From a bacterium (lineage in GTDB: Bacteria > UBA8248), in assembly GCA_965200245.1 (NCBI GenBank), contig CBDATS010000004.1, forward strand, positions 1-64,000: a DNA stretch of 64,000 nucleotides. Direction: 5' to 3'. Positions 1-64,000 of the stretch are shown here, in pieces. The notes beneath the pieces are model-generated. The model ran no database searches, was not told the origin of the DNA, and saw only the letters and a program-made list of their open reading frames with translations. Within the stretch, counting starts at the first letter, position 1. The number at the start of each line of letters is the position of its first letter. The position numbers and the translations under genes were made by a program.

Positions 1-1742
1 TCACTGAAAGAACGTAAAACGGCCTGGCCGCATTCTGCAAATTCGGCCTCGCCCGAGAGTTTCGCCAACTTCAACAAGCCCAGCGCCGCCATCGAATTCC
101 CGCTCGGAACGGCGCCGTCTTGCGTCATCTTCTTGCGCACGATGAGTTGTTCATGATCGTGGGCTGTAAAGAAGAAAGCGCCGTCCGCATCATCCCGGTA
201 GCGGGATATCATCTCCCGCGCCAAATCCGAAGCCGCTCGAATCCACCGGGTCTCAAAGCTCGCCTCATACAAATCCAACAGTCCGGGAATCAGAAAAGCA
301 TAATCATCCAGATACGCATTGAACCTGCTCACGCCTTCACGGTGGCTCCTGAGCAAACCCCGCTCATCGCGCATGTTGTTCAAGATAAAATCCGCCGCCT
401 TGCCCGCCTCTTCCACATACGGAGGATGTTCCAGAATCCTGCCCGCCAAGGCCATCGAACCGACCATCAGCCCATTCCAACTCGTGAGAATCTTGTCATC
501 CAGACCCGGTTTCACACGCCGCTCGCGCTCGGCGAAGAGCTTTGCACGGCCTCTTTGCAATACTCCGTAGAGTTCCTCTTCCGAAATGCCCAGTTCCTCG
601 GAAAAAGCGCGGGGTGGTTTCTGAATAAACAAGGCGGAGGTATTGCCCTCGAAGTTGCCTTCCTCCGTCACGCTGTAAAAACGGCAGAATATGTCCGCTT
701 CTTCTTTGCCGAGAATTTCCTCTATTTCCTCAGGACGCCAGACGAAGAACTTGCCCTCCTCGCCCTCGCTGTCAGCGTCCTGCGCAGAGTAGAATCCGCC
801 GCCCGGGCTGGTCATCTCCCGCAAAACGTAATCAAGCGTATCCGCGACCACGGATCGGTAAAACGCGCTTCCCGTCGCCTGGTAGGCCTCGATATAGACT
901 CTGGAAAGAAGGGCGTTGTCATAGAGCATCTTCTCGAAGTGGGGGATGAGCCAATACGCATCCACACTGTAGCGGTGAAAACCACCGCCGAGTTGATCAT
1001 ACATACCACCCAGCGCCATTCTTTTAAGTGTCAACTCGACCATGTTCAGCAATTCCTGATCCGGAGATCGTTTCCATTTTCTCAAAAGAAGCATCAGCGC
1101 CATGGAGGGCGGGAACTTCGGAGCACGTCCGAAACCGCCCCAGGCAGAGTCGAATCGCTCCTTGAGTTCCTTTGCTGCCTGATCGATCCACTCCGTTTTT
1201 AAATCACCCTTTGCGTCGGCCACGAATTCCATCTGCCGCAGGTTCGCTGTGATGCTCTCCGCGTTCGTATGCAAATCGTCTTGTCTCGTGCGGTAGATTT
1301 CGGCCAGTTTCAAGAGCACGTTCCTGAAACCTGGTCTCCCCCACTTGTCATGCGGCGGAAAATACGTGCCGCCGAAGAATGGTCTCAGATCCGGGAGCAG
1401 AAAAACGCTCATGGGCCAGCCTCCCTGACCCGTCATCATCTGCACCGCTTCCATGTAAATGCCGTCGATATCAGGACGTTCTTCCCGGTCCACCTTGATG
1501 GACACGAAATGCTCGTTCAGGATTGCCGCGATTCCCTCATCCTCGAAGCTCTCATGCTCCATCACGTGGCACCAATGGCAGGCGGAATAGCCGACGGACA
1601 AGAAAATGGGCTTGTTTTCTTCTCTTGACTTACGAAGCGAATCCTCGCCCCAGGGATACCAATGCACCGGATTGTACTGATGCTGCAGGAGGTAGGGACT
1701 CGTCTCCTGGGCGAGACGGTTCTTCTGTCGGGGTTGATTCAT
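1..1742 (-). CDS. yyaL: Thioredoxin-domain / DUF255 YyaL-like protein (runs off the window, 3' partial)
   Basis: Manual minus-strand translation from 1742: [33 protein letters not shown]...[23 protein letters not shown], the characteristic YyaL N-terminus. Absent from the ORF track because no stop lies in the window. Confidence 0.9.
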
Positions 1743-1837
1743 GAATTCCTCATATATGCGGGGAAAAGCCCATTTGCAGACGAATATCTGTCAACAGGTT
1801 ATGGGAGAATGCTCAACAAAACAATTGGGAATTACAT

Positions 1838-2192
1838 ACGCAGAAAAATTTCTTGCGTTTCCACCGGAATGTCCCGTATCCTGTTCATGATGCAAAAGAA
1901 AAACGAAAGCAGCGTGGGTGTCAACCCATACCCATTTCTCTCGGGAAAGGAGACCAGGATGAAATCTGCTACAGAGATGCGGCAGCAGCTGAGTGAGAAG
2001 GCAGGCACGGACGAGGCGTTCCGGCAGAAACTGCTCGACGACCCGCGCGGCACGATCGAAAGCGAGTTCGATGTCGCCCTGCCGGCCGGTTTTTCGGTTT
2101 CGGTGCTCGAGGACAGTGCGGATCATGCGCATCTGGTGATCCCGCCCTCGTCGCTGATCCCCGACAGCGACCTCGAGAGCGTCAGCGGCGGG
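1838..2192 (+). repeat. 355-bp repeat copy A (inverted partner at 8068-8422): upstream region, RBS and full NHLP leader
   Basis: Matches the reverse complement of 8068-8422 by eye; ORF translations are identical up to ...DLESVSGG. Confidence 0.93.
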
Positions 2193-2228
2193 ATAGACCG
2201 GTGGGGTAGCCACGACTACGGCCCCTGA
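1959..2228 (+). CDS. NHLP-leader (proteusin-type) RiPP precursor A, core IDRWGSHDYGP
   Basis: KAGTDEAFRQKLLDDPR...LPAGFSVSVLEDSADHAHLVIPP...DSDLESVSGG leader with double-Gly motif; AAGGAG RBS upstream. Confidence 0.9.
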   Translation: MKSATEMRQQLSEKAGTDEAFRQKLLDDPRGTIESEFDVALPAGFSVSVLEDSADHAHLVIPPSSLIPDSDLESVSGGIDRWGSHDYGP

Positions 2229-2268
2229 CCCTGGCGGGGGGATCTCGCGGGCGTCAGCGGCGGCGCCT

Positions 2269-2469
2269 GAGAAAGCAGAGGCCAGCGAGGAGTTCCGCGC
2301 CCGCCTGCTCGCTGACCCGAAGGCCGTGGTATCCGAGGAGGTCGGAATCGCTCTTCCGGATGATTGTAACCTCCATGTCGTGTCGGATGACGCGGAAAAC
2401 GGCTATCTGGTACTCCCGCCTGCGCCCCGACTCACCGAGGAACAGCTGGCGTCCGTCCAGGGCGGATAG
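2269..2469 (+). pseudogene. Headless, core-less NHLP leader remnant
   Basis: EKAEASEEFRARLLADPKAVVSEEVGIALPDDCNLHVVSDDAENGYLVLPPAPRLTEEQLASVQGG*; no start codon, stop directly after GG. Confidence 0.85.
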
Positions 2470-2473
2470 AAGC

Positions 2474-3013
2474 TTAAGGTATCAAGTCTTCCGGGATTTC
2501 AGTATGTGATTCCCAAACAATTTCCCTCTGAGGGGAGATTTGCACGAGTGTTTCCACGCGCCCGTCCCCGCGAATATGCGAGATGTTTTCACCGCGACCC
2601 TCTGACCAGGCCGTAGATATCAGATGCAGACGATGACAGTTTCTCGGGTTCTCCTCCGCGCAGAGAATCGCTGTGGGTTCTTTTTCCACCTGCGTCCCAA
2701 GACGCTCCATGGCGCGGATGAAACCCGCATCGCGCCTTACCTGCGCCCAGTCAATTCGCCCCTTGTCGCCAAAAAATTCCGGATTTTGTCTGATATTGCG
2801 CTTCCCACCCAACAACTCTCCTTCCCATATGTACGCGATATCCCGAGATTCCAAATACAGGCTCAATTTCTCTTTGTTGAACTGTGGGTTTCTCCTGCTG
2901 TAGGGAATGCTACGCACGTCCACCACGCATGCGATGCCGTGGCGAAACAGCAAGTCCAGGAGTTTTTCCCCGCTGTGGTTGCTGTGGCCTATCGTCCAGA
3001 GTGGATGCTTCAA
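2474..3013 (-). CDS. DUF488 family protein
   Basis: WTIGHSNH...VVDVRSIPYSRRNPQFNKE...ILCAEENPRNCHR; TTG start at 3013 inferred. Confidence 0.85.
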   Translation of the reverse strand: MKHPLWTIGHSNHSGEKLLDLLFRHGIACVVDVRSIPYSRRNPQFNKEKLSLYLESRDIAYIWEGELLGGKRNIRQNPEFFGDKGRIDWAQVRRDAGFIRAMERLGTQVEKEPTAILCAEENPRNCHRLHLISTAWSEGRGENISHIRGDGRVETLVQISPQREIVWESHTEIPEDLIP

Positions 3014-4349
3014 GCAAGCCCCCCATGAGAGTAGCCGCAACCTCGCATCCACGATGAAAAATTTCCACGTCGATGTTTTCATCCGGCGCATGGGCGTTCG
3101 AATCGGCATTGGCGAGAGGGAACCAGACGGAGGGAATCCCCAGGTCTCTCGTGAACATGCTGTCGGGAACACTGCCGCCGAAGTTCGGGTATATGACTGG
3201 CTCGACTCCGTAACCGCCGACGGCCTGTATTACCTTCTGCACATGGGGGTCGTCCGCCGGAGTCTTGCTGGCGTCGAAGGTTGCCATTTTACGGACCTCG
3301 ATATCACCGAACCCTTCTGCCTTCAGAAACGAACACACATCTTCGAAAAGCACATCCGGGTTCTGATCTACAACAAGGCGGAAGTCCAGCTTGGCGCGCG
3401 CGGAGCCTGGAAGGACTGTTTTCATGCCATCGCTGGAATACCCACCCTGAAAACCACAGATATTCAGATTCGGCCTGGTGAGAGAACTGGCATAAAATGC
3501 GGAAAGTTCCGGGATCCGGTCGGCCCCTTCACCGATGGCAGCCCGGAGTTCCGTCTCCGGGTCGGGGATTCCCTCAAGTGCATTCCGGTCCGCGTCGCTA
3601 ACCGGAAGCACGGAATCGTAAAACCCGGGTATGCGCACCTTGCCCTCGCGAGTTCGCAGACATTGCACGGCCTCCATGAGACGCCAGAATGGATTCGGGA
3701 CAGGCCCGCCATACGTCCCCGAATGGAGGTCCTTTCCTACTCCGTGCGCGAGCAGTTCGATGTAGAGCAACCCCCTGCAGCCCAGGGAAAGTGTCGGTCT
3801 GCCCGAGGGGTGCAAGGAGCCATCCGATGAGCACGCGATATCCGCTTTCAACAATTTCCTGTTCGCTTGTATGAATTTCCTCAGGCTGGGAGAGCCCATT
3901 TCCTCCTCACCCTCTATCAAAAACTTGAGATTGACAGGCATCTCCGTTTTCGTCTCGTGGTATGCTTCAACCGCCTTGATCTGAGCGAAATGCTGGCCCT
4001 TGTTGTCTCCCGACCCGCGTGCAAAGAGGCGGCCATCACGTACCTGTGGTTCAAAAGGCTCGGAACTCCAGCCCTCATCCATACTGGCAGGCTGTACGTC
4101 GTAGTGGCCATAGATCAACACGGTCGGGGCATCTGGCGGTCCTTTCACTTCACCATATACGAGCGAAATACCCCCGGTCGGCAGAATCCTTGCATCAATG
4201 CCCGCTTCATTCATCAATCCCGCCAGATGCGCTGCCGCCTCCACTACACCGACCCCCAATGTGCTGATGGAAGGTATTTTGAGATATTCGATGAGTTCCG
4301 CCAGACTCTGTTCCCTTCTCGATCGCAGAAAATCAATCACCGCCGACAT
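2910..4349 (-). CDS. M20/M25/M40 family metallopeptidase (ArgE/DapE-like)
   Basis: LIYGHYDVQP, ARGSGDNKGQ, EGEEEMGS, NAHAPDEN motifs. Confidence 0.9.
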   Translation of the reverse strand: MSAVIDFLRSRREQSLAELIEYLKIPSISTLGVGVVEAAAHLAGLMNEAGIDARILPTGGISLVYGEVKGPPDAPTVLIYGHYDVQPASMDEGWSSEPFEPQVRDGRLFARGSGDNKGQHFAQIKAVEAYHETKTEMPVNLKFLIEGEEEMGSPSLRKFIQANRKLLKADIACSSDGSLHPSGRPTLSLGCRGLLYIELLAHGVGKDLHSGTYGGPVPNPFWRLMEAVQCLRTREGKVRIPGFYDSVLPVSDADRNALEGIPDPETELRAAIGEGADRIPELSAFYASSLTRPNLNICGFQGGYSSDGMKTVLPGSARAKLDFRLVVDQNPDVLFEDVCSFLKAEGFGDIEVRKMATFDASKTPADDPHVQKVIQAVGGYGVEPVIYPNFGGSVPDSMFTRDLGIPSVWFPLANADSNAHAPDENIDVEIFHRGCEVAATLMGGLLEASTLDDRPQQPQRGKTPGLAVSPRHRMRGGRA

Positions 4350-4473
4350 TCCACTCTCCTTTGCAAAGAACCACATTCGCCGAGGTGTTGCCGAAATTAT
4401 CCACCCAGCTTATCCTGAGAGATAGCTTGAACCTGCCAAATTCATTTGCTGCCGCGCAAAAACTGGATTTCGC

Positions 4474-5484
4474 ATGATTCGATCTGTTCTTAGCATAATT
4501 CATCGAGCCATCAAGGTCATCCGCCTTGGACGCCTGCTGTTTTTTATCATCGTCATGTTGATGGTGACAAGCTGCACCCGGCCCCGTACCCTGAACCTGG
4601 CTCCTGCTCCTGAAGGAAGCTACAACCACCAGGAGAGTTACGTCGAATTACCTTCCAGCATCGAAAACGCCAAGATAACGGGGTACCTGGTGCGCCCCTC
4701 GGTAGCGGGGAGATACCCCTGTGTCGTATTGCTTCACGGAAAAGGCGGTTGGTGGCAAGCATACATCCGTTATGCCCGGAAGCTCGCCAGCCATGGATTT
4801 TCATCTTTGGTCATCAATTACTACTCGGTTCATCAGGTGGACCTCGCAGGCCTTACAACGCCATTCGCCCAAAGAAAACTGAATTTCGAGCGCCAGAATG
4901 AAGACATCAACCGGGCTGTTTCCGCATTTTCGAAAAGCGCGCATTGCGTGCAACGCAAAATCGGTCTCGTCGGGTTCTCACTTGGTGCTGACAAGGCATT
5001 CCGCACGGCCGCATCGCTTCCGGAAGTCGGGGCCATAGTAGCTTATTATGGTCCCTACGATTATGCGGCTCTCATCAAAAAGCGCATCAGTTCCGTCGTT
5101 CTCGCCCTGGCCCCTGAAGATCTACTCCAGTGGAAAAATTACCTGGAAATTCACAGTCCCACTTCCAAGGTCAAGAACTCGAGAGCTTCCACCCTGATGT
5201 TCCATGGCGTGACGGACGGGATCATTCCTGTCCAACAATCATTTGCGATGATAAAAAAATTAAGGGCGCGAAAATCGGGCCACGCGGAATTGAAACTGTA
5301 CGAGGGAACCGGCCACAATTTCGTGCTTAGAAGAAGCACTCCCCGGGAAAGGGAAGACTCGATTCGGATCGCGTTGATTTTCCTCAAAAACCACTTGTCC
5401 CAAAACAGGGAATCACCCAAGGCGCAACATGTGGACAAAAAACGCGCCGACCTTCATCCCGGAAACGGCAAACAAGGCAGTTGA
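4474..5484 (+). CDS. Dienelactone hydrolase-like alpha/beta hydrolase, probable lipoprotein
   Basis: VVLLHG, GFSLG nucleophile elbow, FHGVTDGIIP, GTGHNF; hydrophobic stretch ending VTSC. Confidence 0.8.
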   Translation: MIRSVLSIIHRAIKVIRLGRLLFFIIVMLMVTSCTRPRTLNLAPAPEGSYNHQESYVELPSSIENAKITGYLVRPSVAGRYPCVVLLHGKGGWWQAYIRYARKLASHGFSSLVINYYSVHQVDLAGLTTPFAQRKLNFERQNEDINRAVSAFSKSAHCVQRKIGLVGFSLGADKAFRTAASLPEVGAIVAYYGPYDYAALIKKRISSVVLALAPEDLLQWKNYLEIHSPTSKVKNSRASTLMFHGVTDGIIPVQQSFAMIKKLRARKSGHAELKLYEGTGHNFVLRRSTPREREDSIRIALIFLKNHLSQNRESPKAQHVDKKRADLHPGNGKQGS

Positions 5485-5490
5485 CACCTC

Positions 5491-7716
5491 ATGGACACGA
5501 CACCGGACGGCAGACACGGCAAGAGCGAATCCTGGGTTCGCGAATGGGTGGGCTGGAGTGAACTCACTCCCGCCGGCAACGTTGAAGCAGGCGCATGGGG
5601 CACGTGGACAATCACCTTCCACGTCGGCAGATACGGTGTAGACGATGGCGGGACAATCATTCTCTCACGTCGCTTCGCAAGCGATTGGGCCAGGCCGCAA
5701 ACCGACGCACCCGACAAAATCCATTTTGCGAGTGCAACTACGAGCGGGAGTGCCTCCCTCAGGCTGAGATGGGACCCGAAATCGAATATCAGGCCCTGGC
5801 AGCAAGGTCTGGCTATCGATGTTTTTGACAGTTATCTGGCGGAAGGAGATACGGTTACCATCGCCCTGGGAGACAGAAGCGGGGGCTCTGCGGGCACACG
5901 TGCCCAAACCTTTTGCGAGAAGAATTTCCGCTTCCGTCTCTTCGTGGACTGTTTCGGCTCGAATCGATTCATCGAAGCGGCCGATACGCCTTCCTTCGCT
6001 ATCGTACCGGGAAAACCGGCCCGTCTCGTCATGCATGGCGCTACGGAACAAGCATATGGTGAGACTTCCTGGATGCAAATAAAACTGGAAGACATCTGGG
6101 GAAATCCATGTTACGGCATCGATGCGGAAGTCTTTCTCACCGCCGAGGAAGCCATATGCGAGGGACTGCCGGAAGTCGTCCAGTTGAAGCGTGACGGTCC
6201 CGCCGTTGTCCGACTTGATGGTCTCAGATGGGAACCGGGCAAGTGGGGACGGGTACGAGGCGATGCCGGTGGCGGCATCCCTGCAGCATACAGTAATTTT
6301 GTGCACGCCATGGAGAAAACCCACAAATGGAGACCATTCTGGGGTGATCTCCACGGCCAAAGTGAGGAAACGGTAGGCACAAATACCGCGGATGATTACT
6401 TTTCATTCGCCCGCGACATGGCGGGGGCGCAATTCTCCTGCCATCAAGGAAACGATTTCCAGGTTACGAAAGATACCTGGACCGACATTCGCGCGGCCAC
6501 AAGGAAATACAACGAACCGGGCCGTTTCATCACGTTCCTGGGGATCGAATGGTCCGCCGTAACAGCCATGGGAGGGGACAGGAACGTCATGTATCTGGGC
6601 GACGACGGCCCTCTGCATCGAACGAGTCATTGGCAACTCGATGACTGGGCCGATCAGGAAACGGACAGATACCCTCTCGATGCTCTATACGACGCAATGA
6701 GTGGACGCACAGACGTCACCTTGATTCCGCACATCGGGGGCCGGCGCGCGAGTCTGGACTATCACCACACAGAGCTTGAACGCGTCATGGAAATATATTC
6801 ATCGTGGGGAAGATTCGAATGGTTCGTGGAGGAAGCCCTGGAAAAGGGCTGGCGAGTGGGCATCACGGCGGGCAGCGATGGACACAAAGGGCGTCCCGGA
6901 GCCAGCTACCCGGGCGCGGCTATTTTCGGCGTCTATGGCGGTTACACCTGCATCTATGCGGAAGAGCTCACACGCGAGAGCCTGTGGGAAGCGATTCAGG
7001 CCAGGCGTATCTATGCAACAACGGGAAAGAAGATTCATCTTTCTTTCTCGGCCGGAAACCATTTCATGGGAGATGAATTCGAATCCACCGAACCGCCTGT
7101 TTTCAAAGTTCAGGCCATGGGCGAATGCGGTATTGAGTCTATAGAATTAAAGCGCGCCTCACAGACCATTTTGTCTTATCATCCAAAAGATGCGGAAGCC
7201 CGGAATGCAGACTGGTTCCGGGTATCCTGGAGCGGCGCCCGCATACACCAGCGCAACCGTCAAACCCACTGGCACGGCGGCTTAAGAGTCGATAAGGGAA
7301 GAATCGAGGAGCCCAGAAACTGGCAAGTGGATAACCTCGAAGAAGGGATACAGTCAGCCGATGATCGAAGTATACGTTGGTTGAGCCGCACGACCGGGGA
7401 TGCGGACGGCGTCGAGTTCCGCCTTTCGGACGGAGAAGGCTCGACTCTCTACTTCGAAACCGACGTTGTTTCCTTTGAGGTAAGACCAGACGACATCGGA
7501 GTCGTTCCTTATTTGGTGGACGCAGGCGGCGTGCGCCAACAGGTGGAAGTGCAGCGCATCAGCCCAACGCCAAGGAATCCTTACGCGAACGTCACTTTCA
7601 AAATCGATGAAAGCGACTTTAATGACGGCTGGAATCCTTATTTCATCAGATTGATGCAAGAAGATGGGGCATTGGCGTGGAGCAGCCCCATATTCGTGAA
7701 AAAGGTGAAAAAATGA
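5491..7716 (+). CDS. DUF3604 / PHP-like metallohydrolase domain protein
   Basis: WGDLHGQSEET, HQGNDF, GSDGHKGRPG, RRIYATTG, AWSSPI motifs. Confidence 0.8.
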   Translation: MDTTPDGRHGKSESWVREWVGWSELTPAGNVEAGAWGTWTITFHVGRYGVDDGGTIILSRRFASDWARPQTDAPDKIHFASATTSGSASLRLRWDPKSNIRPWQQGLAIDVFDSYLAEGDTVTIALGDRSGGSAGTRAQTFCEKNFRFRLFVDCFGSNRFIEAADTPSFAIVPGKPARLVMHGATEQAYGETSWMQIKLEDIWGNPCYGIDAEVFLTAEEAICEGLPEVVQLKRDGPAVVRLDGLRWEPGKWGRVRGDAGGGIPAAYSNFVHAMEKTHKWRPFWGDLHGQSEETVGTNTADDYFSFARDMAGAQFSCHQGNDFQVTKDTWTDIRAATRKYNEPGRFITFLGIEWSAVTAMGGDRNVMYLGDDGPLHRTSHWQLDDWADQETDRYPLDALYDAMSGRTDVTLIPHIGGRRASLDYHHTELERVMEIYSSWGRFEWFVEEALEKGWRVGITAGSDGHKGRPGASYPGAAIFGVYGGYTCIYAEELTRESLWEAIQARRIYATTGKKIHLSFSAGNHFMGDEFESTEPPVFKVQAMGECGIESIELKRASQTILSYHPKDAEARNADWFRVSWSGARIHQRNRQTHWHGGLRVDKGRIEEPRNWQVDNLEEGIQSADDRSIRWLSRTTGDADGVEFRLSDGEGSTLYFETDVVSFEVRPDDIGVVPYLVDAGGVRQQVEVQRISPTPRNPYANVTFKIDESDFNDGWNPYFIRLMQEDGALAWSSPIFVKKVKK

Positions 7717-8040
7717 CAGCGGACAAACTGCCTGTTCTCGACGAAAGTTGGCAGCAGGCACTGGTCACCACAGCGTATCGAGTTCAATGGAATTCAGCAC
7801 CTTGAGCACCGTCTCAAGCTGGGCGGTGAGGGCAAGGAAATCCCATACATCCTGATGACGGGCAGGAAGGCAGGCATTGACGGCATGTCGCCTGAAGAAA
7901 CCGGACCTTCCAGAGAAGAAGAAAAACAAAGCACCGCCATTACAAGCCCATAAGTTCTTTCTCAACGATCTCGCCCAAGGGTCCGAGCCCGTCGATTTCC
8001 TGACTCAAGAGGCTGTCAAGACGGGCAAACGTAGCGAATT

Positions 8041-8301
8041 TCAATGTACGTTATCGTACCATGGAGCCCCGCCGCTGACGCTCTCGAGGTCGCTGTCGGG
8101 GATCAGCGACGAGGGCGGGATCACCAGATGCGCATGATCCGCACTGTCCTCGAGCACCGAAACCGAAAAACCGGCCGGCAGGGCGACATCGAACTCGCTT
8201 TCGATCGTGCCGCGCGGGTCGTCGAGCAGTTTCTGCCGGAACGCCTCGTCCGTGCCTGCCTTCTCACTCAGCTGCTGCCGCATCTCTGTAGCAGATTTCA
8301 T
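8041..8301 (-). CDS. NHLP-leader RiPP precursor B, core APWYDNVH
   Basis: Leader identical to precursor A; different 8-aa core after VSGG. Confidence 0.9.
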   Translation of the reverse strand: MKSATEMRQQLSEKAGTDEAFRQKLLDDPRGTIESEFDVALPAGFSVSVLEDSADHAHLVIPPSSLIPDSDLESVSGGAPWYDNVH

Positions 8302-8422
8302 CCTGGTCTCCTTTCCCGAGAGAAATGGGTATGGGTTGACACCCACGCTGCTTTCGTTTTTCTTTTGCATCATGAACAGGATACGGGACATTCCGGTGGA
8401 AACGCAAGAAATTTTTCTGCGT
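8068..8422 (-). repeat. 355-bp repeat copy B (inverted copy of 1838-2192)
   Basis: Reverse complement match, same length as copy A. Confidence 0.93.
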
Positions 8423-8573
8423 TCCCCCAGGTTTTGTGCTGGACATTAAGAATTTCAAAAAAAAATCGCTACCAAAGGCTATATCTTCTCAAGCGAATTG
8501 GGTAGTATTCGCTTTCAGTTGGGCCGTACGCCACTATCCTATCGATTCAGAAACCTGATGGATGAGGGAATGA

Positions 8574-9518
8574 ATGCTTGACGACGCAACAAAACAGGAA
8601 CTAAGGGAAAAACATTACAACGCGACAGTCGTGGATATCGTCTGGCAGCATGACACGCTTGCATGTTTCCGTGTCAAACCTGATTTTGATTTTCCCGAAT
8701 ATAAATCGGGGCAATATACGACACTGGGCCTGGGCAATTGGGAGCCCCGCCATGAGGATGCCGTCAAGGAAAAAGAACTCGACGAAAACAGAATCAGGAG
8801 ACTGGGCAGACGCGCCTATTCCGTATCCCACCCCGTAGTCAACGGCTCGGGAGAGCTATATCCGACGAAAGATCTGGACTTTCTGGAATTCTACATCGTC
8901 ATGGTCATCGGTGTGGAAGGAGAACCCGCCCCTCTACTTACCCCGAGACTCTTTCTCCTGAAGCCCGGCGATCGCATTCACATGGGTCAAAAGTTTACCG
9001 GCGAATATACGCTGGAATGCATGAACGATATTCGGGATGACGAGAATTCCCTCGTCGTGTTCGCCGGCACCGGGACGGGAGAAGGCCCACACAACCACAT
9101 GATATGGGAGCTTCTTCGCACGGGCTACAAAGGCCAGGTTGCCAGCATCAACGTCGTACGCTACAAAGGCGACCTCGCATATGAAACCGTCTACAGAGAA
9201 CTTGAGAAGAAATATCCCCAGCTTTCATATCACGCGCTCACCACACGCGAGGCGGACACCATCAACAACAAGATATATGTGCAGGATTATCTGGCTACAG
9301 GCATATTTGAAGAAAAACTCGGCCGCAAGATGGACCCCGAAAACACGCATCTGTTCCTGTGCGGAAACCCCGCCATGATCGGCATCCCAAAAGTTCGTGA
9401 AGGCAATAAGATATGGCCTGAAGGCGCCCCAGGCGTCATCCAGATCATGGAAGATTGCGGTTTCACAATGGACTACGGCCGGACGAAAGGAAACATTCAT
9501 TACGAGAAATACTGGTAA
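8574..9518 (+). CDS. fpr: Ferredoxin--NADP+ reductase
   Basis: GQYTTLGL, RRAYS, GTGTGEGP, LCGNPAM, C-terminal EKYW. Confidence 0.88.
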   Translation: MLDDATKQELREKHYNATVVDIVWQHDTLACFRVKPDFDFPEYKSGQYTTLGLGNWEPRHEDAVKEKELDENRIRRLGRRAYSVSHPVVNGSGELYPTKDLDFLEFYIVMVIGVEGEPAPLLTPRLFLLKPGDRIHMGQKFTGEYTLECMNDIRDDENSLVVFAGTGTGEGPHNHMIWELLRTGYKGQVASINVVRYKGDLAYETVYRELEKKYPQLSYHALTTREADTINNKIYVQDYLATGIFEEKLGRKMDPENTHLFLCGNPAMIGIPKVREGNKIWPEGAPGVIQIMEDCGFTMDYGRTKGNIHYEKYW

Positions 9519-9574
9519 GACCTGCGTTTCGCATTTTACCTCAGTTCTCGTAGACGAACTGCCCAGGAGAACCC

Positions 9575-10355
9575 ATGCCCGAGCTTATTCAAGAAGTCGA
9601 GGGCACATTCTCCATCCTGAAGTTCAACAGAAAAAACGTCCGGAGCGCCATCAACGAAGAAATCATGCAGGGCCTCTCAATCGCTCTGGACAACCTTGAG
9701 GCATCTCACGAAGTGAGGGCCGTAATCCTCACGGGTTCAGGAGAGGAAGCGTTCTGCTCGGGCGGCGACCTGAAGTGGCTTCAGTCCCTGGAATCCCGCG
9801 AGCAAGGGATGGGCATGAGCAGGCGAATGCAGGAAATCCTGGGGCGTCTGTCCCAATTGCCGGTACCCGTCATAGCCGTTTTGAACGGATACGCTCTTGG
9901 AGGCGGAACCGAAATCGCCATGGCCTGCGATATGCGAATACTGGAAGAACACGCATACATGAGTTTCAAGCAAGCCCGCGTGGGCCTTATGACCGGTTGG
10001 GGGGGGCGGGGGACGCCTCCTCCGGGCCATAGGCTATGGACGAGCGATTGAGTTGTTGACCACGTGCAAGGAACTGGCTCCGGAAGACGCGCTGAAGATG
10101 GGACTCGCCAATGCTCTGGCACCCAAAGGAGAGGGCTTGGGTGTCGCCAAGACGATGGCAAGGGAAATTTCGAGGAGCGCACCGGGTGCTGTCCGATCCC
10201 TGAAGGAATTGCTCCTGTTCGGGTCAGAAAATACACTGGAGAAAACGACCGGTCTAGAGTCGTCGCGATTTGCGGATCTTTGGGTGTCGGAAGATCATAA
10301 TGAGGCGGTAAAGGCTTTTTTCGAAAAGCGAAATCCCGTTTTCAAGGGAAAGTGA
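9575..10355 (+). pseudogene. Enoyl-CoA hydratase/isomerase, +1 frameshift in G8 tract at 9999-10006
   Basis: AFCSGGDL and GYALGGGTEIAMACD in ORF 9575-10051; removing one G gives GWGGGGRLLRAIGYGRAIELLTT, which joins ORF 10053-10355 (FFEKRNPVFKGK). Confidence 0.85.
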
Positions 10356-10362
10356 CCGCGAA

Positions 10363-11949
10363 ATGACAGATGAACATCCACAAGTTAAAACTCGCTCAGG
10401 TCTCGCTGTCGAAAGCGTCTACGGCCCGGGAGATATCCCCGAAAGCTACCAGCCGGGCCAACCGGGAGAATACCCACTCACGCGCGGCATCCATCCCCAG
10501 ATGTTCAGAAAACGCCTTTGGACGATGCGCCAGTATTCAGGTTTCGGAACCGCCGAAGATACGAACCAGCGATACCGCTTTCTGCTCGACGAGGGAAACA
10601 CCGGGCTGTCAGTCGCTCTCGATTTACCGACCCAACTGGGTCTTGACAGCGACGATCAAAAATCAGCCGGTGAAGTCGGCAAAGTCGGCGTGGCCATAGA
10701 TTCGCTGGCGGATATGGAAACCATATTTCATGGCATCCCGCTCGAAAAGATCAGCACCTCCTTTACCATCAACTCAACTGCCGCCATCCTATACGCCATG
10801 TACGTAGCTGTCGGAAAAAAACAAGGCGTTTCCCCCTCTCAACTGACCGGCACCATCCAGAACGATATCCTGAAAGAATACGTTTCCCGCGGCACATGGA
10901 TATTCCCACCTGAACCATCCCTGAGGCTAATCGTCGATACCGTTGAATACGGCGTGAAAAATACCCCGAGGTTCAACACCATCAGCGCCGCCGGCGCGCA
11001 TTTCAGGGATGCCGGCGCCACCGCCGTCCAGGAGGGCGGACTCACCATCGCGGACGCGATCGTATATGTGGAAAGGTGTCTGGAACGCGGTCTCGATATC
11101 GACGAGTTCGCACCCAGGCTCAGTTTCTATTTTTATACCCACATGGATTTTTTCGAAGAAATCGCTAAATACAGGGCCATGCGGACGTTATGGGCAAAAA
11201 TCATGCGAGAGCGATTTAGCACCAGGAATGAAAGAAGCTGGTTATTCCGCTTCGGCGTTGTTTGCGGCGGCAGCACGCTTACTGCGCAGGAACCCGAGAA
11301 CAACATTGTCCGGGTCACGTACGAAGCGCTGTCCGCCGTTTTCGGCGGTGCTCAGACCATCTTCACTTGCGCATACGACGAAGCCCTGGCGTTACCGACC
11401 GAAGAAAGCGCCCTCCTCGCCCTGCGCACTCAGCAGATCATCGCCCATGAGAGTGGCGTACCCGACGTCGCGGATCCCTTTGGCGGTTCATATTACCTGG
11501 AAAACCTGACTGCCCACATGGAAAACGGGATGGCTCAGATTATCGAAGACATTGAAGAGCGCGGCGGCATGGTCGAGTGCATTCAAAGGGGCGTAGTACA
11601 ATCGTGGATTGCGGAGAGTGCTTTCCAATGGCAACAGGCGGTGGACACACAAGCACAGACTATTGTCGGCGTCAATAAATATGTGCGGGAGACTCCCCCC
11701 TCTCAAGAGATATTCACGGTCAACCCTGCTATTGAAGAACGCCAGAAGAAACAACTGGATAAATTGAGGAAAGAGCGAGACAGCTCGCAGGTAAAGCGAT
11801 GCCTCATGCGCCTCGAACATGCCGCTCAGGGCGATGAGAATCTCATGGAGGCGATTTCCGAGGCAGTAGAAGCCTATGCCACTATCGGCGAGATTACGGA
11901 CGTGCTGCGCCGGGTTTTTGGAGAATTTCAGGAACCCGTGTCTTTCTAG
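10363..11949 (+). CDS. B12-dependent acyl-CoA (methylmalonyl-CoA-type) mutase, large substrate-binding subunit
   Basis: PLTRGIH, WTMRQYSGFG, GTIQNDILKEY, DPFGGSYYLE; no fused B12-binding domain. Confidence 0.9.
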   Translation: MTDEHPQVKTRSGLAVESVYGPGDIPESYQPGQPGEYPLTRGIHPQMFRKRLWTMRQYSGFGTAEDTNQRYRFLLDEGNTGLSVALDLPTQLGLDSDDQKSAGEVGKVGVAIDSLADMETIFHGIPLEKISTSFTINSTAAILYAMYVAVGKKQGVSPSQLTGTIQNDILKEYVSRGTWIFPPEPSLRLIVDTVEYGVKNTPRFNTISAAGAHFRDAGATAVQEGGLTIADAIVYVERCLERGLDIDEFAPRLSFYFYTHMDFFEEIAKYRAMRTLWAKIMRERFSTRNERSWLFRFGVVCGGSTLTAQEPENNIVRVTYEALSAVFGGAQTIFTCAYDEALALPTEESALLALRTQQIIAHESGVPDVADPFGGSYYLENLTAHMENGMAQIIEDIEERGGMVECIQRGVVQSWIAESAFQWQQAVDTQAQTIVGVNKYVRETPPSQEIFTVNPAIEERQKKQLDKLRKERDSSQVKRCLMRLEHAAQGDENLMEAISEAVEAYATIGEITDVLRRVFGEFQEPVSF

Positions 11950-12075
11950 ATGCCTTGCTATGCCCGTCCGCTTGCCCAACCCGGCAAAACACGGAATAAT
12001 CCCTATCAAGAATAATATCCCGAAATATGAATTCAGAGTCCTACACGACATTTTCTCAGGAGGTAGCGACAAAAA

Positions 12076-13944
12076 ATGTGGACAGAGGCCAAAAACGGGA
12101 ACAAGTCGGCAACCGATTACAGGTACAGAAGCGCTACCGTTGATCTGAGCAGTGGAGACATCTCCATCGAGGAAAAAACCTGCAAGGATCTGGAAGATTT
12201 CCTGGGGGGTATCGGCAGGCTTTTCAAGATTCTCTCTCACTATGACGTATCAGACCCCTATGCCCCCTCCTCTCCGCTCGTCATGGAACTCGGTTGCTTC
12301 TCCGGCACAAACCTGATGACGGGGCTAAGGACTTTCTTCGGAGGCTACAGCCCGCTCAAGAGCACGCTCGCAGGTGCCCCCTCAGCCATGTATTCGGCGG
12401 GCTCCGGTAAATTCGGAACCAAGGTGGCCTGCGCGGGCATCGATGAAATCATTTTCACCGGCAGGAGCGAGAAACCCGTCACGCTGGTGATCAAAAGCGA
12501 TACGCTCAGCGGGCCGGCAAGCCTAGATCTCGTTGACGCATCACCACTGATGGGCCTGGATTCGCACGAAAAAATGATGGCGCTGGCCGATGAATACGAC
12601 GACGCGCACTTCGCCGTCATCGGCCCTCCCGGGGAGAACTACGAAACGAACCGTATAGCTTCCATCGTCCTGAGTACGGAAAACCAGCTAAAAACAAGAG
12701 AATGCAAACCAAGGTTCTGCGGGCGCGGCGGTTTCGGGGGCGTGATGGGATCCAAGAATCTCATCGCCATTGTCGCGCAAGCACCGGATGACAAGTCAGC
12801 CGTCACGAACGTCGTCAAGGAAGCGAACAAGGTCATCTCCCGTGGCGCAGGCTCCAAAAACTACCGCGACGCCCACAAGGCCGATGGTGGTGGCGGCACA
12901 TGGCGAAACATCGCAGGCCTGCACCCGATGGGCTGCCTGCCCGAGAGGAACTTCTGGGCACCGGGCAATGATGATGCCGTTCAACTCTATCGAAGCAGCT
13001 TTGAAGAACCCTATGTCGTGAAGGACGAATCCTGCTTCAAATGCGGCATCGCGTGTCACAAAAACATCTACGACAGGCCCGAAGGAGAGACGGCCGAGGG
13101 AAGAAAGGCAAAGAAAGGAAAATTCAGGGTCAAATTCGATTACGAACCGCTCGACCTCATCACGGCGAACTGCGGCGTCTATGACGCGGAAGAATCCCTG
13201 GAACTCGTGGAACTGGGCGACCGCATGGGCTATGACGCCATCAGTCTGGGCGCCACCATCAGCTACGCCATGGAATGGAACGAGAGAAACCCGGACAAAC
13301 CCGTACTCGACGGTATCCGCTTCGGCGACGCCAAAAAGATGGAAGAATTGATTCGAAAAGCAGCGGCGGGCGAATGCGAAGAGCTGGCTCAAGGCACGAT
13401 GCGCCTGGCACAGCAATGTGGAGATCTCTCGTTCGCCATGCAGGGCAAGGGCCTTGAATACCCCGCCTATCTGCCAGAAACCAACCCCGGTTATCCCTGG
13501 GCGCTGGCCGGTGGCCACATGAGTATGCGCACGTTTCTGCTCCTCATCCTGGATGGCCAGCAAACGGACATCGATTATTGGGAAAACGCCATCCTCAACG
13601 GCATCTACTATACGAGGGACGATCTCATCGGAACCTGCAAATTCGCGGGTGCGCCCAACGAGAACATCGTCGACAGCCTGAACGACATGTTCGGCGTCTC
13701 GTTGACGGAAGACGACGTGAACCAGGCAATTCGACGCTCCTATCTGAGAGGACGCTTGCTGGAGAAAAAAGTGGGCTATACCGACGAGGAATACGATGTG
13801 CCCGCCCGCGTTTATGAAAGAGCGAACGAGAACGTCAAAATGCCCAGTTTCATCACGCGTGAGTTCATGGATGAACTGAAAAAACGGACTGAGGCGAACT
13901 GGGAGAGGCTCACGGAAGAAGAAGGAATCGCCCTTCCCGCCTAG
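12076..13944 (+). CDS. Aldehyde:ferredoxin oxidoreductase family protein
   Basis: SPL, IGPPGEN, GRGGFGGVMGSKNL, CFKCGIAC, DYEP, KGLEYPAYLP. Confidence 0.85.
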   Translation: MWTEAKNGNKSATDYRYRSATVDLSSGDISIEEKTCKDLEDFLGGIGRLFKILSHYDVSDPYAPSSPLVMELGCFSGTNLMTGLRTFFGGYSPLKSTLAGAPSAMYSAGSGKFGTKVACAGIDEIIFTGRSEKPVTLVIKSDTLSGPASLDLVDASPLMGLDSHEKMMALADEYDDAHFAVIGPPGENYETNRIASIVLSTENQLKTRECKPRFCGRGGFGGVMGSKNLIAIVAQAPDDKSAVTNVVKEANKVISRGAGSKNYRDAHKADGGGGTWRNIAGLHPMGCLPERNFWAPGNDDAVQLYRSSFEEPYVVKDESCFKCGIACHKNIYDRPEGETAEGRKAKKGKFRVKFDYEPLDLITANCGVYDAEESLELVELGDRMGYDAISLGATISYAMEWNERNPDKPVLDGIRFGDAKKMEELIRKAAAGECEELAQGTMRLAQQCGDLSFAMQGKGLEYPAYLPETNPGYPWALAGGHMSMRTFLLLILDGQQTDIDYWENAILNGIYYTRDDLIGTCKFAGAPNENIVDSLNDMFGVSLTEDDVNQAIRRSYLRGRLLEKKVGYTDEEYDVPARVYERANENVKMPSFITREFMDELKKRTEANWERLTEEEGIALPA

Positions 13945-13960
13945 ACTACCAAGCTGAATC

Positions 13961-13997
13961 AAAACGCCCCCTCAGGTCCCTCCTGACGGGGCGTTTT
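13961..13997. terminator. Bidirectional intrinsic terminator
   Basis: AAAACGCCCC-C-TCAGG/CCTGA-C-GGGGCGTTTT hairpin between the convergent AOR and queE genes. Confidence 0.85.
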
Positions 13998-14036
13998 GTT
14001 TTGGGTGGTACTGGCGTATGCCCTGATTGCCTGAAG

Positions 14037-14741
14037 CTACACCCCGCGCCTGTCGCCCCACAGAATGACATGAAGCCTGGGGGTGAACCGGAAACCCCGA
14101 TTCATGGAAGATTCCGCCAGGGCGAACAATCTGTGCTCCATTTGCTCGCGCGTTTTGCCTCCGGGCGAGATGATGACGCGATTTCGCGGGAAATCACGAA
14201 GGCCATGCTTTTCGAGAACAGATTCGACTTCATCGAGTTCTTCTGCCGAGTGGACTACGAATTTCAGGTAGGGTTCCCTGGCTCGGCGAAGCCAGTCGAG
14301 GGATTTCGGCTGTTTTTCCCCAGAAATTCCGGCTGATTTCAGTTTGGGGGAGACGTTCCATTGATCCACACATTCGAGGATGTTTTCAGACGGCGGAACG
14401 TGGCCCGCTGTTTCCACCTCCACCCTCAAACCCGCATCATGAAGTGACTCTACAAGCGTGGGAAACTGCGAAGATTCCAGAGGCTCTCCCCCCGTCACCA
14501 CCACCTGGGCACCTTCGTATTCCTTACAGAAATCCAGAATTTCCTTGATTGTTTTTTCCTCAACGGGAGGCCCCGACCATGAATACTTCGTGTCGCACCA
14601 CACACAGCCCACCGAGCAGCCCATCAGACGTACGAAGACGGACGGGCTGCCAATAGTCGCACCCTCTCCTTGCAGAGAAAAAAAAAGCGGATCGGCAAGC
14701 GATACCCTGAAATCCGCTTTTTCCTTGATTTCTATCTCCAC
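14037..14741 (-). CDS. queE: 7-carboxy-7-deazaguanine synthase (radical SAM)
   Basis: FSLQGEG, FVRLMGCSVGCVWCDT, TGGEPL, VSPKL, RLHVILWG. Confidence 0.9.
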   Translation of the reverse strand: MEIEIKEKADFRVSLADPLFFSLQGEGATIGSPSVFVRLMGCSVGCVWCDTKYSWSGPPVEEKTIKEILDFCKEYEGAQVVVTGGEPLESSQFPTLVESLHDAGLRVEVETAGHVPPSENILECVDQWNVSPKLKSAGISGEKQPKSLDWLRRAREPYLKFVVHSAEELDEVESVLEKHGLRDFPRNRVIISPGGKTREQMEHRLFALAESSMNRGFRFTPRLHVILWGDRRGV

Positions 14742-14814
14742 TTCAGACTCGCCGTTTCGCTCTTGGTCTCAGAATTTTCAGCGCAAGAGCCAAAATGGTA
14801 GTAATTCTCGTCTC

Positions 14815-15096
14815 TTAACCCAACGCCGCTGCAACGATGAGTGCCACGCCAACAAATATAGCACCCACGACGATACCGACCGCCCTGTTTTGATCTTTCG
14901 ACAGCGCATCGTTTACCGAGAACGGCGTGATCCACTCGAAAATCTTGTACCCGACCATCAGCAAGACGATGCCTATCAATCCATACACAATCGAAAGGAC
15001 CAGACCCGTACCGATACCCAAACGAGGCTCGCCTTGGGCAAATGCCAGGGTTGGCGTCATCAGGCTCAAAGTGGCTGCAATCACGAATTTTTTCAT
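14815..15096 (-). CDS. DUF350 family small membrane protein
   Basis: KIFEWITPF...L...NRAVGIVVGAIFVGVALIVAAA pattern. Confidence 0.8.
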   Translation of the reverse strand: MKKFVIAATLSLMTPTLAFAQGEPRLGIGTGLVLSIVYGLIGIVLLMVGYKIFEWITPFSVNDALSKDQNRAVGIVVGAIFVGVALIVAAALG

Positions 15097-15558
15097 GCGG
15101 GAAACTCCTTGTTTGGTGAAGGAAAACTCAATGCCGAAAAATCATGCTCAAGCAGAACATCAAGATGACGGAAAAGAGAAGCATCCGGCCCGGACCGAGT
15201 CGACCTGTGAACTCCTGACTGGACCCCGGTCATGGCTTCGTCTGGTGAAAGAAGCGGCACCGAGTGACCGCGAGCGCCCGAACCCACCGAAAGAACGGCC
15301 CCGCCGAAGCGTCCGGCTTCGACAATGGGCGGATGAAGCACAAGAGCGATGGTGATGACGGAGATCCTCACAGCATCGCGCCAGATGGAGTCACCGAAGT
15401 CGGGGCAAATGTATTGAATGAGCCCGCAACAACGACATCAAGAAAATAGACAGGACGAAACAAGCATGGCGCTGTTTTCAATGCGGCCTCGGGTATCGGG
15501 CGAGCAAAACAACGGAAACAGACTAGCAGGGCGTGCCCGATTTCTCAATCGCCCAACT

Positions 15559-16338
15559 TTAATCCCATTTCCTGCCCGGCATATGGTTATAGACACTGCT
15601 AAGGATACCGCCGTCAATGTCGAGGCGCGAAGCCGTAATCCAGTCGGATTCCCCGGAGAGCAGGAACAAAATGCCATGAGCGATATCCACTGGCTGGCCC
15701 ACACGACCAAGAGGCGTCACGTCGCTCCTGCCTTTCTTGATTTCGGAGTCTTGTAAATAGGCGGTCAGCGGCGTTTCCGTATGGCCGGGGCATACCGCGT
15801 TTACACGAATTCCCTTGCGCGCCCATTCGATACCCAACTGCTTTGAGAGCATAATAATGCCCGCTTTGACCGTGCTGTACGCACCCGACATCCCGTAAGG
15901 CTGAACGCCTGCGTTCGACGACAGATTCACCATGACGCCCGGCCTTTCATTCTCTATCATCCAGCGACCTGCCGCCTGGCACATCAGGAACATGCCCGTA
16001 AGGCCCACGTCCAGCACCATTTTCCAGCTCGCCAGAGGCAGATCGACCAGTGGGGCGGGATCCATCTTGATGGCACAGTTCACGAGATGGTTCAGGCCGC
16101 CAAACTCGCTCACCGCGCGCTCTACAGCCACCTGACAAGACACCTCATCCGTCACGTCGAGTTCCTGAAACACTGCCCTGTCCCTGCCGAGTTCGGCCTC
16201 AAGCTCAACGCCCAACTCCTTGTTCACGTCTCCGATGAGAACGCGCCCCCCTTGCTCCACATACATTTCACACGTCTTGGCGCCGATGCCCCGGGCGCCA
16301 CCGGCAACGATACAGACATCTCCATCGAAACGGCCCAT
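15559..16338 (-). CDS. SDR family oxidoreductase
   Basis: GGARGIG, YSTVK, RVNAVCPG. Confidence 0.9.
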   Translation of the reverse strand: MGRFDGDVCIVAGGARGIGAKTCEMYVEQGGRVLIGDVNKELGVELEAELGRDRAVFQELDVTDEVSCQVAVERAVSEFGGLNHLVNCAIKMDPAPLVDLPLASWKMVLDVGLTGMFLMCQAAGRWMIENERPGVMVNLSSNAGVQPYGMSGAYSTVKAGIIMLSKQLGIEWARKGIRVNAVCPGHTETPLTAYLQDSEIKKGRSDVTPLGRVGQPVDIAHGILFLLSGESDWITASRLDIDGGILSSVYNHMPGRKWD

Positions 16339-16353
16339 GAGGAACCTCCTCTC

Positions 16354-17160
16354 TCAAGTCGTTGTATATTCTATCTTTCTGCCGCCCCAGTTTCTCCCGG
16401 GCGTATGAATCATTTTGCTCTCCGCCTGCCCGCCATCAATGGGAAGGTTCGCCGCCGTGATGTATCGCGCCCGGTCCGACAGCAGGAACACGCATCCCTC
16501 CGCGATATCCTCAGGCGTGGCCACACGGCCCATCGGCACGACGGCGGCGCGCCCGGCCGCGATTTCGGGGTCCTGGAACATGGCCTCGGTCATGGGGGTG
16601 CGCACCTGACCCGGCGATACAGTGTTCGCGCGAACACCGCGTCCACCCCACTCCACGCCGAAGAGCTTGCTGAGCATAATCGCCCCCGCCTTGCATACGC
16701 TATATGCGCCGGCAAGAGGATAGGTTTGCATACCGCCGATGGAGGAGACGAAAACGATGGACCCGCTTCCCTGCTCAAGCATCACCCCGCCCGCCGCCTG
16801 CGCACACAGGAAATAGCCCTTGAGTCCGATGTCCATCACCATGTCCCAATCAGCCTCGGGCAGGTCTTCGAGCTTTCCGGGTACGAGCTTGATCGCGCAG
16901 CAGACGAGACCGTCTATCCTGCCGAAGGCGTCGACGGTATCCGCCGCCATGCGCCTGGCATCAGCTTTTTTCGAGGTATCCATCTCGACCAAGATTGCCC
17001 TGCCACCTTTCTCCTCCACCATGGAGACCGTCTCGGCCGCGGTTTCGGGGTTGATGTCGGCCACAGCCACGTCGGCTCCTTCGGCAGCGGCGAGAACGCA
17101 TGTGGCACGGCCGATGCCGCTGCCTCCTCCCGTCACAATTACTTTCTTCCCTTCAAGCAT
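16354..17160 (-). CDS. SDR family oxidoreductase (tandem paralog)
   Basis: TGGGSGIG, YSVCK, RANTVSPG; shares CAIK and C-terminal PGRxW with its neighbour. Confidence 0.9.
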   Translation of the reverse strand: MLEGKKVIVTGGGSGIGRATCVLAAAEGADVAVADINPETAAETVSMVEEKGGRAILVEMDTSKKADARRMAADTVDAFGRIDGLVCCAIKLVPGKLEDLPEADWDMVMDIGLKGYFLCAQAAGGVMLEQGSGSIVFVSSIGGMQTYPLAGAYSVCKAGAIMLSKLFGVEWGGRGVRANTVSPGQVRTPMTEAMFQDPEIAAGRAAVVPMGRVATPEDIAEGCVFLLSDRARYITAANLPIDGGQAESKMIHTPGRNWGGRKIEYTTT

Positions 17161-18156
17161 GGTAAAGAAACCCTCCAATTACTTATTATTCAGTTCCTTA
17201 CAGCTCATAACCGGGCTTTGAGACTTATTCTACGCGAGAGGCGCATTGCGGGCCAGCCTCTTTCTATCGAAGCAAATTTCAATATTTCTTCTGATTATAA
17301 AACAACAAATTACACATGACACCTGGCTTATATTCGAGACCCGAGAAGCGGGCGGAAATTTCCAGATAAATCGAGATTACGAAAGGAGCATTCCAGGAAC
17401 AGGAAACGAGCGTTTGCAGATAGAGGAAAGACGCAAACCCGACTGTGGACAAGAAGGAATATGAACGAGGAGGGAGTGCCAAACGCGAATTAGGAAGAAT
17501 TACAGTTTGCCCTTGTCCAGAGATCAGGAGTCATCCCACCCCAAACCGAATCGCCTGTTCCATTTCCCATTCTCCCTCCACGCTGGGATACTCGATTTTG
17601 AGTAAAGATTCCCGCCCGAGCCTAGAACAAACAAGCGACCACATATGGGCGAAATTCAAGGGAAACTCTATCAAGACTCACAAGTCCTTGATTCAGTGGG
17701 TGTTAATTGATCAGACAACCAAAGTTAACACACTGTAAAGAACTCAGAAGATGGCCCTCCAGGACATGGGAATCAAGCAACCGAGGTGAATTCCGGATTT
17801 TCCTGTTCTTAGGCCTCTAATGGATATCATATACTCAAGGGGATTCTGAGTCGACTTTGGGTGAGAAATCAGGGCTCAATAACCCCGATAGGCCCCTGCA
17901 AGACCCTGCTGATGAAGTCTGTTGATCCTGTCCATGACGCCATCGTGCGAAAACAGGATGATCACAATAACAATATCCCTACAACGAACCAATCCCTATT
18001 TCACTTTAGACATTGATTGACGGATACGGGATATGCTGGTTTCACCCGACGGGGATTGGAGTGCATGCCTCGACTCCCACCTCACCGGCAATCACACTCC
18101 CTCTATGGACCATTCCGACCATCTATCGCCAAAGCCTGTGATATCAATCTGTCGGG

Positions 18157-18399
18157 AAAAATTGGATCCTGCTCATCGAATCCGTCACCGGTCATGGCCG
18201 AGTTGACGCGAAGCGACGTAATGAACCAGCGGAGTTATTCGCGGGATCAAAAAGTGGACCTGTTTACGTGACCGCGCTTCCAGATCGGGCAATCATGGGA
18301 CGATATATTTGGGAAATATCGTGGGAAACGGAAGTCTGGTGCGCAGGTGCGCCCACTCATCTCATTCACTGTGATGGCGAACGGTTTCCGGGAATATGA
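18157..18399 (+). pseudogene. BsuBI/PstI-family restriction endonuclease C-terminal remnant
   Basis: Manual translation KNWILLIESVTGHGRVDAKRR...VYVTALPDRAIMGRYIWEISWETEVWCAGAPTHLIHCDGERF; no start, not in the ORF track. Confidence 0.8.
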
Positions 18400-18474
18400 A
18401 AGAGGGCAGCGATATGAAAGATGAACCCGAAGAATCAGATTCCATGCCAGCAAGAGTTTGAGGCTGGTTTATGA

Positions 18475-18825
18475 TTATAGCCCCTCAAGCACCTTTGCAA
18501 GCGCAGCGTTCGACTTGTCCAACCCTTCCATGGTCTTGTCCAACCCCTCAATTGCCTTTGCAAGCACAGCGTCTGAATTATCCATTCTTGCCATGGTCCT
18601 GTCCAACCTATCAATTGCCTTTGCAAGCACAGCGTCTGAATTATCCATTCTTGCCATAGCCCTTGCCAACGCAGTGTTCGAGTTGGCCAGTGCCTCGTTT
18701 ATCCTGTCACTCACCACTGCGCGTTCCTTGTTCGCCTTCATCATGGCATAGATGCCATATCCGATAACAACAGGTGTCATCGAACTCGCAACTTCGGGGA
18801 TGGCCATCGGTTCAAATACAATCAT
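18475..18825 (-). CDS. Small membrane-anchored coiled-coil protein with 21-aa tandem repeats
   Basis: MARMDNSDAVLAKAIDRLDRT / MARMDNSDAVLAKAIEGLDKT / MEGLDKSNAALAKVLEGL; 63-bp DNA period; GAGG RBS upstream. Confidence 0.6.
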   Translation of the reverse strand: MIVFEPMAIPEVASSMTPVVIGYGIYAMMKANKERAVVSDRINEALANSNTALARAMARMDNSDAVLAKAIDRLDRTMARMDNSDAVLAKAIEGLDKTMEGLDKSNAALAKVLEGL

Positions 18826-19129
18826 CGTTGTTTCCTCTTGGCAGGGATACCTTGGTCATCATGCCATGTTCCCCTCCCGGCATGCGATGCGTTTTCCTCA
18901 TCATACCAGAAAACTGCTCGCGAGCCATCCACTCCCCGGCAACTTCGAGCAGCTCCCATGGCCGCCTTCTGCTCTTGAGACATAGGATACAGCGTCATGG
19001 AAATACTGCCTCGCCAGTTCGTCCATCATGACTGAAAATACCCTGGCATGCCGCAGTGTCTTCCTCCTGTTGCAGGTGTGCAGGGATTTCCGGAAAGACC
19101 GGCCCAGGGAAGGGTGAATATTGTCTGCT

Positions 19130-19406
19130 AAGTAAGCTTGAAAACACTCGGGAACCATCAGGACGCGAAAGAGTATTTCGGGGTAATGAGAGGGAACGTC
19201 TGCTAGCTGTGGCGGAGGAACCACTCAAGTCTTCCATTCTCTCCACTCTTTATACAGGATACATAAAAGATGAACTCCTCCACCTTCAATGGGAAGAAGG
19301 CGATCTTGACTCTGCTGGCGCCATCAAAATTTTAGGTGGGAATGCGAAAACAGGTAAAGTGCGGAAATATCCTGCCTTTTTCTCCACCCGCAAAAGTACC
19401 ATATAG
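19130..19406 (+). pseudogene. Tyrosine recombinase (phage integrase) remnant
   Basis: REPSGRERVF...ERERLLAVA...LYTGYIKDELLHLQWEEGDL...AKTGKVR resembles box I (TGxRxxEL) with the catalytic Arg lost; truncated. Confidence 0.65.
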
Positions 19407-19706
19407 CTTTCAACAGTTCATGCAACGGGTCAGGCAAGAAGGCCAAGGAAGATAACGGCAGGTTGGACATTACCAAGTATACCCTTTCAACTAGTCACGC
19501 TCTTGGCATAAGAATTACATTTTGAATCAAGAGCGTTTTCGGGCATATTGGCGGCCATGGCAAAAATCCTTGCCCCTACGTCGTAATTTTCGCGGTTCGG
19601 GTGTCGTGAATCGCGCATGTTCATCCGCCTGCCTTTGGTTGACACGGCAGTCCAATCAACTTTCCTGCTGCTGAAATAATCAAGCAGTTCCCGAGTGGAG
19701 AATAAG

Positions 19707-20463
19707 CTACGTCCTGTTCCATTCCGCATGAACAGTACAGGCATCAAGCTGAACTCGCCTGACTGTGATCTTTGCGTCGGATCGATCAATAGCCACCACT
19801 GCCGCCACGCGACCCCCAACATTACATTCGATTACCGGGGCATCCCGTTCAAAGATCTTTAGCGGTGCCTCCTGAATCGAGTCGAAGATACTGACCGGAA
19901 TCTCAACGATCTGATATCTGTGCGGGATATCGCCGGTGTCCTCCCGAAATGCCCGCAGCATGACTATCTGTGTAACGGCGCCCTGATATTGCCTGAACAA
20001 CTTAAGGGTGCGAACCCGTCGATCTCTGGCCGTACGTACGTCCTGTATCCACGCAGCCTCGGTCAATTTGGAAATATGCAACATAGTCCTGGACAGTCTC
20101 ATGGCGGCAGTCGACTTGAGCGACAATCGTCGACGGTTGCCCGATTCAGGGCGGACGACCATGTCAACGAATCTTTGGGTTCCAGAACCGGGAGGATCAA
20201 TCGACCAGCGGAGGTGCTCACAAGCGTTTCTGAACACCGCCTCAAACGCCGACAGCCCCAACGGTTCCGTCGTGGCTCCATGGTGAACCGACAATGTAAG
20301 CCCGAAATATTCAATCCAGTCGGGCTCGCTGGTCAGCCATGTGCCTGCAGACCGAATGTTTGGCGCTCGGAGGATTCGCCAAAGACTCCACGACTCTCGC
20401 GACAAACCCGATCCTGACTGGTGAGAACGAATCCAGCGTCGCCTTGAGTTCATCAAGCGTCAT
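19707..20463 (-). pseudogene. SmaI-like type II restriction endonuclease, apparent frameshift near 20360
   Basis: FGLTLSVHH...FEAVF, LSLKSTAA...HISKLTE, YQIVEIP and CTVHAEW resemble R.SmaI as recalled. The ATG overlapping the MTase stop (MTLDELKATLDSFSP...) is in a different frame from the body. Confidence 0.65.
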
Positions 20464-21470
20464 GACCTGCACAACCGCCGCTCGATCAAATCCACGAAAG
20501 CAGGCTTTATTTCAATCCCCACCCACCGTCGCCCGAGTTCATGCGCCGCCAGAAGCGTTGTCCCCGAACCCGCATACGGGTCGAGTACAATGCTGTCCTC
20601 GCGACTTGTGATGGCTACACAGCATCTGGCAAGCGACAGAGGCATCATCGCGGGGTGATCATCTGCTTTCCCGTTCACGCGCTTTACCGGCTCCGTGGGA
20701 ATCTCCCAAACCGTTCGGAGGCGGCGACCATGCGGCCCCTTGACGATTTCGTGGCCGTAGTAATAGCCCATGCCTTTCGACAGGAGGAAAACTGTCTCAT
20801 GAGCTTTGGTTGGTCGGTCTCGAACAGACTCCGGATGAGCATTCGGCTTGTACCAGATGACTTCGCTGCGAACCCACCAACCCGCATCCTGCAGAGCGAA
20901 CGCCAACCTCCAGGGAACACCTATCAGGTCCTTCGGCTTGAGTCCTTCTGGCGTCGGCGGTCGTACGGCCATGGCGCGTGCACGGTTTTTTCGATCTGGC
21001 GCCCGATATCTCCGGTTGCCCGATGTGCAGGAATCACCAATGTTCAGCCAGACAGTCCCATCATCGCGCAGGACGCGTCTTATCTGCTCGAAGGCGCAAA
21101 CGATGCTATTGACATAGGTCTGCAGGCTGTCGTCCCGACCAATCTGTTCCTCGACCCCGTAATCGCGCAGTGACCAATAGGGCGGTGACGTGACAACCGT
21201 TTGAATGGAACTGTCCGGGAGAAGCTTCAGGGCCTGCGTGGCATCCCCGCACATCACCACTGAACGACTTATATCCTGGAATGGTGTTCTCTTCAGACTG
21301 TCTACCCGAATGTGTGACTGTTGCGCTTTCTTCCCCGCATCCGGTCGCGAATATGCAAAACGCCCAGATTGCACAATCCGGGCATTCGCCGTCGATCTGG
21401 CCTGTAAGATCCTGTCGTTCACGTGCCACCCATATCTGGAAATGTCAAACGCATAGCGAACGCTACTCAC
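20460..21470 (-). CDS. Beta-class amino-DNA methyltransferase, probably N4-cytosine (M.SmaI/Cfr9I-like); start uncertain
   Basis: VTSPPYWSLRDYG, KDLIGVPWRLAFALQ, HPAM, VLDPYAGSGTT. Confidence 0.88.
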   Translation of the reverse strand: MSSVRYAFDISRYGWHVNDRILQARSTANARIVQSGRFAYSRPDAGKKAQQSHIRVDSLKRTPFQDISRSVVMCGDATQALKLLPDSSIQTVVTSPPYWSLRDYGVEEQIGRDDSLQTYVNSIVCAFEQIRRVLRDDGTVWLNIGDSCTSGNRRYRAPDRKNRARAMAVRPPTPEGLKPKDLIGVPWRLAFALQDAGWWVRSEVIWYKPNAHPESVRDRPTKAHETVFLLSKGMGYYYGHEIVKGPHGRRLRTVWEIPTEPVKRVNGKADDHPAMMPLSLARCCVAITSREDSIVLDPYAGSGTTLLAAHELGRRWVGIEIKPAFVDLIERRLCRS

Positions 21471-21846
21471 ATGTTGCCCTGTTTCCCATCATCTCAACTA
21501 TTGGCAAACCAATCATTGCATAATTTGTGATGAAGCACACCGCCACTCGCTCGGTAGCCTGGCTCAAGGTCGCGCTGTCGAGAGGGACAAGCGGTTCGTC
21601 GTGGACGCCCGCCGATGCCTGAGCAGGGCGTTCTGTGACGTTGATGACGTGCTCGTGGACTTCGATGACGCGTGTTCACAGCCAGCATTGAAATGCTTAG
21701 GCTGAATTGGCGGAAAATCCACAGGTTACCCTGTTTACCCATCACTCGCAGATCGTCGAGCAGTCAAGACATTCGCAACGGCAGGTGCAGGTGCACGAAC
21801 CTGGGGTAACCACATAAATCACTGCAAGAAGGAGAAGCTGTCAAGG

Positions 21847-22089
21847 ATGACCGGCATTGGCACAAAAAGGGAGTGGTTCATCGGCTTGGATGTCGGTGGC
21901 TGGAACTGCGACAATAATCCGAGAAGCCGTGACGCCATCGTGATTCTCGACGCCAGGCATGAGATCGTTGACACTCCCTGGCGCGGTAACCTGCGGGATA
22001 CCATCAATAGCTGTTCTACGAGTACCGAGTGGATCGCAGAACTGTTCAAGTTGTGTGGGAGTAAAGTATGGGGTAGCGCACCACTTTAA
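21847..22089 (+). pseudogene. DUF429-like (RNase H-fold) protein N-terminal fragment
   Basis: FIGLDVGGWNCDNNPRSRDAIVILD...PWRGNLR; only 80 aa. Confidence 0.6.
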
Positions 22090-22280
22090 CGCACCCACGA
22101 ACCAGGACTTGCCTACATGACTTGTAAGTAGTTGATATATCGACCCAAAACTAAAATATTGGCAGATATGAGGGGGCCAAATCCTACCAACAAGGGTTTG
22201 AAGCAGAGAAAAACACAGGCTGCACATGCGAAATCGAAGAGGTCTGTAAGGATAGCCTCAATACACCGGATTCAACACCA

Positions 22281-23168
22281 TCACTTCATCGGCAGTTGAT
22301 TCACATAGGTCTGCGCCGCTTGTTTCAGGGTGCGTCCGCCATCTATCGTGTCCGGAGTCTCGGAAGCAAATGGCGTCTCAGCGAGAAGTCGATAAACTTC
22401 AAGGGAGCCTTGATGAAACTTCGGCGTGACACCTACGGATGAGAAAGTCGTGGCAATCTCCTCCATTTCTCCGACGTACCTCGCCGCGACGGAGGGGAGT
22501 CGCCGTGTTCCGGATTCTATCTCGCGGTAAAGAGTTTTCCGGCTGTTGATCATCTCTTTTTCGAACTCCTCGGTCAGTCCCATCGCTTCGGCAGCAATCA
22601 GAACGGCGGTTTGGAGCGCTAGTGTTCCTTTTCTCAGCGCGGCTGAGCACATTTTCAGGCCCGAAGCGCGGCCAATCTCGTTTCCGATGTCTCGCACGGA
22701 GATCCCGTTTCCGTCCAGTTGGGTCATCGGGTCGGTCCATTCGCCACTGACGTAGAATACCGGAACCTTGTCCACCCAGGGTGGCGGACCGACGATGATC
22801 CCGCCGTCGATGTAAACCCCTCCGGCTTGCGTGATGACTTTTCCCGCATGGCGGGTGGACTCAGGCGATATGGCGTTACAATCGACGTAGGGAGGAAGGT
22901 GGCCGGTGGCTTTCATAACCGCCGCGACTTCTCGGGCCATGTCCACAGCACAGGCAGGCGGCATGATGGAGAGTACGAGGTCCGCTTCTTCCAAAAGAGC
23001 TTTTAGTGTCGGAACATCCCGGAACCCCGCCGCCAGGGCCCTCTCACGCGTGAGTGCGCTGCGTCCCGAGAGGCAAGCGACAGCGTCGAATCCGTTTTCC
23101 CTCAAAACACCGCCTACAGCGCTTCCCAACTCTCCCGGACTTATGATAGCGATAGTCTGCACAGTCAT
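22281..23168 (-). CDS. NAD(P)-dependent oxidoreductase (6PGDH-like, DUF1932)
   Basis: ISPGELG, YVDCNAISP, ASGLKMC, RYVGEMEEIA. Confidence 0.85.
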   Translation of the reverse strand: MTVQTIAIISPGELGSAVGGVLRENGFDAVACLSGRSALTRERALAAGFRDVPTLKALLEEADLVLSIMPPACAVDMAREVAAVMKATGHLPPYVDCNAISPESTRHAGKVITQAGGVYIDGGIIVGPPPWVDKVPVFYVSGEWTDPMTQLDGNGISVRDIGNEIGRASGLKMCSAALRKGTLALQTAVLIAAEAMGLTEEFEKEMINSRKTLYREIESGTRRLPSVAARYVGEMEEIATTFSSVGVTPKFHQGSLEVYRLLAETPFASETPDTIDGGRTLKQAAQTYVNQLPMK

Positions 23169-23253
23169 GACGAACCTCTTTCATATGTTCCATTTACGCG
23201 TAAACCGCCGAAACGCGGTATGTCGGAAACGCATCGGGCCGGGCGGAACAAAC

Positions 23254-25002
23254 TCAGGCTACGAGCGCCTCCCTGCCCACTATCTTACGGAACAGGAGGA
23301 CACAGGCAAGGAGAACGAAAGTCTGGATTACGGAGAGGGTGCAAGTGAGCGATTCCGTCTCGTACTCCTGAAGGTAGTAGATGCCGGTGGACAGGGTCTC
23401 TGTACCCGCGGTGAACAGGATGATCGAGATGGAGAGTTCACGGATGAAGATGAGGAACATGAGAAGCCAGCCCGCGAAAATGCCCGGTTTCAAAAGCGGG
23501 ATGGTGATACGCCTGAGCGTAGTCGCCCAGGAGGCCCCGACGAGTCGGGAACTCTGCTCCAGTTCTTCCGAGACGGCGAGCATGACGGATGCCACGTTTC
23601 GCTGCCCGTAGGGGAAGAATCGGGTGACGTAGCCGAGCAGGAGTATCCAGAGAGTGCCATAGATAGGTGTCTTGATGTAGACGATGAGTATACCCATCCC
23701 GAGCACGATGCCCGGAAAACCCACGGGCACGGCGCACAGAAAATCGAGCAGACCAACGAACCTGCCCCGGCGGCGATGAATCTGGAAAGAAAGAATGATG
23801 GCCAGGACCATCGCGATCGTAGAACCCGATATGGCGAGGATGAAACTGTTCAAGATGCCGTTCGTCGCCGGCTTGATTACCGTGGGAGACCAAAAGAAAA
23901 GTATCCGCTCGTAATTCAGGGAGGTAAAATCCGCCGGTATGATCTTGCCCACCCATACGTTGTGGAGGCTTACTACGAGGATGCTGAAAATGGGCAGAAC
24001 GACCGTGACGAAAATGTAAAAGACATTGTACCCGAACGCCACCCATTTCCACCGGCCCAGGTCGATGAGGTTGGGCCGGAAGCCTTTACCGGTCACGGTC
24101 GTAAACTCCCGAGGGGCGATGACCCGCCGCTGCACCCAGATGAAAATGGCCGTGATCACGCCGAGCGTCATGCTCATGGCCGAGCCCATGTATGTGTTCG
24201 CCTGCTCGCTCACGGCCTTGGTGAATATCTGGGTGGTCAGGGTCTCCCAGCCGTACGGTGCGCCCAGCTTGAAAGGCACGCCGAATTCCCCGGCACTGGT
24301 GACGAAAACGATAATGGCACCCGAAAGGATGCCCGGCGCGACGAGCGGCAAGGAGACGGTCAGGGTGGTACGCAGCAGGCCCGCCCCGCTCACGCGCGCA
24401 CTGTCCTCAAGAGAGGGGTCCATGCGCCGCAGGGAACCCACGACGAAGAGATAGATGAGGGGCGTAAAGAAAATCCCCGTCACCCAGATGATGCCGAACA
24501 GATTGTTCACGTTCATTAGGGCGCCTTCTATACCGAACAGTTCGCGCGCCAGGTTGTTCAGCATCCCGACCTTGGGTGAGGCCAGATTGTGCCAGGCGAT
24601 CGCCCCGACAAAAGGGCTGAGGAAGAAAGGGATCAGGTTCATCGGCTCCAGCCTGTCGCTGAAGGGACAATTCGTCCGGGCGTTGATCCAGGCGAGAGAA
24701 ACACCCAGGAATGTAGCGAGCAGAGTGGCTCCCGAACTAACGAAAAGGGTGTTGAAGAATGATCTGCGGATGACGGGGTCCTCGAACATCTCCCGGTAGT
24801 TCTCGAGACCCCACTCCGCGCCGAATCCCAGATCGTCCAGCACGAGGAAGCTTCCCACCACCAGTGCGATCAGGGGTGTCACCACGATGAACGTGACGAA
24901 GATGCTGACGATGGCGGTGGCAAGATTTTCGGCCTGAAAGAAGTTTCGCAGGTGGTTCAGGTAGTGCCGGGGAACGGCCTCCAGCCTCGATGTATCAGCC
25001 AT
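23254..25002 (-). CDS. FbpB/ThiP-type ABC permease (two permease domains)
   Basis: Two EAA-like loops (LEDSARVSGA, LEQSSRLVGA), many TM segments. Confidence 0.9.
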   Translation of the reverse strand: MADTSRLEAVPRHYLNHLRNFFQAENLATAIVSIFVTFIVVTPLIALVVGSFLVLDDLGFGAEWGLENYREMFEDPVIRRSFFNTLFVSSGATLLATFLGVSLAWINARTNCPFSDRLEPMNLIPFFLSPFVGAIAWHNLASPKVGMLNNLARELFGIEGALMNVNNLFGIIWVTGIFFTPLIYLFVVGSLRRMDPSLEDSARVSGAGLLRTTLTVSLPLVAPGILSGAIIVFVTSAGEFGVPFKLGAPYGWETLTTQIFTKAVSEQANTYMGSAMSMTLGVITAIFIWVQRRVIAPREFTTVTGKGFRPNLIDLGRWKWVAFGYNVFYIFVTVVLPIFSILVVSLHNVWVGKIIPADFTSLNYERILFFWSPTVIKPATNGILNSFILAISGSTIAMVLAIILSFQIHRRRGRFVGLLDFLCAVPVGFPGIVLGMGILIVYIKTPIYGTLWILLLGYVTRFFPYGQRNVASVMLAVSEELEQSSRLVGASWATTLRRITIPLLKPGIFAGWLLMFLIFIRELSISIILFTAGTETLSTGIYYLQEYETESLTCTLSVIQTFVLLACVLLFRKIVGREALVA

Positions 25003-25080
25003 GGTGTCCCTTCAAGCGAGCGGCCCCGGAGCGGGGAGACGAAAGGGGCGCCTCCCCGCCCTTGGGCACGCCGCCACCGA

Positions 25081-26202
25081 TTAACGGAATACCTTCTGCC
25101 ACTCCCGGCGCATATTCTTGAACTTCTTCGCCGCGGCGGTTTGATCCTTGATGGGAAGGGTCTTTACCTTGTCGAAATCCATCATGTATTTCTTGACGGA
25201 CACGGGCGGCTTGTAACCCTTGAGCATGGAATAGAAGCTGATTTCCTCCTCGGCGACGATGTCCACCGCCTCCTTGGTCAGCAGGAAATCCATCAGCAAC
25301 TTCGCCGCGTTGGGATGCGCCGCACCCTTGACAACACCCGCCTGCATGCCGAAGAGAACGTGGCCGTCCTTGTAGGTGCCCCACCGCAGGAACTTGGCAA
25401 GGTCCGGCTTCTTGCGGATGATCTGGATCATCCGGCCGGTGAGGTTCCACATGTCAACGGCGCCTTCACAGTTCGCCATCAACTGCAGTTTCGCCGAGGT
25501 GCGAAAGCCCACCAGCGGATCGAGGGCCTTGAGCTTCTTCCACATTCCATGCACGTCGAATCCGTTCTCCATCAGACCGATGGTCGTGAGGGAGTAGGAG
25601 GTGCTCTTGGTAACGTCGCTGACGATGACTTTCCCCTTCAGCTTCGGGTTGTCCAGGATGTCGCTGTAGGAGTTGACCTTTAAGTCCCCTACGCCGGGGC
25701 ACCCCGAGTTCCAGACGGGCTGGAATGTGTAGGAAAAAGGAGCGATGAAGTGAGGGTAGTCATAAAAAACACCGCGAGCCTTGGCATTTTCCTCGTGATT
25801 CTTCCACTGGCCACTGTCCAGGGGGAGAAAGGCTCCCGCCTTGGCGGCGCCGATGAAAAACCCGGCGGAGGCGACAGCGACGGCATCGAAACTGAACTTG
25901 CCTGCCCGTATCTCCTGACGGGCCTGGGAAACGGTGGGTCCCGTACCCTTCTGGATAGAGGCCAGCTTGAAGCTGCTTCCCAGTCCATAACGCTTGATGA
26001 AAGCCGCGCTCAGGCGTCGGAACGTCGGGTTATTAAAGGAGGTTTGCAGGAAGGTGACGGCTCCTTCCTTTTTGGCGTGGGGAATCAGCTTTTTCTCCTG
26101 GGGCGAAATCGGGGTCGCGCCGAAGGCGGGGACAACGAAAACCGCGGCCAGGATCATGGCGAGAGAGATGCGGGCAAAACAGGTTTTCAGGGTCCACTGC
26201 AT
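25081..26202 (-). CDS. ABC substrate-binding protein (Fe3+/thiamine cluster)
   Basis: Signal peptide, AKKEGAV, AAHPNAAKLLMDFLL. Confidence 0.85.
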   Translation of the reverse strand: MQWTLKTCFARISLAMILAAVFVVPAFGATPISPQEKKLIPHAKKEGAVTFLQTSFNNPTFRRLSAAFIKRYGLGSSFKLASIQKGTGPTVSQARQEIRAGKFSFDAVAVASAGFFIGAAKAGAFLPLDSGQWKNHEENAKARGVFYDYPHFIAPFSYTFQPVWNSGCPGVGDLKVNSYSDILDNPKLKGKVIVSDVTKSTSYSLTTIGLMENGFDVHGMWKKLKALDPLVGFRTSAKLQLMANCEGAVDMWNLTGRMIQIIRKKPDLAKFLRWGTYKDGHVLFGMQAGVVKGAAHPNAAKLLMDFLLTKEAVDIVAEEEISFYSMLKGYKPPVSVKKYMMDFDKVKTLPIKDQTAAAKKFKNMRREWQKVFR

Positions 26203-26502
26203 ATCAATCTCCTTTTCGAGAGTTGCACAAGAAATACCGAAACGCATGTACACATTCACACCCTTCCGCAGGCTCTGCAGGAGGCGATTCAAACCGACTC
26301 TTCTACTGGCAACCAGAATCGGACCAACACCATATCTCTCATTATGCGGAAGACTCAACATACACTCATTCCGCTGTACGATATAGCCCGAACATGTATT
26401 TTTATATGAAAATACCGCAGGTTCAGGACCGGGTTTGCATTGACTGCCACCTGATTCCGAGGTCGATGACGAGACCGACCCGGCGTGCCCGGAAAGGGCG
26501 TC

Positions 26503-27636
26503 TTACTCCTCGCCTTCAGTTCGGGGCTGAACCCGCCACACCTCGATGATCGAACCGACGATGCCCCTGGGCGCCATCAATATCGTGATGACGAAGAACA
26601 GACCAATAATCAGGATCGCCCGTTCGGTGTATTCACCCAGAAAATCGTTCAGGTAATGGACGAAGCTCGCCCCGACGAATGGGCCGATCAGAGTGCCGAG
26701 CCCGCCCACGACCGACCAGATGACGATTTCCCCTGAATGGATCACGTCCATCTGTTCCGTGCCGATGATGCCGTTTTTCAGCAGCACCAATACCCCCGCC
26801 ACCGAGGTAAAAAAACCCGAAACCGCCGTATTGAGTATCTTGTAGGCATTTACGTTGTAGCCGAGGTAGGCGGCACGGCGCTCGTTCTCGCGTATGCCCA
26901 TGAACACCAGCCCGACAGGCGATCGCAAAAAGGCCCGCAAACACAGATAGGACGTGAACACGACACCGAACGTCAGATACCAGAAGTGTGTGAACTCCCC
27001 GGTCTCGACGCCGAACAGCCCGAAAAACCCGAGCGTAGGCAGATTGATCGTCATGCCGTCCTCACCGTTTGTCATCGAGACCCATGAATTCGCGACGATG
27101 AACGCCACGCTGCCGAATACAAGCGTGATGATGCCGAAATAGATGTCACGCACACGAACAGAGAACGCCCCCATGCAGGTCGTGAGTGCCGTTCCCAGGA
27201 AGACGGCGAATCCTATCGCCGCCCAGGGGCTCCACCCGAACCTGGTCATCATGATAGCGGCGCCATAGGCACCGACGCCCGCAAGTGCTGCGTGTGCGAA
27301 ACTGGCGAGTCCGACGAAGCCCATCATCACGTCGAGGCTCATGGCCAGAAGACCCAGGATGAGCATCTCGCTGTAGAAGCGCAGTTCGAAATCCCCGGCC
27401 CAAAGCGGCAGGCTCAGCCCCGCCGCGAATATGGCGGGAGCGGCCCACCTCACGCCGAAAAAAGGCTGGAGGCCGATCTTCACCCTTTCGGGCAGCCTGG
27501 ACAAAAACCATACGATGAGCGGCAACAAGGCGAGGATGGCGAGCAATTCCACAGCCGCCAGGACAGGCAACAGCCAGAACGTCACACCGATCAGGACGAT
27601 GACGGGAACCCCGATGCGAAGCGAGAGATCTATCAC
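26503..27636 (-). CDS. livM: Branched-chain amino acid ABC permease (LivM-like)
   Basis: GLASFAHAA, GIRENERRA, VGGLGTLIGP. Confidence 0.85.
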   Translation of the reverse strand: MIDLSLRIGVPVIVLIGVTFWLLPVLAAVELLAILALLPLIVWFLSRLPERVKIGLQPFFGVRWAAPAIFAAGLSLPLWAGDFELRFYSEMLILGLLAMSLDVMMGFVGLASFAHAALAGVGAYGAAIMMTRFGWSPWAAIGFAVFLGTALTTCMGAFSVRVRDIYFGIITLVFGSVAFIVANSWVSMTNGEDGMTINLPTLGFFGLFGVETGEFTHFWYLTFGVVFTSYLCLRAFLRSPVGLVFMGIRENERRAAYLGYNVNAYKILNTAVSGFFTSVAGVLVLLKNGIIGTEQMDVIHSGEIVIWSVVGGLGTLIGPFVGASFVHYLNDFLGEYTERAILIIGLFFVITILMAPRGIVGSIIEVWRVQPRTEGEE

Positions 27637-28517
27637 TCGAGACCTCTCTCACCCATCATTCCGTTGGGCCGGAATACCAAAAAGACCAGCAGCACGAGAA
27701 GGCTCAGAATCTGCGTCTGGGAGCCTTCCAGGAAAATCGATCCGATGGCCTCCAGTTCGCCAATCAAGAGTGCGGCGAGCATCGTCCCCGGCAAACTGCC
27801 GAGACCGCCCACGACGACGACGATGAAGGCGGCGACGATGATGTCTGACCCCATGGAATAGGAAACGCTGAATATCGGGGCGACGAGAACGCCACTCATC
27901 GCCGCGATCCCACAGCCGACCGTAAAGACCAACTGATACACCCTGGGCACGGGTACGCCCATGCAGGCGGCCATCTCCCGGTTCTGGATGGTCGCCTGAA
28001 TCCACACCCCCCACTTCGTTCGCGTGACGAACAACCAGAGCAGGAGCATGATGAGCGCAGCCACCCCCATGATGACGATCCGGTAGAGGGGAAATTCCAG
28101 GTCGAAAAAGGGAACCGAAGCCTTGATTGGCGGAGCCATGAACTTGCCGATGGTGCCGAAAATCGTCAAGGCCGCCTGCTGGAGTACGAGCGCCAGGCCA
28201 AAGGACACCAGCAGGGGGATGAATGGATTTCCTCCGTGCGTCGTCCGAAAGAGGCTTCGTTCTATGGCGAAGCCGAAGGCGGCGACGACGACGCCCGCGA
28301 TCACCACAGCACCCCAGAACCCGATAATGGCAGAGCCGAACTTGAGCGCGAGCCAACCCGCGAACGCGCCCGCCATGTAGAATTCCCCGTGAGCGAAATT
28401 GACGATGTTCATGACGCCGAGAATCAGGGTGAAGCCCGCGGCCACCAAAGCCAGCACGAGACCGTTCTGGAGGCCCATGACGGATTCGATGACCAGACGT
28501 TCCAGAAATTGTTCCAT
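27633..28517 (-). CDS. livH: Branched-chain amino acid ABC permease (LivH-like)
   Basis: GFTLILGVMNIVNFAHGE, VVGGLGS. Confidence 0.88.
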   Translation of the reverse strand: MEQFLERLVIESVMGLQNGLVLALVAAGFTLILGVMNIVNFAHGEFYMAGAFAGWLALKFGSAIIGFWGAVVIAGVVVAAFGFAIERSLFRTTHGGNPFIPLLVSFGLALVLQQAALTIFGTIGKFMAPPIKASVPFFDLEFPLYRIVIMGVAALIMLLLWLFVTRTKWGVWIQATIQNREMAACMGVPVPRVYQLVFTVGCGIAAMSGVLVAPIFSVSYSMGSDIIVAAFIVVVVGGLGSLPGTMLAALLIGELEAIGSIFLEGSQTQILSLLVLLVFLVFRPNGMMGERGLE

Positions 28518-29230
28518 CAGGAGACTCCCAGATGCTCGTGAAGGGTTTCGGAATCACTCAGGATGTCGATCGACTCGCCGCTGTGGACGATGCGGCCCTT
28601 GGCCATGACGTAGCCTCGCGCGCTGGTGCGCAGTGCAAGCCGATAATCCTGTTCAACGAGAAGGATGGCGATCTTGAGGTCCTCGCTCATCCACCGGATG
28701 ATTTGCTCTATCTCGTGGACCATGGCAGGCATCAGGCCCTCGGTGGGCTCATCAAGCAATATGAGTTTCGGCCTAGTCACGATCGCCCGTGCGAGGGCGA
28801 GCATTTGCTGCTCGCCGCCCGACAGGGTGGAGCCGACTTGTTCGGCCCGCTCCTTCAGGCGGGGGAACGATTCACATACGGCGTCCAGACTCTTTTGCTT
28901 CTCGCTTTCGCTCAAGGGCTGCAGGTCGAGGCCGATTCGCAGGTTCTGCATGACAGAAAGCCTCGGGAACACCTGCCTGTCCTCGGGAACGTATCCGATG
29001 CCAAGTGTCGCCATCCTGTAGGGTGGAACACCTGTGACGTCGTGGCCTGCAAAGAATATCCGCCCCCCTCGTGGCGGATTGAGACCCATGATCGTCCTCA
29101 TGGTGGTCGATTTGCCCACCCCGTTTCGCCCCAGCAGCGAGACGGTTTCACCCTCGCCGACCTCGAGGCTCACCCCCTGGAGGATGTGACTTTTCTCATA
29201 ATAGGAATGGACGGCTTCAAGCCGAAGCAT
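28517..29230 (-). CDS. livF: ABC ATP-binding protein (LivF-like)
   Basis: GRNGVGKST, LSGGEQQML, LLDEP. Confidence 0.9.
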   Translation of the reverse strand: MLRLEAVHSYYEKSHILQGVSLEVGEGETVSLLGRNGVGKSTTMRTIMGLNPPRGGRIFFAGHDVTGVPPYRMATLGIGYVPEDRQVFPRLSVMQNLRIGLDLQPLSESEKQKSLDAVCESFPRLKERAEQVGSTLSGGEQQMLALARAIVTRPKLILLDEPTEGLMPAMVHEIEQIIRWMSEDLKIAILLVEQDYRLALRTSARGYVMAKGRIVHSGESIDILSDSETLHEHLGVS

Positions 29231-29975
29231 CGGAACTCCTCAGGTATACGCGCTGCACGTCATCGTCGTTCCTGATCTCCTCGGGAGAACCCTCCGCGAT
29301 GATACGCCCCTGGTGGAATACGCTGATCGTCTCGGAGATGGACATCACGACCTCCATGTCGTGCTCCACCAAAACGATGCTCAGTTTCTTGGAGAGGCGC
29401 TTGATCAACTCCGCCGTCTCCTGCGTTTCGACCGCGCTCATACCTGCCGTCGGCTCATCCAAAAGCAGCAATTCAGGTGAAAGCGCGAGGGCGAGACCGA
29501 TTTCCAGATATTTCTGTTCCCCGTGGGCCAGGTTCGATGCCGGCTCCGTCCGCTTGGCGGACAATCCAATTTCTTCCAAAACCTCTTCCATCTTCTCCTC
29601 GACACCTGGATGCCCGGCGGCGTTTCGGAATGGATTGAAGCTCATGACACGGTTCTGCGCAGCGAGGCGAAGGTTTTCCGCCACTGTAAGGTCGGGAAAA
29701 ATGTTGGTGATCTGAAATGCGAGGCTAACACCTAACTTGCTGATTTTGTGGGGCGGCATGCGCGAGGTCTCGATCCCGTTGATCCGTATCTCGCCGCCCG
29801 AGGGCCGCTGCACGCCCATCAACATGCTGAAAAAGGTACTCTTTCCCGCGCCATTCGGGCCGATAATGGCCCGCAACTGACCTTCCGGGAGCCGGAAATT
29901 GACGCCATCGACCGCGAGCAGCGCACCGAACGACTTGGTCAGGGCCTTCGTCTCAAGAATGAAATCAGACACCAC
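29217..29975 (-). CDS. livG: ABC ATP-binding protein (LivG-like)
   Basis: GPNGAGKST, LLDEPTAGM, VEHDM; GTG start inferred. Confidence 0.9.
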   Translation of the reverse strand: MVSDFILETKALTKSFGALLAVDGVNFRLPEGQLRAIIGPNGAGKSTFFSMLMGVQRPSGGEIRINGIETSRMPPHKISKLGVSLAFQITNIFPDLTVAENLRLAAQNRVMSFNPFRNAAGHPGVEEKMEEVLEEIGLSAKRTEPASNLAHGEQKYLEIGLALALSPELLLLDEPTAGMSAVETQETAELIKRLSKKLSIVLVEHDMEVVMSISETISVFHQGRIIAEGSPEEIRNDDDVQRVYLRSSDASA

Positions 29976-30055
29976 GAGCCTTCCCGGTGAACGCGACGGC
30001 CGCCCCCTACCCTGTCCGTGTCGGGCAGGAGGCAACCTGCGTTGCTCGATTGAGA

Positions 30056-31345
30056 TCAGGCGCAGGTGCTGAACTTGGCGTCGTAGAGCGTCGTTTTCAT
30101 CGGCACTTTGTCGCCAACAATCTTGAAATGGAGATTATTGTCCACGGTCGTCATGTAGAAATCGACGAAACCCTGATGATCGGTGCTGCGCAAGTAGATG
30201 TCACCCTGCGGGAAGTCGCTGCCCTGGGAGAGCATCCGGCCCGGCCCCATGGGCGTCTTTCCGCCTTCGAGCCACTTGACCATCTTGTCTGTGTCTTCTT
30301 TCTTGTTCTTGAACTTGACGGCCTGCATCGCCTGCTTGATGACGTTCATGCCCGTAAACTGCGCTTGTGCGAACCCGCTCGGCAGCACGCCCTTACTCAG
30401 GGCCATGAATTCCTTCCGGAACGCGTGGTTCGGGGCGTTGTCGAAGGGCGAACCCTTCAGATCGTTGACTGGCGAATAGCGGTGCAGATAGAAACCGCCG
30501 ACCGCACTCTTGCCCTGCTGGGTAATGGTGTTCACGTCGCATACCGAAGCAGGCCCCAGTATCTTGGCCTTCTTGTTGAGACCCGTATCACCCAGGGCGA
30601 GCATCGATTTGATGGCAGCGCCTCCCGACATTCCCATCACGATTGCGTCGGCGTCGCGCGAAAGCCGGTTCACGTAGGCGATGTAATCCGCTGTGTTGAG
30701 GGGAACGGGCACGGGATTGATCCACTTCCCGCCCAGCCGCTTGAACTCGTCACGGAAATCGAACGCCACGGACTGACCCCAGGCGAAGTCCATGTAGAGG
30801 CCTGTTGCGGTCTTGATACCGTTTTTGATCGCCCACGGCGCCATGGCGATGGCCTGGCTCTTCGTCGTGTTGTAGGGCCTGAAAACGTATTTCGGACAAG
30901 CGGGTGCCTTTCCACCGGTCAGGTTGGTCGTCTCGCAACCCGTGCCCAGCACGTAGAGCGTCTTGTAACGCTTCACCACAGGCGAGAGCTGGACGCAGAT
31001 GCCACTGCTGGAAGTACCCGTGAGGGCGTCGACTTTCTCCTTCAAGATCAGTTTTTCGACCTCGCGCACGGCTTGTGCGGGCTTGAAGGCGTCGTCGCGC
31101 TCCACAACCTGAATCTTCCTGCCGTTGATGCCGCCCGCCTTGTTGATGCGGTTGACGGCCACCGTCAATCCCCATCGCCCCTGTTCACCGAGCGCTGCGA
31201 GCGGCCCGCTGAACGTGTTGACGTGGCCGATCTTGATGGGGGCAGCGGCCCACGCCTCGCGCAGGAAAAACGGCCCCGTGCTCGCCGTTACGGCGCCCAT
31301 CGCCGCAAGCTTCAAAAAATCACGTCTCGAGTTTCGTCTGGCCAT
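30056..31345 (-). CDS. Tat-exported LIV-family substrate-binding protein
   Basis: SRRDFLK twin-arginine signal; INKAGGINGRKI. Confidence 0.9.
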   Translation of the reverse strand: MARRNSRRDFLKLAAMGAVTASTGPFFLREAWAAAPIKIGHVNTFSGPLAALGEQGRWGLTVAVNRINKAGGINGRKIQVVERDDAFKPAQAVREVEKLILKEKVDALTGTSSSGICVQLSPVVKRYKTLYVLGTGCETTNLTGGKAPACPKYVFRPYNTTKSQAIAMAPWAIKNGIKTATGLYMDFAWGQSVAFDFRDEFKRLGGKWINPVPVPLNTADYIAYVNRLSRDADAIVMGMSGGAAIKSMLALGDTGLNKKAKILGPASVCDVNTITQQGKSAVGGFYLHRYSPVNDLKGSPFDNAPNHAFRKEFMALSKGVLPSGFAQAQFTGMNVIKQAMQAVKFKNKKEDTDKMVKWLEGGKTPMGPGRMLSQGSDFPQGDIYLRSTDHQGFVDFYMTTVDNNLHFKIVGDKVPMKTTLYDAKFSTCA

Positions 31346-31785
31346 CCGGCATCTCCTTAATCTTCATGAATGGAAAAACGTCCCCTTCACTTTCCGGCCT
31401 GCTACCTTCGAGCTTTGGCTATTCGCTTACATGCAGCGTTTCTATATTGCGATTTCGGGGTTCCATTTCGTTACACCAAAAAGCGTCGCGCGCTGTCAAA
31501 GGCGCAAAAAACGCAAACCACGCGCCTCAGACTGCTCTACAAAGAAATACGGACAATTTGCGGATAGTACCGACGAGAAAGAAAGGGTTGGGTCATCCGA
31601 TTCGGGAGAGATTGAAGGGAAGATGGGCGGGGAACTATTCATCCGTGAAGCGAGTCGTCGCCAGGGCACATCCCTTGCACTTGTCCCGGCCATTTGCCCC
31701 GTTCAGGCAATACGGGCACTCGAACCCTTCTTCCAATACTTCGCCCGTAGAATTGGTATAGAAGCCGTCCGCAACATCTCCGCCC

Positions 31786-33108
31786 CTATCCCCCAAGAAA
31801 ACCCACCATGCCAAAGCCGAGGCCCATTAGCGCGGCGACACCCAAGGTTCTCATGAGAGACTGGCACCACCAAAGAAGCATGACCGCGCTCACCGCACCT
31901 ACGACCAGAATCCGCCAGTCCAGAGAACCCCATACGGGCACCAGGAGCTTGACCGGTCCGATCTCCAGGGACGGCAATTCGGCGAACAGGACGTGCAGGG
32001 CGAACCAGAGGGAGAGGTTGAGAATGACGCCCACTACCGCCGCCGTAATCGACTCCAGCGCGCCCCTGAGCCTCGGCTGCGCCGTTAGCTGTTCGATATA
32101 GGGCGAGCCTGCGAATATCCACAGGAAACAGGGCGCGAACGTGGACCAGAGCGTCACCAGCGCGCCCGCGATTCCCATGCCCACGCCGCCTGCGCGATAT
32201 CCGGCGACGTAGCCGACGAATTCCGTGACCAGAATCAGCGGCCCCGGCGTGGTTTCTGCAAGCCCCAGGGCATCCATCATTTCACCGGCATTCATCCAAC
32301 CCTTGTCGGCCACCACGTCCTGCGCCAGGTAGGCGAGCCCCGCATAGGCGCCACCGAACGAGACCATCGCGAGGCGGGAGAAGAAATGGCTGATCTGCAC
32401 CAAGGCGTCGTAACCGCCCAAAGCTGCCAACAAGAGAATCGGCGCCCACCAAACAGCCATCCACAGCGCGACCGTCCGCACCGTGGCGGAGGTCGACACA
32501 CCGCCCCGCACGCTTGTGGATTTTTCGGCGTTCCCGCTGCCCAGGAGGAAGAATCCGATGAGGCCGGACGCCAGGATGATAAGGGGAAACGGGACCGAGA
32601 GAAAGAAAATCGCCACGAAGGCCAGACCGGCGACGACCCAGTGAACCACAGAGTGGAGTGCCTTGTTCGACACCCGCAGCAAGGCTTCCAGCACGATGAC
32701 GAGAACCGCGCCCTTGATCCCCAGAAACAGCGCGGCCATCAGCGGCAGGTGGCCAAAGTCCATGTAGACCGCTGCCAGCACGAGCACCACCATGGCGCCC
32801 GGGACCACGAACAACATGCCCGCCAGCAACCCGCCGGGCACGCCGCGAAGCCGCCAGCCCGCATAGGTGGCAAGTTGCATTGCCTCGGGGCCAGGCAACA
32901 GCATACAGAAGCTGAGCGCACTCAGGAATCTCGATTCCTCGAGCCAGCGCTCTTCCTCCACGAGGACGCGGTGCATGAGCGCTATCTGCGCCGCCGGGCC
33001 GCCAAAAGAGAGGATTCCGATGCGCCAGAACACGGCGAACATACGCCGCCAGGGAATCTCCGGTTCACGGTGCGCATGTTCGCCGCCGGAGTCTGCGGCG
33101 TCCATCAA
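31786..33108 (-). CDS. chrA: Chromate efflux transporter (long-chain CHR)
   Basis: SFGGPAAQIA, LPGPEAMQL, SFGGAYA, ETTPGP. Confidence 0.92.
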   Translation of the reverse strand: MMDAADSGGEHAHREPEIPWRRMFAVFWRIGILSFGGPAAQIALMHRVLVEEERWLEESRFLSALSFCMLLPGPEAMQLATYAGWRLRGVPGGLLAGMLFVVPGAMVVLVLAAVYMDFGHLPLMAALFLGIKGAVLVIVLEALLRVSNKALHSVVHWVVAGLAFVAIFFLSVPFPLIILASGLIGFFLLGSGNAEKSTSVRGGVSTSATVRTVALWMAVWWAPILLLAALGGYDALVQISHFFSRLAMVSFGGAYAGLAYLAQDVVADKGWMNAGEMMDALGLAETTPGPLILVTEFVGYVAGYRAGGVGMGIAGALVTLWSTFAPCFLWIFAGSPYIEQLTAQPRLRGALESITAAVVGVILNLSLWFALHVLFAELPSLEIGPVKLLVPVWGSLDWRILVVGAVSAVMLLWWCQSLMRTLGVAALMGLGFGMVGFLGG

Positions 33109-33177
33109 GGCCCTCCCTCCCTGTATCCCTTTAGCGGACTGGCACGCGAGTCTTTCCTCCGGTGGCCTGCGCTTCCC

Positions 33178-33621
33178 TTAGGGCAACACCTTGATGGAGA
33201 TGGTCGCCGCCCACCTCTTTCCGTAGGAACGGTGCAAACCGTCTGCGAACTGCATCGTGAGGTTGTAATCCCCCGGTGCGAGCTTGACGGAGGCTTCCGT
33301 CTGTCCCTTGCCGTAGTGCAAATGCGTGGCGTCGGTGGGGATTACCTTGCCCTTGCGAAAGGGCCCCTGATTTAGGAGTACATGGTGATGCCCGGTGCCT
33401 TTCACCACCTTGCCCGAGGGCTTGATGATCATGCCCTTCATGCCCATCACGACCTTGACGGGGCTTTTCACCTGTGCGCCGTCTTTGGGTTCGATGAACC
33501 AGACGCCGTTTTTCATCTCTTTTTTCATTCCTTTTTTCTCAGCCCCTTGCGCATATCCTGCAAACGACAGAGACACCGCCATGACGAAAGCGAACAACCC
33601 GAAGAACACCCGTCTGCTCAT
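33178..33621 (-). CDS. DUF4399 family exported protein
   Basis: FIEPKDG, TGHHH, HYGKGQTE, QFADGLH. Confidence 0.85.
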   Translation of the reverse strand: MSRRVFFGLFAFVMAVSLSFAGYAQGAEKKGMKKEMKNGVWFIEPKDGAQVKSPVKVVMGMKGMIIKPSGKVVKGTGHHHVLLNQGPFRKGKVIPTDATHLHYGKGQTEASVKLAPGDYNLTMQFADGLHRSYGKRWAATISIKVLP

Positions 33622-33780
33622 TTCGGACTCCTTTCCGGCTCCCGCCCGGAGAGCCTGCAAGAGATATGTGGAAGACACGACGTACGAAAATGATTGGAAC
33701 TATTCCCCCGCAATATACCGCATACGGCAATGAAAATTCGAGTCCACGAAAAACGAGGGGATTATAATCTATTCATCTTT

Positions 33781-33801
33781 CGCTATTATCGAAATAATGC
33801 G
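33781..33801. promoter_or_regulatory. Imperfect inverted repeat upstream of abiEi, possible autoregulatory operator
   Basis: CGCTATTATCGAAATAATGCG; AbiEi proteins are known to bind promoter inverted repeats. Confidence 0.3.
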
Positions 33802-33842
33802 ATTTGATTGCGCAAAGGATCATAATATGTTACTTTTTGCAC

Positions 33843-34646
33843 ATGAAAAAGAATTTTCGTCGACTAAGCGCCAGTAACTACATTGGCAATCTTGCTTCTG
33901 CTGGAAGATATCACTTTACATCAAGTGACGCCCTTGAGGCGCTTGGTGTGTCCGCCAACGCCACCAAGGTTGCCTTGAGACGGCTGGCTCGGCAAAATCT
34001 CATCGCACAGCCCGGGCGTGGCTTTTATGTAATTGTCCCGCCCGAATACCGCTCTCTTGGGTGTCTGCCAGGGGACCAGTTTATACCGGCGCTAATGCAA
34101 CGGAAAAAACAACTCTATTATGCGGGGCTGTTGTCAGCCGCACAATACTACGGCGCGACCCATCATCAGCCCCAGGAATTCCAGGTGTTGCTCAACAAGG
34201 CACGTAGGCCGATCCATTGCGGCCAGGTGCGCGTGACCTTTATCCTCCGCAAGTGCCTTCGGAGTGTTTCCGTGCAAACTTTCAATTCACCTCGCGGCAC
34301 GATCCTGGTGTCGACACCAGAAGCAACAGCCGTCGATCTCGTCGGTTATTACCACCACGTGGGTGGGCTCGACCAAGTGGCGACCATCCTGTCTGAACTT
34401 GCAGATCAGGTCGATCCCCAGAAACTTGTGATGGCCGCTCAGACCGCGCCAATCACGTGGGCACAAAGGCTTGGTTCCTTATTTACACTTGTCAAGGCTT
34501 CCGAGCAGGTGGCCCTCCTGAGAGCTTATATCAGGAGCGAAGCCCGGCGAACGGTTCCGATACTCCCAGGGACATCCCAAGAAGGAGCGCCTCGCGACTC
34601 GGACTGGAAACTCTTCATCAATACCGACGTGGAACCAGACCTATGA
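33843..34646 (+). CDS. Type IV TA antitoxin, AbiEi family
   Basis: GFYVIVPPEY, YYAGLLSAA..YGATHHQPQ, VSTPEATAVDL. Confidence 0.85.
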   Translation: MKKNFRRLSASNYIGNLASAGRYHFTSSDALEALGVSANATKVALRRLARQNLIAQPGRGFYVIVPPEYRSLGCLPGDQFIPALMQRKKQLYYAGLLSAAQYYGATHHQPQEFQVLLNKARRPIHCGQVRVTFILRKCLRSVSVQTFNSPRGTILVSTPEATAVDLVGYYHHVGGLDQVATILSELADQVDPQKLVMAAQTAPITWAQRLGSLFTLVKASEQVALLRAYIRSEARRTVPILPGTSQEGAPRDSDWKLFINTDVEPDL

Positions 34647-34860
34647 TCCCGCGTGACTATATTACTGCATGACGAGCCCAAGTACCTTGCGTCCAGGATT
34701 GCCAAGTTGAACAAGACCTTGTCATCAGCCGGGCGTTGATTTCGATTTTCACTCACCCGCTTCTAGCAGAAACTCTGGCTTTCCGGGGCGGCACAGCACC
34801 CTACAAACTCCACATCCATCCCCCACGCCGGTATTCCGAAGATCTCAATCTTGTCCAAAT
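34643..34860 (+). pseudogene. AbiEii nucleotidyltransferase toxin, nonsense-mutated and truncated
   Basis: MIPRDYITA*RAQVP...QVEQDLVISRAL...LAFRGGTA..K...RYSEDL; ends at the IS remnant. Confidence 0.85.
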
Positions 34861-35200
34861 CTGGTGCATAGCCGTCCTGAATCCAGCGGCCTCCCTGCCC
34901 GTTTCATTTTCGTTTAACCCATTGATGAACCTCACATCGGCGATCACGTCGGTCAGATGACGGAAGCCCCGTAGCCCGCGCCATCGTTTCCCGGCACTCA
35001 TGGCGAACTGCTGCACGAGACTGAGCGCCGTCCTTTCGCTCAAACAGCTCCTAGTCTTCGCCGTTTACAAGTGGATGGCAAGAAGGCCGACTCGATGGGA
35101 TTCATCGTCCGCAGATGTCCCCGGTGCGTCGCCCGAAAGTCGAAGTCATGGAAGGCGAGGAACTCCTCGCGGAACCCCGCCTCCAGGGCCAATGAGATTT
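34850..35200 (-). mobile_element. IS256-family transposase C-terminal remnant with decayed right end
   Basis: HLRTMNPIESAF...SAGKRWRGLRGF..L.DVI..VRF.NG...AA, followed by CACCAGATTTGGACAA, an IS256-like end. Confidence 0.7.
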
Positions 35201-35220
35201 CGAATTTTCCCTTGTCTGGC

Positions 35221-36615
35221 TCATTCATGAGCGTTGGCACCCTCATTTATTACGGTTGCGGTCCCCAGACGTTTGACTTTTTCCACTGTCATTCGTTCAT
35301 TTTCCGGTTTATCAAACGTCCGCGTCATGACCCCGGCAACCTTGATCGGTCGGCGAACGGCTCCAGGATCAATACCTGCCCGAAGTGCGCAAAGAACACC
35401 CGCTGCCTCCCAGTAATTTTCAACGATATGGAGTTGGCCGGGTCGCCAAGGTAGTATCTCCAGGTTGTTCTTCATGAGGTTCGCGTTTTCGCGCACAGCG
35501 ACCACGCGAATGCCTTGCTCCAGTGCGGCCAGTGTGGGAAGTCCCACACAACCATCAGGAATCACCAAGCATGAAACGTCACGCGCCGATATGACACCGG
35601 AACCGGACGGCTTCATAACTATACGCGGGCTTTTATGCAATCCTTTCAGAACGCATTGAAAGAATGTCAGTGAAATCGCTTCTGCGGCCATGCGGGGATC
35701 CACCACTCCCGGTTCCATATTGGCAATTTCGCGCGACTCGAACATCGGGCAATGGGCTGACGGCACGTTGAACCTGTCGGATATGGCATGAGTGAGCATG
35801 GCTTCCACTCCACCCCACGGATTGACCATATCTCCGGCTGCGTCGAAATATCCCTGATGGAACTCATGGGGAACGGAAATAACCGATGATATTGCTACTG
35901 CATCATATTGCCCCTGCTGTTCCTCAAGAATTTTAAAGAGACGTTCAAGGCCAAGAATTTTTCCGCTGGCTGTACCAATGGGATTGAACCCCGCTTCCAT
36001 CACCAAGGAAGGAGAAAGTTTGACTATGCCGGTGCAAATGAAACCACATGACGCCCTTGCCGCGTTCACTGCATTTATGGCGGCGTTCACAAAGAAATCG
36101 TCACGGTGGTCATCAATAATCACCAGGAGACGATTCGCCCGCGCCGGAACGAGACCGACAGTTCCCATCATAAGCCGGGCAATAACGCTTCCCTCGACAT
36201 AGAGCGAATTTGATGGCATTTCATTGATGTCGGATGCGTTCACCACGTTGGGATGCAGAATCAATCTGTCGCAGGCCTCGGCGAGCAGTCGTGCTGCAGG
36301 CGTCGCATCTCCGGCATGGCCTCCAATCTCTGCCCCGATGCCGGTCGGAACCAGAAAAACGACATTGAATTGCTCTGTGTTCTCGTATTCGCGATGCACA
36401 AAGTTAAAGACAGACTTGTTTGGAGCACCATCTGGTGAAGCCGCTTCCAGGCCGCTGACCAAGCATTTTGCATGGCTTTCATCTGAATCAGTGATGGCAA
36501 ATCTGAGGGGCGTGATACCAAGTAACCGGACCTGGACGCTCTCCCTGATCTGCGCGAGTGGATTGGAACTGCGCAGAGATATCGGCAAATCGGTTGTATG
36601 TTCTCGCAAAATCAA
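35221..36615 (-). CDS. DUF3326 domain protein with N-terminal extension
   Basis: VPTGIGAEIGGHAGDA, HPNVVNASD, LYVEGS, GGVEAMLTH, VDPRMAAE; TTG start with AAGGA RBS directly after the upstream stop. Confidence 0.8.
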   Translation of the reverse strand: MILREHTTDLPISLRSSNPLAQIRESVQVRLLGITPLRFAITDSDESHAKCLVSGLEAASPDGAPNKSVFNFVHREYENTEQFNVVFLVPTGIGAEIGGHAGDATPAARLLAEACDRLILHPNVVNASDINEMPSNSLYVEGSVIARLMMGTVGLVPARANRLLVIIDDHRDDFFVNAAINAVNAARASCGFICTGIVKLSPSLVMEAGFNPIGTASGKILGLERLFKILEEQQGQYDAVAISSVISVPHEFHQGYFDAAGDMVNPWGGVEAMLTHAISDRFNVPSAHCPMFESREIANMEPGVVDPRMAAEAISLTFFQCVLKGLHKSPRIVMKPSGSGVISARDVSCLVIPDGCVGLPTLAALEQGIRVVAVRENANLMKNNLEILPWRPGQLHIVENYWEAAGVLCALRAGIDPGAVRRPIKVAGVMTRTFDKPENERMTVEKVKRLGTATVINEGANAHE

Positions 36616-36616
36616 T

Positions 36617-37006
36617 TTATGTCCTTTCGACGAAGGTCTTTTTGATTGATGCCGCCGTGAAATACCGGCCTGCAAACTTCTCAGCCGTTTCCGGCTCAAA
36701 GGGTTTGCAGGAGAAGATGTTGATGTAAACGGTTCCCAGAAGATCAAGCGTATGTATGACGATGGAACTCGTCAGGATGAAGCATACGGCGGATGTGCCT
36801 TTCGTGTGTGGCGAGGTCTGCCGTTCTTCTTCCGGGACATCCAGGTCATCCCAGAAATGAACCTCACACTTTTTCATATCGATCAGATCACAAATATCGG
36901 TGAAGAACCTGTCTATGCTGTTCCGATTGAACATATCGGTATCGCATCCATGAAGGTCGAGTATGAGTTCATAGCCATATAACTGGTCTGCAGTCATGCG
37001 ATTCAT
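36617..37006 (-). CDS. Short pyruvoyl-dependent S-adenosylmethionine decarboxylase-like proenzyme
   Basis: YGYELILDLHGCD, GTSAVCFILTSSIVIHT (cf. AESHISIHT), YINIFSCK. Confidence 0.8.
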   Translation of the reverse strand: MNRMTADQLYGYELILDLHGCDTDMFNRNSIDRFFTDICDLIDMKKCEVHFWDDLDVPEEERQTSPHTKGTSAVCFILTSSIVIHTLDLLGTVYINIFSCKPFEPETAEKFAGRYFTAASIKKTFVERT

Positions 37007-38203
37007 CTAATATCCCACAGTTTTACGAACACTCTGAAACACATTTTCCAGTCCCATGCCAGCAACTACTGCCCATAGGATGGAAAGATACACATCGCTG
37101 AAACTAGGCTCCTTCAAATTCGGGACAATGGATCCAAGTACAATCAACCCGCCTGCCAATGCCGAGAAAACCAAAATGCCAGCCAGCATACCAAGAGGAG
37201 CCCCGAGCACTATTCTCCATAGCTCCCGTTTCCCGGACATGTGACCGATCTCCACTTCTTGGGCGTTCTTCAGATTAATCAATGCGCTGGCAACCGCCCC
37301 CGCAACCCCAAGCAAACCCCAGTCCAAGATGTCCAAACGACAACAGCAGCGTGCGGAACCCTGGGTAGAACAAAGTAAAGGCAAAATGCCCATTAACATG
37401 AAAACAACGACCGCGACCGACCCGCAAACCCTTATACTTGAGACAATCGTTGAGCCTTTGGCCCAATAAAGTTCGTAATCCGCCACATGCTCGAGGAGTC
37501 CCCGGAGACTTGCACGGAGTTCTTCAGCTTTGTCATCCTTTTTCTCATCAACATTGTCCCCTTTAATCCTACCCAACTCAGATATGGCGTCCTTGATTCT
37601 CTTGGAAAAGCCGTAATAGTTATCGACATCATAAGAGAATGCATCCCCCTCCGCATACTCCTTCAGTTCGGCGAGGCCTGTTCGGGCCCGTTCTTTGAGG
37701 TCTTCTAGCTTGAGGAAGTCAATCAGAAGACATTCCAGCGGAAGAACCTGAAATTCGGTCCATCCTTGAGGACCCAGTTTCTCGAGTCGCTTCACTTCCT
37801 CATCGAGCTGGATACGCTTCTCAGTAAAGTTGGCGGGGCGATCAGAGTCAGTCAATCTAGGTTGAACATGCTTTGCTTCCTGTATACGCATCTCGATTTC
37901 ACTTCGGTCCGCTTTCCGCACCTTATGAACACGTATCTCATGCAGAATCACAAACACAGTCACCAATCCCGATAAAAATCCGATCAGGGCGAGATAAAGA
38001 CACCATGTGCACTCCAGACTGGTGGCAGGGCCCGATAGAATACTGATGCAGGCCCAAATGAGATAACCGATACTGACAGCCATTAAGACTATGGCGACCC
38101 GAAAAATGAAGCGACTCCGCGGAGTCAGCCTGGGGGGAAGTTCATCTTCCGGGTGTTCGGGTTGCGGTCGATTCATTTCAGTTTTATTGAGTTCGTCCGG
38201 CAT
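37007..38203 (-). CDS. Hypothetical multi-pass membrane protein (2 TM, helical domain, about 4 TM)
   Basis: Intact 398-aa ORF with hydrophobic segments; stop abuts the ATG of the next gene. Confidence 0.75.
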   Translation of the reverse strand: MPDELNKTEMNRPQPEHPEDELPPRLTPRSRFIFRVAIVLMAVSIGYLIWACISILSGPATSLECTWCLYLALIGFLSGLVTVFVILHEIRVHKVRKADRSEIEMRIQEAKHVQPRLTDSDRPANFTEKRIQLDEEVKRLEKLGPQGWTEFQVLPLECLLIDFLKLEDLKERARTGLAELKEYAEGDAFSYDVDNYYGFSKRIKDAISELGRIKGDNVDEKKDDKAEELRASLRGLLEHVADYELYWAKGSTIVSSIRVCGSVAVVVFMLMGILPLLCSTQGSARCCCRLDILDWGLLGVAGAVASALINLKNAQEVEIGHMSGKRELWRIVLGAPLGMLAGILVFSALAGGLIVLGSIVPNLKEPSFSDVYLSILWAVVAGMGLENVFQSVRKTVGY

Positions 38204-38384
38204 TTATCGTCTCGGTTGAGGAATTTTCCGTCAGTTGGCAACATTCAAAAACAAAAAGCCACTGTCAGAAATCGCTTGGGAAAACAATACCCTCACGTTG
38301 CAATGTCAGTGCTCGGCAGGGGCGCTCAGACAACCCGTTGCCGGATTCTTCTGGCATACCTGCCTCCAGCTTTCTTCAAGCAAC

Positions 38385-38975
38385 TCAATACCTTTGGATG
38401 CCACTCATCACACGCTTGATAAACTCTGTGAAGGCCGAGATGTCGCTGATGTAGTGGCGCCAACGCCCCTCCTCGATGAGTTCCCATGAGTAACGTTTCT
38501 GCCACAAGATGGTGTCCTTGTCGAAGTACGCAAAAAAACCCTTCAAATTCGAAATGTCCCGGTTCGGGGGACCGGATGTCGAGGGTGAAGCCGACGCCGT
38601 GTTGATGAACGCAATCAGTTCGAAGCCGTTTGGTAGAACACTATTGCTTTCCTGATATGCAGATTCAAGCTGCTTCTGGAATTTCTCCGGAATTTTATCG
38701 TACAGATCGGTCAGCAAGTGGGAGCGCGGTATGGTGATTTTGTTGAGCAAGAGAAGCAACTTCAGCATTAACTTCAGAGACGTCGCAAGGTTGAAATGGG
38801 AAACCGTCTTCATTGACACCCACATGTCATGGTGCGTTCGGCCCTTCATGCCCGGCACGTCATCATAGCTGCCACTACGTATGCCGTGACGTTTGATCTC
38901 CGACTCGACGTGGACGGCAGTAGTCCGGAAATCGTGGATGTTGTCGTACAGAAGGCGATATGCGGTAATTTCCAT
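38385..38975 (-). CDS. Putative HEPN-fold protein
   Basis: FNLATSLKLMLKLLL...PRSHLLTDLY matches the HEPN pattern (E)xxLK...HxLxxL. Confidence 0.55.
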   Translation of the reverse strand: MEITAYRLLYDNIHDFRTTAVHVESEIKRHGIRSGSYDDVPGMKGRTHHDMWVSMKTVSHFNLATSLKLMLKLLLLLNKITIPRSHLLTDLYDKIPEKFQKQLESAYQESNSVLPNGFELIAFINTASASPSTSGPPNRDISNLKGFFAYFDKDTILWQKRYSWELIEEGRWRHYISDISAFTEFIKRVMSGIQRY

Positions 38976-39688
38976 GATGTTCCTCTCACCCGAACGATTC
39001 CGGGTTCGGGCTTCAGCTGGCACAACCACAACAATCGACTCTTTAGAGCAGGTGTCGGCGAGGGTGTTATTTTTCCACAGGAGTTCCCGCAACATAGAAC
39101 CGGACAGGGTCGCGTATGATCTCTTCCCTATAATCCACATTCGCCTCAGCGCCCATTGCCTACCCCTCCATCGTGCGGCCGCAACAGAGATTTTACGCAT
39201 CCCTGCCGCAGCCGGTCACTCATGTGCATATCGGGCACTAGCGTAGAAACCCTTCTATAGATGGAGGATAAAGGCATCTATTCTGTCTTGTTTTTCCTCA
39301 AAATAATCTTTGAAATCCTCTTCAAAATAGATGGGTTTGCAATCCTCAAAAAGCTCCAGAAGATAGTCTACCTTACCTTCTGAATTATTAGGAATTCCCT
39401 AATTTATAAAGACCGGACCGAATCATTGAAATCGTCACCATTACTAAGTCGAAATATTTTCAGATGGATGGCAAATGGCTTGCCTTCAGAATTTTCCCCG
39501 AACAACAAAATCAGAAATTTGCAGGGGTTGCTAATGGACGGGCAAGGTCAGCCTGAAGTGGAGAGAGGAGGCTACCGACTGGGCTACCGCCGCGATTCGT
39601 TCGAAAGGGTGTCCATGAGAGAGTAGTACGACAGACCGCGGAAAATTCGGTTACATCCGTTTTATATAAACCATATTCGCGCACATGC

Positions 39689-42822
<3,134 letters not shown>

Positions 42823-42823
<1 letters not shown>

Positions 42824-43329
42824 CAAGCCGTCATTCCGGATGATTTCAACACGAACCGGGCCCGCTCGCGCCGCAACATCTAATAAGGACTCATACAGTG
42901 GAGCCCGAGGCCAATGCAGGCATTTGGAATCTTGATTTTGCTAATGGTATCAGCGGGCACTTCGTGAGTGACGACAGTGCAGTTGTGAGCAAGCGCGTGC
43001 GCGACAAGCCAGTAGTCGGCGACCTGCAGAAAGGTCGTGACCGCGGCAGGCTGGTATTCATTGTCGCTCGCCCAATCGCTGACAGTGCGTAGCGCCAGTA
43101 CTACCGCGTTATCCGGTCTCAAGAAGAAGTCGCCACCGCGTGCCTCGGCCCAATCCGCCAGTTCGTCTCCCCCGACATGTAGCTCGTCAGCGACTTTCTC
43201 GATGCTCGCAACCTTTCCCACACGGTTCTGCTCGACCAGCCAATCCCAGAAAGCTGGACAGAAATCGAAACCATAGTGCAGATTCTTGGCCTGGATGAAA
43301 ATATTTGCGTTGAGGATATAATCGGTCAT
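42823..43329 (-). pseudogene. DUF4411 (PIN-like) protein, premature amber at 42880-42882
   Basis: FIQAKNLHYGFDFCPAFWDW, ADYWLVAHA, KIPNAC; [14 protein letters not shown] continues to a stop overlapping the hsdR ATG. Confidence 0.85.
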
Positions 43330-44481
43330 TTCATCACCTCGACTTCACGCCCAAGATTGTTAAAGGTTTCGGTCCTGGAAACTCCAAGCATCCGAAAGGC
43401 GTCTCGATAGAGCGTTTGTCCTTCGAGCGTACTCACTACAAGCGCGCGGGCGAACCGGCGACTCACACGCGCCAGCGTCATGCTATAGAAATCGCCGCCT
43501 CCGCCTCCGCCTTGAGAGGAGGTTCGCAGACGTTTGATTTCTTCTGTCCAAGCATCCTCAAAACACTCGCGGGTCAGCCAGCCTGCATCAAGCAAACGTC
43601 TCAGAATGACCAACGTGCTAACCTTGAAAATCCGCGCCAGACAGGACAGGGCGTTTTGGAGCGGTTCGCCGTCGCGAAGCCTGGCGCGAAGATCCGCAAG
43701 CGGCACGAGAAGCTCCGCCGCCACGGCGTTGCACCACACCTCCTCATGTCGGAAACCCGGTCCCGGCACGGTCTCAAGGATCGACAAAGCTGATGCTCCA
43801 AGCCAGATATGCGCGAGTTCATGGGCGAGCGTGAACATCTGCGCAGCCTTCGTGTCCGTGCCGTTGACGAAAATCAGCGGCGCGAGGGGATCAGACAGCA
43901 CAAAGCCGCGAAACTCGGCGGGATCGAGACGCCGGTGGTTGTTATTCATCACAACCCCGCTCACCATGACGAGCACACCGGCCTCGTCGGCCTGGCGGAT
44001 GAACAAACGCAAAGCGTCGTTCCAGTTCGGACACTTACGGCGGGCCGCGACATCGAAGCCGAGCGTTTCGCGCATTTCTGGGGCGACGGTTTCAGGCGGC
44101 GTTTCGATCGTGGCGCTGCCGACGAAGCCCGGTTCGGGCTGACGGGTGACCCGGACGAAATTCCGATACCAATTTTGCCGCTCCTGACAGGTGTAGATCG
44201 TGTCCAGGAGGTTCGGACTCGGGCGCGTTACGGCCTGCCCGGCAAAGGTTCGGAAGTCCGGAATGGGCACGGAATTCCTCTGGTGGCTCCGAGAGGAACA
44301 GATAACCGACCGGCGCATGGACAGCGCGTGCGAACGCCTCCACCTGCTTCAGGGTGGGCTGCTCCTGGCCGGCCTCCCACACAGGCAGCTTTTTGAATTT
44401 CACCGCCATATCTCTCTGTGCAACCCCGGCGCGCTCGCGTGCCCAGCGGAGGAGTTTGGGATTGACAGGGACACGGATCAT
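43326..44481 (-). pseudogene. HTH-ImmA/IrrE family metallopeptidase, frameshifted near 44280
   Basis: N-terminus VNPKLLRWARERAG...PTLKQ in one frame; PIPDFRT...FTLAHELAH (HExxH) in another. Confidence 0.85.
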
Positions 44482-44564
44482 GGGCGATCACCTATTATTC
44501 GTGTTGCGAGCTGGCACCGGAGAGATTCCCATAAAGGAGCAAACCGCAACAACAAGGCACCAAC

Positions 44565-44976
44565 CTAGAATGGTATTTCATCAATATCAATGCTCTCGAT
44601 TCGGTTTCCTTGAATGACATAATCTTTCCCTGTCGTCCTTTACAGAAATTCGTGCAGGCGCCAATGGTCATTATCCGACATATGGCATGCTCCAGAAAGC
44701 TGGCTATTCTCTGCATATCCATGCTTGATCCGATCGACTTCATCGCCCGAAAGATGATTGACGATACCATCCATAAGGTCAAAACCGGAGCTCGGTTTCA
44801 GCAAAGCTTAGCGACGCCCAAAAAGCGTCTATCAGCGCACCTTGCAGACACTCCCTACCTAGTTCTTCATACGATATCCTTGCGATTTCAGGCACGGATT
44901 TTTCTGGATTCTCAAGTTTACCTTGCACTGCTTGCAAATCCCCGATAAAACCCTTCGGGTCTTCAGTCTGTAACAT
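44565..44976 (-). pseudogene. Degraded hypothetical gene fragment
   Basis: Protein-like frames joined by a frameshift and a stop, ending ...IDIDEIPF*. Confidence 0.4.
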
Positions 44977-44986
44977 TAGGGAATCA

Positions 44987-45046
44987 CGAGGTTCTCAAGC
45001 CATTCGGGCGCGGCGGTTTCAACGTCGGATTCGGCGAAGCGGGTCA
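44987..45046 (-). repeat. Fossil hsdR 5' end, copy 3
   Basis: 44987-45040 matches 42763-42816 at 53/54 nt; GTG start overlaps the vapC stop ([20 protein letters not shown]). Confidence 0.9.
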
Positions 45047-45463
45047 CATCGAGTCCCAGGGGTTTATGACGTCGAGTTCAAGACCGTCGAAATTCCGGAC
45101 GTTTCTCGTCGCAACCGAAAGGGCATGCGCCATGGCCGTTCCCGCGATCAGCGCATCCCCCATATCCAGGAAGCGACCCGCGCGATGCGCCCGCGCTCTC
45201 AGGGCCGCGGCCCGGGCGGCTTCGAGCCGACCCACCGGTAGCATCCGATCCCCGTATTCCGACACGAACGCAGACAACACCCCTTGGATTCTCTCACGGC
45301 GGCGTCCTCGCGGGAGCAGCTCGACACCGAAATTCAGCTCATGCAGAACGACGGCGGAGAGCCACAGATCATCGCGGGCGGCGAGAAACGCCGTCACCCG
45401 GTCATGCGGCACGTCCTTCGTCAACTCCGAGACAACGTTGGTGTCTAGGAGATATCCGCTCAT
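45044..45463 (-). CDS. vapC: VapC/FitB PIN-domain toxin
   Basis: YLLDTNVVSEL, DALIAGTA, ATRNVRNF. Confidence 0.92.
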   Translation of the reverse strand: MSGYLLDTNVVSELTKDVPHDRVTAFLAARDDLWLSAVVLHELNFGVELLPRGRRRERIQGVLSAFVSEYGDRMLPVGRLEAARAAALRARAHRAGRFLDMGDALIAGTAMAHALSVATRNVRNFDGLELDVINPWDSM

Positions 45464-45744
45464 TCGGACTCGTCGTCCGTGAACGGGATTTCCCTGCCGG
45501 AGCTTCTCGTACCCGGACTTTCCAGATTCACGCCACGCGGCATGTTCTCGACCAACCATCGTCCCATCGATTTACGGGGCGGTTTTTTCGCATACCACTC
45601 CCCGGCGGGCACGACCACGAAGGGCCGCCTCGTCCCGATATGTTGGGGTCCCTCCTCCTCGGCGAGACGCAGCACTTCCGACAGACGCGCCTTGGCCTCC
45701 GCGACGGTCCAGACTCGATGGGGCTTGGAATGCCGTTCCACCAT
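45460..45744 (-). CDS. Phd/YefM-family antitoxin
   Basis: WTVAEAKARLSEVLRLA..EGPQ; ATGA overlap with vapC. Confidence 0.85.
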   Translation of the reverse strand: MVERHSKPHRVWTVAEAKARLSEVLRLAEEEGPQHIGTRRPFVVVPAGEWYAKKPPRKSMGRWLVENMPRGVNLESPGTRSSGREIPFTDDESE

Positions 45745-46065
45745 GATTCCCTCAAAGAAATAATCTAGTCCAATATAGACTATGCACCAACCGACATCAA
45801 GACGTGAATGTGCCGGACGTGACACACTGCCGGAAATCGTGACTCAGATGAGGGCAACGGGGTCGACGACGATGGATGACATCCCCTCTCGATGTGAATT
45901 CATTCTTCATTCTCAAGCTCAAGGCCTGTCGATTTCGATTCTCGCCTCAGGAACCAGTTGAGGAATCGCTCTTGCATCCAGTGATGAATACCGGCCACGG
46001 TTGCCCAAAACAGAGATTAACGAGTGTGGCAACAAGCAGACTATTTAATGGCTGAAGCTCCGTAT

Positions 46066-46500
46066 ACGATATCCGGGCGGCGTTTCTGTTTGTTCTCGAC
46101 AACGGTGAACTAGTTGACCGCCAGCCAGTTACTGTTTACAGAGTCGTCGAAATCCACAGCGCGGACTTGCGTGCTGCGGACCGCGTCGTTATCGCCACGG
46201 TATTTGACCGTGACCCGGTCGACGAGAATCCGGTAGAAGGCACGGTTACGAACCTTCAGCGTCGCCTCTTCTGGACGGGTCAATTTGCGGAAGACTTCGT
46301 CGAGCATCACGGTAGGAAGAGCGGGATTGATCCGCGAAAGCGCGTCGCGCAACCGCCTCTCCAGAACGACCTCGCCATAGCCGCTTCGTTCCTCGGTCGG
46401 CGCGCCGGGGCAACCTCGGGGCCATGAGTGACTTTCCAGCCGATGGCCCCAGACACTTGAGAGCGGTTTCCTCAACATCGGATTCGGTAGTGCAGGGTAT
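46066..46500 (-). pseudogene. Fossil hsdR 5' end, copy 2 (about 430 bp)
   Basis: ESDVEE...[23 protein letters not shown]...RNRAF...NWLAVN*FTVVENKQKRRPDI, collinear with the hsdR N-terminus. Confidence 0.9.
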
Positions 46501-46548
46501 GTGTTTTCCTTTCGTTCACACATTCGGGGCTGTGCTACCCGGACCAAA

Positions 46549-47199
46549 TCAAGGATGTTTCGAGCTTTGCGCCAATGTTGCAGGATCGATGCCTTCAGTT
46601 AGTGGCCAATCCGGGTCAGCCAAAGTGCCCGGATAGTTCCTGATACCCAATTCCCTAGCCACTTTCCAAAAGCACGCAAAATCGATCAACTTTATTCTTT
46701 CATAAAAGTCCGTCACAAAATCCCTGTGCAGGCATGGGAGGACTAGAATCAATGGCGAATCTGTTTCGCCCAATTTAAGTTTGTCCTGAGGAAAGCCGGT
46801 TTCTTTTATCAGTTTCTTCGTGTGATCGTTTGGCGCGAACAGAAGGCAACCCCCAAACGACGGCATGTAGGCATGCGAGAACGCATTTCTGTGAATCTCC
46901 ACTACCTTAAACGCGTGTAAAACTTCATGGTCATCACGCAACTGCGGCCACTCATCTAAAAATTTGCGTATCAACTGACCAAGGGATTGATTCGCCCCGC
47001 TCTTCATGAGCAATTCAGTATACTCACGTGACCCCTTACCGGTTTTCTGCATTTCCTCGTAAACTTCCAAGATACCCATATTGCCCTGTTTCAAAGCGCA
47101 TTTGATGCAAAGGAAATCCCGAAGTCTGCTTTCCACCCATCGAAGATACATGAAGCAGCGACCGGAGGAATGAAGATGATGACCAAACTCGCGAGACAT
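46549..47199 (-). CDS. Hypothetical protein with HEPN-type RxxxxH motif
   Basis: ESRLR...SLGQLI...HRNAFSHA; intact 216-aa ORF with GAGGA RBS. Confidence 0.6.
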   Translation of the reverse strand: MSREFGHHLHSSGRCFMYLRWVESRLRDFLCIKCALKQGNMGILEVYEEMQKTGKGSREYTELLMKSGANQSLGQLIRKFLDEWPQLRDDHEVLHAFKVVEIHRNAFSHAYMPSFGGCLLFAPNDHTKKLIKETGFPQDKLKLGETDSPLILVLPCLHRDFVTDFYERIKLIDFACFWKVARELGIRNYPGTLADPDWPLTEGIDPATLAQSSKHP

Positions 47200-47329
47200 A
47201 GTTCAATTCCTCTTCTTTATCATTCTGACCAACTTTTCTGACTGAGTACAGCACATCTCTGAGAAGCAACCCTCGGTTGTGAAGTTCGACACTATGATAA
47301 CCGATACTGAGACGGTGAAAAGAGAGCAC

Positions 47330-47710
47330 CGCGGTTTCGATATAGTGCCTGGTTTCGCAGCGTCCGGGCCATCAGATCGAGGGTTTCCTGTGCCTCGTCG
47401 AGTCGGCACTCAGCAGACCGCTTCTCGTGTAGTGTATAGCCGCACATTAGATGCTCGCGCAGGGTACGGGTGTATCACTGCCGGAAGCACACACCTCGCT
47501 TGGAATTGACCCGAAACCCGACCGAGACGATGACATCCAGATCATAGTATTTGATTGTGGGGCGGATCCGGTGCCGTCCTTCGGCTTGAACTACCGAGAA
47601 ATCCTCGGCAGTTGACTAGGTCAGCCACACCGTCTCCCGGTCGACATGCACATCGACCCACACCCCGCCGTCTGGGGTTTCGCAGACGACCACTTCGCCA
47701 CAGGGGGGCC
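47330..47710 (-). pseudogene. RhuM-family (virulence/Fic-associated) protein remnant
   Basis: GEVVVCETPDGG...RETVWLT*, then IKYYDLDVIVSVGFRVNSKRG..FR...LREHL..GY. Confidence 0.8.
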
Positions 47711-47779
47711 ACTCGGACGACTCACCGATCACGGGCGGTTACCGCTTCCCTTCCGATCCATCTCGCCCTCTGCAAAGCC

Positions 47780-47975
47780 AATCCGTGGTTGTCGGGCCGA
47801 AACCCGGTTTCATTCGCGCCGGCGCGTCTCGAAGACACCCTTCCAAGACAATCACACCGTGATCGGCACGTTCCGTGCCCAGTGTCTCGGGGACGATGTC
47901 GGGGCCACGGGCGATGCACTAGCCGAGGCCCTCAAGCCTTTCAAGGGCGGTGGTTTCGAACCCGGTTCCGTAAGC
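47780..47975 (-). pseudogene. Fossil hsdR 5' end, copy 1 (most degraded)
   Basis: FETTALERLEGLG*CIARGPDIVPETLGTERADHGVIVLEGCLRDA vs hsd[47 protein letters not shown]. Confidence 0.85.
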
Positions 47976-48015
47976 TGGCTAATTTCGCCGCCTTTCATTT
48001 TGCTTGGCAAGCGGC

Positions 48016-49052
48016 TCAAATGTCATCGATAGATTCAACGGCCAAGACATCTTTTATCTTGTCGATTGCTTTAGGCGAATATCGGGCGTGTTTCACACGG
48101 CCGATTTTGAACTCCTTGCAGGAATCAGTATCTTCACGCAGTTCTAAGTGTTTGACGAGGGCACCAAGTTTCGGTATCGTGATATTAAGTTTTTCAGCTA
48201 ATTGTCTGGCACCGAGACTGTAGAAGTCGAGTTCGTTCACCCGCCGTACCGCAACGACCGCCCCCGCTTCTTCGCTTTCTTCCAATAAATGTACAGGCGT
48301 TCCCTCATTCTTGGTAAGGCGAAGGTTGAGTGTCGGTCCATCATGGTCCGTGGTGATGTTGATTGAGGCCACGCCGGGAAAGATAGACGACCAAACCTCT
48401 CCATCTGCAAGACGCTTGCAGACCTTCTCCAAATCTCTGTCGCTCGGCTGATCATAATCACCATTCACCGCACTCTCCAGCACTGCCAAGCTTCGCGACT
48501 TGGCGACAGCATCCATCTTCTTTCTGGTTCCAGGGATCAAGAGACCTCTTATTTCCTCGACTTCCTTGTCGAACAGGGCAGACAAGTCCTTCGGTGCTGT
48601 CGTGGATATCGGTAGGACGCGCTCCAGCAATTCGAGCACAAGTTTCTTGTCGAACACATCGTCGTGGATATCGCGAAAAAGCATTACTCCAGCCTTTGCA
48701 TAGAAATACAATTGATGTTCGGAAATATCGACAAGGTAGTGCTGGTCAGCGTTCCTTTGCCCGTTGACCGTTTGCAGCGTGAGTGCTTGCTCGTCGGTCA
48801 GAAACTTCAAATTCGTATCGGTCAAGCCCTTTCGGACGCAGGCACTGAATCCGATGGTTTTCTTCTCGCGGGCCCTTCGTATCTTTTCCTGCCGATGTCG
48901 GATCGCCGCCTTGAGAAGCATCTCGAATGAGTGGTCAAGCAAGATGAGGACGGCCTCCGTCCTGCCGCGGTCCCAGTCCTGTTGAAATGGTCAATCGAGA
49001 GCACTAGCGCGTTAACCGCCTTCTTGCGAAGCTAGCGGACTTCCTTCTTCAT
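48016..49052 (-). pseudogene. DUF3644-like protein, early amber plus frameshift
   Basis: MKKEVR*LRKKA...LSIDHFN / WDRGRTEAVLILLDHSFEMLLKAAI...QRNADQH; ATGA overlap with the hsdS stop. Confidence 0.6.
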
Positions 49053-50595
49053 GCCACCGTCTCAACCATCTTCTCCACGTCACGAATACGGATTTCGCCT
49101 GAGATGAGCTTGGGGAGGAGTGTATCTCGGGCTTAGGTGAGAGCGCGGTTTTCGTGGATATTTGTACCCAACCACTCCATCAGAGGTTGCACGACACTCT
49201 GGAAGGCGCATGTGATCCGCTCCGAGGGAAGACAACCTCTATATTGCCCCATGGTCTTCCAACTCGTGCGTGGCATTTTGGTGCCCGTCGAGGTTTGGGT
49301 AGTGTAATTCATGAGCTCGCTTGAGGATAGGCAGACAAGAGTGAAGCCAGCCCACTGAGGTGCTCTCAGGGTTACGACAATAATGTCGGTCGAGCAAATG
49401 CCATCCAGTACTGCGACACCAACTTTGTGAAAGTAGGGCCCCCAATTTTCCGAACAGGGATTCTCCCCTTTGAAAACAGTCTTGTTGCTCATAACCTTTT
49501 TTGCGCTTTCCCACTTAGCAAGCGAGATCGATCCCCGCGGCATATGCTCTAACCCGATGTAGGGTGTACCTTCGGCAACATCTGCTGGATTAACTCCGCG
49601 TCTCGGAGAGACTGCAACATCGGCAAGATTCCCTTGCTTCCAGCCTTCTGGTCTGTCCTCATCATTTAGTTTGTCAGGAAACATCCTCCAAACCTCCGGC
49701 GTCAGATAGGATTCCCGTCCTTCCATCCTGGCTTTCACCGGCCCGAAATCAACGAATCAGTCCTTGAAAATCGCCCACGCCATCGCCTCAAGCGTCTTGT
49801 TCATGCGCCGGTTCAGTTCAATCTTGTCGTCCAGCGTACCCAGGATATGCGCGATGGCGCGTTGTTCAAAGAGAGTAGGGACGGATACAGGAAGAGAATA
49901 AAATTCGTCTCGGCTAGTTGACGGAATCGCCGATCCACTATCCATTCCGTTGATATCTTGAGTTAGTAGTGTGTAGCAAGCCCACCGAAGGTCCATTTCG
50001 ATTTTAGGCCTGAGATAGAACGCTGTATCTATGACAAAAACGGGTCGGGAGAATAGTGAACACATCGATACGCTCCCTTTCGACCCACGATAACACCAGC
50101 GCACTTGCATAAAGCTTCATTATGCCAACCAATCGGTCCGTTAGTGCCGAACACGCGAAACGAACCCTGTGCAGTTTCATAACTCCGAATAGCGCACCCA
50201 TATTCAAGTGTTGCTATGCTGCCCCAGTTCGTTTCGTGCCACTCAGCATGCTCCACTTCGCGCTTCACTGGAATTAGAGCCAACACCACATGATCTCGCT
50301 CGATCACCTCCCGAAAGCTCTCGGATGTACTCGCCCAGTCCACAATGTCCACGCGAAACGGCAGGTCGGATTTGGTGAAAGAGGCTTTCAATTCCGCTAT
50401 GTGGTCGATGCACAAAGTTTCGTCTGTCATCAGTGCGAGGTCCAGATCGGATGTCGCCCGTGTAGCCCAGGATACACGCGAACCAAAGACACGCACTTCT
50501 AGGCCGGGCATGTGCTCACATAGAATGCGTCGCACCGTCTCCAGTTCAGCGGGGGCAATGTCAATCTGCCTCACGGTTGCGCTTTCCGAGTTCAT
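49049..50595 (-). pseudogene. hsdS: Minimal nucleotidyltransferase (MNT)-HsdS fusion, multiple lesions
   Basis: FGSRV...SDLDLA...LPFRVDIVD fused to a TRD (IVGRKG); then EQRAIAHILGTLDDKIELNRRMN, FKD*FVDF, and ALT*ARDTLLPKLISGEIR. Confidence 0.85.
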
Positions 50596-50700
50596 TTAGA
50601 AGAATATGCATGTCGCGGAGAAATCCGTCCATCGCGTCAACGGTCTGCTCCGCTTGGTCCGCGTTACACGGTTGCCTTTTATGTATGAACAAGAACGACA
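50561..50700 (-). pseudogene. HI0074-like (HEPN/NTase-substrate) C-terminal remnant
   Basis: NADQAEQTVDAMDGFLRDMHILLNELGKRN directly upstream of, and overlapping, the MNT start. Confidence 0.45.
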
Positions 50701-50762
50701 TTTGCATGACACTTTTTGCATAAAAGCGAAACGCAAACATGCTTGTGTACCACCAATGATCC

Positions 50763-51884
50763 TCAAGCCCTCTCATCCCCTTCCACAATGGCAAGTAGTT
50801 CGGGAAACGCCAGGATGGCGGCCTTGCGCCCCCGACCTTCAAAGACCGTCTCTAGGATGCCGCCCTCACGTAGGGCGGTCAGAATTCGTCTTGCCGCGGG
50901 CGGTGACTGAATAGCAGGCTGAGTCACGAAATCTGTACTACGAAAAATCGGTCGTTCGAAGATCCAGTCCAGAGCGTAGATGGCATATCGGGAACGGGTA
51001 AGTTCTACGGTGTGGCTCTTCAAAGTATCGTATAGAGAGAGAATTCCCTGCGCTTTGGTGAGATTGTCTTCGGCCTGTTGCCTGACTGCTTCAAGAAAGA
51101 ACCGGCACCAGCCTGTCCAGTCGTCGTCACGAGAGACAGCGAGCAGACCATCGTAGTAGGCTTCGCGGTTAGCTTCAAAATAAGCACTGATATAGAACAT
51201 CGGCGCCCGGATTAGGCCGGATTGCCACAGGAAAAGCGGTACAAACATGCGCCCGAGGCGTCCGTTGCCATCCAAGAACGGGTGCAAGGCTTCGAACTCG
51301 GCGTGCAGAACGGCAAGTTGCACGAGTTTGTCGGGTGCCTCGGCATGGATGTAACGCTCCCATGCGTCCATACCCGAGGGAAGCTCGTTTGCCGCGATGG
51401 GCACGAACCGGGCATCCTCGACAGTACAATGGGGAGAGCCGATCCAGTTGGGGGTGCGCCGATACACACCTGGAGATTTCCCTTGGCCCCGAACCCCGCT
51501 CATCAGGACTTGATGTGCTTCCCGTATGATACGTTGAGAGAGCGGCAACTCTTCCAGAGCTTTTTCTGCTCCGAGCATGGCAGTACGGTAGTTGAGCACC
51601 TCGTGGATATCATCACGGCGTTCAGGCCGGGCAGGTATCTGTCCAGCTTCGAACTGTAGCACCTCGCCCATTGTCGCCTGGGTTCCTTCGATGCGGGACG
51701 AGAGAACGGCTTCTCGCGTGGTCAGCGGCGTAAGCAGGAGTCGCGGATTCGGGACTGCTTCGAGCATGCCGTCATAGCGCGCCAGAGCCGCCACTGCCGG
51801 GCCAATCAACGGGATGAGTTTGGGCCATTCGAGGCGTTCCTCGGGTGGGAACCTACCGATGTGATAGTGGACGGCCGACATCAC
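50763..51884 (-). CDS. Fic family protein
   Basis: EAVLSSRIEG inhibitory motif and HPFLDGNGRLGR catalytic motif. Confidence 0.92.
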   Translation of the reverse strand: MMSAVHYHIGRFPPEERLEWPKLIPLIGPAVAALARYDGMLEAVPNPRLLLTPLTTREAVLSSRIEGTQATMGEVLQFEAGQIPARPERRDDIHEVLNYRTAMLGAEKALEELPLSQRIIREAHQVLMSGVRGQGKSPGVYRRTPNWIGSPHCTVEDARFVPIAANELPSGMDAWERYIHAEAPDKLVQLAVLHAEFEALHPFLDGNGRLGRMFVPLFLWQSGLIRAPMFYISAYFEANREAYYDGLLAVSRDDDWTGWCRFFLEAVRQQAEDNLTKAQGILSLYDTLKSHTVELTRSRYAIYALDWIFERPIFRSTDFVTQPAIQSPPAARRILTALREGGILETVFEGRGRKAAILAFPELLAIVEGDERA

Positions 51885-53431
51885 TACCGCCCGAATCCCA
51901 ATTCTTCAAAGTTCACCTTGATGACCTTGCCCAGTCTCGCGCCCTCTGCATGCTGCTCTCCAAGCTGAGTGACGAGCCGCTTCATCTTCTCCTCGAAGGA
52001 CTCATCGTCATCTTCCTGTGGCGGCGCGCCCACGTAGCGGCCGGGGGTGAGCACATAGCCGTGCTTTCGCACCTCCTCCATCGTCACGCTCCTGCAAAAA
52101 CCGGGAACGTCGGCGTCTGCGTTCTCACTGCTTCGCCATGCATGATAGGCACCGGCAATGCGGGCGATATCCTCATCCATCAACTCACGGTGGGTGCGGT
52201 CAACCATACGGCCGAACGTACGGGCGTCGATGGACAGAATCTCACCGACTCGCTTCCGGTCGCGTGCCAGGAACCACAGGCAAGTGGGAATCTGCGTCGA
52301 GTAGAAAAGCTGTCCCGGCAGGGCGACCATGCAATCCACGAGGCCCGCCTCGATCAGGTTCTTGCGAATCTCGCCCTCTCCCGACTGGGCCGAGGACATC
52401 GAACCGTTCGCCAGCACGATACCCGCCACACCACCCGGTGCCAGGTGATGAACCATGTGCTGCACCCAGGCGAAATTGGCGTTTCCCTTCGGCGGAACAC
52501 CGTATTGCCAGCGCTTGTCTTCCGTAAGCCGCTCTCCGCCCCAGTCAGAGACGTTGAAGGGAGGATTAGCGAGAATGAAATCCGCCTTGAGATCCGGGTG
52601 CCGGTCGTCGTGGAAGCTGTCTCCGTGCTCGATCCGGCCCTCGATGCCGCGTATGGCAAGGTTCATCTTCGCCAGACACCAAGTGGTGTAGTTCGATTCC
52701 TGACCCCAGATCGAGATATCACCGTACGCCCTGCCACCGTTGCCGTTGCCGTGTGCCCGGATGAACTCCACCGACTGTACGAACATGCCCGAGGAACCGC
52801 AGCAGGGGTCGTAGACCAGGCCCCGGTAGGGTTCCAGCATCTCGACGAGGAGCCTGACGACGCAGTGCGGGGTGTAGAACTCGCCGCCCTTCTTCCCCTC
52901 TGCACTTGCGAACTGCGACAGGAAATACTCGTAGACGCGGCCCAGAACGTCCCGCGAGCGCGCATCCGCATCACCTACCCGGATGTTGCCGATCATGTCG
53001 ATGAGCTGGCCAAGGCGCACCTTGTCGAGCGCCGGGCGGGCATAGTCCCTGGGCAGTACCTCCTTGACCGCGGGATTCTCGCGCTTGATAGCCGCCATGG
53101 CGTCATCGACAATTTGGCCGATGGAGGGTTGGCGCGCCTGGGCCCTGAAATGGCCCCAGCGGGCATCCGGCGGGACCCAGAAGATGTTCTCGGCGAGATA
53201 CTCGTCACGATCCTCGGCAGCCTCCGCACCCCATTCTGTCAGAACAGAAGCGTGGTGTTCCTCGAAGGCGTCGGAGATGTACTTGAGGAAAATCAGACCC
53301 AGGACGACATGCTTGTATTCCGCGACATCCATCGAGCCGCGCAGGGTGTCAGCCATCTGCCAAAGTTCGCGCTCATGACCTGTCACGGCTCCGGTGTCAG
53401 ATTTTTGGGTCTTTGATCCTCTTCGTGCCAT
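51884..53431 (-). CDS. hsdM: Type I R-M methyltransferase subunit M
   Basis: [30 protein letters not shown]. Confidence 0.95.
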
Positions 53432-53860
53432 GGCTCTTTCATTCCGCTTTGGGCAAAGAATCACAGAGGGTTTTTACTTCATTGAACAATGGCCATAGCA
53501 ACTCGTCAGACATATCGATAATCGGTTCGTACTTAAATGAGTTAATATGAATATTCTCTAGCGTCATTCTTCAACTCGATCTTTACTCGGCCCATGCTAA
53601 ACTCTCTTACTATAATAATATGTCCCGAGGGGTTTGAAGAATCACATCTTGCCACTGAATTCTTGACTCACGCAAGCAATCCTCCCACGACTTTGAAACT
53701 CCAAAATTCATTCTTGAGGAAAACCGGTATGACTTGTGCCGTGCGTTATGGGGGTTGGAGTCTTACCTCCATAATTGGGCATAGTGTTGAAGAGATACCC
53801 GACCTTCAAGGGAGAAGGAACTACAACCTTCCCCATATGAAATAAATACGACTCATCTTC

Positions 53861-54235
53861 TTAAACCGGAATATACGCCCCGCGGAACTCCAGAAGGTCA
53901 TCGCGCCGGGGACTGAATATCTGGAGGTCCTGGGAGCCGTCCTCAATCGCCTTGAGCCAGTGCTCGACGTTCGACTTGCACACCACCACCTCGCCCGCGC
54001 CGACCTCACACTCGTCCTCACCCTCAACGCGGAACAAGAAGCGTCCGCGCTGGATGAAAGACATCTGCTCGTGGGGATGCCTGTGGGCGGCGACTTCCGA
54101 ACCCTCCGAGAACGTCCAGAGCGCGAGCGTCTGGTTCTCACCCACGATCATCTGCAGTTCGATAACGCTCTCGGGCGGGATATTCTCATGGATGATGCGC
54201 ATTTTCGGAATCTCGTCCCATCGCTGGAAGATCAT
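53861..54235 (-). CDS. Cupin domain protein
   Basis: HRHPHEQ...G...H motif. Confidence 0.85.
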   Translation of the reverse strand: MIFQRWDEIPKMRIIHENIPPESVIELQMIVGENQTLALWTFSEGSEVAAHRHPHEQMSFIQRGRFLFRVEGEDECEVGAGEVVVCKSNVEHWLKAIEDGSQDLQIFSPRRDDLLEFRGAYIPV

Positions 54236-54280
54236 GGTCCCCTCCTTTTTCCTGAAAGGATTGTTCGCCGTATATCGCCC

Positions 54281-55486
54281 CTACCTCACACCCTCCCCCG
54301 CCATGAAGCGAGCGATTTCATCTTCCGGCCAGCCGAGCCATTCCCCGAACACCTTGGCGGTGTGCTGGCCGAGCAGGGGCGGCGGTTTCGCTTCGGCCTG
54401 AGCACCGCTCATGATCCAGGGTGCACTCACCACGCGAATCTCCCCTGAAACGGGGTGCTCGATCTTCTTGATGAGGCCCCGGTGCGCTATCTGGGGGTCT
54501 GCGAGCGCATGCTCGTAGTCGTTCACCACGGCGAAGCCCACGCGCTCGGCTTCCAGGCGCTGCTCCCATTCAGCCATCGTGCACGAGGCGAAAATCCTGG
54601 ACACCCGCTCGTTGATGGCGTCTCTGTTCGCCACGCGCGCCCGCGCGGTGGAGAAACGCTCATCCTCCAGCCAGTCCTCCACACCCAGCGCGCGACAAAA
54701 ACCCGGCCAGAAGCCGTCGTGCTGCACGATGACGGTCACGTACTGCCCATCGCTCGTGCGGTAGGTGTTCGCGGGCACACGCATCGGATTCTCGTTGCCG
54801 TGCCGTCCCGGGGACACGCCCGCCTGGAGCGTCTCACCCATGCGAGGACCGAGAGCGGCCACCATGGCGTCCTGCATGCTTACGTCGATGCAGCGACCCT
54901 CGCCCTCCCTCCTCACCGCGTGAAGCGCGCTCACGATGGCATAGGCTGCGAACATGCCCGCCAGCACGTCGGCGAGCGGTGCGCCGATTTGGGTGGGCTC
55001 CTCCATGCCCGTAACGCTCATGACGCCCGAGACGGCCTGGAGAATCGGGTCGAGCCCTACACGGTCGCGGTAGGGGCCGCTTTGCCCGAAACCAGAGAGC
55101 GAGCAATAGACAATTTTCGGGTTCAGCGCGCGGGCGTCCTCCCAGCCCAAGCCGAGTTCGGCGAGTTTGCCGGGCGCCATGTTCTCGATGAGTGCGTCGG
55201 CCTTGCTTGCAAGGGCGCGCACGGCGGCGCGGCCCGCTTCGGTTTTCATATTGATGGCGACGCTCTTTTTCGATCGATTGTTCGCGTAGAAATAATCCTC
55301 ATGCTCCTCGCGGTCCTTGTAGCGGGTGATGCGGCGCGTATCGTCACCGAAGCCCGGGCGCTCTATCTTCACCACCTCGGCCCCCATGTCCGCCAGCATG
55401 GTGGCGCAGAAAGGTCCCGCTATGACCTGGGTGAAATCCAGAACCCGGAAACCGCTCAATGGCGCTGCGGTATGTGATTCGGACAT
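54281..55486 (-). CDS. CaiB/BaiF family III CoA-transferase
   Basis: PLSGFRVLDFTQVIAGP..ADMGAEVVKIE, NRSKKS, PLLGQHT. Confidence 0.93.
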   Translation of the reverse strand: MSESHTAAPLSGFRVLDFTQVIAGPFCATMLADMGAEVVKIERPGFGDDTRRITRYKDREEHEDYFYANNRSKKSVAINMKTEAGRAAVRALASKADALIENMAPGKLAELGLGWEDARALNPKIVYCSLSGFGQSGPYRDRVGLDPILQAVSGVMSVTGMEEPTQIGAPLADVLAGMFAAYAIVSALHAVRREGEGRCIDVSMQDAMVAALGPRMGETLQAGVSPGRHGNENPMRVPANTYRTSDGQYVTVIVQHDGFWPGFCRALGVEDWLEDERFSTARARVANRDAINERVSRIFASCTMAEWEQRLEAERVGFAVVNDYEHALADPQIAHRGLIKKIEHPVSGEIRVVSAPWIMSGAQAEAKPPPLLGQHTAKVFGEWLGWPEDEIARFMAGEGVR

Positions 55487-55631
55487 CTCTCCCTCAACGG
55501 CCGGAAGCGGCGCAGCTTAAGTGTACACCCCCGCATCGCACAGGTTGCGGCACGAATCGACTTCCAATCCTTCGTTCACGGATCGAGGGCAAGGTCGGCA
55601 TCGCTCATGAGTGCTGTTGATAACGACGCTA

Positions 55632-58283
55632 CTAGAAACTGAGCGAGATGTCGCGGTGGTGCGACATGCAGGCCGCCACGGGTTTCGCGATCTCGCCCGG
55701 CAGATGCTTCAACTGGCGGATGCCGATAGTTCCACGTATCGCGGCTTCATAAGCGGCCAGACCGGAGTCCAACTCACGGGCGGCGCGGGAGCGCCACACT
55801 ACCTCACGCTCGAACAGGGCTACCGCATCATTCAGACGCTTCTCGGCACGTTTGAGACCGGACTTGCCTCGCCTGGAATCGGAGCGCGCCCGCGAGAGTG
55901 CAGAGCGCAAATCGTAGGTTCCGGGAACGGTCCTAAGCGCGCGCTCGGCGTTTCGGATGGCGGAACCCGCCTCTCGCGCCGTCTGCGTTTGCAGGATTTT
56001 CGGCAATTCCTTGATCTTGGCACCCGCTTCCTTGAGAACTGACACCTTCGCCAGCATCTCGCGCACCTTGTGCACGGAGGTGTATGCGTCGTCGACATTG
56101 CGCCGATAGTTGCGGCGGGCGAGAGTCTCCTTCCGCTCCAAGGTCAGGTAACGACGGCTCATCTTCTTCCCACCTTCGGGACGCCTTGCCCCCACGCGTG
56201 CCCTTTGTTTCTTCAATTCTTCGATTTCATGGCGCAATGGCACCGCCGCGTCTGAATCTCGTCCCATACGCCTGATGGTGGTGCGGATCTCGCGTATTTC
56301 GCGGTCAATACGTCTTTCATCCGCGTTTACGCGCCGAATCACGGTATGTACGGGCTTATAGGTCTCCCCGAACTTCCTTCGCTCCACACTGGCTCGGCGC
56401 ACTTCGGAAACCAGATCGAAGGTCCGGGCAGCCTTCTCCATGCCACCAACCAGTTGCCTGCGGACTTTATCGGGCAAATAGCTGGTATCGAGTTTTTGCG
56501 CGGTTTGAATGCTCGCGCGGAGTTTCTCGCCGTCCCGGTCATAGCGCTCGAAGAGATATTGCTCCAGGCAGTTCTGAAGGCGCGGGTTTCTCGGAGGTGG
56601 CGCGGTCTCTCCGGTGAGTGATGTGCGCGTCGGCAGGTAGTTCACCAGTGGGGGATAAAAGCCAACGATGCCCAGGGCCAAGAGTTGCAGCACGATGAAC
56701 GGTACCACACCCTTGTAGATGTCCGTCGTCAGCACGTTAGGCGGCGCGACGCCACGCAGATAGAACAGCGCGAAACCAAATGGCGGCGTCAGGAAGGAGG
56801 TCTGCATGTTGACGCCGATCATCACGCCCAGCCAGACCGCGGTTACGTTTGCCGCAGGGTCCGAGAGCAGGATGGGGGCCACGATAGGCACCACCACCAC
56901 TGCAATCTCAATGAAGTCGAGAAAAAACCCGAGGATGAAGATCACCGCCATAACGACGATGAACTGGCTCCAGAAACCGCCGGGCAGCGTGGTGAGAAAT
57001 TCCTTCACCAATTCCTCGCCGCCGAAGCCCCGGAATGCCGAGGTGAGCATGGCCGCGCCCAAGAGGATGATGAAGACCATCGCCGTGGTCTTGGCAGTCT
57101 CGACCATGACGCCCGCGAGCATCTGTTCGGTGCGGTAGACCCGCCAACCACTCCAGGCAACGGAGATCAGCAGACCGATGACCGCGATAGCGGCGAACGT
57201 CACGCCGATGGCATCGTAGGCACCGTGAATGGTGCGTATGTTGAGGTCGAAGGTGGCCAGCAGGAAAAACAGCGCGAGCAGGGAAAGACCCGCGATAATG
57301 GCCGGCGTATAGCACCCGCGACGGCCTTCGGCCAGACGGTATCCCGCCATGATCGTGGCTCCGACTGCGCCGATGGCACCAGCCTGGTTTACGGTAGCGA
57401 TACCCGCGATGATAGATCCGAGCACGGCCAAGATGAGCGCCAGGGGCGGAATCAGGGCCAGCAACACACGGAAGGCGAACTGGCGATCGAAGTTACCTTC
57501 CATGGGAATAGCCGGTGCACTGGCGGGTCGCATGAGCGCGACAGTGAGTATGTAGATGACGTAAAGGCCCACCAGCACCAAACCGGGCACGATGGCCCCT
57601 AGAAACATGTCGCCTGCGCTGGCCGAGGTGATGCTGAATTCTGTGGGCATGATGAACTGGCCAGTGGACGACTTGAAGTCCACCAGACGCAACGTACCCG
57701 CCTGATCGGTCGCATTCGAAAGTTGGTCCGCCAGGATGATGAGCACCACGGATGGCGGGATAATCTGCCCCAGTGTACCCGCCGCGCAAATGGTCCCTGT
57801 AGCGAGTTGGCGCGAATAGCCGTTGCGCAACATGGCCGGCAGTGAGATGAGGCCCATGGCCACCACGGTGGCGCCGAGAATACCGGTTGTGGCGGCGAGC
57901 AATGCCCCCACCAGCACCACCGAGATACCGAGACCGCCCGGAACTGGCCCGAACAGGCGCGCCATGGTCACCAGAAGGTCTTCGGCAATCTTCGAGCGCT
58001 GCAACATGATACCCATGAACACGAATAAGGGCACGGCGATGATGGTGTCTCGCTCGACTTCCCAGTAAACGCCCCGGAAATTGGTGACACCTGCGGTGAG
58101 CCACTGAACGGGGCCGTCCTGTGCGAAAAAGGCGCTAGCGTCCCCGGCGAAAATGTAGCCGGTAATCGACGCGAGTCCGATGGTCAGGATGGCCGAGCCG
58201 GGCAGCGCGAAGGCCACCGGGTAACCCGATGCCAGCGCTCCGGCCATGGCCAAGATCAGCAGTGCGAGAAAGAAAAGTTCCAC
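55632..58283 (-). CDS. dctM: TRAP transporter large permease with long soluble C-terminal extension
   Basis: GTLGQIIPPS, NMQTSFLTPPFGFALFYL. Confidence 0.9.
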   Translation of the reverse strand: MELFFLALLILAMAGALASGYPVAFALPGSAILTIGLASITGYIFAGDASAFFAQDGPVQWLTAGVTNFRGVYWEVERDTIIAVPLFVFMGIMLQRSKIAEDLLVTMARLFGPVPGGLGISVVLVGALLAATTGILGATVVAMGLISLPAMLRNGYSRQLATGTICAAGTLGQIIPPSVVLIILADQLSNATDQAGTLRLVDFKSSTGQFIMPTEFSITSASAGDMFLGAIVPGLVLVGLYVIYILTVALMRPASAPAIPMEGNFDRQFAFRVLLALIPPLALILAVLGSIIAGIATVNQAGAIGAVGATIMAGYRLAEGRRGCYTPAIIAGLSLLALFFLLATFDLNIRTIHGAYDAIGVTFAAIAVIGLLISVAWSGWRVYRTEQMLAGVMVETAKTTAMVFIILLGAAMLTSAFRGFGGEELVKEFLTTLPGGFWSQFIVVMAVIFILGFFLDFIEIAVVVVPIVAPILLSDPAANVTAVWLGVMIGVNMQTSFLTPPFGFALFYLRGVAPPNVLTTDIYKGVVPFIVLQLLALGIVGFYPPLVNYLPTRTSLTGETAPPPRNPRLQNCLEQYLFERYDRDGEKLRASIQTAQKLDTSYLPDKVRRQLVGGMEKAARTFDLVSEVRRASVERRKFGETYKPVHTVIRRVNADERRIDREIREIRTTIRRMGRDSDAAVPLRHEIEELKKQRARVGARRPEGGKKMSRRYLTLERKETLARRNYRRNVDDAYTSVHKVREMLAKVSVLKEAGAKIKELPKILQTQTAREAGSAIRNAERALRTVPGTYDLRSALSRARSDSRRGKSGLKRAEKRLNDAVALFEREVVWRSRAARELDSGLAAYEAAIRGTIGIRQLKHLPGEIAKPVAACMSHHRDISLSF

Positions 58284-58285
58284 GG

Positions 58286-59304
58286 TTAGGACGGCTCTGG
58301 TGTCGAGTGGCTTGGCAACTGTCCGCGAAGAATCGCCATGGAGTCAAGGTAGCACGCCAGAAACTGCGTCATCATGGACACGGCGTAGACAGCGAGAAAT
58401 CCCGCCATCAGGTACTTGACGTAGAGACCGAACCCGCTCTGGGACGTTTCGAAATAAAGCAGCGGGCTGTTGATGACAGACGCCTTGCCCGCCATGCCGA
58501 CGGCCAGGATCGTCCAGCACAGCGGTACACCCAGCAATATGGAGCCCCACGCGTTGACCAGGGCCTTACGCCGCTCGCTGAAATGCGTGTACAGCACGTC
58601 CACACGCACGTGGCCCTCGGCGACCAGGGTATGGGCACTGGCGAACAGGAACAGCGCGGCATACCAAAAACGCACCAGATCGCCCATGAAAGCCTGTTCA
58701 TAGGAGAAGATGAAGCGCGCGATGACGATCTGGAACTCTGCGACGACTACGAGCACCGAAAGCCAGATGAAGTCGAGCCCCCGCTTGAAGCATGCCACCA
58801 CAACCGCCGCGAGCAGTAACGGCAAATGTATGTAGACACCGCGAAAACTCGAGACGCCCAGTTTCTGGGCCAGCGTCTTGCCGAACACTGCGGGCAACAG
58901 CCCTTCCACGCGCAGGAACGATATGATCCCGTCGACGATGCCGATGAAGAACGTCGCCCAAAAGGCCGCAGTAATAATATAGGCGGTGATGGAACCCAAA
59001 AGCGCCGCGTCCGAAGCGAACGGCCTCTCCCGGTTCCTGAGTGCAATGACGGTGATGGCGACGACCGGCAGGGCGTAGCAGATGAGTTGCAGCCACGCCA
59101 AGAACATCGCTCCCCCGCCACGCGACGACTGAGAAAAAATGCTCGCGACGCCCGGCCAGCCAAGCCAGAAAACCAGATAGTTGTTAAAGAGGAAAGCGAA
59201 CATGGTAGCGGCCAGCGACAGCGCGAAAGCGCGAAAGCGCGGTAGAGCGCGTCCGCGATGCCGGGCCGACTTTCTCCCGCTTCTTCCAACAGAACTTCCG
59301 TCAC
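58286..59304 (-). pseudogene. dctQ: TRAP small permease, frameshifted by an 8-bp tandem duplication at about 59220-59241
   Basis: GHVRVDV motif; removing one AGCGCGAA unit joins MTEVLLEE...LYRAFALS to LAATMFAFLFNNY. Confidence 0.8.
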
Positions 59305-59346
59305 CGTAGGAAACCGTAGCGGTCTGTCACACTATGCGCCGGACGT

Positions 59347-60461
59347 CTAACTTGAGACGCCGAGCACGCGGTTGCGCTGCGCCACGAAAGCCTGGTCGGA
59401 AAGGTTCGTCCAGTTACCGACCTCACGGCGCGTCTTGTCGAAGCTCTCATGGATGCGTTTGGCAAGTTTGCTGTGGTTCACCACACTCGCGAAGACTTCC
59501 TCGGCCGCTTTCCCAAACGCATCATAGATGTCGTCGTTGAACTTGCGTACCTGGACGCCCTGATCTCGCGTGAGCCGCGCCAGCGCCGCACCGTTCTTGG
59601 CATTGTACTCAGCCATCATCACGTCGTTCTCCATCGAGGCCGCGGCCTCGATAAGCGTTTGATCGGCCTTCGAGAGCGAATCCCAGAATTTCTTGTTGAA
59701 ACCCGCAGACAACATCGCTCCGGGCTCACGCATGCCCGGGTAGTAGTAGTACTTGGCCGCCTCGTAGAACTTCATGAATTCATCGTTCCACGGCCCCACC
59801 CATTCAGTGGCGTCGATGGCGCCCGAAACGAGGTTCTCGTAGATCTGCCCACCCGGCAAGGAAACCGGTGAGGCACCGAGCTTTGCCATGACGTCGCCGC
59901 CAAGGCCCGGGATACGCATCTTGAGGCCCTTGAGGTCGTCAGCGCTGTTGATCTCCTTGCGGAACCAGCCGCCCATCTGCACACCCGTGTTGCCACACAT
60001 GAGGCCCTTGATCCCGAAACCTGCGGCTAGCTCGTCCCAGAGTTCCTGTCCCCCACCGAAGCGGATCCAAGCGTTCAACTCGGTGTAAGTGAGGCCGAAA
60101 GGCACGGCAGTGAAGTAGGCCCAGCCCGGATGCTTGCCTTTCCAGTAGTAGTCGGCCGCATGGTAGGCCTGCGCGTTGCCGGAAGCTACCTCGTCGAATG
60201 AGTCGAAGGCACCGACGCGCTCACCAGCGGCGAAGTAGGTCACCTTGATGCGACCGTCGCTCATGTCCAAAAGACGCTTGGCGAAGCGTTGCGCTCCGGT
60301 GCCGAGACCAGGAAATCGCGTGGCCAGGTGGTGACGATGGCGATCTCGATCCGCTTCTTCATCATGGCGGGCGCCTTCTGGGCCTGTGCCAGCCCGGTGC
60401 CCGTCACGACCGCGACGGCAGTGCCGGCTGCGGCGCCGGTCATAAAGTCACGACGTTTCAT
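59347..60461 (-). pseudogene. dctP: Tat-exported TRAP substrate-binding protein (TakP-like), -1 frameshift near 60312
   Basis: KRRDFM signal, TTWPRDF then (P)GLGTGAQRFAKRLLDMSDGR in the next frame; GLKMRIPGLGG, DATEWVGPWND. Confidence 0.88.
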
Positions 60462-60694
60462 CTCATTCTCCTTATGTTGATAATGAAAGTTGTATGCTCT
60501 TCGTTACATGCACATTCGGCGAAATGGCCGAAACACAACATCCACCTACATTATAATCAAACCTATTCATAAATTTTCGCTGCGCTGGAAATATTACGAC
60601 AAGCGCTATAACGGCGCAACCGCCAATTTGGCGATTCCCGGTCAGGGCGAGATGTATCTGCTTCCCGTAGGCCAAAAAAAATCTGAGCGAACGC

Positions 60695-60910
60695 GAAACG
60701 ACGTTACTGAGCGTCCTGAAAGCGCTGCAACTCGAAATTGCAAGGGAGCGCGGGGTGCCCGCCTTTATCGTGTTTCACGACCGCACATTGAACGATATGG
60801 CGCACCGATGCGGAGTTCGCAGGGATCAGCGGCGTGGGGACTGCCAAACGGAAGGTTTTTGCAGAACCGTTCTTGGCCGCAATTGACAAGGCCCTCTTTG
60901 ATACGGACAG
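60695..60910 (+). pseudogene. RecQ-type HRDC domain remnant
   Basis: LKALQLEIARERGVPAFIVFHDRTL.DMA / TDAEFAGISGVGTAKRKVFAEPFLAAI, with an internal deletion or frameshift. Confidence 0.75.
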
Positions 60911-61172
60911 GAACACCGGAGTTCTCGAAGCCGGCATTATCAAGAATGGAAGTGGTTTCTCCGCTCTGGTCACAGAATCAGAAACGCCGCCCCAAGCAGA
61001 ATGAGTGATACTAGACGTGTTGGGTAACCGTGAGACTCAATTGATGGATTTCAAGCGCATCAACAATATCAACGAACCACAATGTCCGTTTGCATCGCCC
61101 CCACAATCTGATTGAAGAGAACCTAGAAACCCGGAAACCGGTTTCTCAACTTCATGGTGACCGAATGGCCTA

Positions 61173-61382
61173 GTGCCTCAAGGCGTTAACATCAGCCCCA
61201 GCGGGTTGCACAGGGCGCCTAACGCAAACGAAGGCCCAGCCGTGGTCCGCATGCTTCTCGGATACCGCGCCAACCTCAACGAGGAATTTACAGTGAAGAG
61301 AGGGAATCATCAGAGTTTCTTGCAAGTGGCTGCACACCGCCTCGCGGAACGTAAGCACTTAGACCATCATTGCCTGCTCTGA
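61173..61382 (+). pseudogene. Possible ankyrin-repeat fragment
   Basis: LHRA..ANEGPAVVRMLLGYRANLN resembles one ANK repeat. Confidence 0.35.
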
Positions 61383-61559
61383 GCACTCAAATACCGTATC
61401 ACCGATACCATGCGGGCCAAAGACGTGAAAGACACAATCGAACGGGACCCCGAAGCGTCAGGGTGTGGCAGCGCAGAAGTTATTCACAAACCCTAGCTGT
61501 TAAACGATAACAACTCGTTCGGCATTACCAGCGATTTCGCAAGCTAGCTTGAGGATCGG

Positions 61560-61932
61560 GGGATGGACCATCTCTGCAGCGCATCGAACCACCCCCCAGA
61601 CCCAGGCAAGATCGAGCGTTGGCACCAGATCCTGAAGAACCGGATCCTGCCCGAAAACTACTATCTGCCGGGTGACCTCGAAGCCGCCGTCGGCACCTTC
61701 TTCGGGCACTACAACCACCGCGACCACGAAAGCCCCAGAAACCTCACCCCCGCCGACATCTACTCCGGTCATGGTCACACCATCATTTACAGAAGGAGAA
61801 AGATCAAGAAACCTGACAATCCAAAAGGACCACCTGACCCACCAAAAGCAAGCGGCCTGACAGCAGCCAGGATGACCCAGAGCCTCCGTCAAATAACTCT
61901 CGCCATTGTCTCATTCATCCTGAAAACGGACA
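61560..61932 (+). mobile_element. IS481/IS3-type transposase C-terminal remnant with right end
   Basis: GKIERWHQILKNRILPENYYLPGDLEAAV..F..HYN..HES..NLTPAD.Y.G; ends TGTCTCATTCATCCTGAAAACGGACA. Confidence 0.8.
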
Positions 61933-61967
61933 CGCGCCCGGTTTCCGGAGCATAAACGCAGAACCGA

Positions 61968-62236
61968 TCAGTTCCCCAACCTTTGTTCGGCCGACACTTC
62001 GTCGTCCTGCCTCTTCGCCTGCCTTTCGTACTCGTCCGCAACACCATTCAGAATATTTGCGACAAAGGGAAAACTCGGGGATCGTTGCCCCTCCCAGTTC
62101 CTGTATTGCTCCGCAAGTTCTCGTTCCTGATCTCCGCCTTCCCCAGCCGCGCGCGTCACGACACCCCGACCGTTACGGGTACCGATAGTAAAGGCATGGA
62201 CTCGGCACCTCTCCCACATATTCACCGCATACTCCC
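61968..62236 (-). pseudogene. C-terminal fragment of a large island-associated protein
   Basis: GTRNGRGVVTRAAGEGGDQERELAEQYRNW...ADEYERQA, a recurring C-terminus as recalled; no N-terminus present. Confidence 0.45.
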
Positions 62237-63298
62237 TTACTCATCCTGTATGCACCATTTCTTATAATTCGTGCAGCCCTTTTCGATTAATTCAACAAAG
62301 TTGCTTGCATCTGAAAAATAGTTCTTGAACGCTTCACGGATGTCCTCTCCCGTTTCACCTTTCACTAAGACGATATCGATGTCTTGCTTAGAGCTTTCAT
62401 TTTCAAGCTGAAACAATTTTTTCAAGGCATCCGTTGCATGCCGAAAAGTTAGAATGTTAGGTGGGAGTTCCCCATCTTCTCCAAAAATCAGAATGAAATT
62501 TTTGTAGTTGGAATCCGATTGATCTTTAGCATCCAGCGATACCAACGTTTTCATAAATTCTAGTTCGTCATCGAGTTCTGAAAACCGATGCACTACCTCT
62601 TTATTACTTAGGTCAGGTAAGCTTGCTCTCATCCCTTCCTCAGAACGAGAAATGATTTCACTTGCAAAGCGAAGGATATCCAGGTACCGCTTATCTCCCC
62701 GATTAAACTTTGGCTGGCTCTTGGTTAGGAATCCGACTAGTTCTACACATGTCGCCCACGCGTGTTGTGGAAACGTTCGATACTACAACTCAATCAACAA
62801 TCCTTTGTGAGCTTGACCAGACACGGAGTTTACATTGTATTCATAAACATCGTGAACTCCGCGATATCCGCTTGATTTTGGCTTTTTTATATAATCATAT
62901 TTGTCAGTTTCATTTTTTAATATGTGATTAAATTTTGCCTCGTGGATATTTCCCCGGAACTCGTACAATTGTTCGATAGTGTGAAATATCAAGCGACATC
63001 CAGCCACATCATCCATGCGACCTAATTGCATTTTGGGAAATCGTTTAAGCTTATCTATGATCGTGTGATTTCGTTTGTGCCTTTGTGCCACAATGATCTT
63101 AGTTCCAGAGCTAAATTTTCGTGTGCGATTTCGAAGAAGGGCTTGGAACGTATTGATTACACGGCGGTGAGAAGCTCTCCATCTCTCTATCACTTCAAAA
63201 TCTTCAATTGTCGCAAGGCCATTCCGAACCCGGTCCCCAGCTCTATTAACACGTTGTCTCGAACCACCAGGGAACTTCCCTGCCTGCCTATTTTTCAC
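62237..63298 (-). pseudogene. CapRel-like RelA/SpoT (toxSAS)-antitoxin fusion with an in-frame amber at 62783-62785
   Basis: VNRAG, AQRHKR..TIIDKL, MDDVAGCR, DYIKKPKSSGYRGVH, IEL*YRT..QHAWAT, continuing in frame to DIVLV...AFKNYF. Confidence 0.8.
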
Positions 63299-63378
63299 TT
63301 TAGTTCCCCTAAGAAGCCTTAATTATCTTCGGAGTTACTGTCCCTGCAATGAACCAACCGCAAAATATTGCACCAAAA

Positions 63379-63536
63379 CCCAACCCATAGGAAAACACAA
63401 GGGGTTGTATCCCAAACCTAAAAAAGAGGGATGCCCAATAAAAAGATTTCATGGACAAGAACCCTTTCTTAAGGGCAGGTCGCTGACATCCGAATTATGT
63501 AACCCCCCAACTTCTTGCATTCCCTTATAGGTTGGG
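63379..63536. repeat. About 160-bp nested imperfect palindrome (MITE-like or structured RNA)
   Basis: 63379-63407 vs reverse complement of 63508-63536 match at 21/29 with all mismatches transitions; inner stems GGATG/CATCC and GCCC/GGGC. Confidence 0.5.
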
Positions 63537-63633
63537 CACCTCATACAAGATATTTCGTCCATTTTGTCAATGAGGATGCTCACTATTTATTACAGTGTTG
63601 AGAAAGCAAGCTATAAGATAACACCACCTTGGG

Positions 63634-63802
63634 CTCATTGAGACCTTCGTTGAGACGCCCCTACACACTGGCGCCGTGTACAGGGCACTAGGATGGATCT
63701 AGGTCCATGCCACACGGGAACGCGGACGCTACGACAAGCCCGAAAAAGACCTCCGGCTGTGACCACCTCCGCAGAAACTGCAGACAAGGCCTCAACCGTT
63801 AA
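63634..63802 (+). pseudogene. DUF4338-family (IS-associated) C-terminal remnant
   Basis: LIETFVETPLHTGAVYRALGWI*V..TRERGRYDKPEKDLRL. Confidence 0.65.
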
Positions 63803-64000
63803 AACACGCGCTGTCATCCCACAACCCAATGGTTATACCGACCTAGACGCGACATGTTGCGCGACAGTTGTAATCCATCCGCTTTCAGTTTGATTACATT
63901 TTGAGAATGACAGATTACAGGCGTGGTCGAATATCACCTGACTCAATCAATTACAAAATCTTTTATCGAATTTCATAACCACGAAAAACTGCAATGCCTC

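Follow-up and report, generated by a model that had tools for sequence, protein, structure and literature searches.

The facing pair of RiPP precursor genes in the window (the whole stretch of 64,000 nt analysed) belongs to a set of about 35 mobile cassette copies spread through the genome, and is not a purpose-built DNA switch. Most probably, both genes are members of a lineage-specific, transposase-less cassette family whose cargo is an NHLP-type RiPP precursor together with an upstream control block. We searched positions 1-12000 for inverted repeats and found exactly one pair, with 355-nt arms that are 100% complementary and lie 5875 nt apart:

1838-2192, forward strand: left repeat arm, from the inverted-repeat search
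8068-8422, reverse strand: right repeat arm, from the same search

Each arm contains 121 nt upstream of an ATG (1959 on the forward strand, 8301 on the reverse), the AAGGAG ribosome site and a whole 78-codon leader ending ...SVSGG; an earlier sequence-only reading had described this extent in outline. The same reading placed the end of identity at the Gly-Gly codons, and the coordinates bear this out: identity extends through the second Gly codon to its final base and is followed by unlike cores, IDRWGSHDYGP (2193-2225) and APWYDNVH (8044-8067), both within the enclosed segment. The two precursors scored 61.6 and 61.8 bits against TIGR03793 (NHLP leader, NCBIfam; cut-off 50.9). A repeat of 355 nt is far beyond chance; its ordinary cause is that the arms are two members of a dispersed multi-copy family.

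The left arm would have been brought in by an element that transposed into an intergenic AAACAATT site. Element and site have the following features:

1819-1826, no strand: left copy of the 8-bp target-site duplication, AAACAATT, which is single in eight in-register relatives without the insert
1827-2514, forward strand: non-autonomous element of 688 bp bounded by terminal inverted repeats (TIRs); its cargo is precursor A plus a second leader that has no core; absent in relatives
1827-1839, forward strand: 13-nt remnant of the 5' TIR, GGGAATTACATAC, at -132 from the ATG
1838-1958, forward strand: family-conserved upstream block, putative promoter/operator and 5' UTR, with AAGGAG at 1947-1952
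1959-2228, forward strand: NHLP precursor A, with leader 1959-2192 (..SVSGG), core 2193-2225 and stop 2226-2228
2266-2469, forward strand: second NHLP leader, of the other subfamily and core-less (TIGR03793, 58.5 bits)
2482-2514, reverse strand: 3' TIR of the element (..GTATGTGATTCCC), matching the consensus at 19 of 26 positions
2515-2522, no strand: right copy of the target-site duplication, AAACAATT, from alignment with relatives

The target duplication matches at 8 of 8 positions, and in the eight relatives shown in register the site is empty, their sequence running from about 1826-1830 directly to about 2515-2532. Short-read contigs cross both ends of the element (records 1516-1867 and 2439-3297). 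Just 13 nt of the 5' repeat are retained, joined via an internal deletion to family position -121; in full elements the 13-mer lies at about -250 from the ATG. The downstream terminal repeat ends 286 nt past the stop, and its GTATGTGATTCCC variant is also present at C4:114966-115007. The second leader lacks its first ~12 codons and the upstream block, ends in Gly-Gly followed by a stop, and shares 92.5% identity with C4:114705-114904; the twin of this leader, at C2:305091-305393, continues from ..EDASGG into VYDPFGGQMP. The upstream block is 72-80% conserved in about 25 further loci, most strongly in AAATTTCTTGC..CGGAAT.TCCCATA.CCTG.TCATGA, and may act as a promoter. Since a consensus sigma-70 scan of both arms found none, the case for a promoter inside the repeat is one of conservation.

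The right arm has no terminal repeats, and a different, less certain insertion route must therefore be assumed for it. The region comprises:

2523-7712, no strand: conserved ordinary gene block with DUF488, M20 peptidase, dienelactone hydrolase and DUF3604 (Pfam)
7713-8057, forward strand: decayed PIG-L/LmbE-like gene, from alignment with relatives, where it is intact
8041-8301, reverse strand: NHLP precursor B, with leader 8068-8301, core 8044-8067 and stop 8041-8043
8058-8447, reverse strand: inserted TIR-less cassette fragment of 390 bp, family positions -146 to +243; relatives lack the insert

A 390-bp piece of a sister copy may have been patched, by illegitimate, microhomology-type repair, into the 3' end of the dying gene, which we take to be PIG-L/LmbE-like from the HPDD motif in the related genomes. 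The fragment stands in place of 18 bp of the ancestral site, which in the insert-free relatives reads ..TATCGT TCGAAGCAATCTCGATAT GAATTTC.., and its junctions share 2-4 nt only. Positions 8066-8447 are 97% identical to C4:591164-591549 and C5:472032-472413. The gene has decayed: it is frameshifted and has lost 356 bp internally near position 7940 (the relatives have ~356 extra bp); a short-read contig covering 5488-8085 confirmed its sequence, without gaps and with a single differing letter. The stretch 8041-8057, which supplies part of the Tyr codon followed by D-N-V-H-stop, is the antisense of the ancestral PIG-L-like 3' end; indeed, the alignment at the right junction makes the end of core B homologous to the 3' end of the relatives' gene. 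The APWY part is common to core B and APWYNDGWPE (C15:316484, C2:243512). The leader with APW(Y) would thus have been fused to local antisense DNA, the source of (Y)DNVH and the stop codon, and a new core would thereby have been made. By chance, the two insertions would have ended up pointing at one another from opposite sides of an ordinary 5.4-kb block, and would hence read as an inverted repeat.

We compared the locus in related genomes, all of them different species (74-87% DNA identity). In 17 of 18 same-genus genomes we found flank, 5.4-kb inner block and flank in equal order and on the same strand, with the block (2523-7712) collinear, 74-84% identical and oriented as it is here; both arms were missing, with no room for either insert. 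This bears on the candidate core-swapping switch of the sequence-only reading. As a programmed invertible system, it would have a recombinase flip the 5.9-kb segment, so that an active outer promoter stands before either core A or core B. As in shufflons and invertible switches (Rci/R64, Hin, fimS), where inverted repeats bracket a DNA segment, the perfect 355-nt repeat encloses both cores and brackets alternative C-terminal coding ends, and a short imperfect palindrome, ACGCAGAAAAATTTCTTGCGT at 1838-1858, coincides with the outer boundary. We nevertheless consider such a switch very improbable. Unlike in shufflons, the repeats are whole 355-nt gene copies and not short sites for recombination, relatives lack the arrangement, and there is no dedicated recombinase in the window: we detected no invertase, integrase or transposase domain among 10 ORFs in 1-9518 or among 51 ORFs of at least 100 aa in 10.3-64 kb. 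Because the arms include the entire upstream block (conserved in ~30 paralogues), the ribosome site and the entire leader, an inversion would re-create the same two genes, each with unchanged proximal control DNA, and leave both predicted precursors unchanged. The palindrome lies where the reading had put it, but is not a family feature, as most other copies have at its position ACGTCAAAAAATTTCTTGCTTTCC, whose outer arms are non-complementary; the 1838 boundary itself is 11 nt inside the transposable-element end (1827). Finally, at least seven near-identical copies in the genome form many such repeat pairs, of which this is but one.

An assembly artefact, whether through collapse or mis-joining of the repeat or through polishing that made the arms identical, is scarcely credible either. 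The assembly does contain an indel error at 9999, where one base is missing in the two contig-based runs listing the site and in all three raw reads of X7, and word depth over the arms is several-fold above that of the flanks; the latter, however, is expected from the seven or more genomic copies. Short-read contigs from three runs and two studies cross the flank-to-element, element-to-inner and outer-right junctions and list no alternative letters inside the arms. In addition, each arm has its own unique junctions, with target duplication or ancestral-site homology.

We then considered the cassette family as a whole. Most leader matches sit in a transposase-less element of 0.6-1.0 kb, with ~33-nt TIRs and 8-bp target duplications. 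Allowing up to 9 substitutions, we counted 30 occurrences of the 33-nt terminal repeat GGGAATTACATACTTGAATCCGCAAGTCTGAAT, of which 28 adjoin NHLP ORFs; at up to 3 mismatches it was found 15 times in the genome studied (G000), with no occurrence in 22 congeners and none for a reversed control. The terminal-repeat probe detected nine elements with both ends (599-999 bp), whose flanking 8-mers agree at 8/8 positions in three, 7/8 in two, 6/8 in two, 4/8 in one and 2/8 in one; perfect duplications thus flank 3 of these 9, or 4 of 10 with the window's left element included. Many family copies have one terminal repeat end or none. The element at C4:1426664-1427368 has a clean empty site in the congener G010, with AAAAATTC duplicated in G000 and a single AAAAGTTC in G010. 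Neither the assembly (95.8% complete), nor the 22 congeners, nor an exact-pattern scan of a wider genome contig collection yielded any autonomous element, or any transposase, with matching terminal repeats, so that mobility is inferred from footprints only. MITEs and mobile insertion cassettes are transposase-less, TIR-flanked elements, some with passenger genes. The family resembles them in small size, TIRs, 8-bp duplications, many copies, absence of an internal transposase and truncated derivatives, and differs in its passenger, a RiPP precursor gene that brings its own control region, and in having no autonomous partner in the genomes searched. One element type carries, ~25 nt behind the core, what remains of one end of an unrelated IS256-family element.

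The host bacterium is sponge-associated. A DNA search of its genome with the repeat gave 30 matches, 7 of them at 92% identity or more; a protein search gave 37 leader matches, and an iterated HMM search 38 leader-bearing ORFs, one of which is a nitrile-hydratase-like protein. TIGR03793 matched 39 times, 34 over the cut-off, compared with 2-9 matches, at most 5 over the cut-off, in each of the 22 congeners. Aromatic residues (W+Y+F) make up 25.6% of the cores, where 2000 draws from random frames gave 7.3 ± 2.0% and never more than 15.1%, and W or Y is present in all 22 distinct cores; judging by this enrichment, the cores are under selection.

The identity of the arms could reflect recent duplication only, the copies being too young to have diverged and neither gene conversion nor recombination having acted. 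Three copies at 100% identity (C2:304738, 1838 and 8068) indeed lie within about 40 kb, C2 being joined to C4 by synteny, and copies further away are 92-98% identical. Still, we regard recency alone as quite unlikely. Among six of the seven close copies the leader block +21..+233 has 0/213 differences, even where the adjacent upstream DNA differs at 28/115 positions (24%) in some pairs (Fisher 7e-16). In the other subfamily, 15 leaders differ pairwise (median identity 88%, median 10 synonymous codon differences). All four combinations of start variant (MKSATEM or MKTAAEM) and core type (IDRWGS.. or APWY..) are present, which requires exchange inside the identical leader; likewise, the first 6 nt of the left arm are of right-arm type, and the rest of its element is of the C2-twin type. 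We infer that gene conversion, as opposed to recency alone, contributed. The leader identity and mosaic combinations thus indicate that cores were re-assorted at the leader over evolutionary time, and on sequence comparison exchange between the dispersed copies, by gene conversion or ordinary homologous recombination and with no dedicated switch, does fit as the route. The earlier reading had offered this as its alternative, with cores exchanged at the Gly-Gly junction, and here it fared well. The arms would thus be identical base for base because they are recent and because the seven close copies were homogenized and re-assorted; as recombination acts only where copies are alike, identity would end at the unlike cores.

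The same recombination could produce an inversion polymorphism of no designed function, with RecA-dependent exchange between the arms flipping the segment in some cells. Two identical stretches of 355 nt at a distance of 5.9 kb offer homologous recombination ample substrate, and the mosaic copies reveal past recombination within the leader. The assembly and the contigs of three runs fit the ancestral order, although k-mer contigs break at the repeat and give no linkage across it. On balance, such a polymorphism seems unlikely.

In prochlorosin systems, dozens of Nif11/NHLP-class precursor genes in one genome are presumed to be served by a few promiscuous enzymes. The present family is similar in its precursors scattered genome-wide, conserved leaders, hypervariable cores and Gly-Gly boundary. 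In contrast, here the precursors are cargo of TIR elements with 8-bp target duplications and empty sites in relatives, the cores are short and aromatic and contain no Cys, the enzymes encoded nearby are of the prenyltransferase fold and are not LanM, and the expansion is confined to one species of the genus (TIGR03793, versus 22 congeners). For ProcA/ProcM libraries of marine picocyanobacteria, an association with TnpA_REP transposases is reported in a preprint that proposes transposase-linked diversification and, according to its post-submission note, did not demonstrate it (bioRxiv 10.1101/2020.03.09.984088).

Nine paralogous unannotated ORFs adjoin precursors, and no Pfam or NCBIfam model matched them. 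In a Foldseek search with a structure model of the partner enzyme (pLDDT 89.6), every match shown was to an aromatic prenyltransferase, of the DMATS, PagF or CloQ type (best E 1e-4, TM 0.45-0.57), at 9-16% identity to solved prenyltransferases. The roughly 35 precursors, with their Cys-free, Trp/Tyr-rich cores, may be substrates of several paralogous enzymes of this fold; the precursors might be prenylated, and the peptides might have some activity. Leader-dependent peptide prenylation is described for PalQ (PMC10853753), and prenyltransferases are described for lanthipeptides (PMC12715784). Unlike PagF-type enzymes of cyanobactin pathways and PalQ, the present family is distant from known models and its activity is a structural prediction; like them and the lanthipeptide prenyltransferases, its predicted ABBA-fold enzymes adjoin RiPP precursors with Trp/Tyr cores. 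The precursors would be cleaved after Gly-Gly and exported by the genome's single NHLM peptidase-ABC exporter, whose gene lies at another locus: we found one C39-ABC transporter (TIGR03796, 902 bits; cut-off 853), adjoining matches to TIGR03797 and TIGR03794.

A repeat search found a single inverted pair in positions 1-12000, two arms of 355 nt (1838-2192 and 8068-8422) that are 100% complementary and spaced by 5875 nt. Reading of both strands showed that each arm consists of 121 nt 5′ of an ATG (1959 on the plus strand, 8301 on the minus strand), which include an AAGGAG ribosome site, and a 78-codon leader ending in SVSGG. The identity ends at the last base of the second Gly codon. Beyond this Gly-Gly cleavage motif both precursors have a short core, ..SVSGG followed by IDRWGSHDYGP in precursor A and by APWYDNVH in precursor B, and both cores lie within the enclosed segment. 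Precursors A and B scored 61.6 and 61.8 bits against the NHLP leader model TIGR03793, above its cut-off of 50.9; a second, core-less leader next to precursor A scored 58.5 bits. The sequence-only reading was therefore right that two RiPP precursors with identical leaders and unlike cores form a 355-bp inverted repeat, in its coordinates, in the complete identity and in the stop at Gly-Gly. The imperfect palindrome that it placed at the outer boundary is present, but only four copies have it, and elsewhere in the family the site is not palindromic. The genes enclosed by the arms are ordinary (DUF488, M20 peptidase, dienelactone hydrolase and DUF3604 by Pfam), and a Pfam scan of the local ORFs found no modification enzyme between or beside the two arms. 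The features of the locus are as follows.

1838-2192, left arm, with the leader of precursor A on the plus strand
2266-2469, second leader, 5′-truncated and core-less, ending Gly-Gly-stop, within the left element
7713 to about 8057, plus strand, decayed host gene (frameshifts and a 356-bp deletion at about 7940), which we take to be PIG-L/LmbE-like from an HPDD motif in relatives
8068-8422, right arm, with the leader of precursor B on the minus strand

We compared positions 1-10400 with 30 related genomes, all of species other than that of the window's own genome (G000, contigs C1 to C15), and aligned nine loci at base level. The left flank, inner block and right flank have the order and strand of G000 in 17 of 18 same-genus genomes; the remaining one, G015, gave fragments only. 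In relatives the left flank reaches ~1826-1830 (~1752 in three distant genomes), the block covers ~2515-7940, and the right flank starts from ~8447-8564. Flank and block directly abut on the left side, and on the right side they are separated by ~490 bp, the rest of the gene that is intact there. Since the relatives are collinear and lack the arms, both precursor genes are insertions of the G000 lineage, with the enclosed block in the ancestral orientation.

The left insertion carries a target duplication. The site reads ..CAACAAAACAATT-CGGGCTGGGG.. in relatives (eight shown in register), and in G000 the 8-mer AAACAATT at 1819-1826 is repeated at 2515-2522, with a match of 8/8. The 688 bp between the two copies (1827-2514) start with GGGAATTACATAC and end with GTATGTGATTCCC. 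This left element is an internally deleted member of a family, with 13 nt of the 5′ end joined to family position -121 (counted from the leader ATG), and this fusion explains why the arm starts at 1838. A near-identical twin with full ends is present at C2:304598-305596 (99.8% over 606 nt). Synteny with three relatives places the end of C2 directly before the start of C4, and the twin would then lie in direct orientation, about 32 kb upstream.

At C4:1426664-1427368, a 705-bp unit with imperfect inverted ends of ~40 nt is flanked by a perfect AAAAATTC duplication, and the uninterrupted site is found in the related genome G010. The 33-nt end consensus has 30 occurrences at up to 9 substitutions, 28 of which adjoin NHLP ORFs; with no more than 3 mismatches G000 has 15, as opposed to none in 22 congeners and none for a reversed control. 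The nine two-ended elements (599-999 bp) are taken up by the precursor gene or genes, with no transposase inside, and their flanking 8-mers agree at 8/8 in three, 7/8 in two, 6/8 in two, 4/8 in one and 2/8 in one. Full units contain about 250 nt of upstream DNA, the leader, the core and about 70-475 nt downstream. The definitions of a MITE and of a mobile insertion cassette describe such units, and the family has terminal inverted repeats, target duplications, empty sites, multiple copies and no transposase. The recurring terminal repeats and target duplications thus mark the family as a transposase-less element with a precursor gene as cargo, and these footprints suggest that the cassette is mobile. 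The empty-site check also returned a site, C4:1371916-1372637, that is not clean, as relatives carry about 390 bp of other DNA there, and two loci, C4:591189 and C5:472057, that are G000-specific patchworks with no simple empty site.

We detected no autonomous partner with matching ends in G000 (95.8% complete), in the 22 congeners, or in an exact-pattern scan of a set of genome contigs (0 matches). A solo terminal repeat at C4:988948 was rejected as an autonomous element, its neighbours being ordinary-looking ORFs (judged by eye from their termini). No transposase domain was found in any of the ORFs scanned from 1.1-1.4 kb genomic repeats; one of these ORFs, C4:705070-706311, represents an IS256-family gene that is frameshifted. 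C3 and C1 carry intact IS256-family genes, which were discarded as the cassette's partner because their ends are unrelated to the cassette ends. Type-I elements, such as C4:1426664-1427368, have a ~55-nt IS256-family end remnant (GAGTTACTGTCAGATCCGGTGTATGG..) about 25 nt past the core stop codon, preceded by a short stretch resembling the cassette's terminal 13-mer; the ends of the remnant differ from the cassette ends. The hypervariable core thus has the leader on one side and transposon-end debris on the other.

In contrast to the left element, the right arm lacks terminal repeats. The stretch specific to G000, about 8058-8447, corresponds to family positions -146 to +243 and is 97% identical to C4:591164-591549 and C5:472032-472413. 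It displaces 18 bp of ancestral sequence (..TATCGT-TCGAAGCAATCTCGATAT-GAATTTC.. in relatives), and its junctions share only 2-4 nt. The host gene on its left, intact in 8 aligned relatives, is a pseudogene in G000; an independent short-read contig over 5488-8085, with one differing letter and no gaps, backs the decayed sequence. On the minus strand, 8041-8057 supplies the end of core B, namely part of Tyr and then Asp-Asn-Val-His-stop, and is homologous to the end of the relatives' gene, where that frame would read ..NDTAY-stop. The APWY of core B is common to the core APWYNDGWPE (C15:316484, C2:243512). With APWY from a donor core and a tail homologous to the local gene, core B is a chimera of donor core and local DNA, in which the origin of a new core is directly visible.

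Rearranged or copied DNA was observed beside other cassettes. The segment C5:472483-473042, just 3′ of another cassette, is a patchwork of C2:312126-312610 (99.6%) and window positions 1493-1574 (90%, inverted), and both source segments are about 11 kb apart in relatives; this suggests that DNA around cassettes was repaired by template switching. An inverted copy of the hsdM 3′ part (52898-53474), with 90% identity, is present at C4:590371-590948 and directly abuts the upstream DNA of the cassette at C4:591 kb. A defence-type island occupies 33800-53500, with an AbiEi antitoxin, a type I restriction system, DUF4411/M78, PIN, Fic and a nucleotidyltransferase. Its type I restriction pieces are as follows.

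39689-40096, 40115-42826 and 46110-46547, split hsdR
in the same island, an hsdS fragment and hsdM

As an alternative to a switch, the sequence-only reading had considered gene conversion of the leaders, with cores swapped exactly at the Gly-Gly junction. We aligned seven close copies and counted differences per segment. From +21 to +233 there were 0 differences at 213 positions in six copies (the seventh has a 5-nt patch), against 28 at 115 positions from -115 to -1 when the C15:316750 type is compared with the other copies (Fisher 7e-16). The copies are mosaics of two far-upstream types, three forms of a hexamer at -121, four cores and two variants of the start, MKSATEM and MKTAAEM. Each start variant was found with each core type (IDRWGS.. 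or APWY..), and these four combinations require exchange within the identical leader; exchange confined to shared sequence ends where the unlike cores begin. The first six bases of the left arm are of the right-arm type, and the remainder of the left element is of the C2 twin type. In contrast, 15 leaders of the larger subfamily have a pairwise median identity of 88% and a median of 10 synonymous codon differences. The identical arms are thus consistent with recent spread together with homogenization and re-assortment by homologous recombination or gene conversion; the invariant leader and the four combinations fit this alternative, and we infer conversion in preference to recency alone. Assembly polishing could flatten differences between repeats; the read-derived data list no alternative letters inside either arm.

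The principal proposal of the same reading, a shufflon-like core-swapping switch, has in its favour that inverted repeats do bracket a segment. However, Pfam detected no resolvase, invertase, integrase or transposase domain in the 10 ORFs of 1-9518 or in the 51 ORFs of at least 100 aa in 10.3-64 kb, and the block has its ancestral orientation. In addition, the arms contain the best-conserved stretch of the upstream block, AAATTTCTTGC..CGGAAT.TCCCATA.CCTG.TCATGA. Since this block is kept even in truncated copies, we infer that the promoter is inside the repeat, in which case inversion would regenerate the same two genes. By sequence logic, both inversion states would encode the same two precursors, the arms holding the upstream block, the ribosome site and the full leader. 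A consensus scan gave no sigma-70 promoter in either arm, and no sigma-54 -24/-12 pattern was seen by eye, so the position of the promoter is argued from conservation. A structured upstream RNA was unsupported, as Rfam (E up to 1, positions 1-12000) returned only a sub-threshold snoU82P (4555-4615, 26.7 bits versus 42) and RNAalifold of 17 upstream regions gave -3.7 kcal/mol with 1 pair showing a compensatory change. A diversity-generating retroelement was also rejected, because the assembly (95.8% complete) has no RVT_1 match and the cores are not related by adenine-specific changes. The switch was thus not borne out, and for that proposal the outcome is negative, as the inverted repeat appears to be incidental. 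Passive, RecA-type inversion between the arms is possible.

Six runs from two studies, labelled as sponge metagenome or with an organism code, contain 82-99% of the words sampled from 1-10000. We mapped three contig-based runs and one raw-read run to the locus. Contigs span the flank-to-element (1516-1867), element-to-block (2439-3297) and outer right (8400-8989) junctions; a contig passes the 8057/8058 junction by only 28 nt. The arms had a word depth several-fold above that of the flanks, as expected of multi-copy sequence. Neither the contigs, which stop 18-30 nt into the arms, nor the 150-nt raw reads link across 355 nt, so they give no readout of orientation. The same data bear on an enoyl-CoA hydratase gene (9575-10355) whose reading frame is broken into 9575-10051 and 10053-10355: two contig-based runs and 3/3 raw reads have one base missing at 9999, and its frameshift is thus probably an assembly indel error.

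The family is unusually large in G000 (3.68 Mb in 15 contigs, 95.8% complete, 8.1% contamination). Used as a query, the arm gave 30 DNA matches in this genome, seven at 92-100% identity and ~22 further ones at 72-80%, which cover the upstream block plus the leader's first ~60 nt. Protein and iterated HMM searches found 37-38 leader-bearing ORFs, and TIGR03793 had 39 matches (34 over cut-off) as compared to 2-9 per genome in 22 congeneric species, none of which has more than 5 over cut-off, the family counts including two genes twice because the contig ends C15:1-4816 and C2:1023-5838 are identical sequence. The cores are short and almost free of Cys, for example AYYDWDDAF, GYLWPY, EWVWH, AYWGDVPNHV and GDPWYWRD. 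Trp, Tyr and Phe make up 25.6% of 22 distinct cores (near-duplicates, three read-through or truncated cores, two genes at C8:326-327 kb and a weak match at C8:218768 excluded) versus 7.3±2.0% (maximum 15.1%) in 2000 random-frame draws from the genome, and 22/22 contain Trp or Tyr. This enrichment argues that the cores are under selection and is compatible with aromatic prenylation. Relatives of the precursors in public genomes have only 82-85% protein identity and again other aromatic cores (GSWHDPIH, YGHVPNPGW).

An NHLM exporter is encoded at C8:219599-225625 (TIGR03796, 902 bits, cut-off 853), and its C39 domain is the only one in G000; its partners scored just below cut-off (TIGR03797, 684 versus 709) or were partial (TIGR03794, 82 versus 156). 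Beside precursors we found a paralogous family of nine ORFs, 149-422 aa long, that match no Pfam or NCBIfam model; six of them have 357-422 aa, and the other three are shorter or split. An AlphaFold2 model of one such neighbour enzyme, built from an alignment of 13 public homologues and 4 paralogues, reached a pLDDT of 89.6 and a pTM of 0.88. Among the Foldseek PDB matches listed, all are aromatic prenyltransferases (FunA, FgaPT2, AnaPT, IptA, CymD, PriB, PagF and CloQ included), with a best E of 1e-4, TM of 0.41-0.57 and probability of 0.94-1.00. The model thus predicts an alpha-beta-beta-alpha barrel (ABBA) fold for the family, and core modification may accordingly be aromatic prenylation. 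A radical SAM/SPASM maturase was rejected, as G000 has no SPASM domain.

How large precursor families that combine conserved leaders with hypervariable cores come about in genomes is an open question, best known from prochlorosins, which are likewise many precursors with a conserved leader served by few enzymes. For prochlorosins, a preprint proposes a link to transposases that its own authors then qualified (bioRxiv 10.1101/2020.03.09.984088). G000 offers a clean case, with about 35 precursor genes on an element that has terminal repeats, target duplications and empty sites in sister species. We propose, tentatively and with more doubt than conviction, that a transposable cassette serves here as the natural generator of a RiPP library. 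A mobile module of promoter and leader would land at new sites or be patched into breaks; the landed leader would read into the following DNA and produce new cores, as at 8041-8067; recombination within the homogenized leader would re-assort cores; and selection would keep Trp/Tyr-rich cores that promiscuous prenyltransferase-fold enzymes and a single exporter can process. If true, this would be a concrete, testable mechanism for the origin of such precursor families. If the peptides are real products, they would form a natural combinatorial library for an uncharacterized prenyltransferase-fold family in a sponge-associated bacterium, of interest for natural products and engineering. A literature search on RiPP precursors and miniature inverted-repeats found no description of a RiPP precursor as transposable cargo, which does not by itself prove absence.

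A cytochrome P450 gene (C2:3836-5128, minus strand) lies between two NHLP precursors, one with the core NLYY and the other truncated (C2:3349-5558; same sequence at C15:1-4816), and this locus may be a biaryl-crosslinking branch of the family. Adjoining the NHLM exporter, C8:216383-219480 contains a prenyltransferase-fold gene split into two parts (149 + 188 aa) and encodes a protein of 318 aa in which a squalene-cyclase-like repeat is faintly recognizable; the region also has a weak remnant of a leader and, at C8:217557, a degenerate terminal repeat. A single-protein search for related loci of the prenyltransferase-fold enzyme found no relative. Two loci in related genomes, L113 (G016 C19:155001-167000) and L115 (G013 C4:3524001-3535000), have a precursor, a 370-aa prenyltransferase-like gene, an ABC transporter, two proteins of about 770-920 aa and a 433-aa protein with an N-terminal NHLP-like domain, and look like the native cluster in relatives.

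Follow-up and report, generated by a model that had tools for sequence, protein, structure and literature searches.

Probable relics of overwritten leaders behind an NHLP precursor gene carried by a small mobile element

Results

A precursor gene followed by a second junction and a start-less leader

The window, by which we mean the whole stretch of 64,000 nt that was analysed, belongs to a bacterial genome of 3.68 Mb (G000; 15 contigs, 96% complete, 8% estimated contamination). It contains a gene for a peptide precursor with an NHLP leader, precursor A, behind which lie two pieces resembling parts of such a gene. A second precursor gene, B, is found on the opposite strand. The features, in window positions, are:

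1959-2228, + strand: precursor A, with NHLP leader 1959-2192, core IDRWGSHDYGP (11 residues) 2193-2225 and stop codon TGA 2226-2228
2169-2191, + strand: junction 1, GACCTCGAGAGCGTCAGCGGCGG, the DLESVSGG codons of precursor A
2241-2263, + strand: junction 2, GATCTCGCGGGCGTCAGCGGCGG, DLAGVSGG codons
2269-2469, + strand: L2, an NHLP leader without start, promoter or core, running from codon 13 to QGG, with stop codon TAG 2467-2469
8041-8301, - strand: precursor B, with a leader identical to that of A and the core APWYDNVH (8 residues), scoring 61.8 bits with the TIGR03793 profile

The translation of precursor A reads MKSATEMRQQLSEKAGTDEAF...DLESVSGG, followed by the core IDRWGSHDYGP and TGA. Its start and full N-terminus are present, and its score with the NCBIfam profile TIGR03793 is 61.6 bits (cut-off 50.9). 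Beyond the stop, frame 0 reads PWRGDLAGVSGGA and ends at TGA 2268-2270; junction 2 lies within this segment and is followed by one core codon (GCC), then TGA. A sequence-only reading of this DNA had claimed that the junction is copied 72 bp downstream with 20 of 23 bases identical, and the comparison of bases bore this out, the starts of the two copies being spaced by 72 nt. When up to 3 mismatches were allowed, the junction-1 23-mer had three matches in the window, two at the junctions themselves and the third at the end of the precursor B leader (8069-8091), compared to none in 100 shuffles.

L2 is in the +1 frame relative to precursor A. This frame is open from 2197, and no ATG, GTG or TTG occurs in it from there until GTG 2326. 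The TIGR03793 score of L2 is 59.5 bits (same cut-off), with positions 12-77 of the 77 of the profile covered. As the match starts at position 12, about 11 N-terminal codons are missing, together with the ribosome-binding site and the promoter. At its other end, QGG is directly followed by TAG, with zero core residues. Among the features of a functional precursor, both the start with full N-terminus and the core after Gly-Gly are thus absent from L2. The open frame comprises 66 codons, with 89% amino-acid identity to an intact paralogue. The start-less, divergent and core-less leader ending in QGG that had been described previously is therefore confirmed by the reading frames and by the profile score. 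No terminator-like or sigma-70-like site was found in 1743-2560.

The arrangement in independent sequence data

The stretch was present in 10 runs of 3 studies, some of them labelled sponge metagenome and two being RNA libraries; run X1 may be the source sample. Contigs bridging precursor A, junction 2 and L2 came from 4 runs of 2 studies, 2 of these runs being RNA libraries. Those without differences were record 28 of run X7 (2163-2397), record 20 of X6 (2182-2295) and record 6 of X1 (2213-2397), while a contig of X2 bridged 2240-2397 with 2 differences. At least two sequence variants of the composite exist, and a copy of it is found at a second locus in the genome. An assembly artefact from collapsed repeats could be suspected, given the many near-identical copies in this genome, its 15 contigs and its estimated contamination of 8%. 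However, contigs from two studies bridge 2163-2397 without difference, and the second genomic copy has the same joints; we therefore take the arrangement to be real, an artefact being scarcely credible.

The RNA-library contigs over A, junction 2 and L2 are consistent with co-transcription, keeping in mind that one contig across two genes is not equivalent to one transcript. These libraries gave zero cover at 1616-1939, a gap that is uninformative in contig data of this kind. As a check, it had been suggested to look for alleles lacking the 72-bp unit or carrying other cores at this position; none was found in 4 runs, where absence is uninformative, or in a metagenome scan. In particular, no contig joint in these runs skipped the 72-nt unit (2192-2264), an absence of the same uninformative kind. 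The junction pattern was present at 8 loci of metagenome contigs, all of them in unrelated proteins or due to chance, and none with an NHLP match by tblastn. Loose contig ends with the same leader continued after 2192 into core B, or into PPWETW and a stop, a core absent from G000; they may originate at other loci.

A small mobile element encloses the stretch

The stretch 2169-2469 lies inside a non-autonomous mobile element of the MITE or mobile-insertion-cassette (MIC) type. The element is 688 nt long (1827-2514); its termini are inverted, and an 8-bp target duplication, AAACAATT, flanks it without mismatch. The sequence-only reading missed the termini and the duplication, and its framing of the locus was incomplete in this respect. 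The borders of the element are:

1819-1826: left copy of the target-site duplication, 8-mer AAACAATT
1827-1839, + strand: left inverted terminus, GGGAATTACATAC, 13 nt remaining of a canonical terminus of roughly 40 nt
2480-2514, - strand: right terminal region, with the terminus GGGAATCACATAC at 2514-2502
2515-2522: right copy of the target-site duplication, 8-mer AAACAATT

The 13-nt termini agree at 12 of 13 bases; for canonical copies the agreement is 28-33 of 40. Canonical termini go on with TTGAATCCGCAAGTCTG..., whereas the left terminus of the window copy switches instead to the A-type promoter. The right terminus is of the L2 type, the same as the termini at C4:115000 and C15:389741 (contig:position).

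The insertion site was compared with the corresponding loci of congeners. Of 23 congener loci, 21 have a DUF488 gene directly adjoining a DUF255 gene, and an NHLP match is absent from all 23. The congener spacer is about 82 nt long, and in 18 of 20 loci it is uninterrupted, with a single AAACAATT at the homologous place, that is, an empty site. Since the window spacer holds 688 extra bases flanked by AAACAATT and the congener sites are empty, the element must have inserted between the two genes.

The element and precursor family in the genome

In this genome, 37 matches were found to precursor A and 35 to L2 at E <= 1e-5, two loci being counted twice in these NHLP totals, with contigs C2 and C15 overlapping by 4816 nt. 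This corresponds to about 35 NHLP precursors, compared to 0-7 per genome, at 50% identity or less, in 22 genomes of the same genus. A DNA search with 1838-2530 against 40 relatives gave no match outside G000. Two-ended elements numbered 12, with sizes of 599-1006 nt, and the 8-bp duplications agreed at 8 of 8 positions in four of them, at 7 in three, at 6 in two and at 5 in three. The same termini, extended to about 40 nt (GGGAATTACATACTTGAATCCGCAAGTCTG...), flank precursor genes across the genome. Allowing up to 3 mismatches, a 30-nt terminus occurred 17 times in G000 and not once in 22 congeners, and a degenerate terminus pattern matched no locus in the genome contigs outside G000. A canonical element contains one precursor gene with its conserved upstream region; the precursor is its sole coding content, and no transposase is present. 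Judging from this content and these termini, the elements are of the MITE or MIC type with a RiPP precursor as passenger, and many of the approximately 35 NHLP genes ride them.

The cores of the family are short peptides that lack Cys and in which Tyr, Trp, Asp, Gly and Pro are abundant (for example, APWYDNVH, APWYNDGWPE, GDPWYWRD, YYNRIFD, YYDWDDAF, QYDPFGGRIP and SYWDDVDTIHMG), and ordinary stop codons terminate them, all three kinds being used. At other places in the genome, precursors stand in tandem pairs (C4:1313935-1314399 with C4:1314484-1314882; C8:326698-327356). Pseudogenes were encountered as well, with a core deletion (C4:1517844) or with frameshifts (C2:26249-26686, and C4:571198, which equals C8:198920). 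As for export and maturation, there is one C39-peptidase ABC exporter (PF03412 match at C8:224283-224669), beside an HlyD-type gene and a second ABC gene. No RiPP maturase was found among the 46 window ORFs, and no YcaO in the 96%-complete assembly. A congener precursor sits in a cluster with YcaO, a desaturase/GlnE-like fusion, an NHLP-headed protein of 447 residues and two ABC genes.

IS1595 elements generate 8-bp duplications. An IS1595-family ORF at C14:1755-2777 (PF12762, 137 bits), bracketed by inverted GGGAATT at 1703 and 2806, is a candidate cognate partner of the elements; its ends share only 7-8 nt with the element termini, the likeness stopping there, and have no target duplication. 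Two other kinds of repeat were considered and set aside. Ends resembling GGGAATTATATAC are paired at distances of 2-2.4 kb (C4:1248769-1251152 and C5:7414-9426) with no transposase inside; these pairs enclose a DNA methylase-like ORF and other ORFs, as judged from translations alone. Repeats of 0.7-2.9 kb from a self-comparison of the genome were rejected as an autonomous partner because their ends differ. ISL3-family matches were absent from G000, DDE_Tnp_1 matches were confined to C14 apart from one weak fragment, and no recombinase was found among the 46 window ORFs near the locus.

Mosaic anatomy of the element

Between its termini, the window element can be divided into segments with distinct matches elsewhere. 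In addition to L2, these are:

1838-2239, + strand: A-type unit, comprising the conserved upstream region, precursor A and 11 nt of 3' flank
2240-2268, + strand: 29-nt island, holding junction 2 and the codon GCC
2469-2479, + strand: filler, 11 nt replacing 61 nt of the paralogue (core YYNRIFD, stop and 3' UTR)

The switch from the left terminus to the A-type upstream region takes place at a dinucleotide AC, and homology to other A-type copies begins at 1838. From there to 2192, the sequence is identical to 8422-8068 of the window, forming a perfect inverted repeat of 355 nt that ends at the GG codons. The whole unit (1838-2239) is 97% identical to C5:472057-472460, homology stopping at 2239. 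On the other side, L2 (2269-2468) matches the intact gene C4:114705-114904 (MKSITEMRNHLLEKAEVSEEF...ASVQGG, core YYNRIFD) with 92.5% nucleotide identity, starting from codon 13 of that gene. Homology to this paralogue ends at 2468, picks up again at 2480 (C4:114966) and covers 2480-2522. These matches suggest that the resident was an L2-type element, of which the 5' third was replaced and the core deleted.

The 29-nt island falls outside both homologies, as the C5 A-type copy ends at 2239 and the L2-type genes start at 2269, and nothing similar to it exists in G000 apart from the copy on C2. In a variant contig, found in 3 runs, the island reads PWHEDLESVSGGT and a stop, with DLESVSGGT, and junction 2 is then identical to junction 1 at 22 of 23 bases. 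The variant has six differences, each altering the encoded residue; all are located in 2236-2265, with none on either side, and in this respect the island acts as a segment of its own. The simplest reading is that it represents the last codons of an A-like leader that were spared the homogenisation of full leaders. A search for an extant donor of the 29 nt found none, and the A-like origin rests on likeness (20/23 in the window, 22/23 in the variant). A tandem duplication is excluded as the origin of junction 2, the 23-mer alone being repeated and not the core. The frame-dependent segment LAGVSGGPWRR in the 3' part of longer elements was also considered as a source; it has no likeness to the window at the DNA level (best local score 22), and the resemblance was set aside as a coincidence.

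Gene conversion and recombination in the family

From codon 6 up to the Gly-Gly codons, five of the six A-type copies that were aligned share one sequence, after which they diverge into four unrelated cores. Two further comparisons show the same limit: between C5:328952-329591 and C15:101341-101980, identity is 100% for 640 nt and breaks off 4 nt inside the core, and C2:26289-26655 is 99.7% identical to C4:114531-114898, ending 4 nt before the core. Identical leaders with unrelated cores are consistent with conversion tracts that would halt where homology stops, that is, at the leader/core boundary.

One exchange involves the composite itself. C2:304738-305343 corresponds to window positions 1844-2449, junction 2 and L2 included, with 1 mismatch in 606 nt (99.8%). 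The surrounding C2 element (304598-305596) is of the C4:1371916-1372637 type as to its flanks, its junction EDASGG and its core VYDPFGGQMP. As a consequence of this conversion, the intact resident core VYDPFGGQMP now lies behind a start-less leader and is silenced. One crossover took place in the promoter that both elements share and the other within the LTEEQL codons; neither lies in the DLxxVSGG repeat. This is the sole exchange that could be mapped on both sides. The other mapped joints are non-homologous. All 4 mapped downstream joints are located 7-11 codons before the cleavage site; this clustering is partly due to ascertainment, the relics having been found by junction searches, and a specific mechanism could also contribute to it.

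Precursor B illustrates a different way of spreading. It stands in place of about 590 nt of a PIG-L/LmbE-like gene, which congeners have in intact form, and is accompanied by neither termini nor duplication; we conclude that the A-type unit spreads by recombination, and not by transposition.

Relics at other loci

Comparable remnants were present at other places. At C2:243327-244332, which has a twin on C15, 16 nt separate an A-type gene (C2:243575; core APWYNDGWPE) from the sequence KLKDASDG / DYWDDARRYQ... behind it. This relic aligns to the DEQLKDASGG / SYWDDVDTIHMG gene at C15:341013 and to its 3' flank, which suggests that an A-type leader and core replaced the resident leader, leaving the resident junction and core. 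The relic (C2:243860) is decayed, GG having become DG and the stop being lost. The gene at C15:101345 is followed by a partial terminus-like sequence and then by the relic DEKQLTSVHGG / FYDWPGY with its stop, and behind the start-less L2 copy at C2:305163 there is an intact EDASGG / VYDPFGGQMP with stop. The relics at C2:305344-305393 and from C15:101268 onward thus keep an intact junction, core and stop, and may play the role of a reservoir.

Origin of the relics

Taken together, we consider it probable that 2169-2469 is the decayed interior of a small non-autonomous element (1827-2514) whose passenger is an NHLP precursor, and that its relics were left by overwriting. The scenario would be as follows. 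An L2-type element (...ASVQGG / YYNRIFD type) would have inserted at this place. A-type DNA from a paralogue would then have overwritten its 5' part, that is, the left terminus beyond the 13 nt still present, together with the promoter and codons 1-12, with an upstream end that was homologous or microhomologous and a downstream joint that was non-homologous. Such copying, homologous upstream and non-homologous downstream, would duplicate the recipient junction behind the incoming core. There were probably two overwriting events, the first leaving roughly the final 8 codons of an A-like leader (junction 2), and the second installing the present leader and core A. L2 would have lost its core separately (61 nt reduced to 11 nt), and ordinary gene conversion would have carried a copy of the finished composite over to another element, on contig C2. 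Both the order and the number of the overwriting events are what we infer. Junction 2 and L2 would then be untranslated relics in the 3' region of the precursor A transcript, and not a working switch. As the window cassettes hold one core codon (junction 2) or none (L2), they are non-functional as a reservoir. Both genomic copies of junction 2 amount to one event. Speaking against this reading are the open frame that L2 retains, the survival of the composite as at least two variants, its copying to a second locus, and the two complete relics on C2 and C15.

The proposal of the sequence-only reading, silent remnants displaced by recombination behind an expressed precursor, holds to this extent, the pattern recurring at C2:243575, C15:101345 and C2:305163. 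Its mechanism, the insertion or excision of a core by recombination at the junction repeat, is not supported by the mapped joints: the C2 crossovers took place in the promoter and LTEEQL, and the other joints are non-homologous.

The relics might also stem from the decay of a tandem array of three full-length precursors (A, an A-like one and L2), most of the second and the start of the third having been lost through two ordinary deletions. Tandem precursor pairs on C4 and C8 provide a precedent, and deletions are common in the family. However, a single element with a single target duplication contains the whole composite, whereas one gene is all that a canonical element carries, and the A-type upstream region directly adjoins a left terminus trimmed to 13 nt; in addition, the layout of an A-type gene with short flank followed by a resident remnant recurs at C2:243327-244332, with the resident 3' flank kept, and congeners have no precursor at all at the site. 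Such a decay is therefore unlikely. Recoding, by which TGA 2226 would be read through and a +1 shift at TGA 2268 would yield a multi-junction precursor or a leader-only peptide, would make use of a frame 0 that is open from the stop of A to TGA 2268, and of the 66 open codons of L2. It is very improbable, considering that no slippery sequence exists at GCC-TGA-G, that the RNA of 2205-2300 folds no better than its shuffles (z = -0.05) and so offers no stimulatory fold, that all six differences of the variant contig change a residue, and that family cores end at ordinary stops.

A selected cassette system deserves closer attention, in which silent modules of junction and core are kept as a reservoir and reloaded by recombination at the junction or LTEEQL codons. 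Relics directly behind expressed-type genes at 4 places, 2 of them with intact junction, core and stop, are in line with it, as are the exchange on C2, which crossed over exactly in the LTEEQL codons, the RNA-library contigs covering junction 2, L2 and the C2 form, and the analogy to the orphan cdiA-CT and rhs-CT modules described in the accessible part of PMC3150448. The joints do cluster 7-11 codons before the cleavage site, but the search method biases this clustering. Against such a system, the window relics are empty, the relic C2:243860 is decayed, no recombinase lies nearby and many family members are plain pseudogenes; neither reloaded alleles nor 72-nt deletion joints were seen in 4 runs, which is a weak test. 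We regard it as quite unlikely, and it also appears doubtful that an invasive leader-and-core allele overwrites residents whose displaced junction and core pieces, as silent cassettes, are re-expressed by recombination via the conserved leader end. If cassettes did return in this manner, it would constitute a natural shuffling of the secreted-peptide repertoire, and a peptide counterpart of the Rhs/CDI orphan toxin arrays.

We therefore retain overwriting as the probable source of the relics. The stretch itself is a fossil, and its interest lies in the record that it keeps of mobile precursor cassettes and of allele overwriting. For genome mining, this calls for caution: start-less leaders and stray junctions beside precursors can be fossils, not genes.

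Comparison with known systems

The sequence-only reading had likened the locus to the orphan modules of Rhs/CDI toxins. According to the accessible part of PMC3150448, the orphan cdiA-CT/cdiI and rhs-CT/rhsI 'silent cassettes' encode complete, functional pairs of toxin and immunity protein. As far as that part goes, the analogy applies to position, to the lack of initiation signals and to the boundary motif: the remnants lie directly 3' of an expressed gene, without initiation signals, and keep a boundary motif (VENN or DPxGL in Rhs/CDI; DLxxVSGG or EQLxxxxGG here). They are also covered, by transcripts there and by RNA-library contigs here. The analogy fails for the complete variable module and for reloading: the window relics are core-less, they have no immunity partner, and reloading was not seen. 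The layout differs as well, the present genes being 90-codon precursors scattered on mobile elements, in contrast to the arrays at one locus described for Rhs/CDI.

The srp proteusins of sponge symbionts, as presented in the accessible text of 10.1101/2023.06.09.544420, share with the present family an NHLP leader of about 80 residues with LTEEQL, and a sponge context, several of our runs being labelled sponge metagenome; that text cites the LTEEQL motif as a YcaO recognition sequence. The srp system, as described there, has LCCCW-type cores, YcaO and a halogenase, whereas the cores here contain no Cys and many Tyr, Trp, Asp and Gly residues, and the 96%-complete assembly yielded no YcaO. As to the vehicle, the elements resemble the MITEs and MICs described in the accessible part of PMC3129680: they are short and transposase-less, with terminal inverted repeats, target duplications and many copies and, like MICs, they have a passenger gene. 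Here, in contrast to what that part describes, the passenger is a RiPP precursor with its own promoter. A literature search for RiPP precursors as passengers of inverted-repeat elements, with incomplete journal coverage, returned no report.

Within the accessible parts of these sources, the nearest RiPP parallel is provided by the prochlorosin (procA) families of marine picocyanobacteria. As the available part of 10.1101/2020.03.09.984088 describes them, they too have dozens of dispersed precursors per genome, with conserved leaders and unrelated cores, and mobile-DNA machinery is suspected of having a part in their expansion, diversification and loss; the proposed link to TnpA_REP is one of co-location, its causality being unproven according to the authors. 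The same part states that the origin of one-leader, many-core precursor libraries is unresolved for prochlorosins. The leader there is Nif11, compared to NHLP here, and no LanM-type enzyme is linked to the present family. The single-strand transposase and REP repeats described for prochlorosins are replaced here by inverted termini, an 8-bp duplication and an empty congener site. Here the steps can be followed in the sequence itself: a precursor with its promoter riding a cut-and-paste-type element (empty site, termini and duplication), the homogenisation of leaders by ectopic conversion up to the cleavage codons, and incoming alleles that displace residents and leave datable relics. Together, they outline a concrete route, open to testing, by which a symbiont could expand and turn over its peptide repertoire.

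Inverted leaders and different cores

Window positions 1838-2192 and 8068-8422 form a perfect inverted repeat of 355 nt, whose arms hold the promoter and leader of the NHLP precursors A and B and end exactly at the Gly-Gly codons. The 5.9 kb between them carry DUF488, an M20 peptidase, a dienelactone hydrolase-like gene and a DUF3604 gene; judging from the repeat, inversion of this segment between the two arms is possible. In the public sequencing runs X2 and X6, with loose ends after position 2192, other contigs show a PPWETW* core behind the same leader. This core is absent from the source genome, G000, which points to further cores in related strains.

At about 7713-8462 of the window, precursor B and its upstream region take the place of about 590 nt in a PIG-L/LmbE-like gene; congeners have this gene intact, between DUF3604 and an FNR-like gene. 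Neither inverted termini nor a duplication was found at this site. Elsewhere in the window, a 63-nt unit occurs in three tandem copies that are 70-79% alike (18481-18669).

Short elements and flanking DNA

Features of the window and of contigs C2, C4, C5 and C14 of G000
Window 7713-7945: PIG-L/LmbE-like pseudogene, first ~75 codons left
C2:305446-305517: ~72-nt mini-element (also C4:1372040, C4:72492, C5:329645 and others)
C4:705182-706424 and C5:732589-733832: full copies of the IS256-like insertion sequence
C14:1703-2806, including brackets: IS1595-family transposase ORF, 340-codon frame, PF12762 at 137 bits

The mini-element, which sits in the 3' part of many precursor elements, is built from both termini of the IS256-like insertion sequence. 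The IS1595-family ORF has inverted GGGAATT on both sides, the first 7 bases of the precursor element termini, and GGGAATTATATAC is the start of many other short repeats in G000.

At the window's left border, positions 1816-1839 match G000 C15:390327-390350 exactly over 24 nt, comprising the terminus and 11 flank bases (ACAAAACAATT). The partner on C15 is an intact L2-type element, L2 being the start-less, core-less leader in the window; its other flank is unrelated. A 75-nt stretch of the DUF255 gene, from its 5' part (window 1574-1500), recurs as a fragment with 91% identity at C5:472961-473035; there it lies downstream of the precursor A copy on C5, at a distance of about 500 nt. An RNA-library contig joins window 1574 to 2239 on opposite strands. 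Together, fragment and joint suggest a rearrangement that carried flanking DNA along.

Comparison with the congener cluster

In congeners the NHLP precursor belongs to a gene cluster (locus L071, G020:C1:1409000-1427000). Its neighbours there are a 772-residue YcaO, an 812-residue fatty-acid-desaturase/GlnE-like fusion and a 447-residue protein whose N-terminus is NHLP-like. The cluster also includes two ABC genes, of which one encodes a C39 peptidase. G000 has retained the exporters, but no YcaO was found in it.
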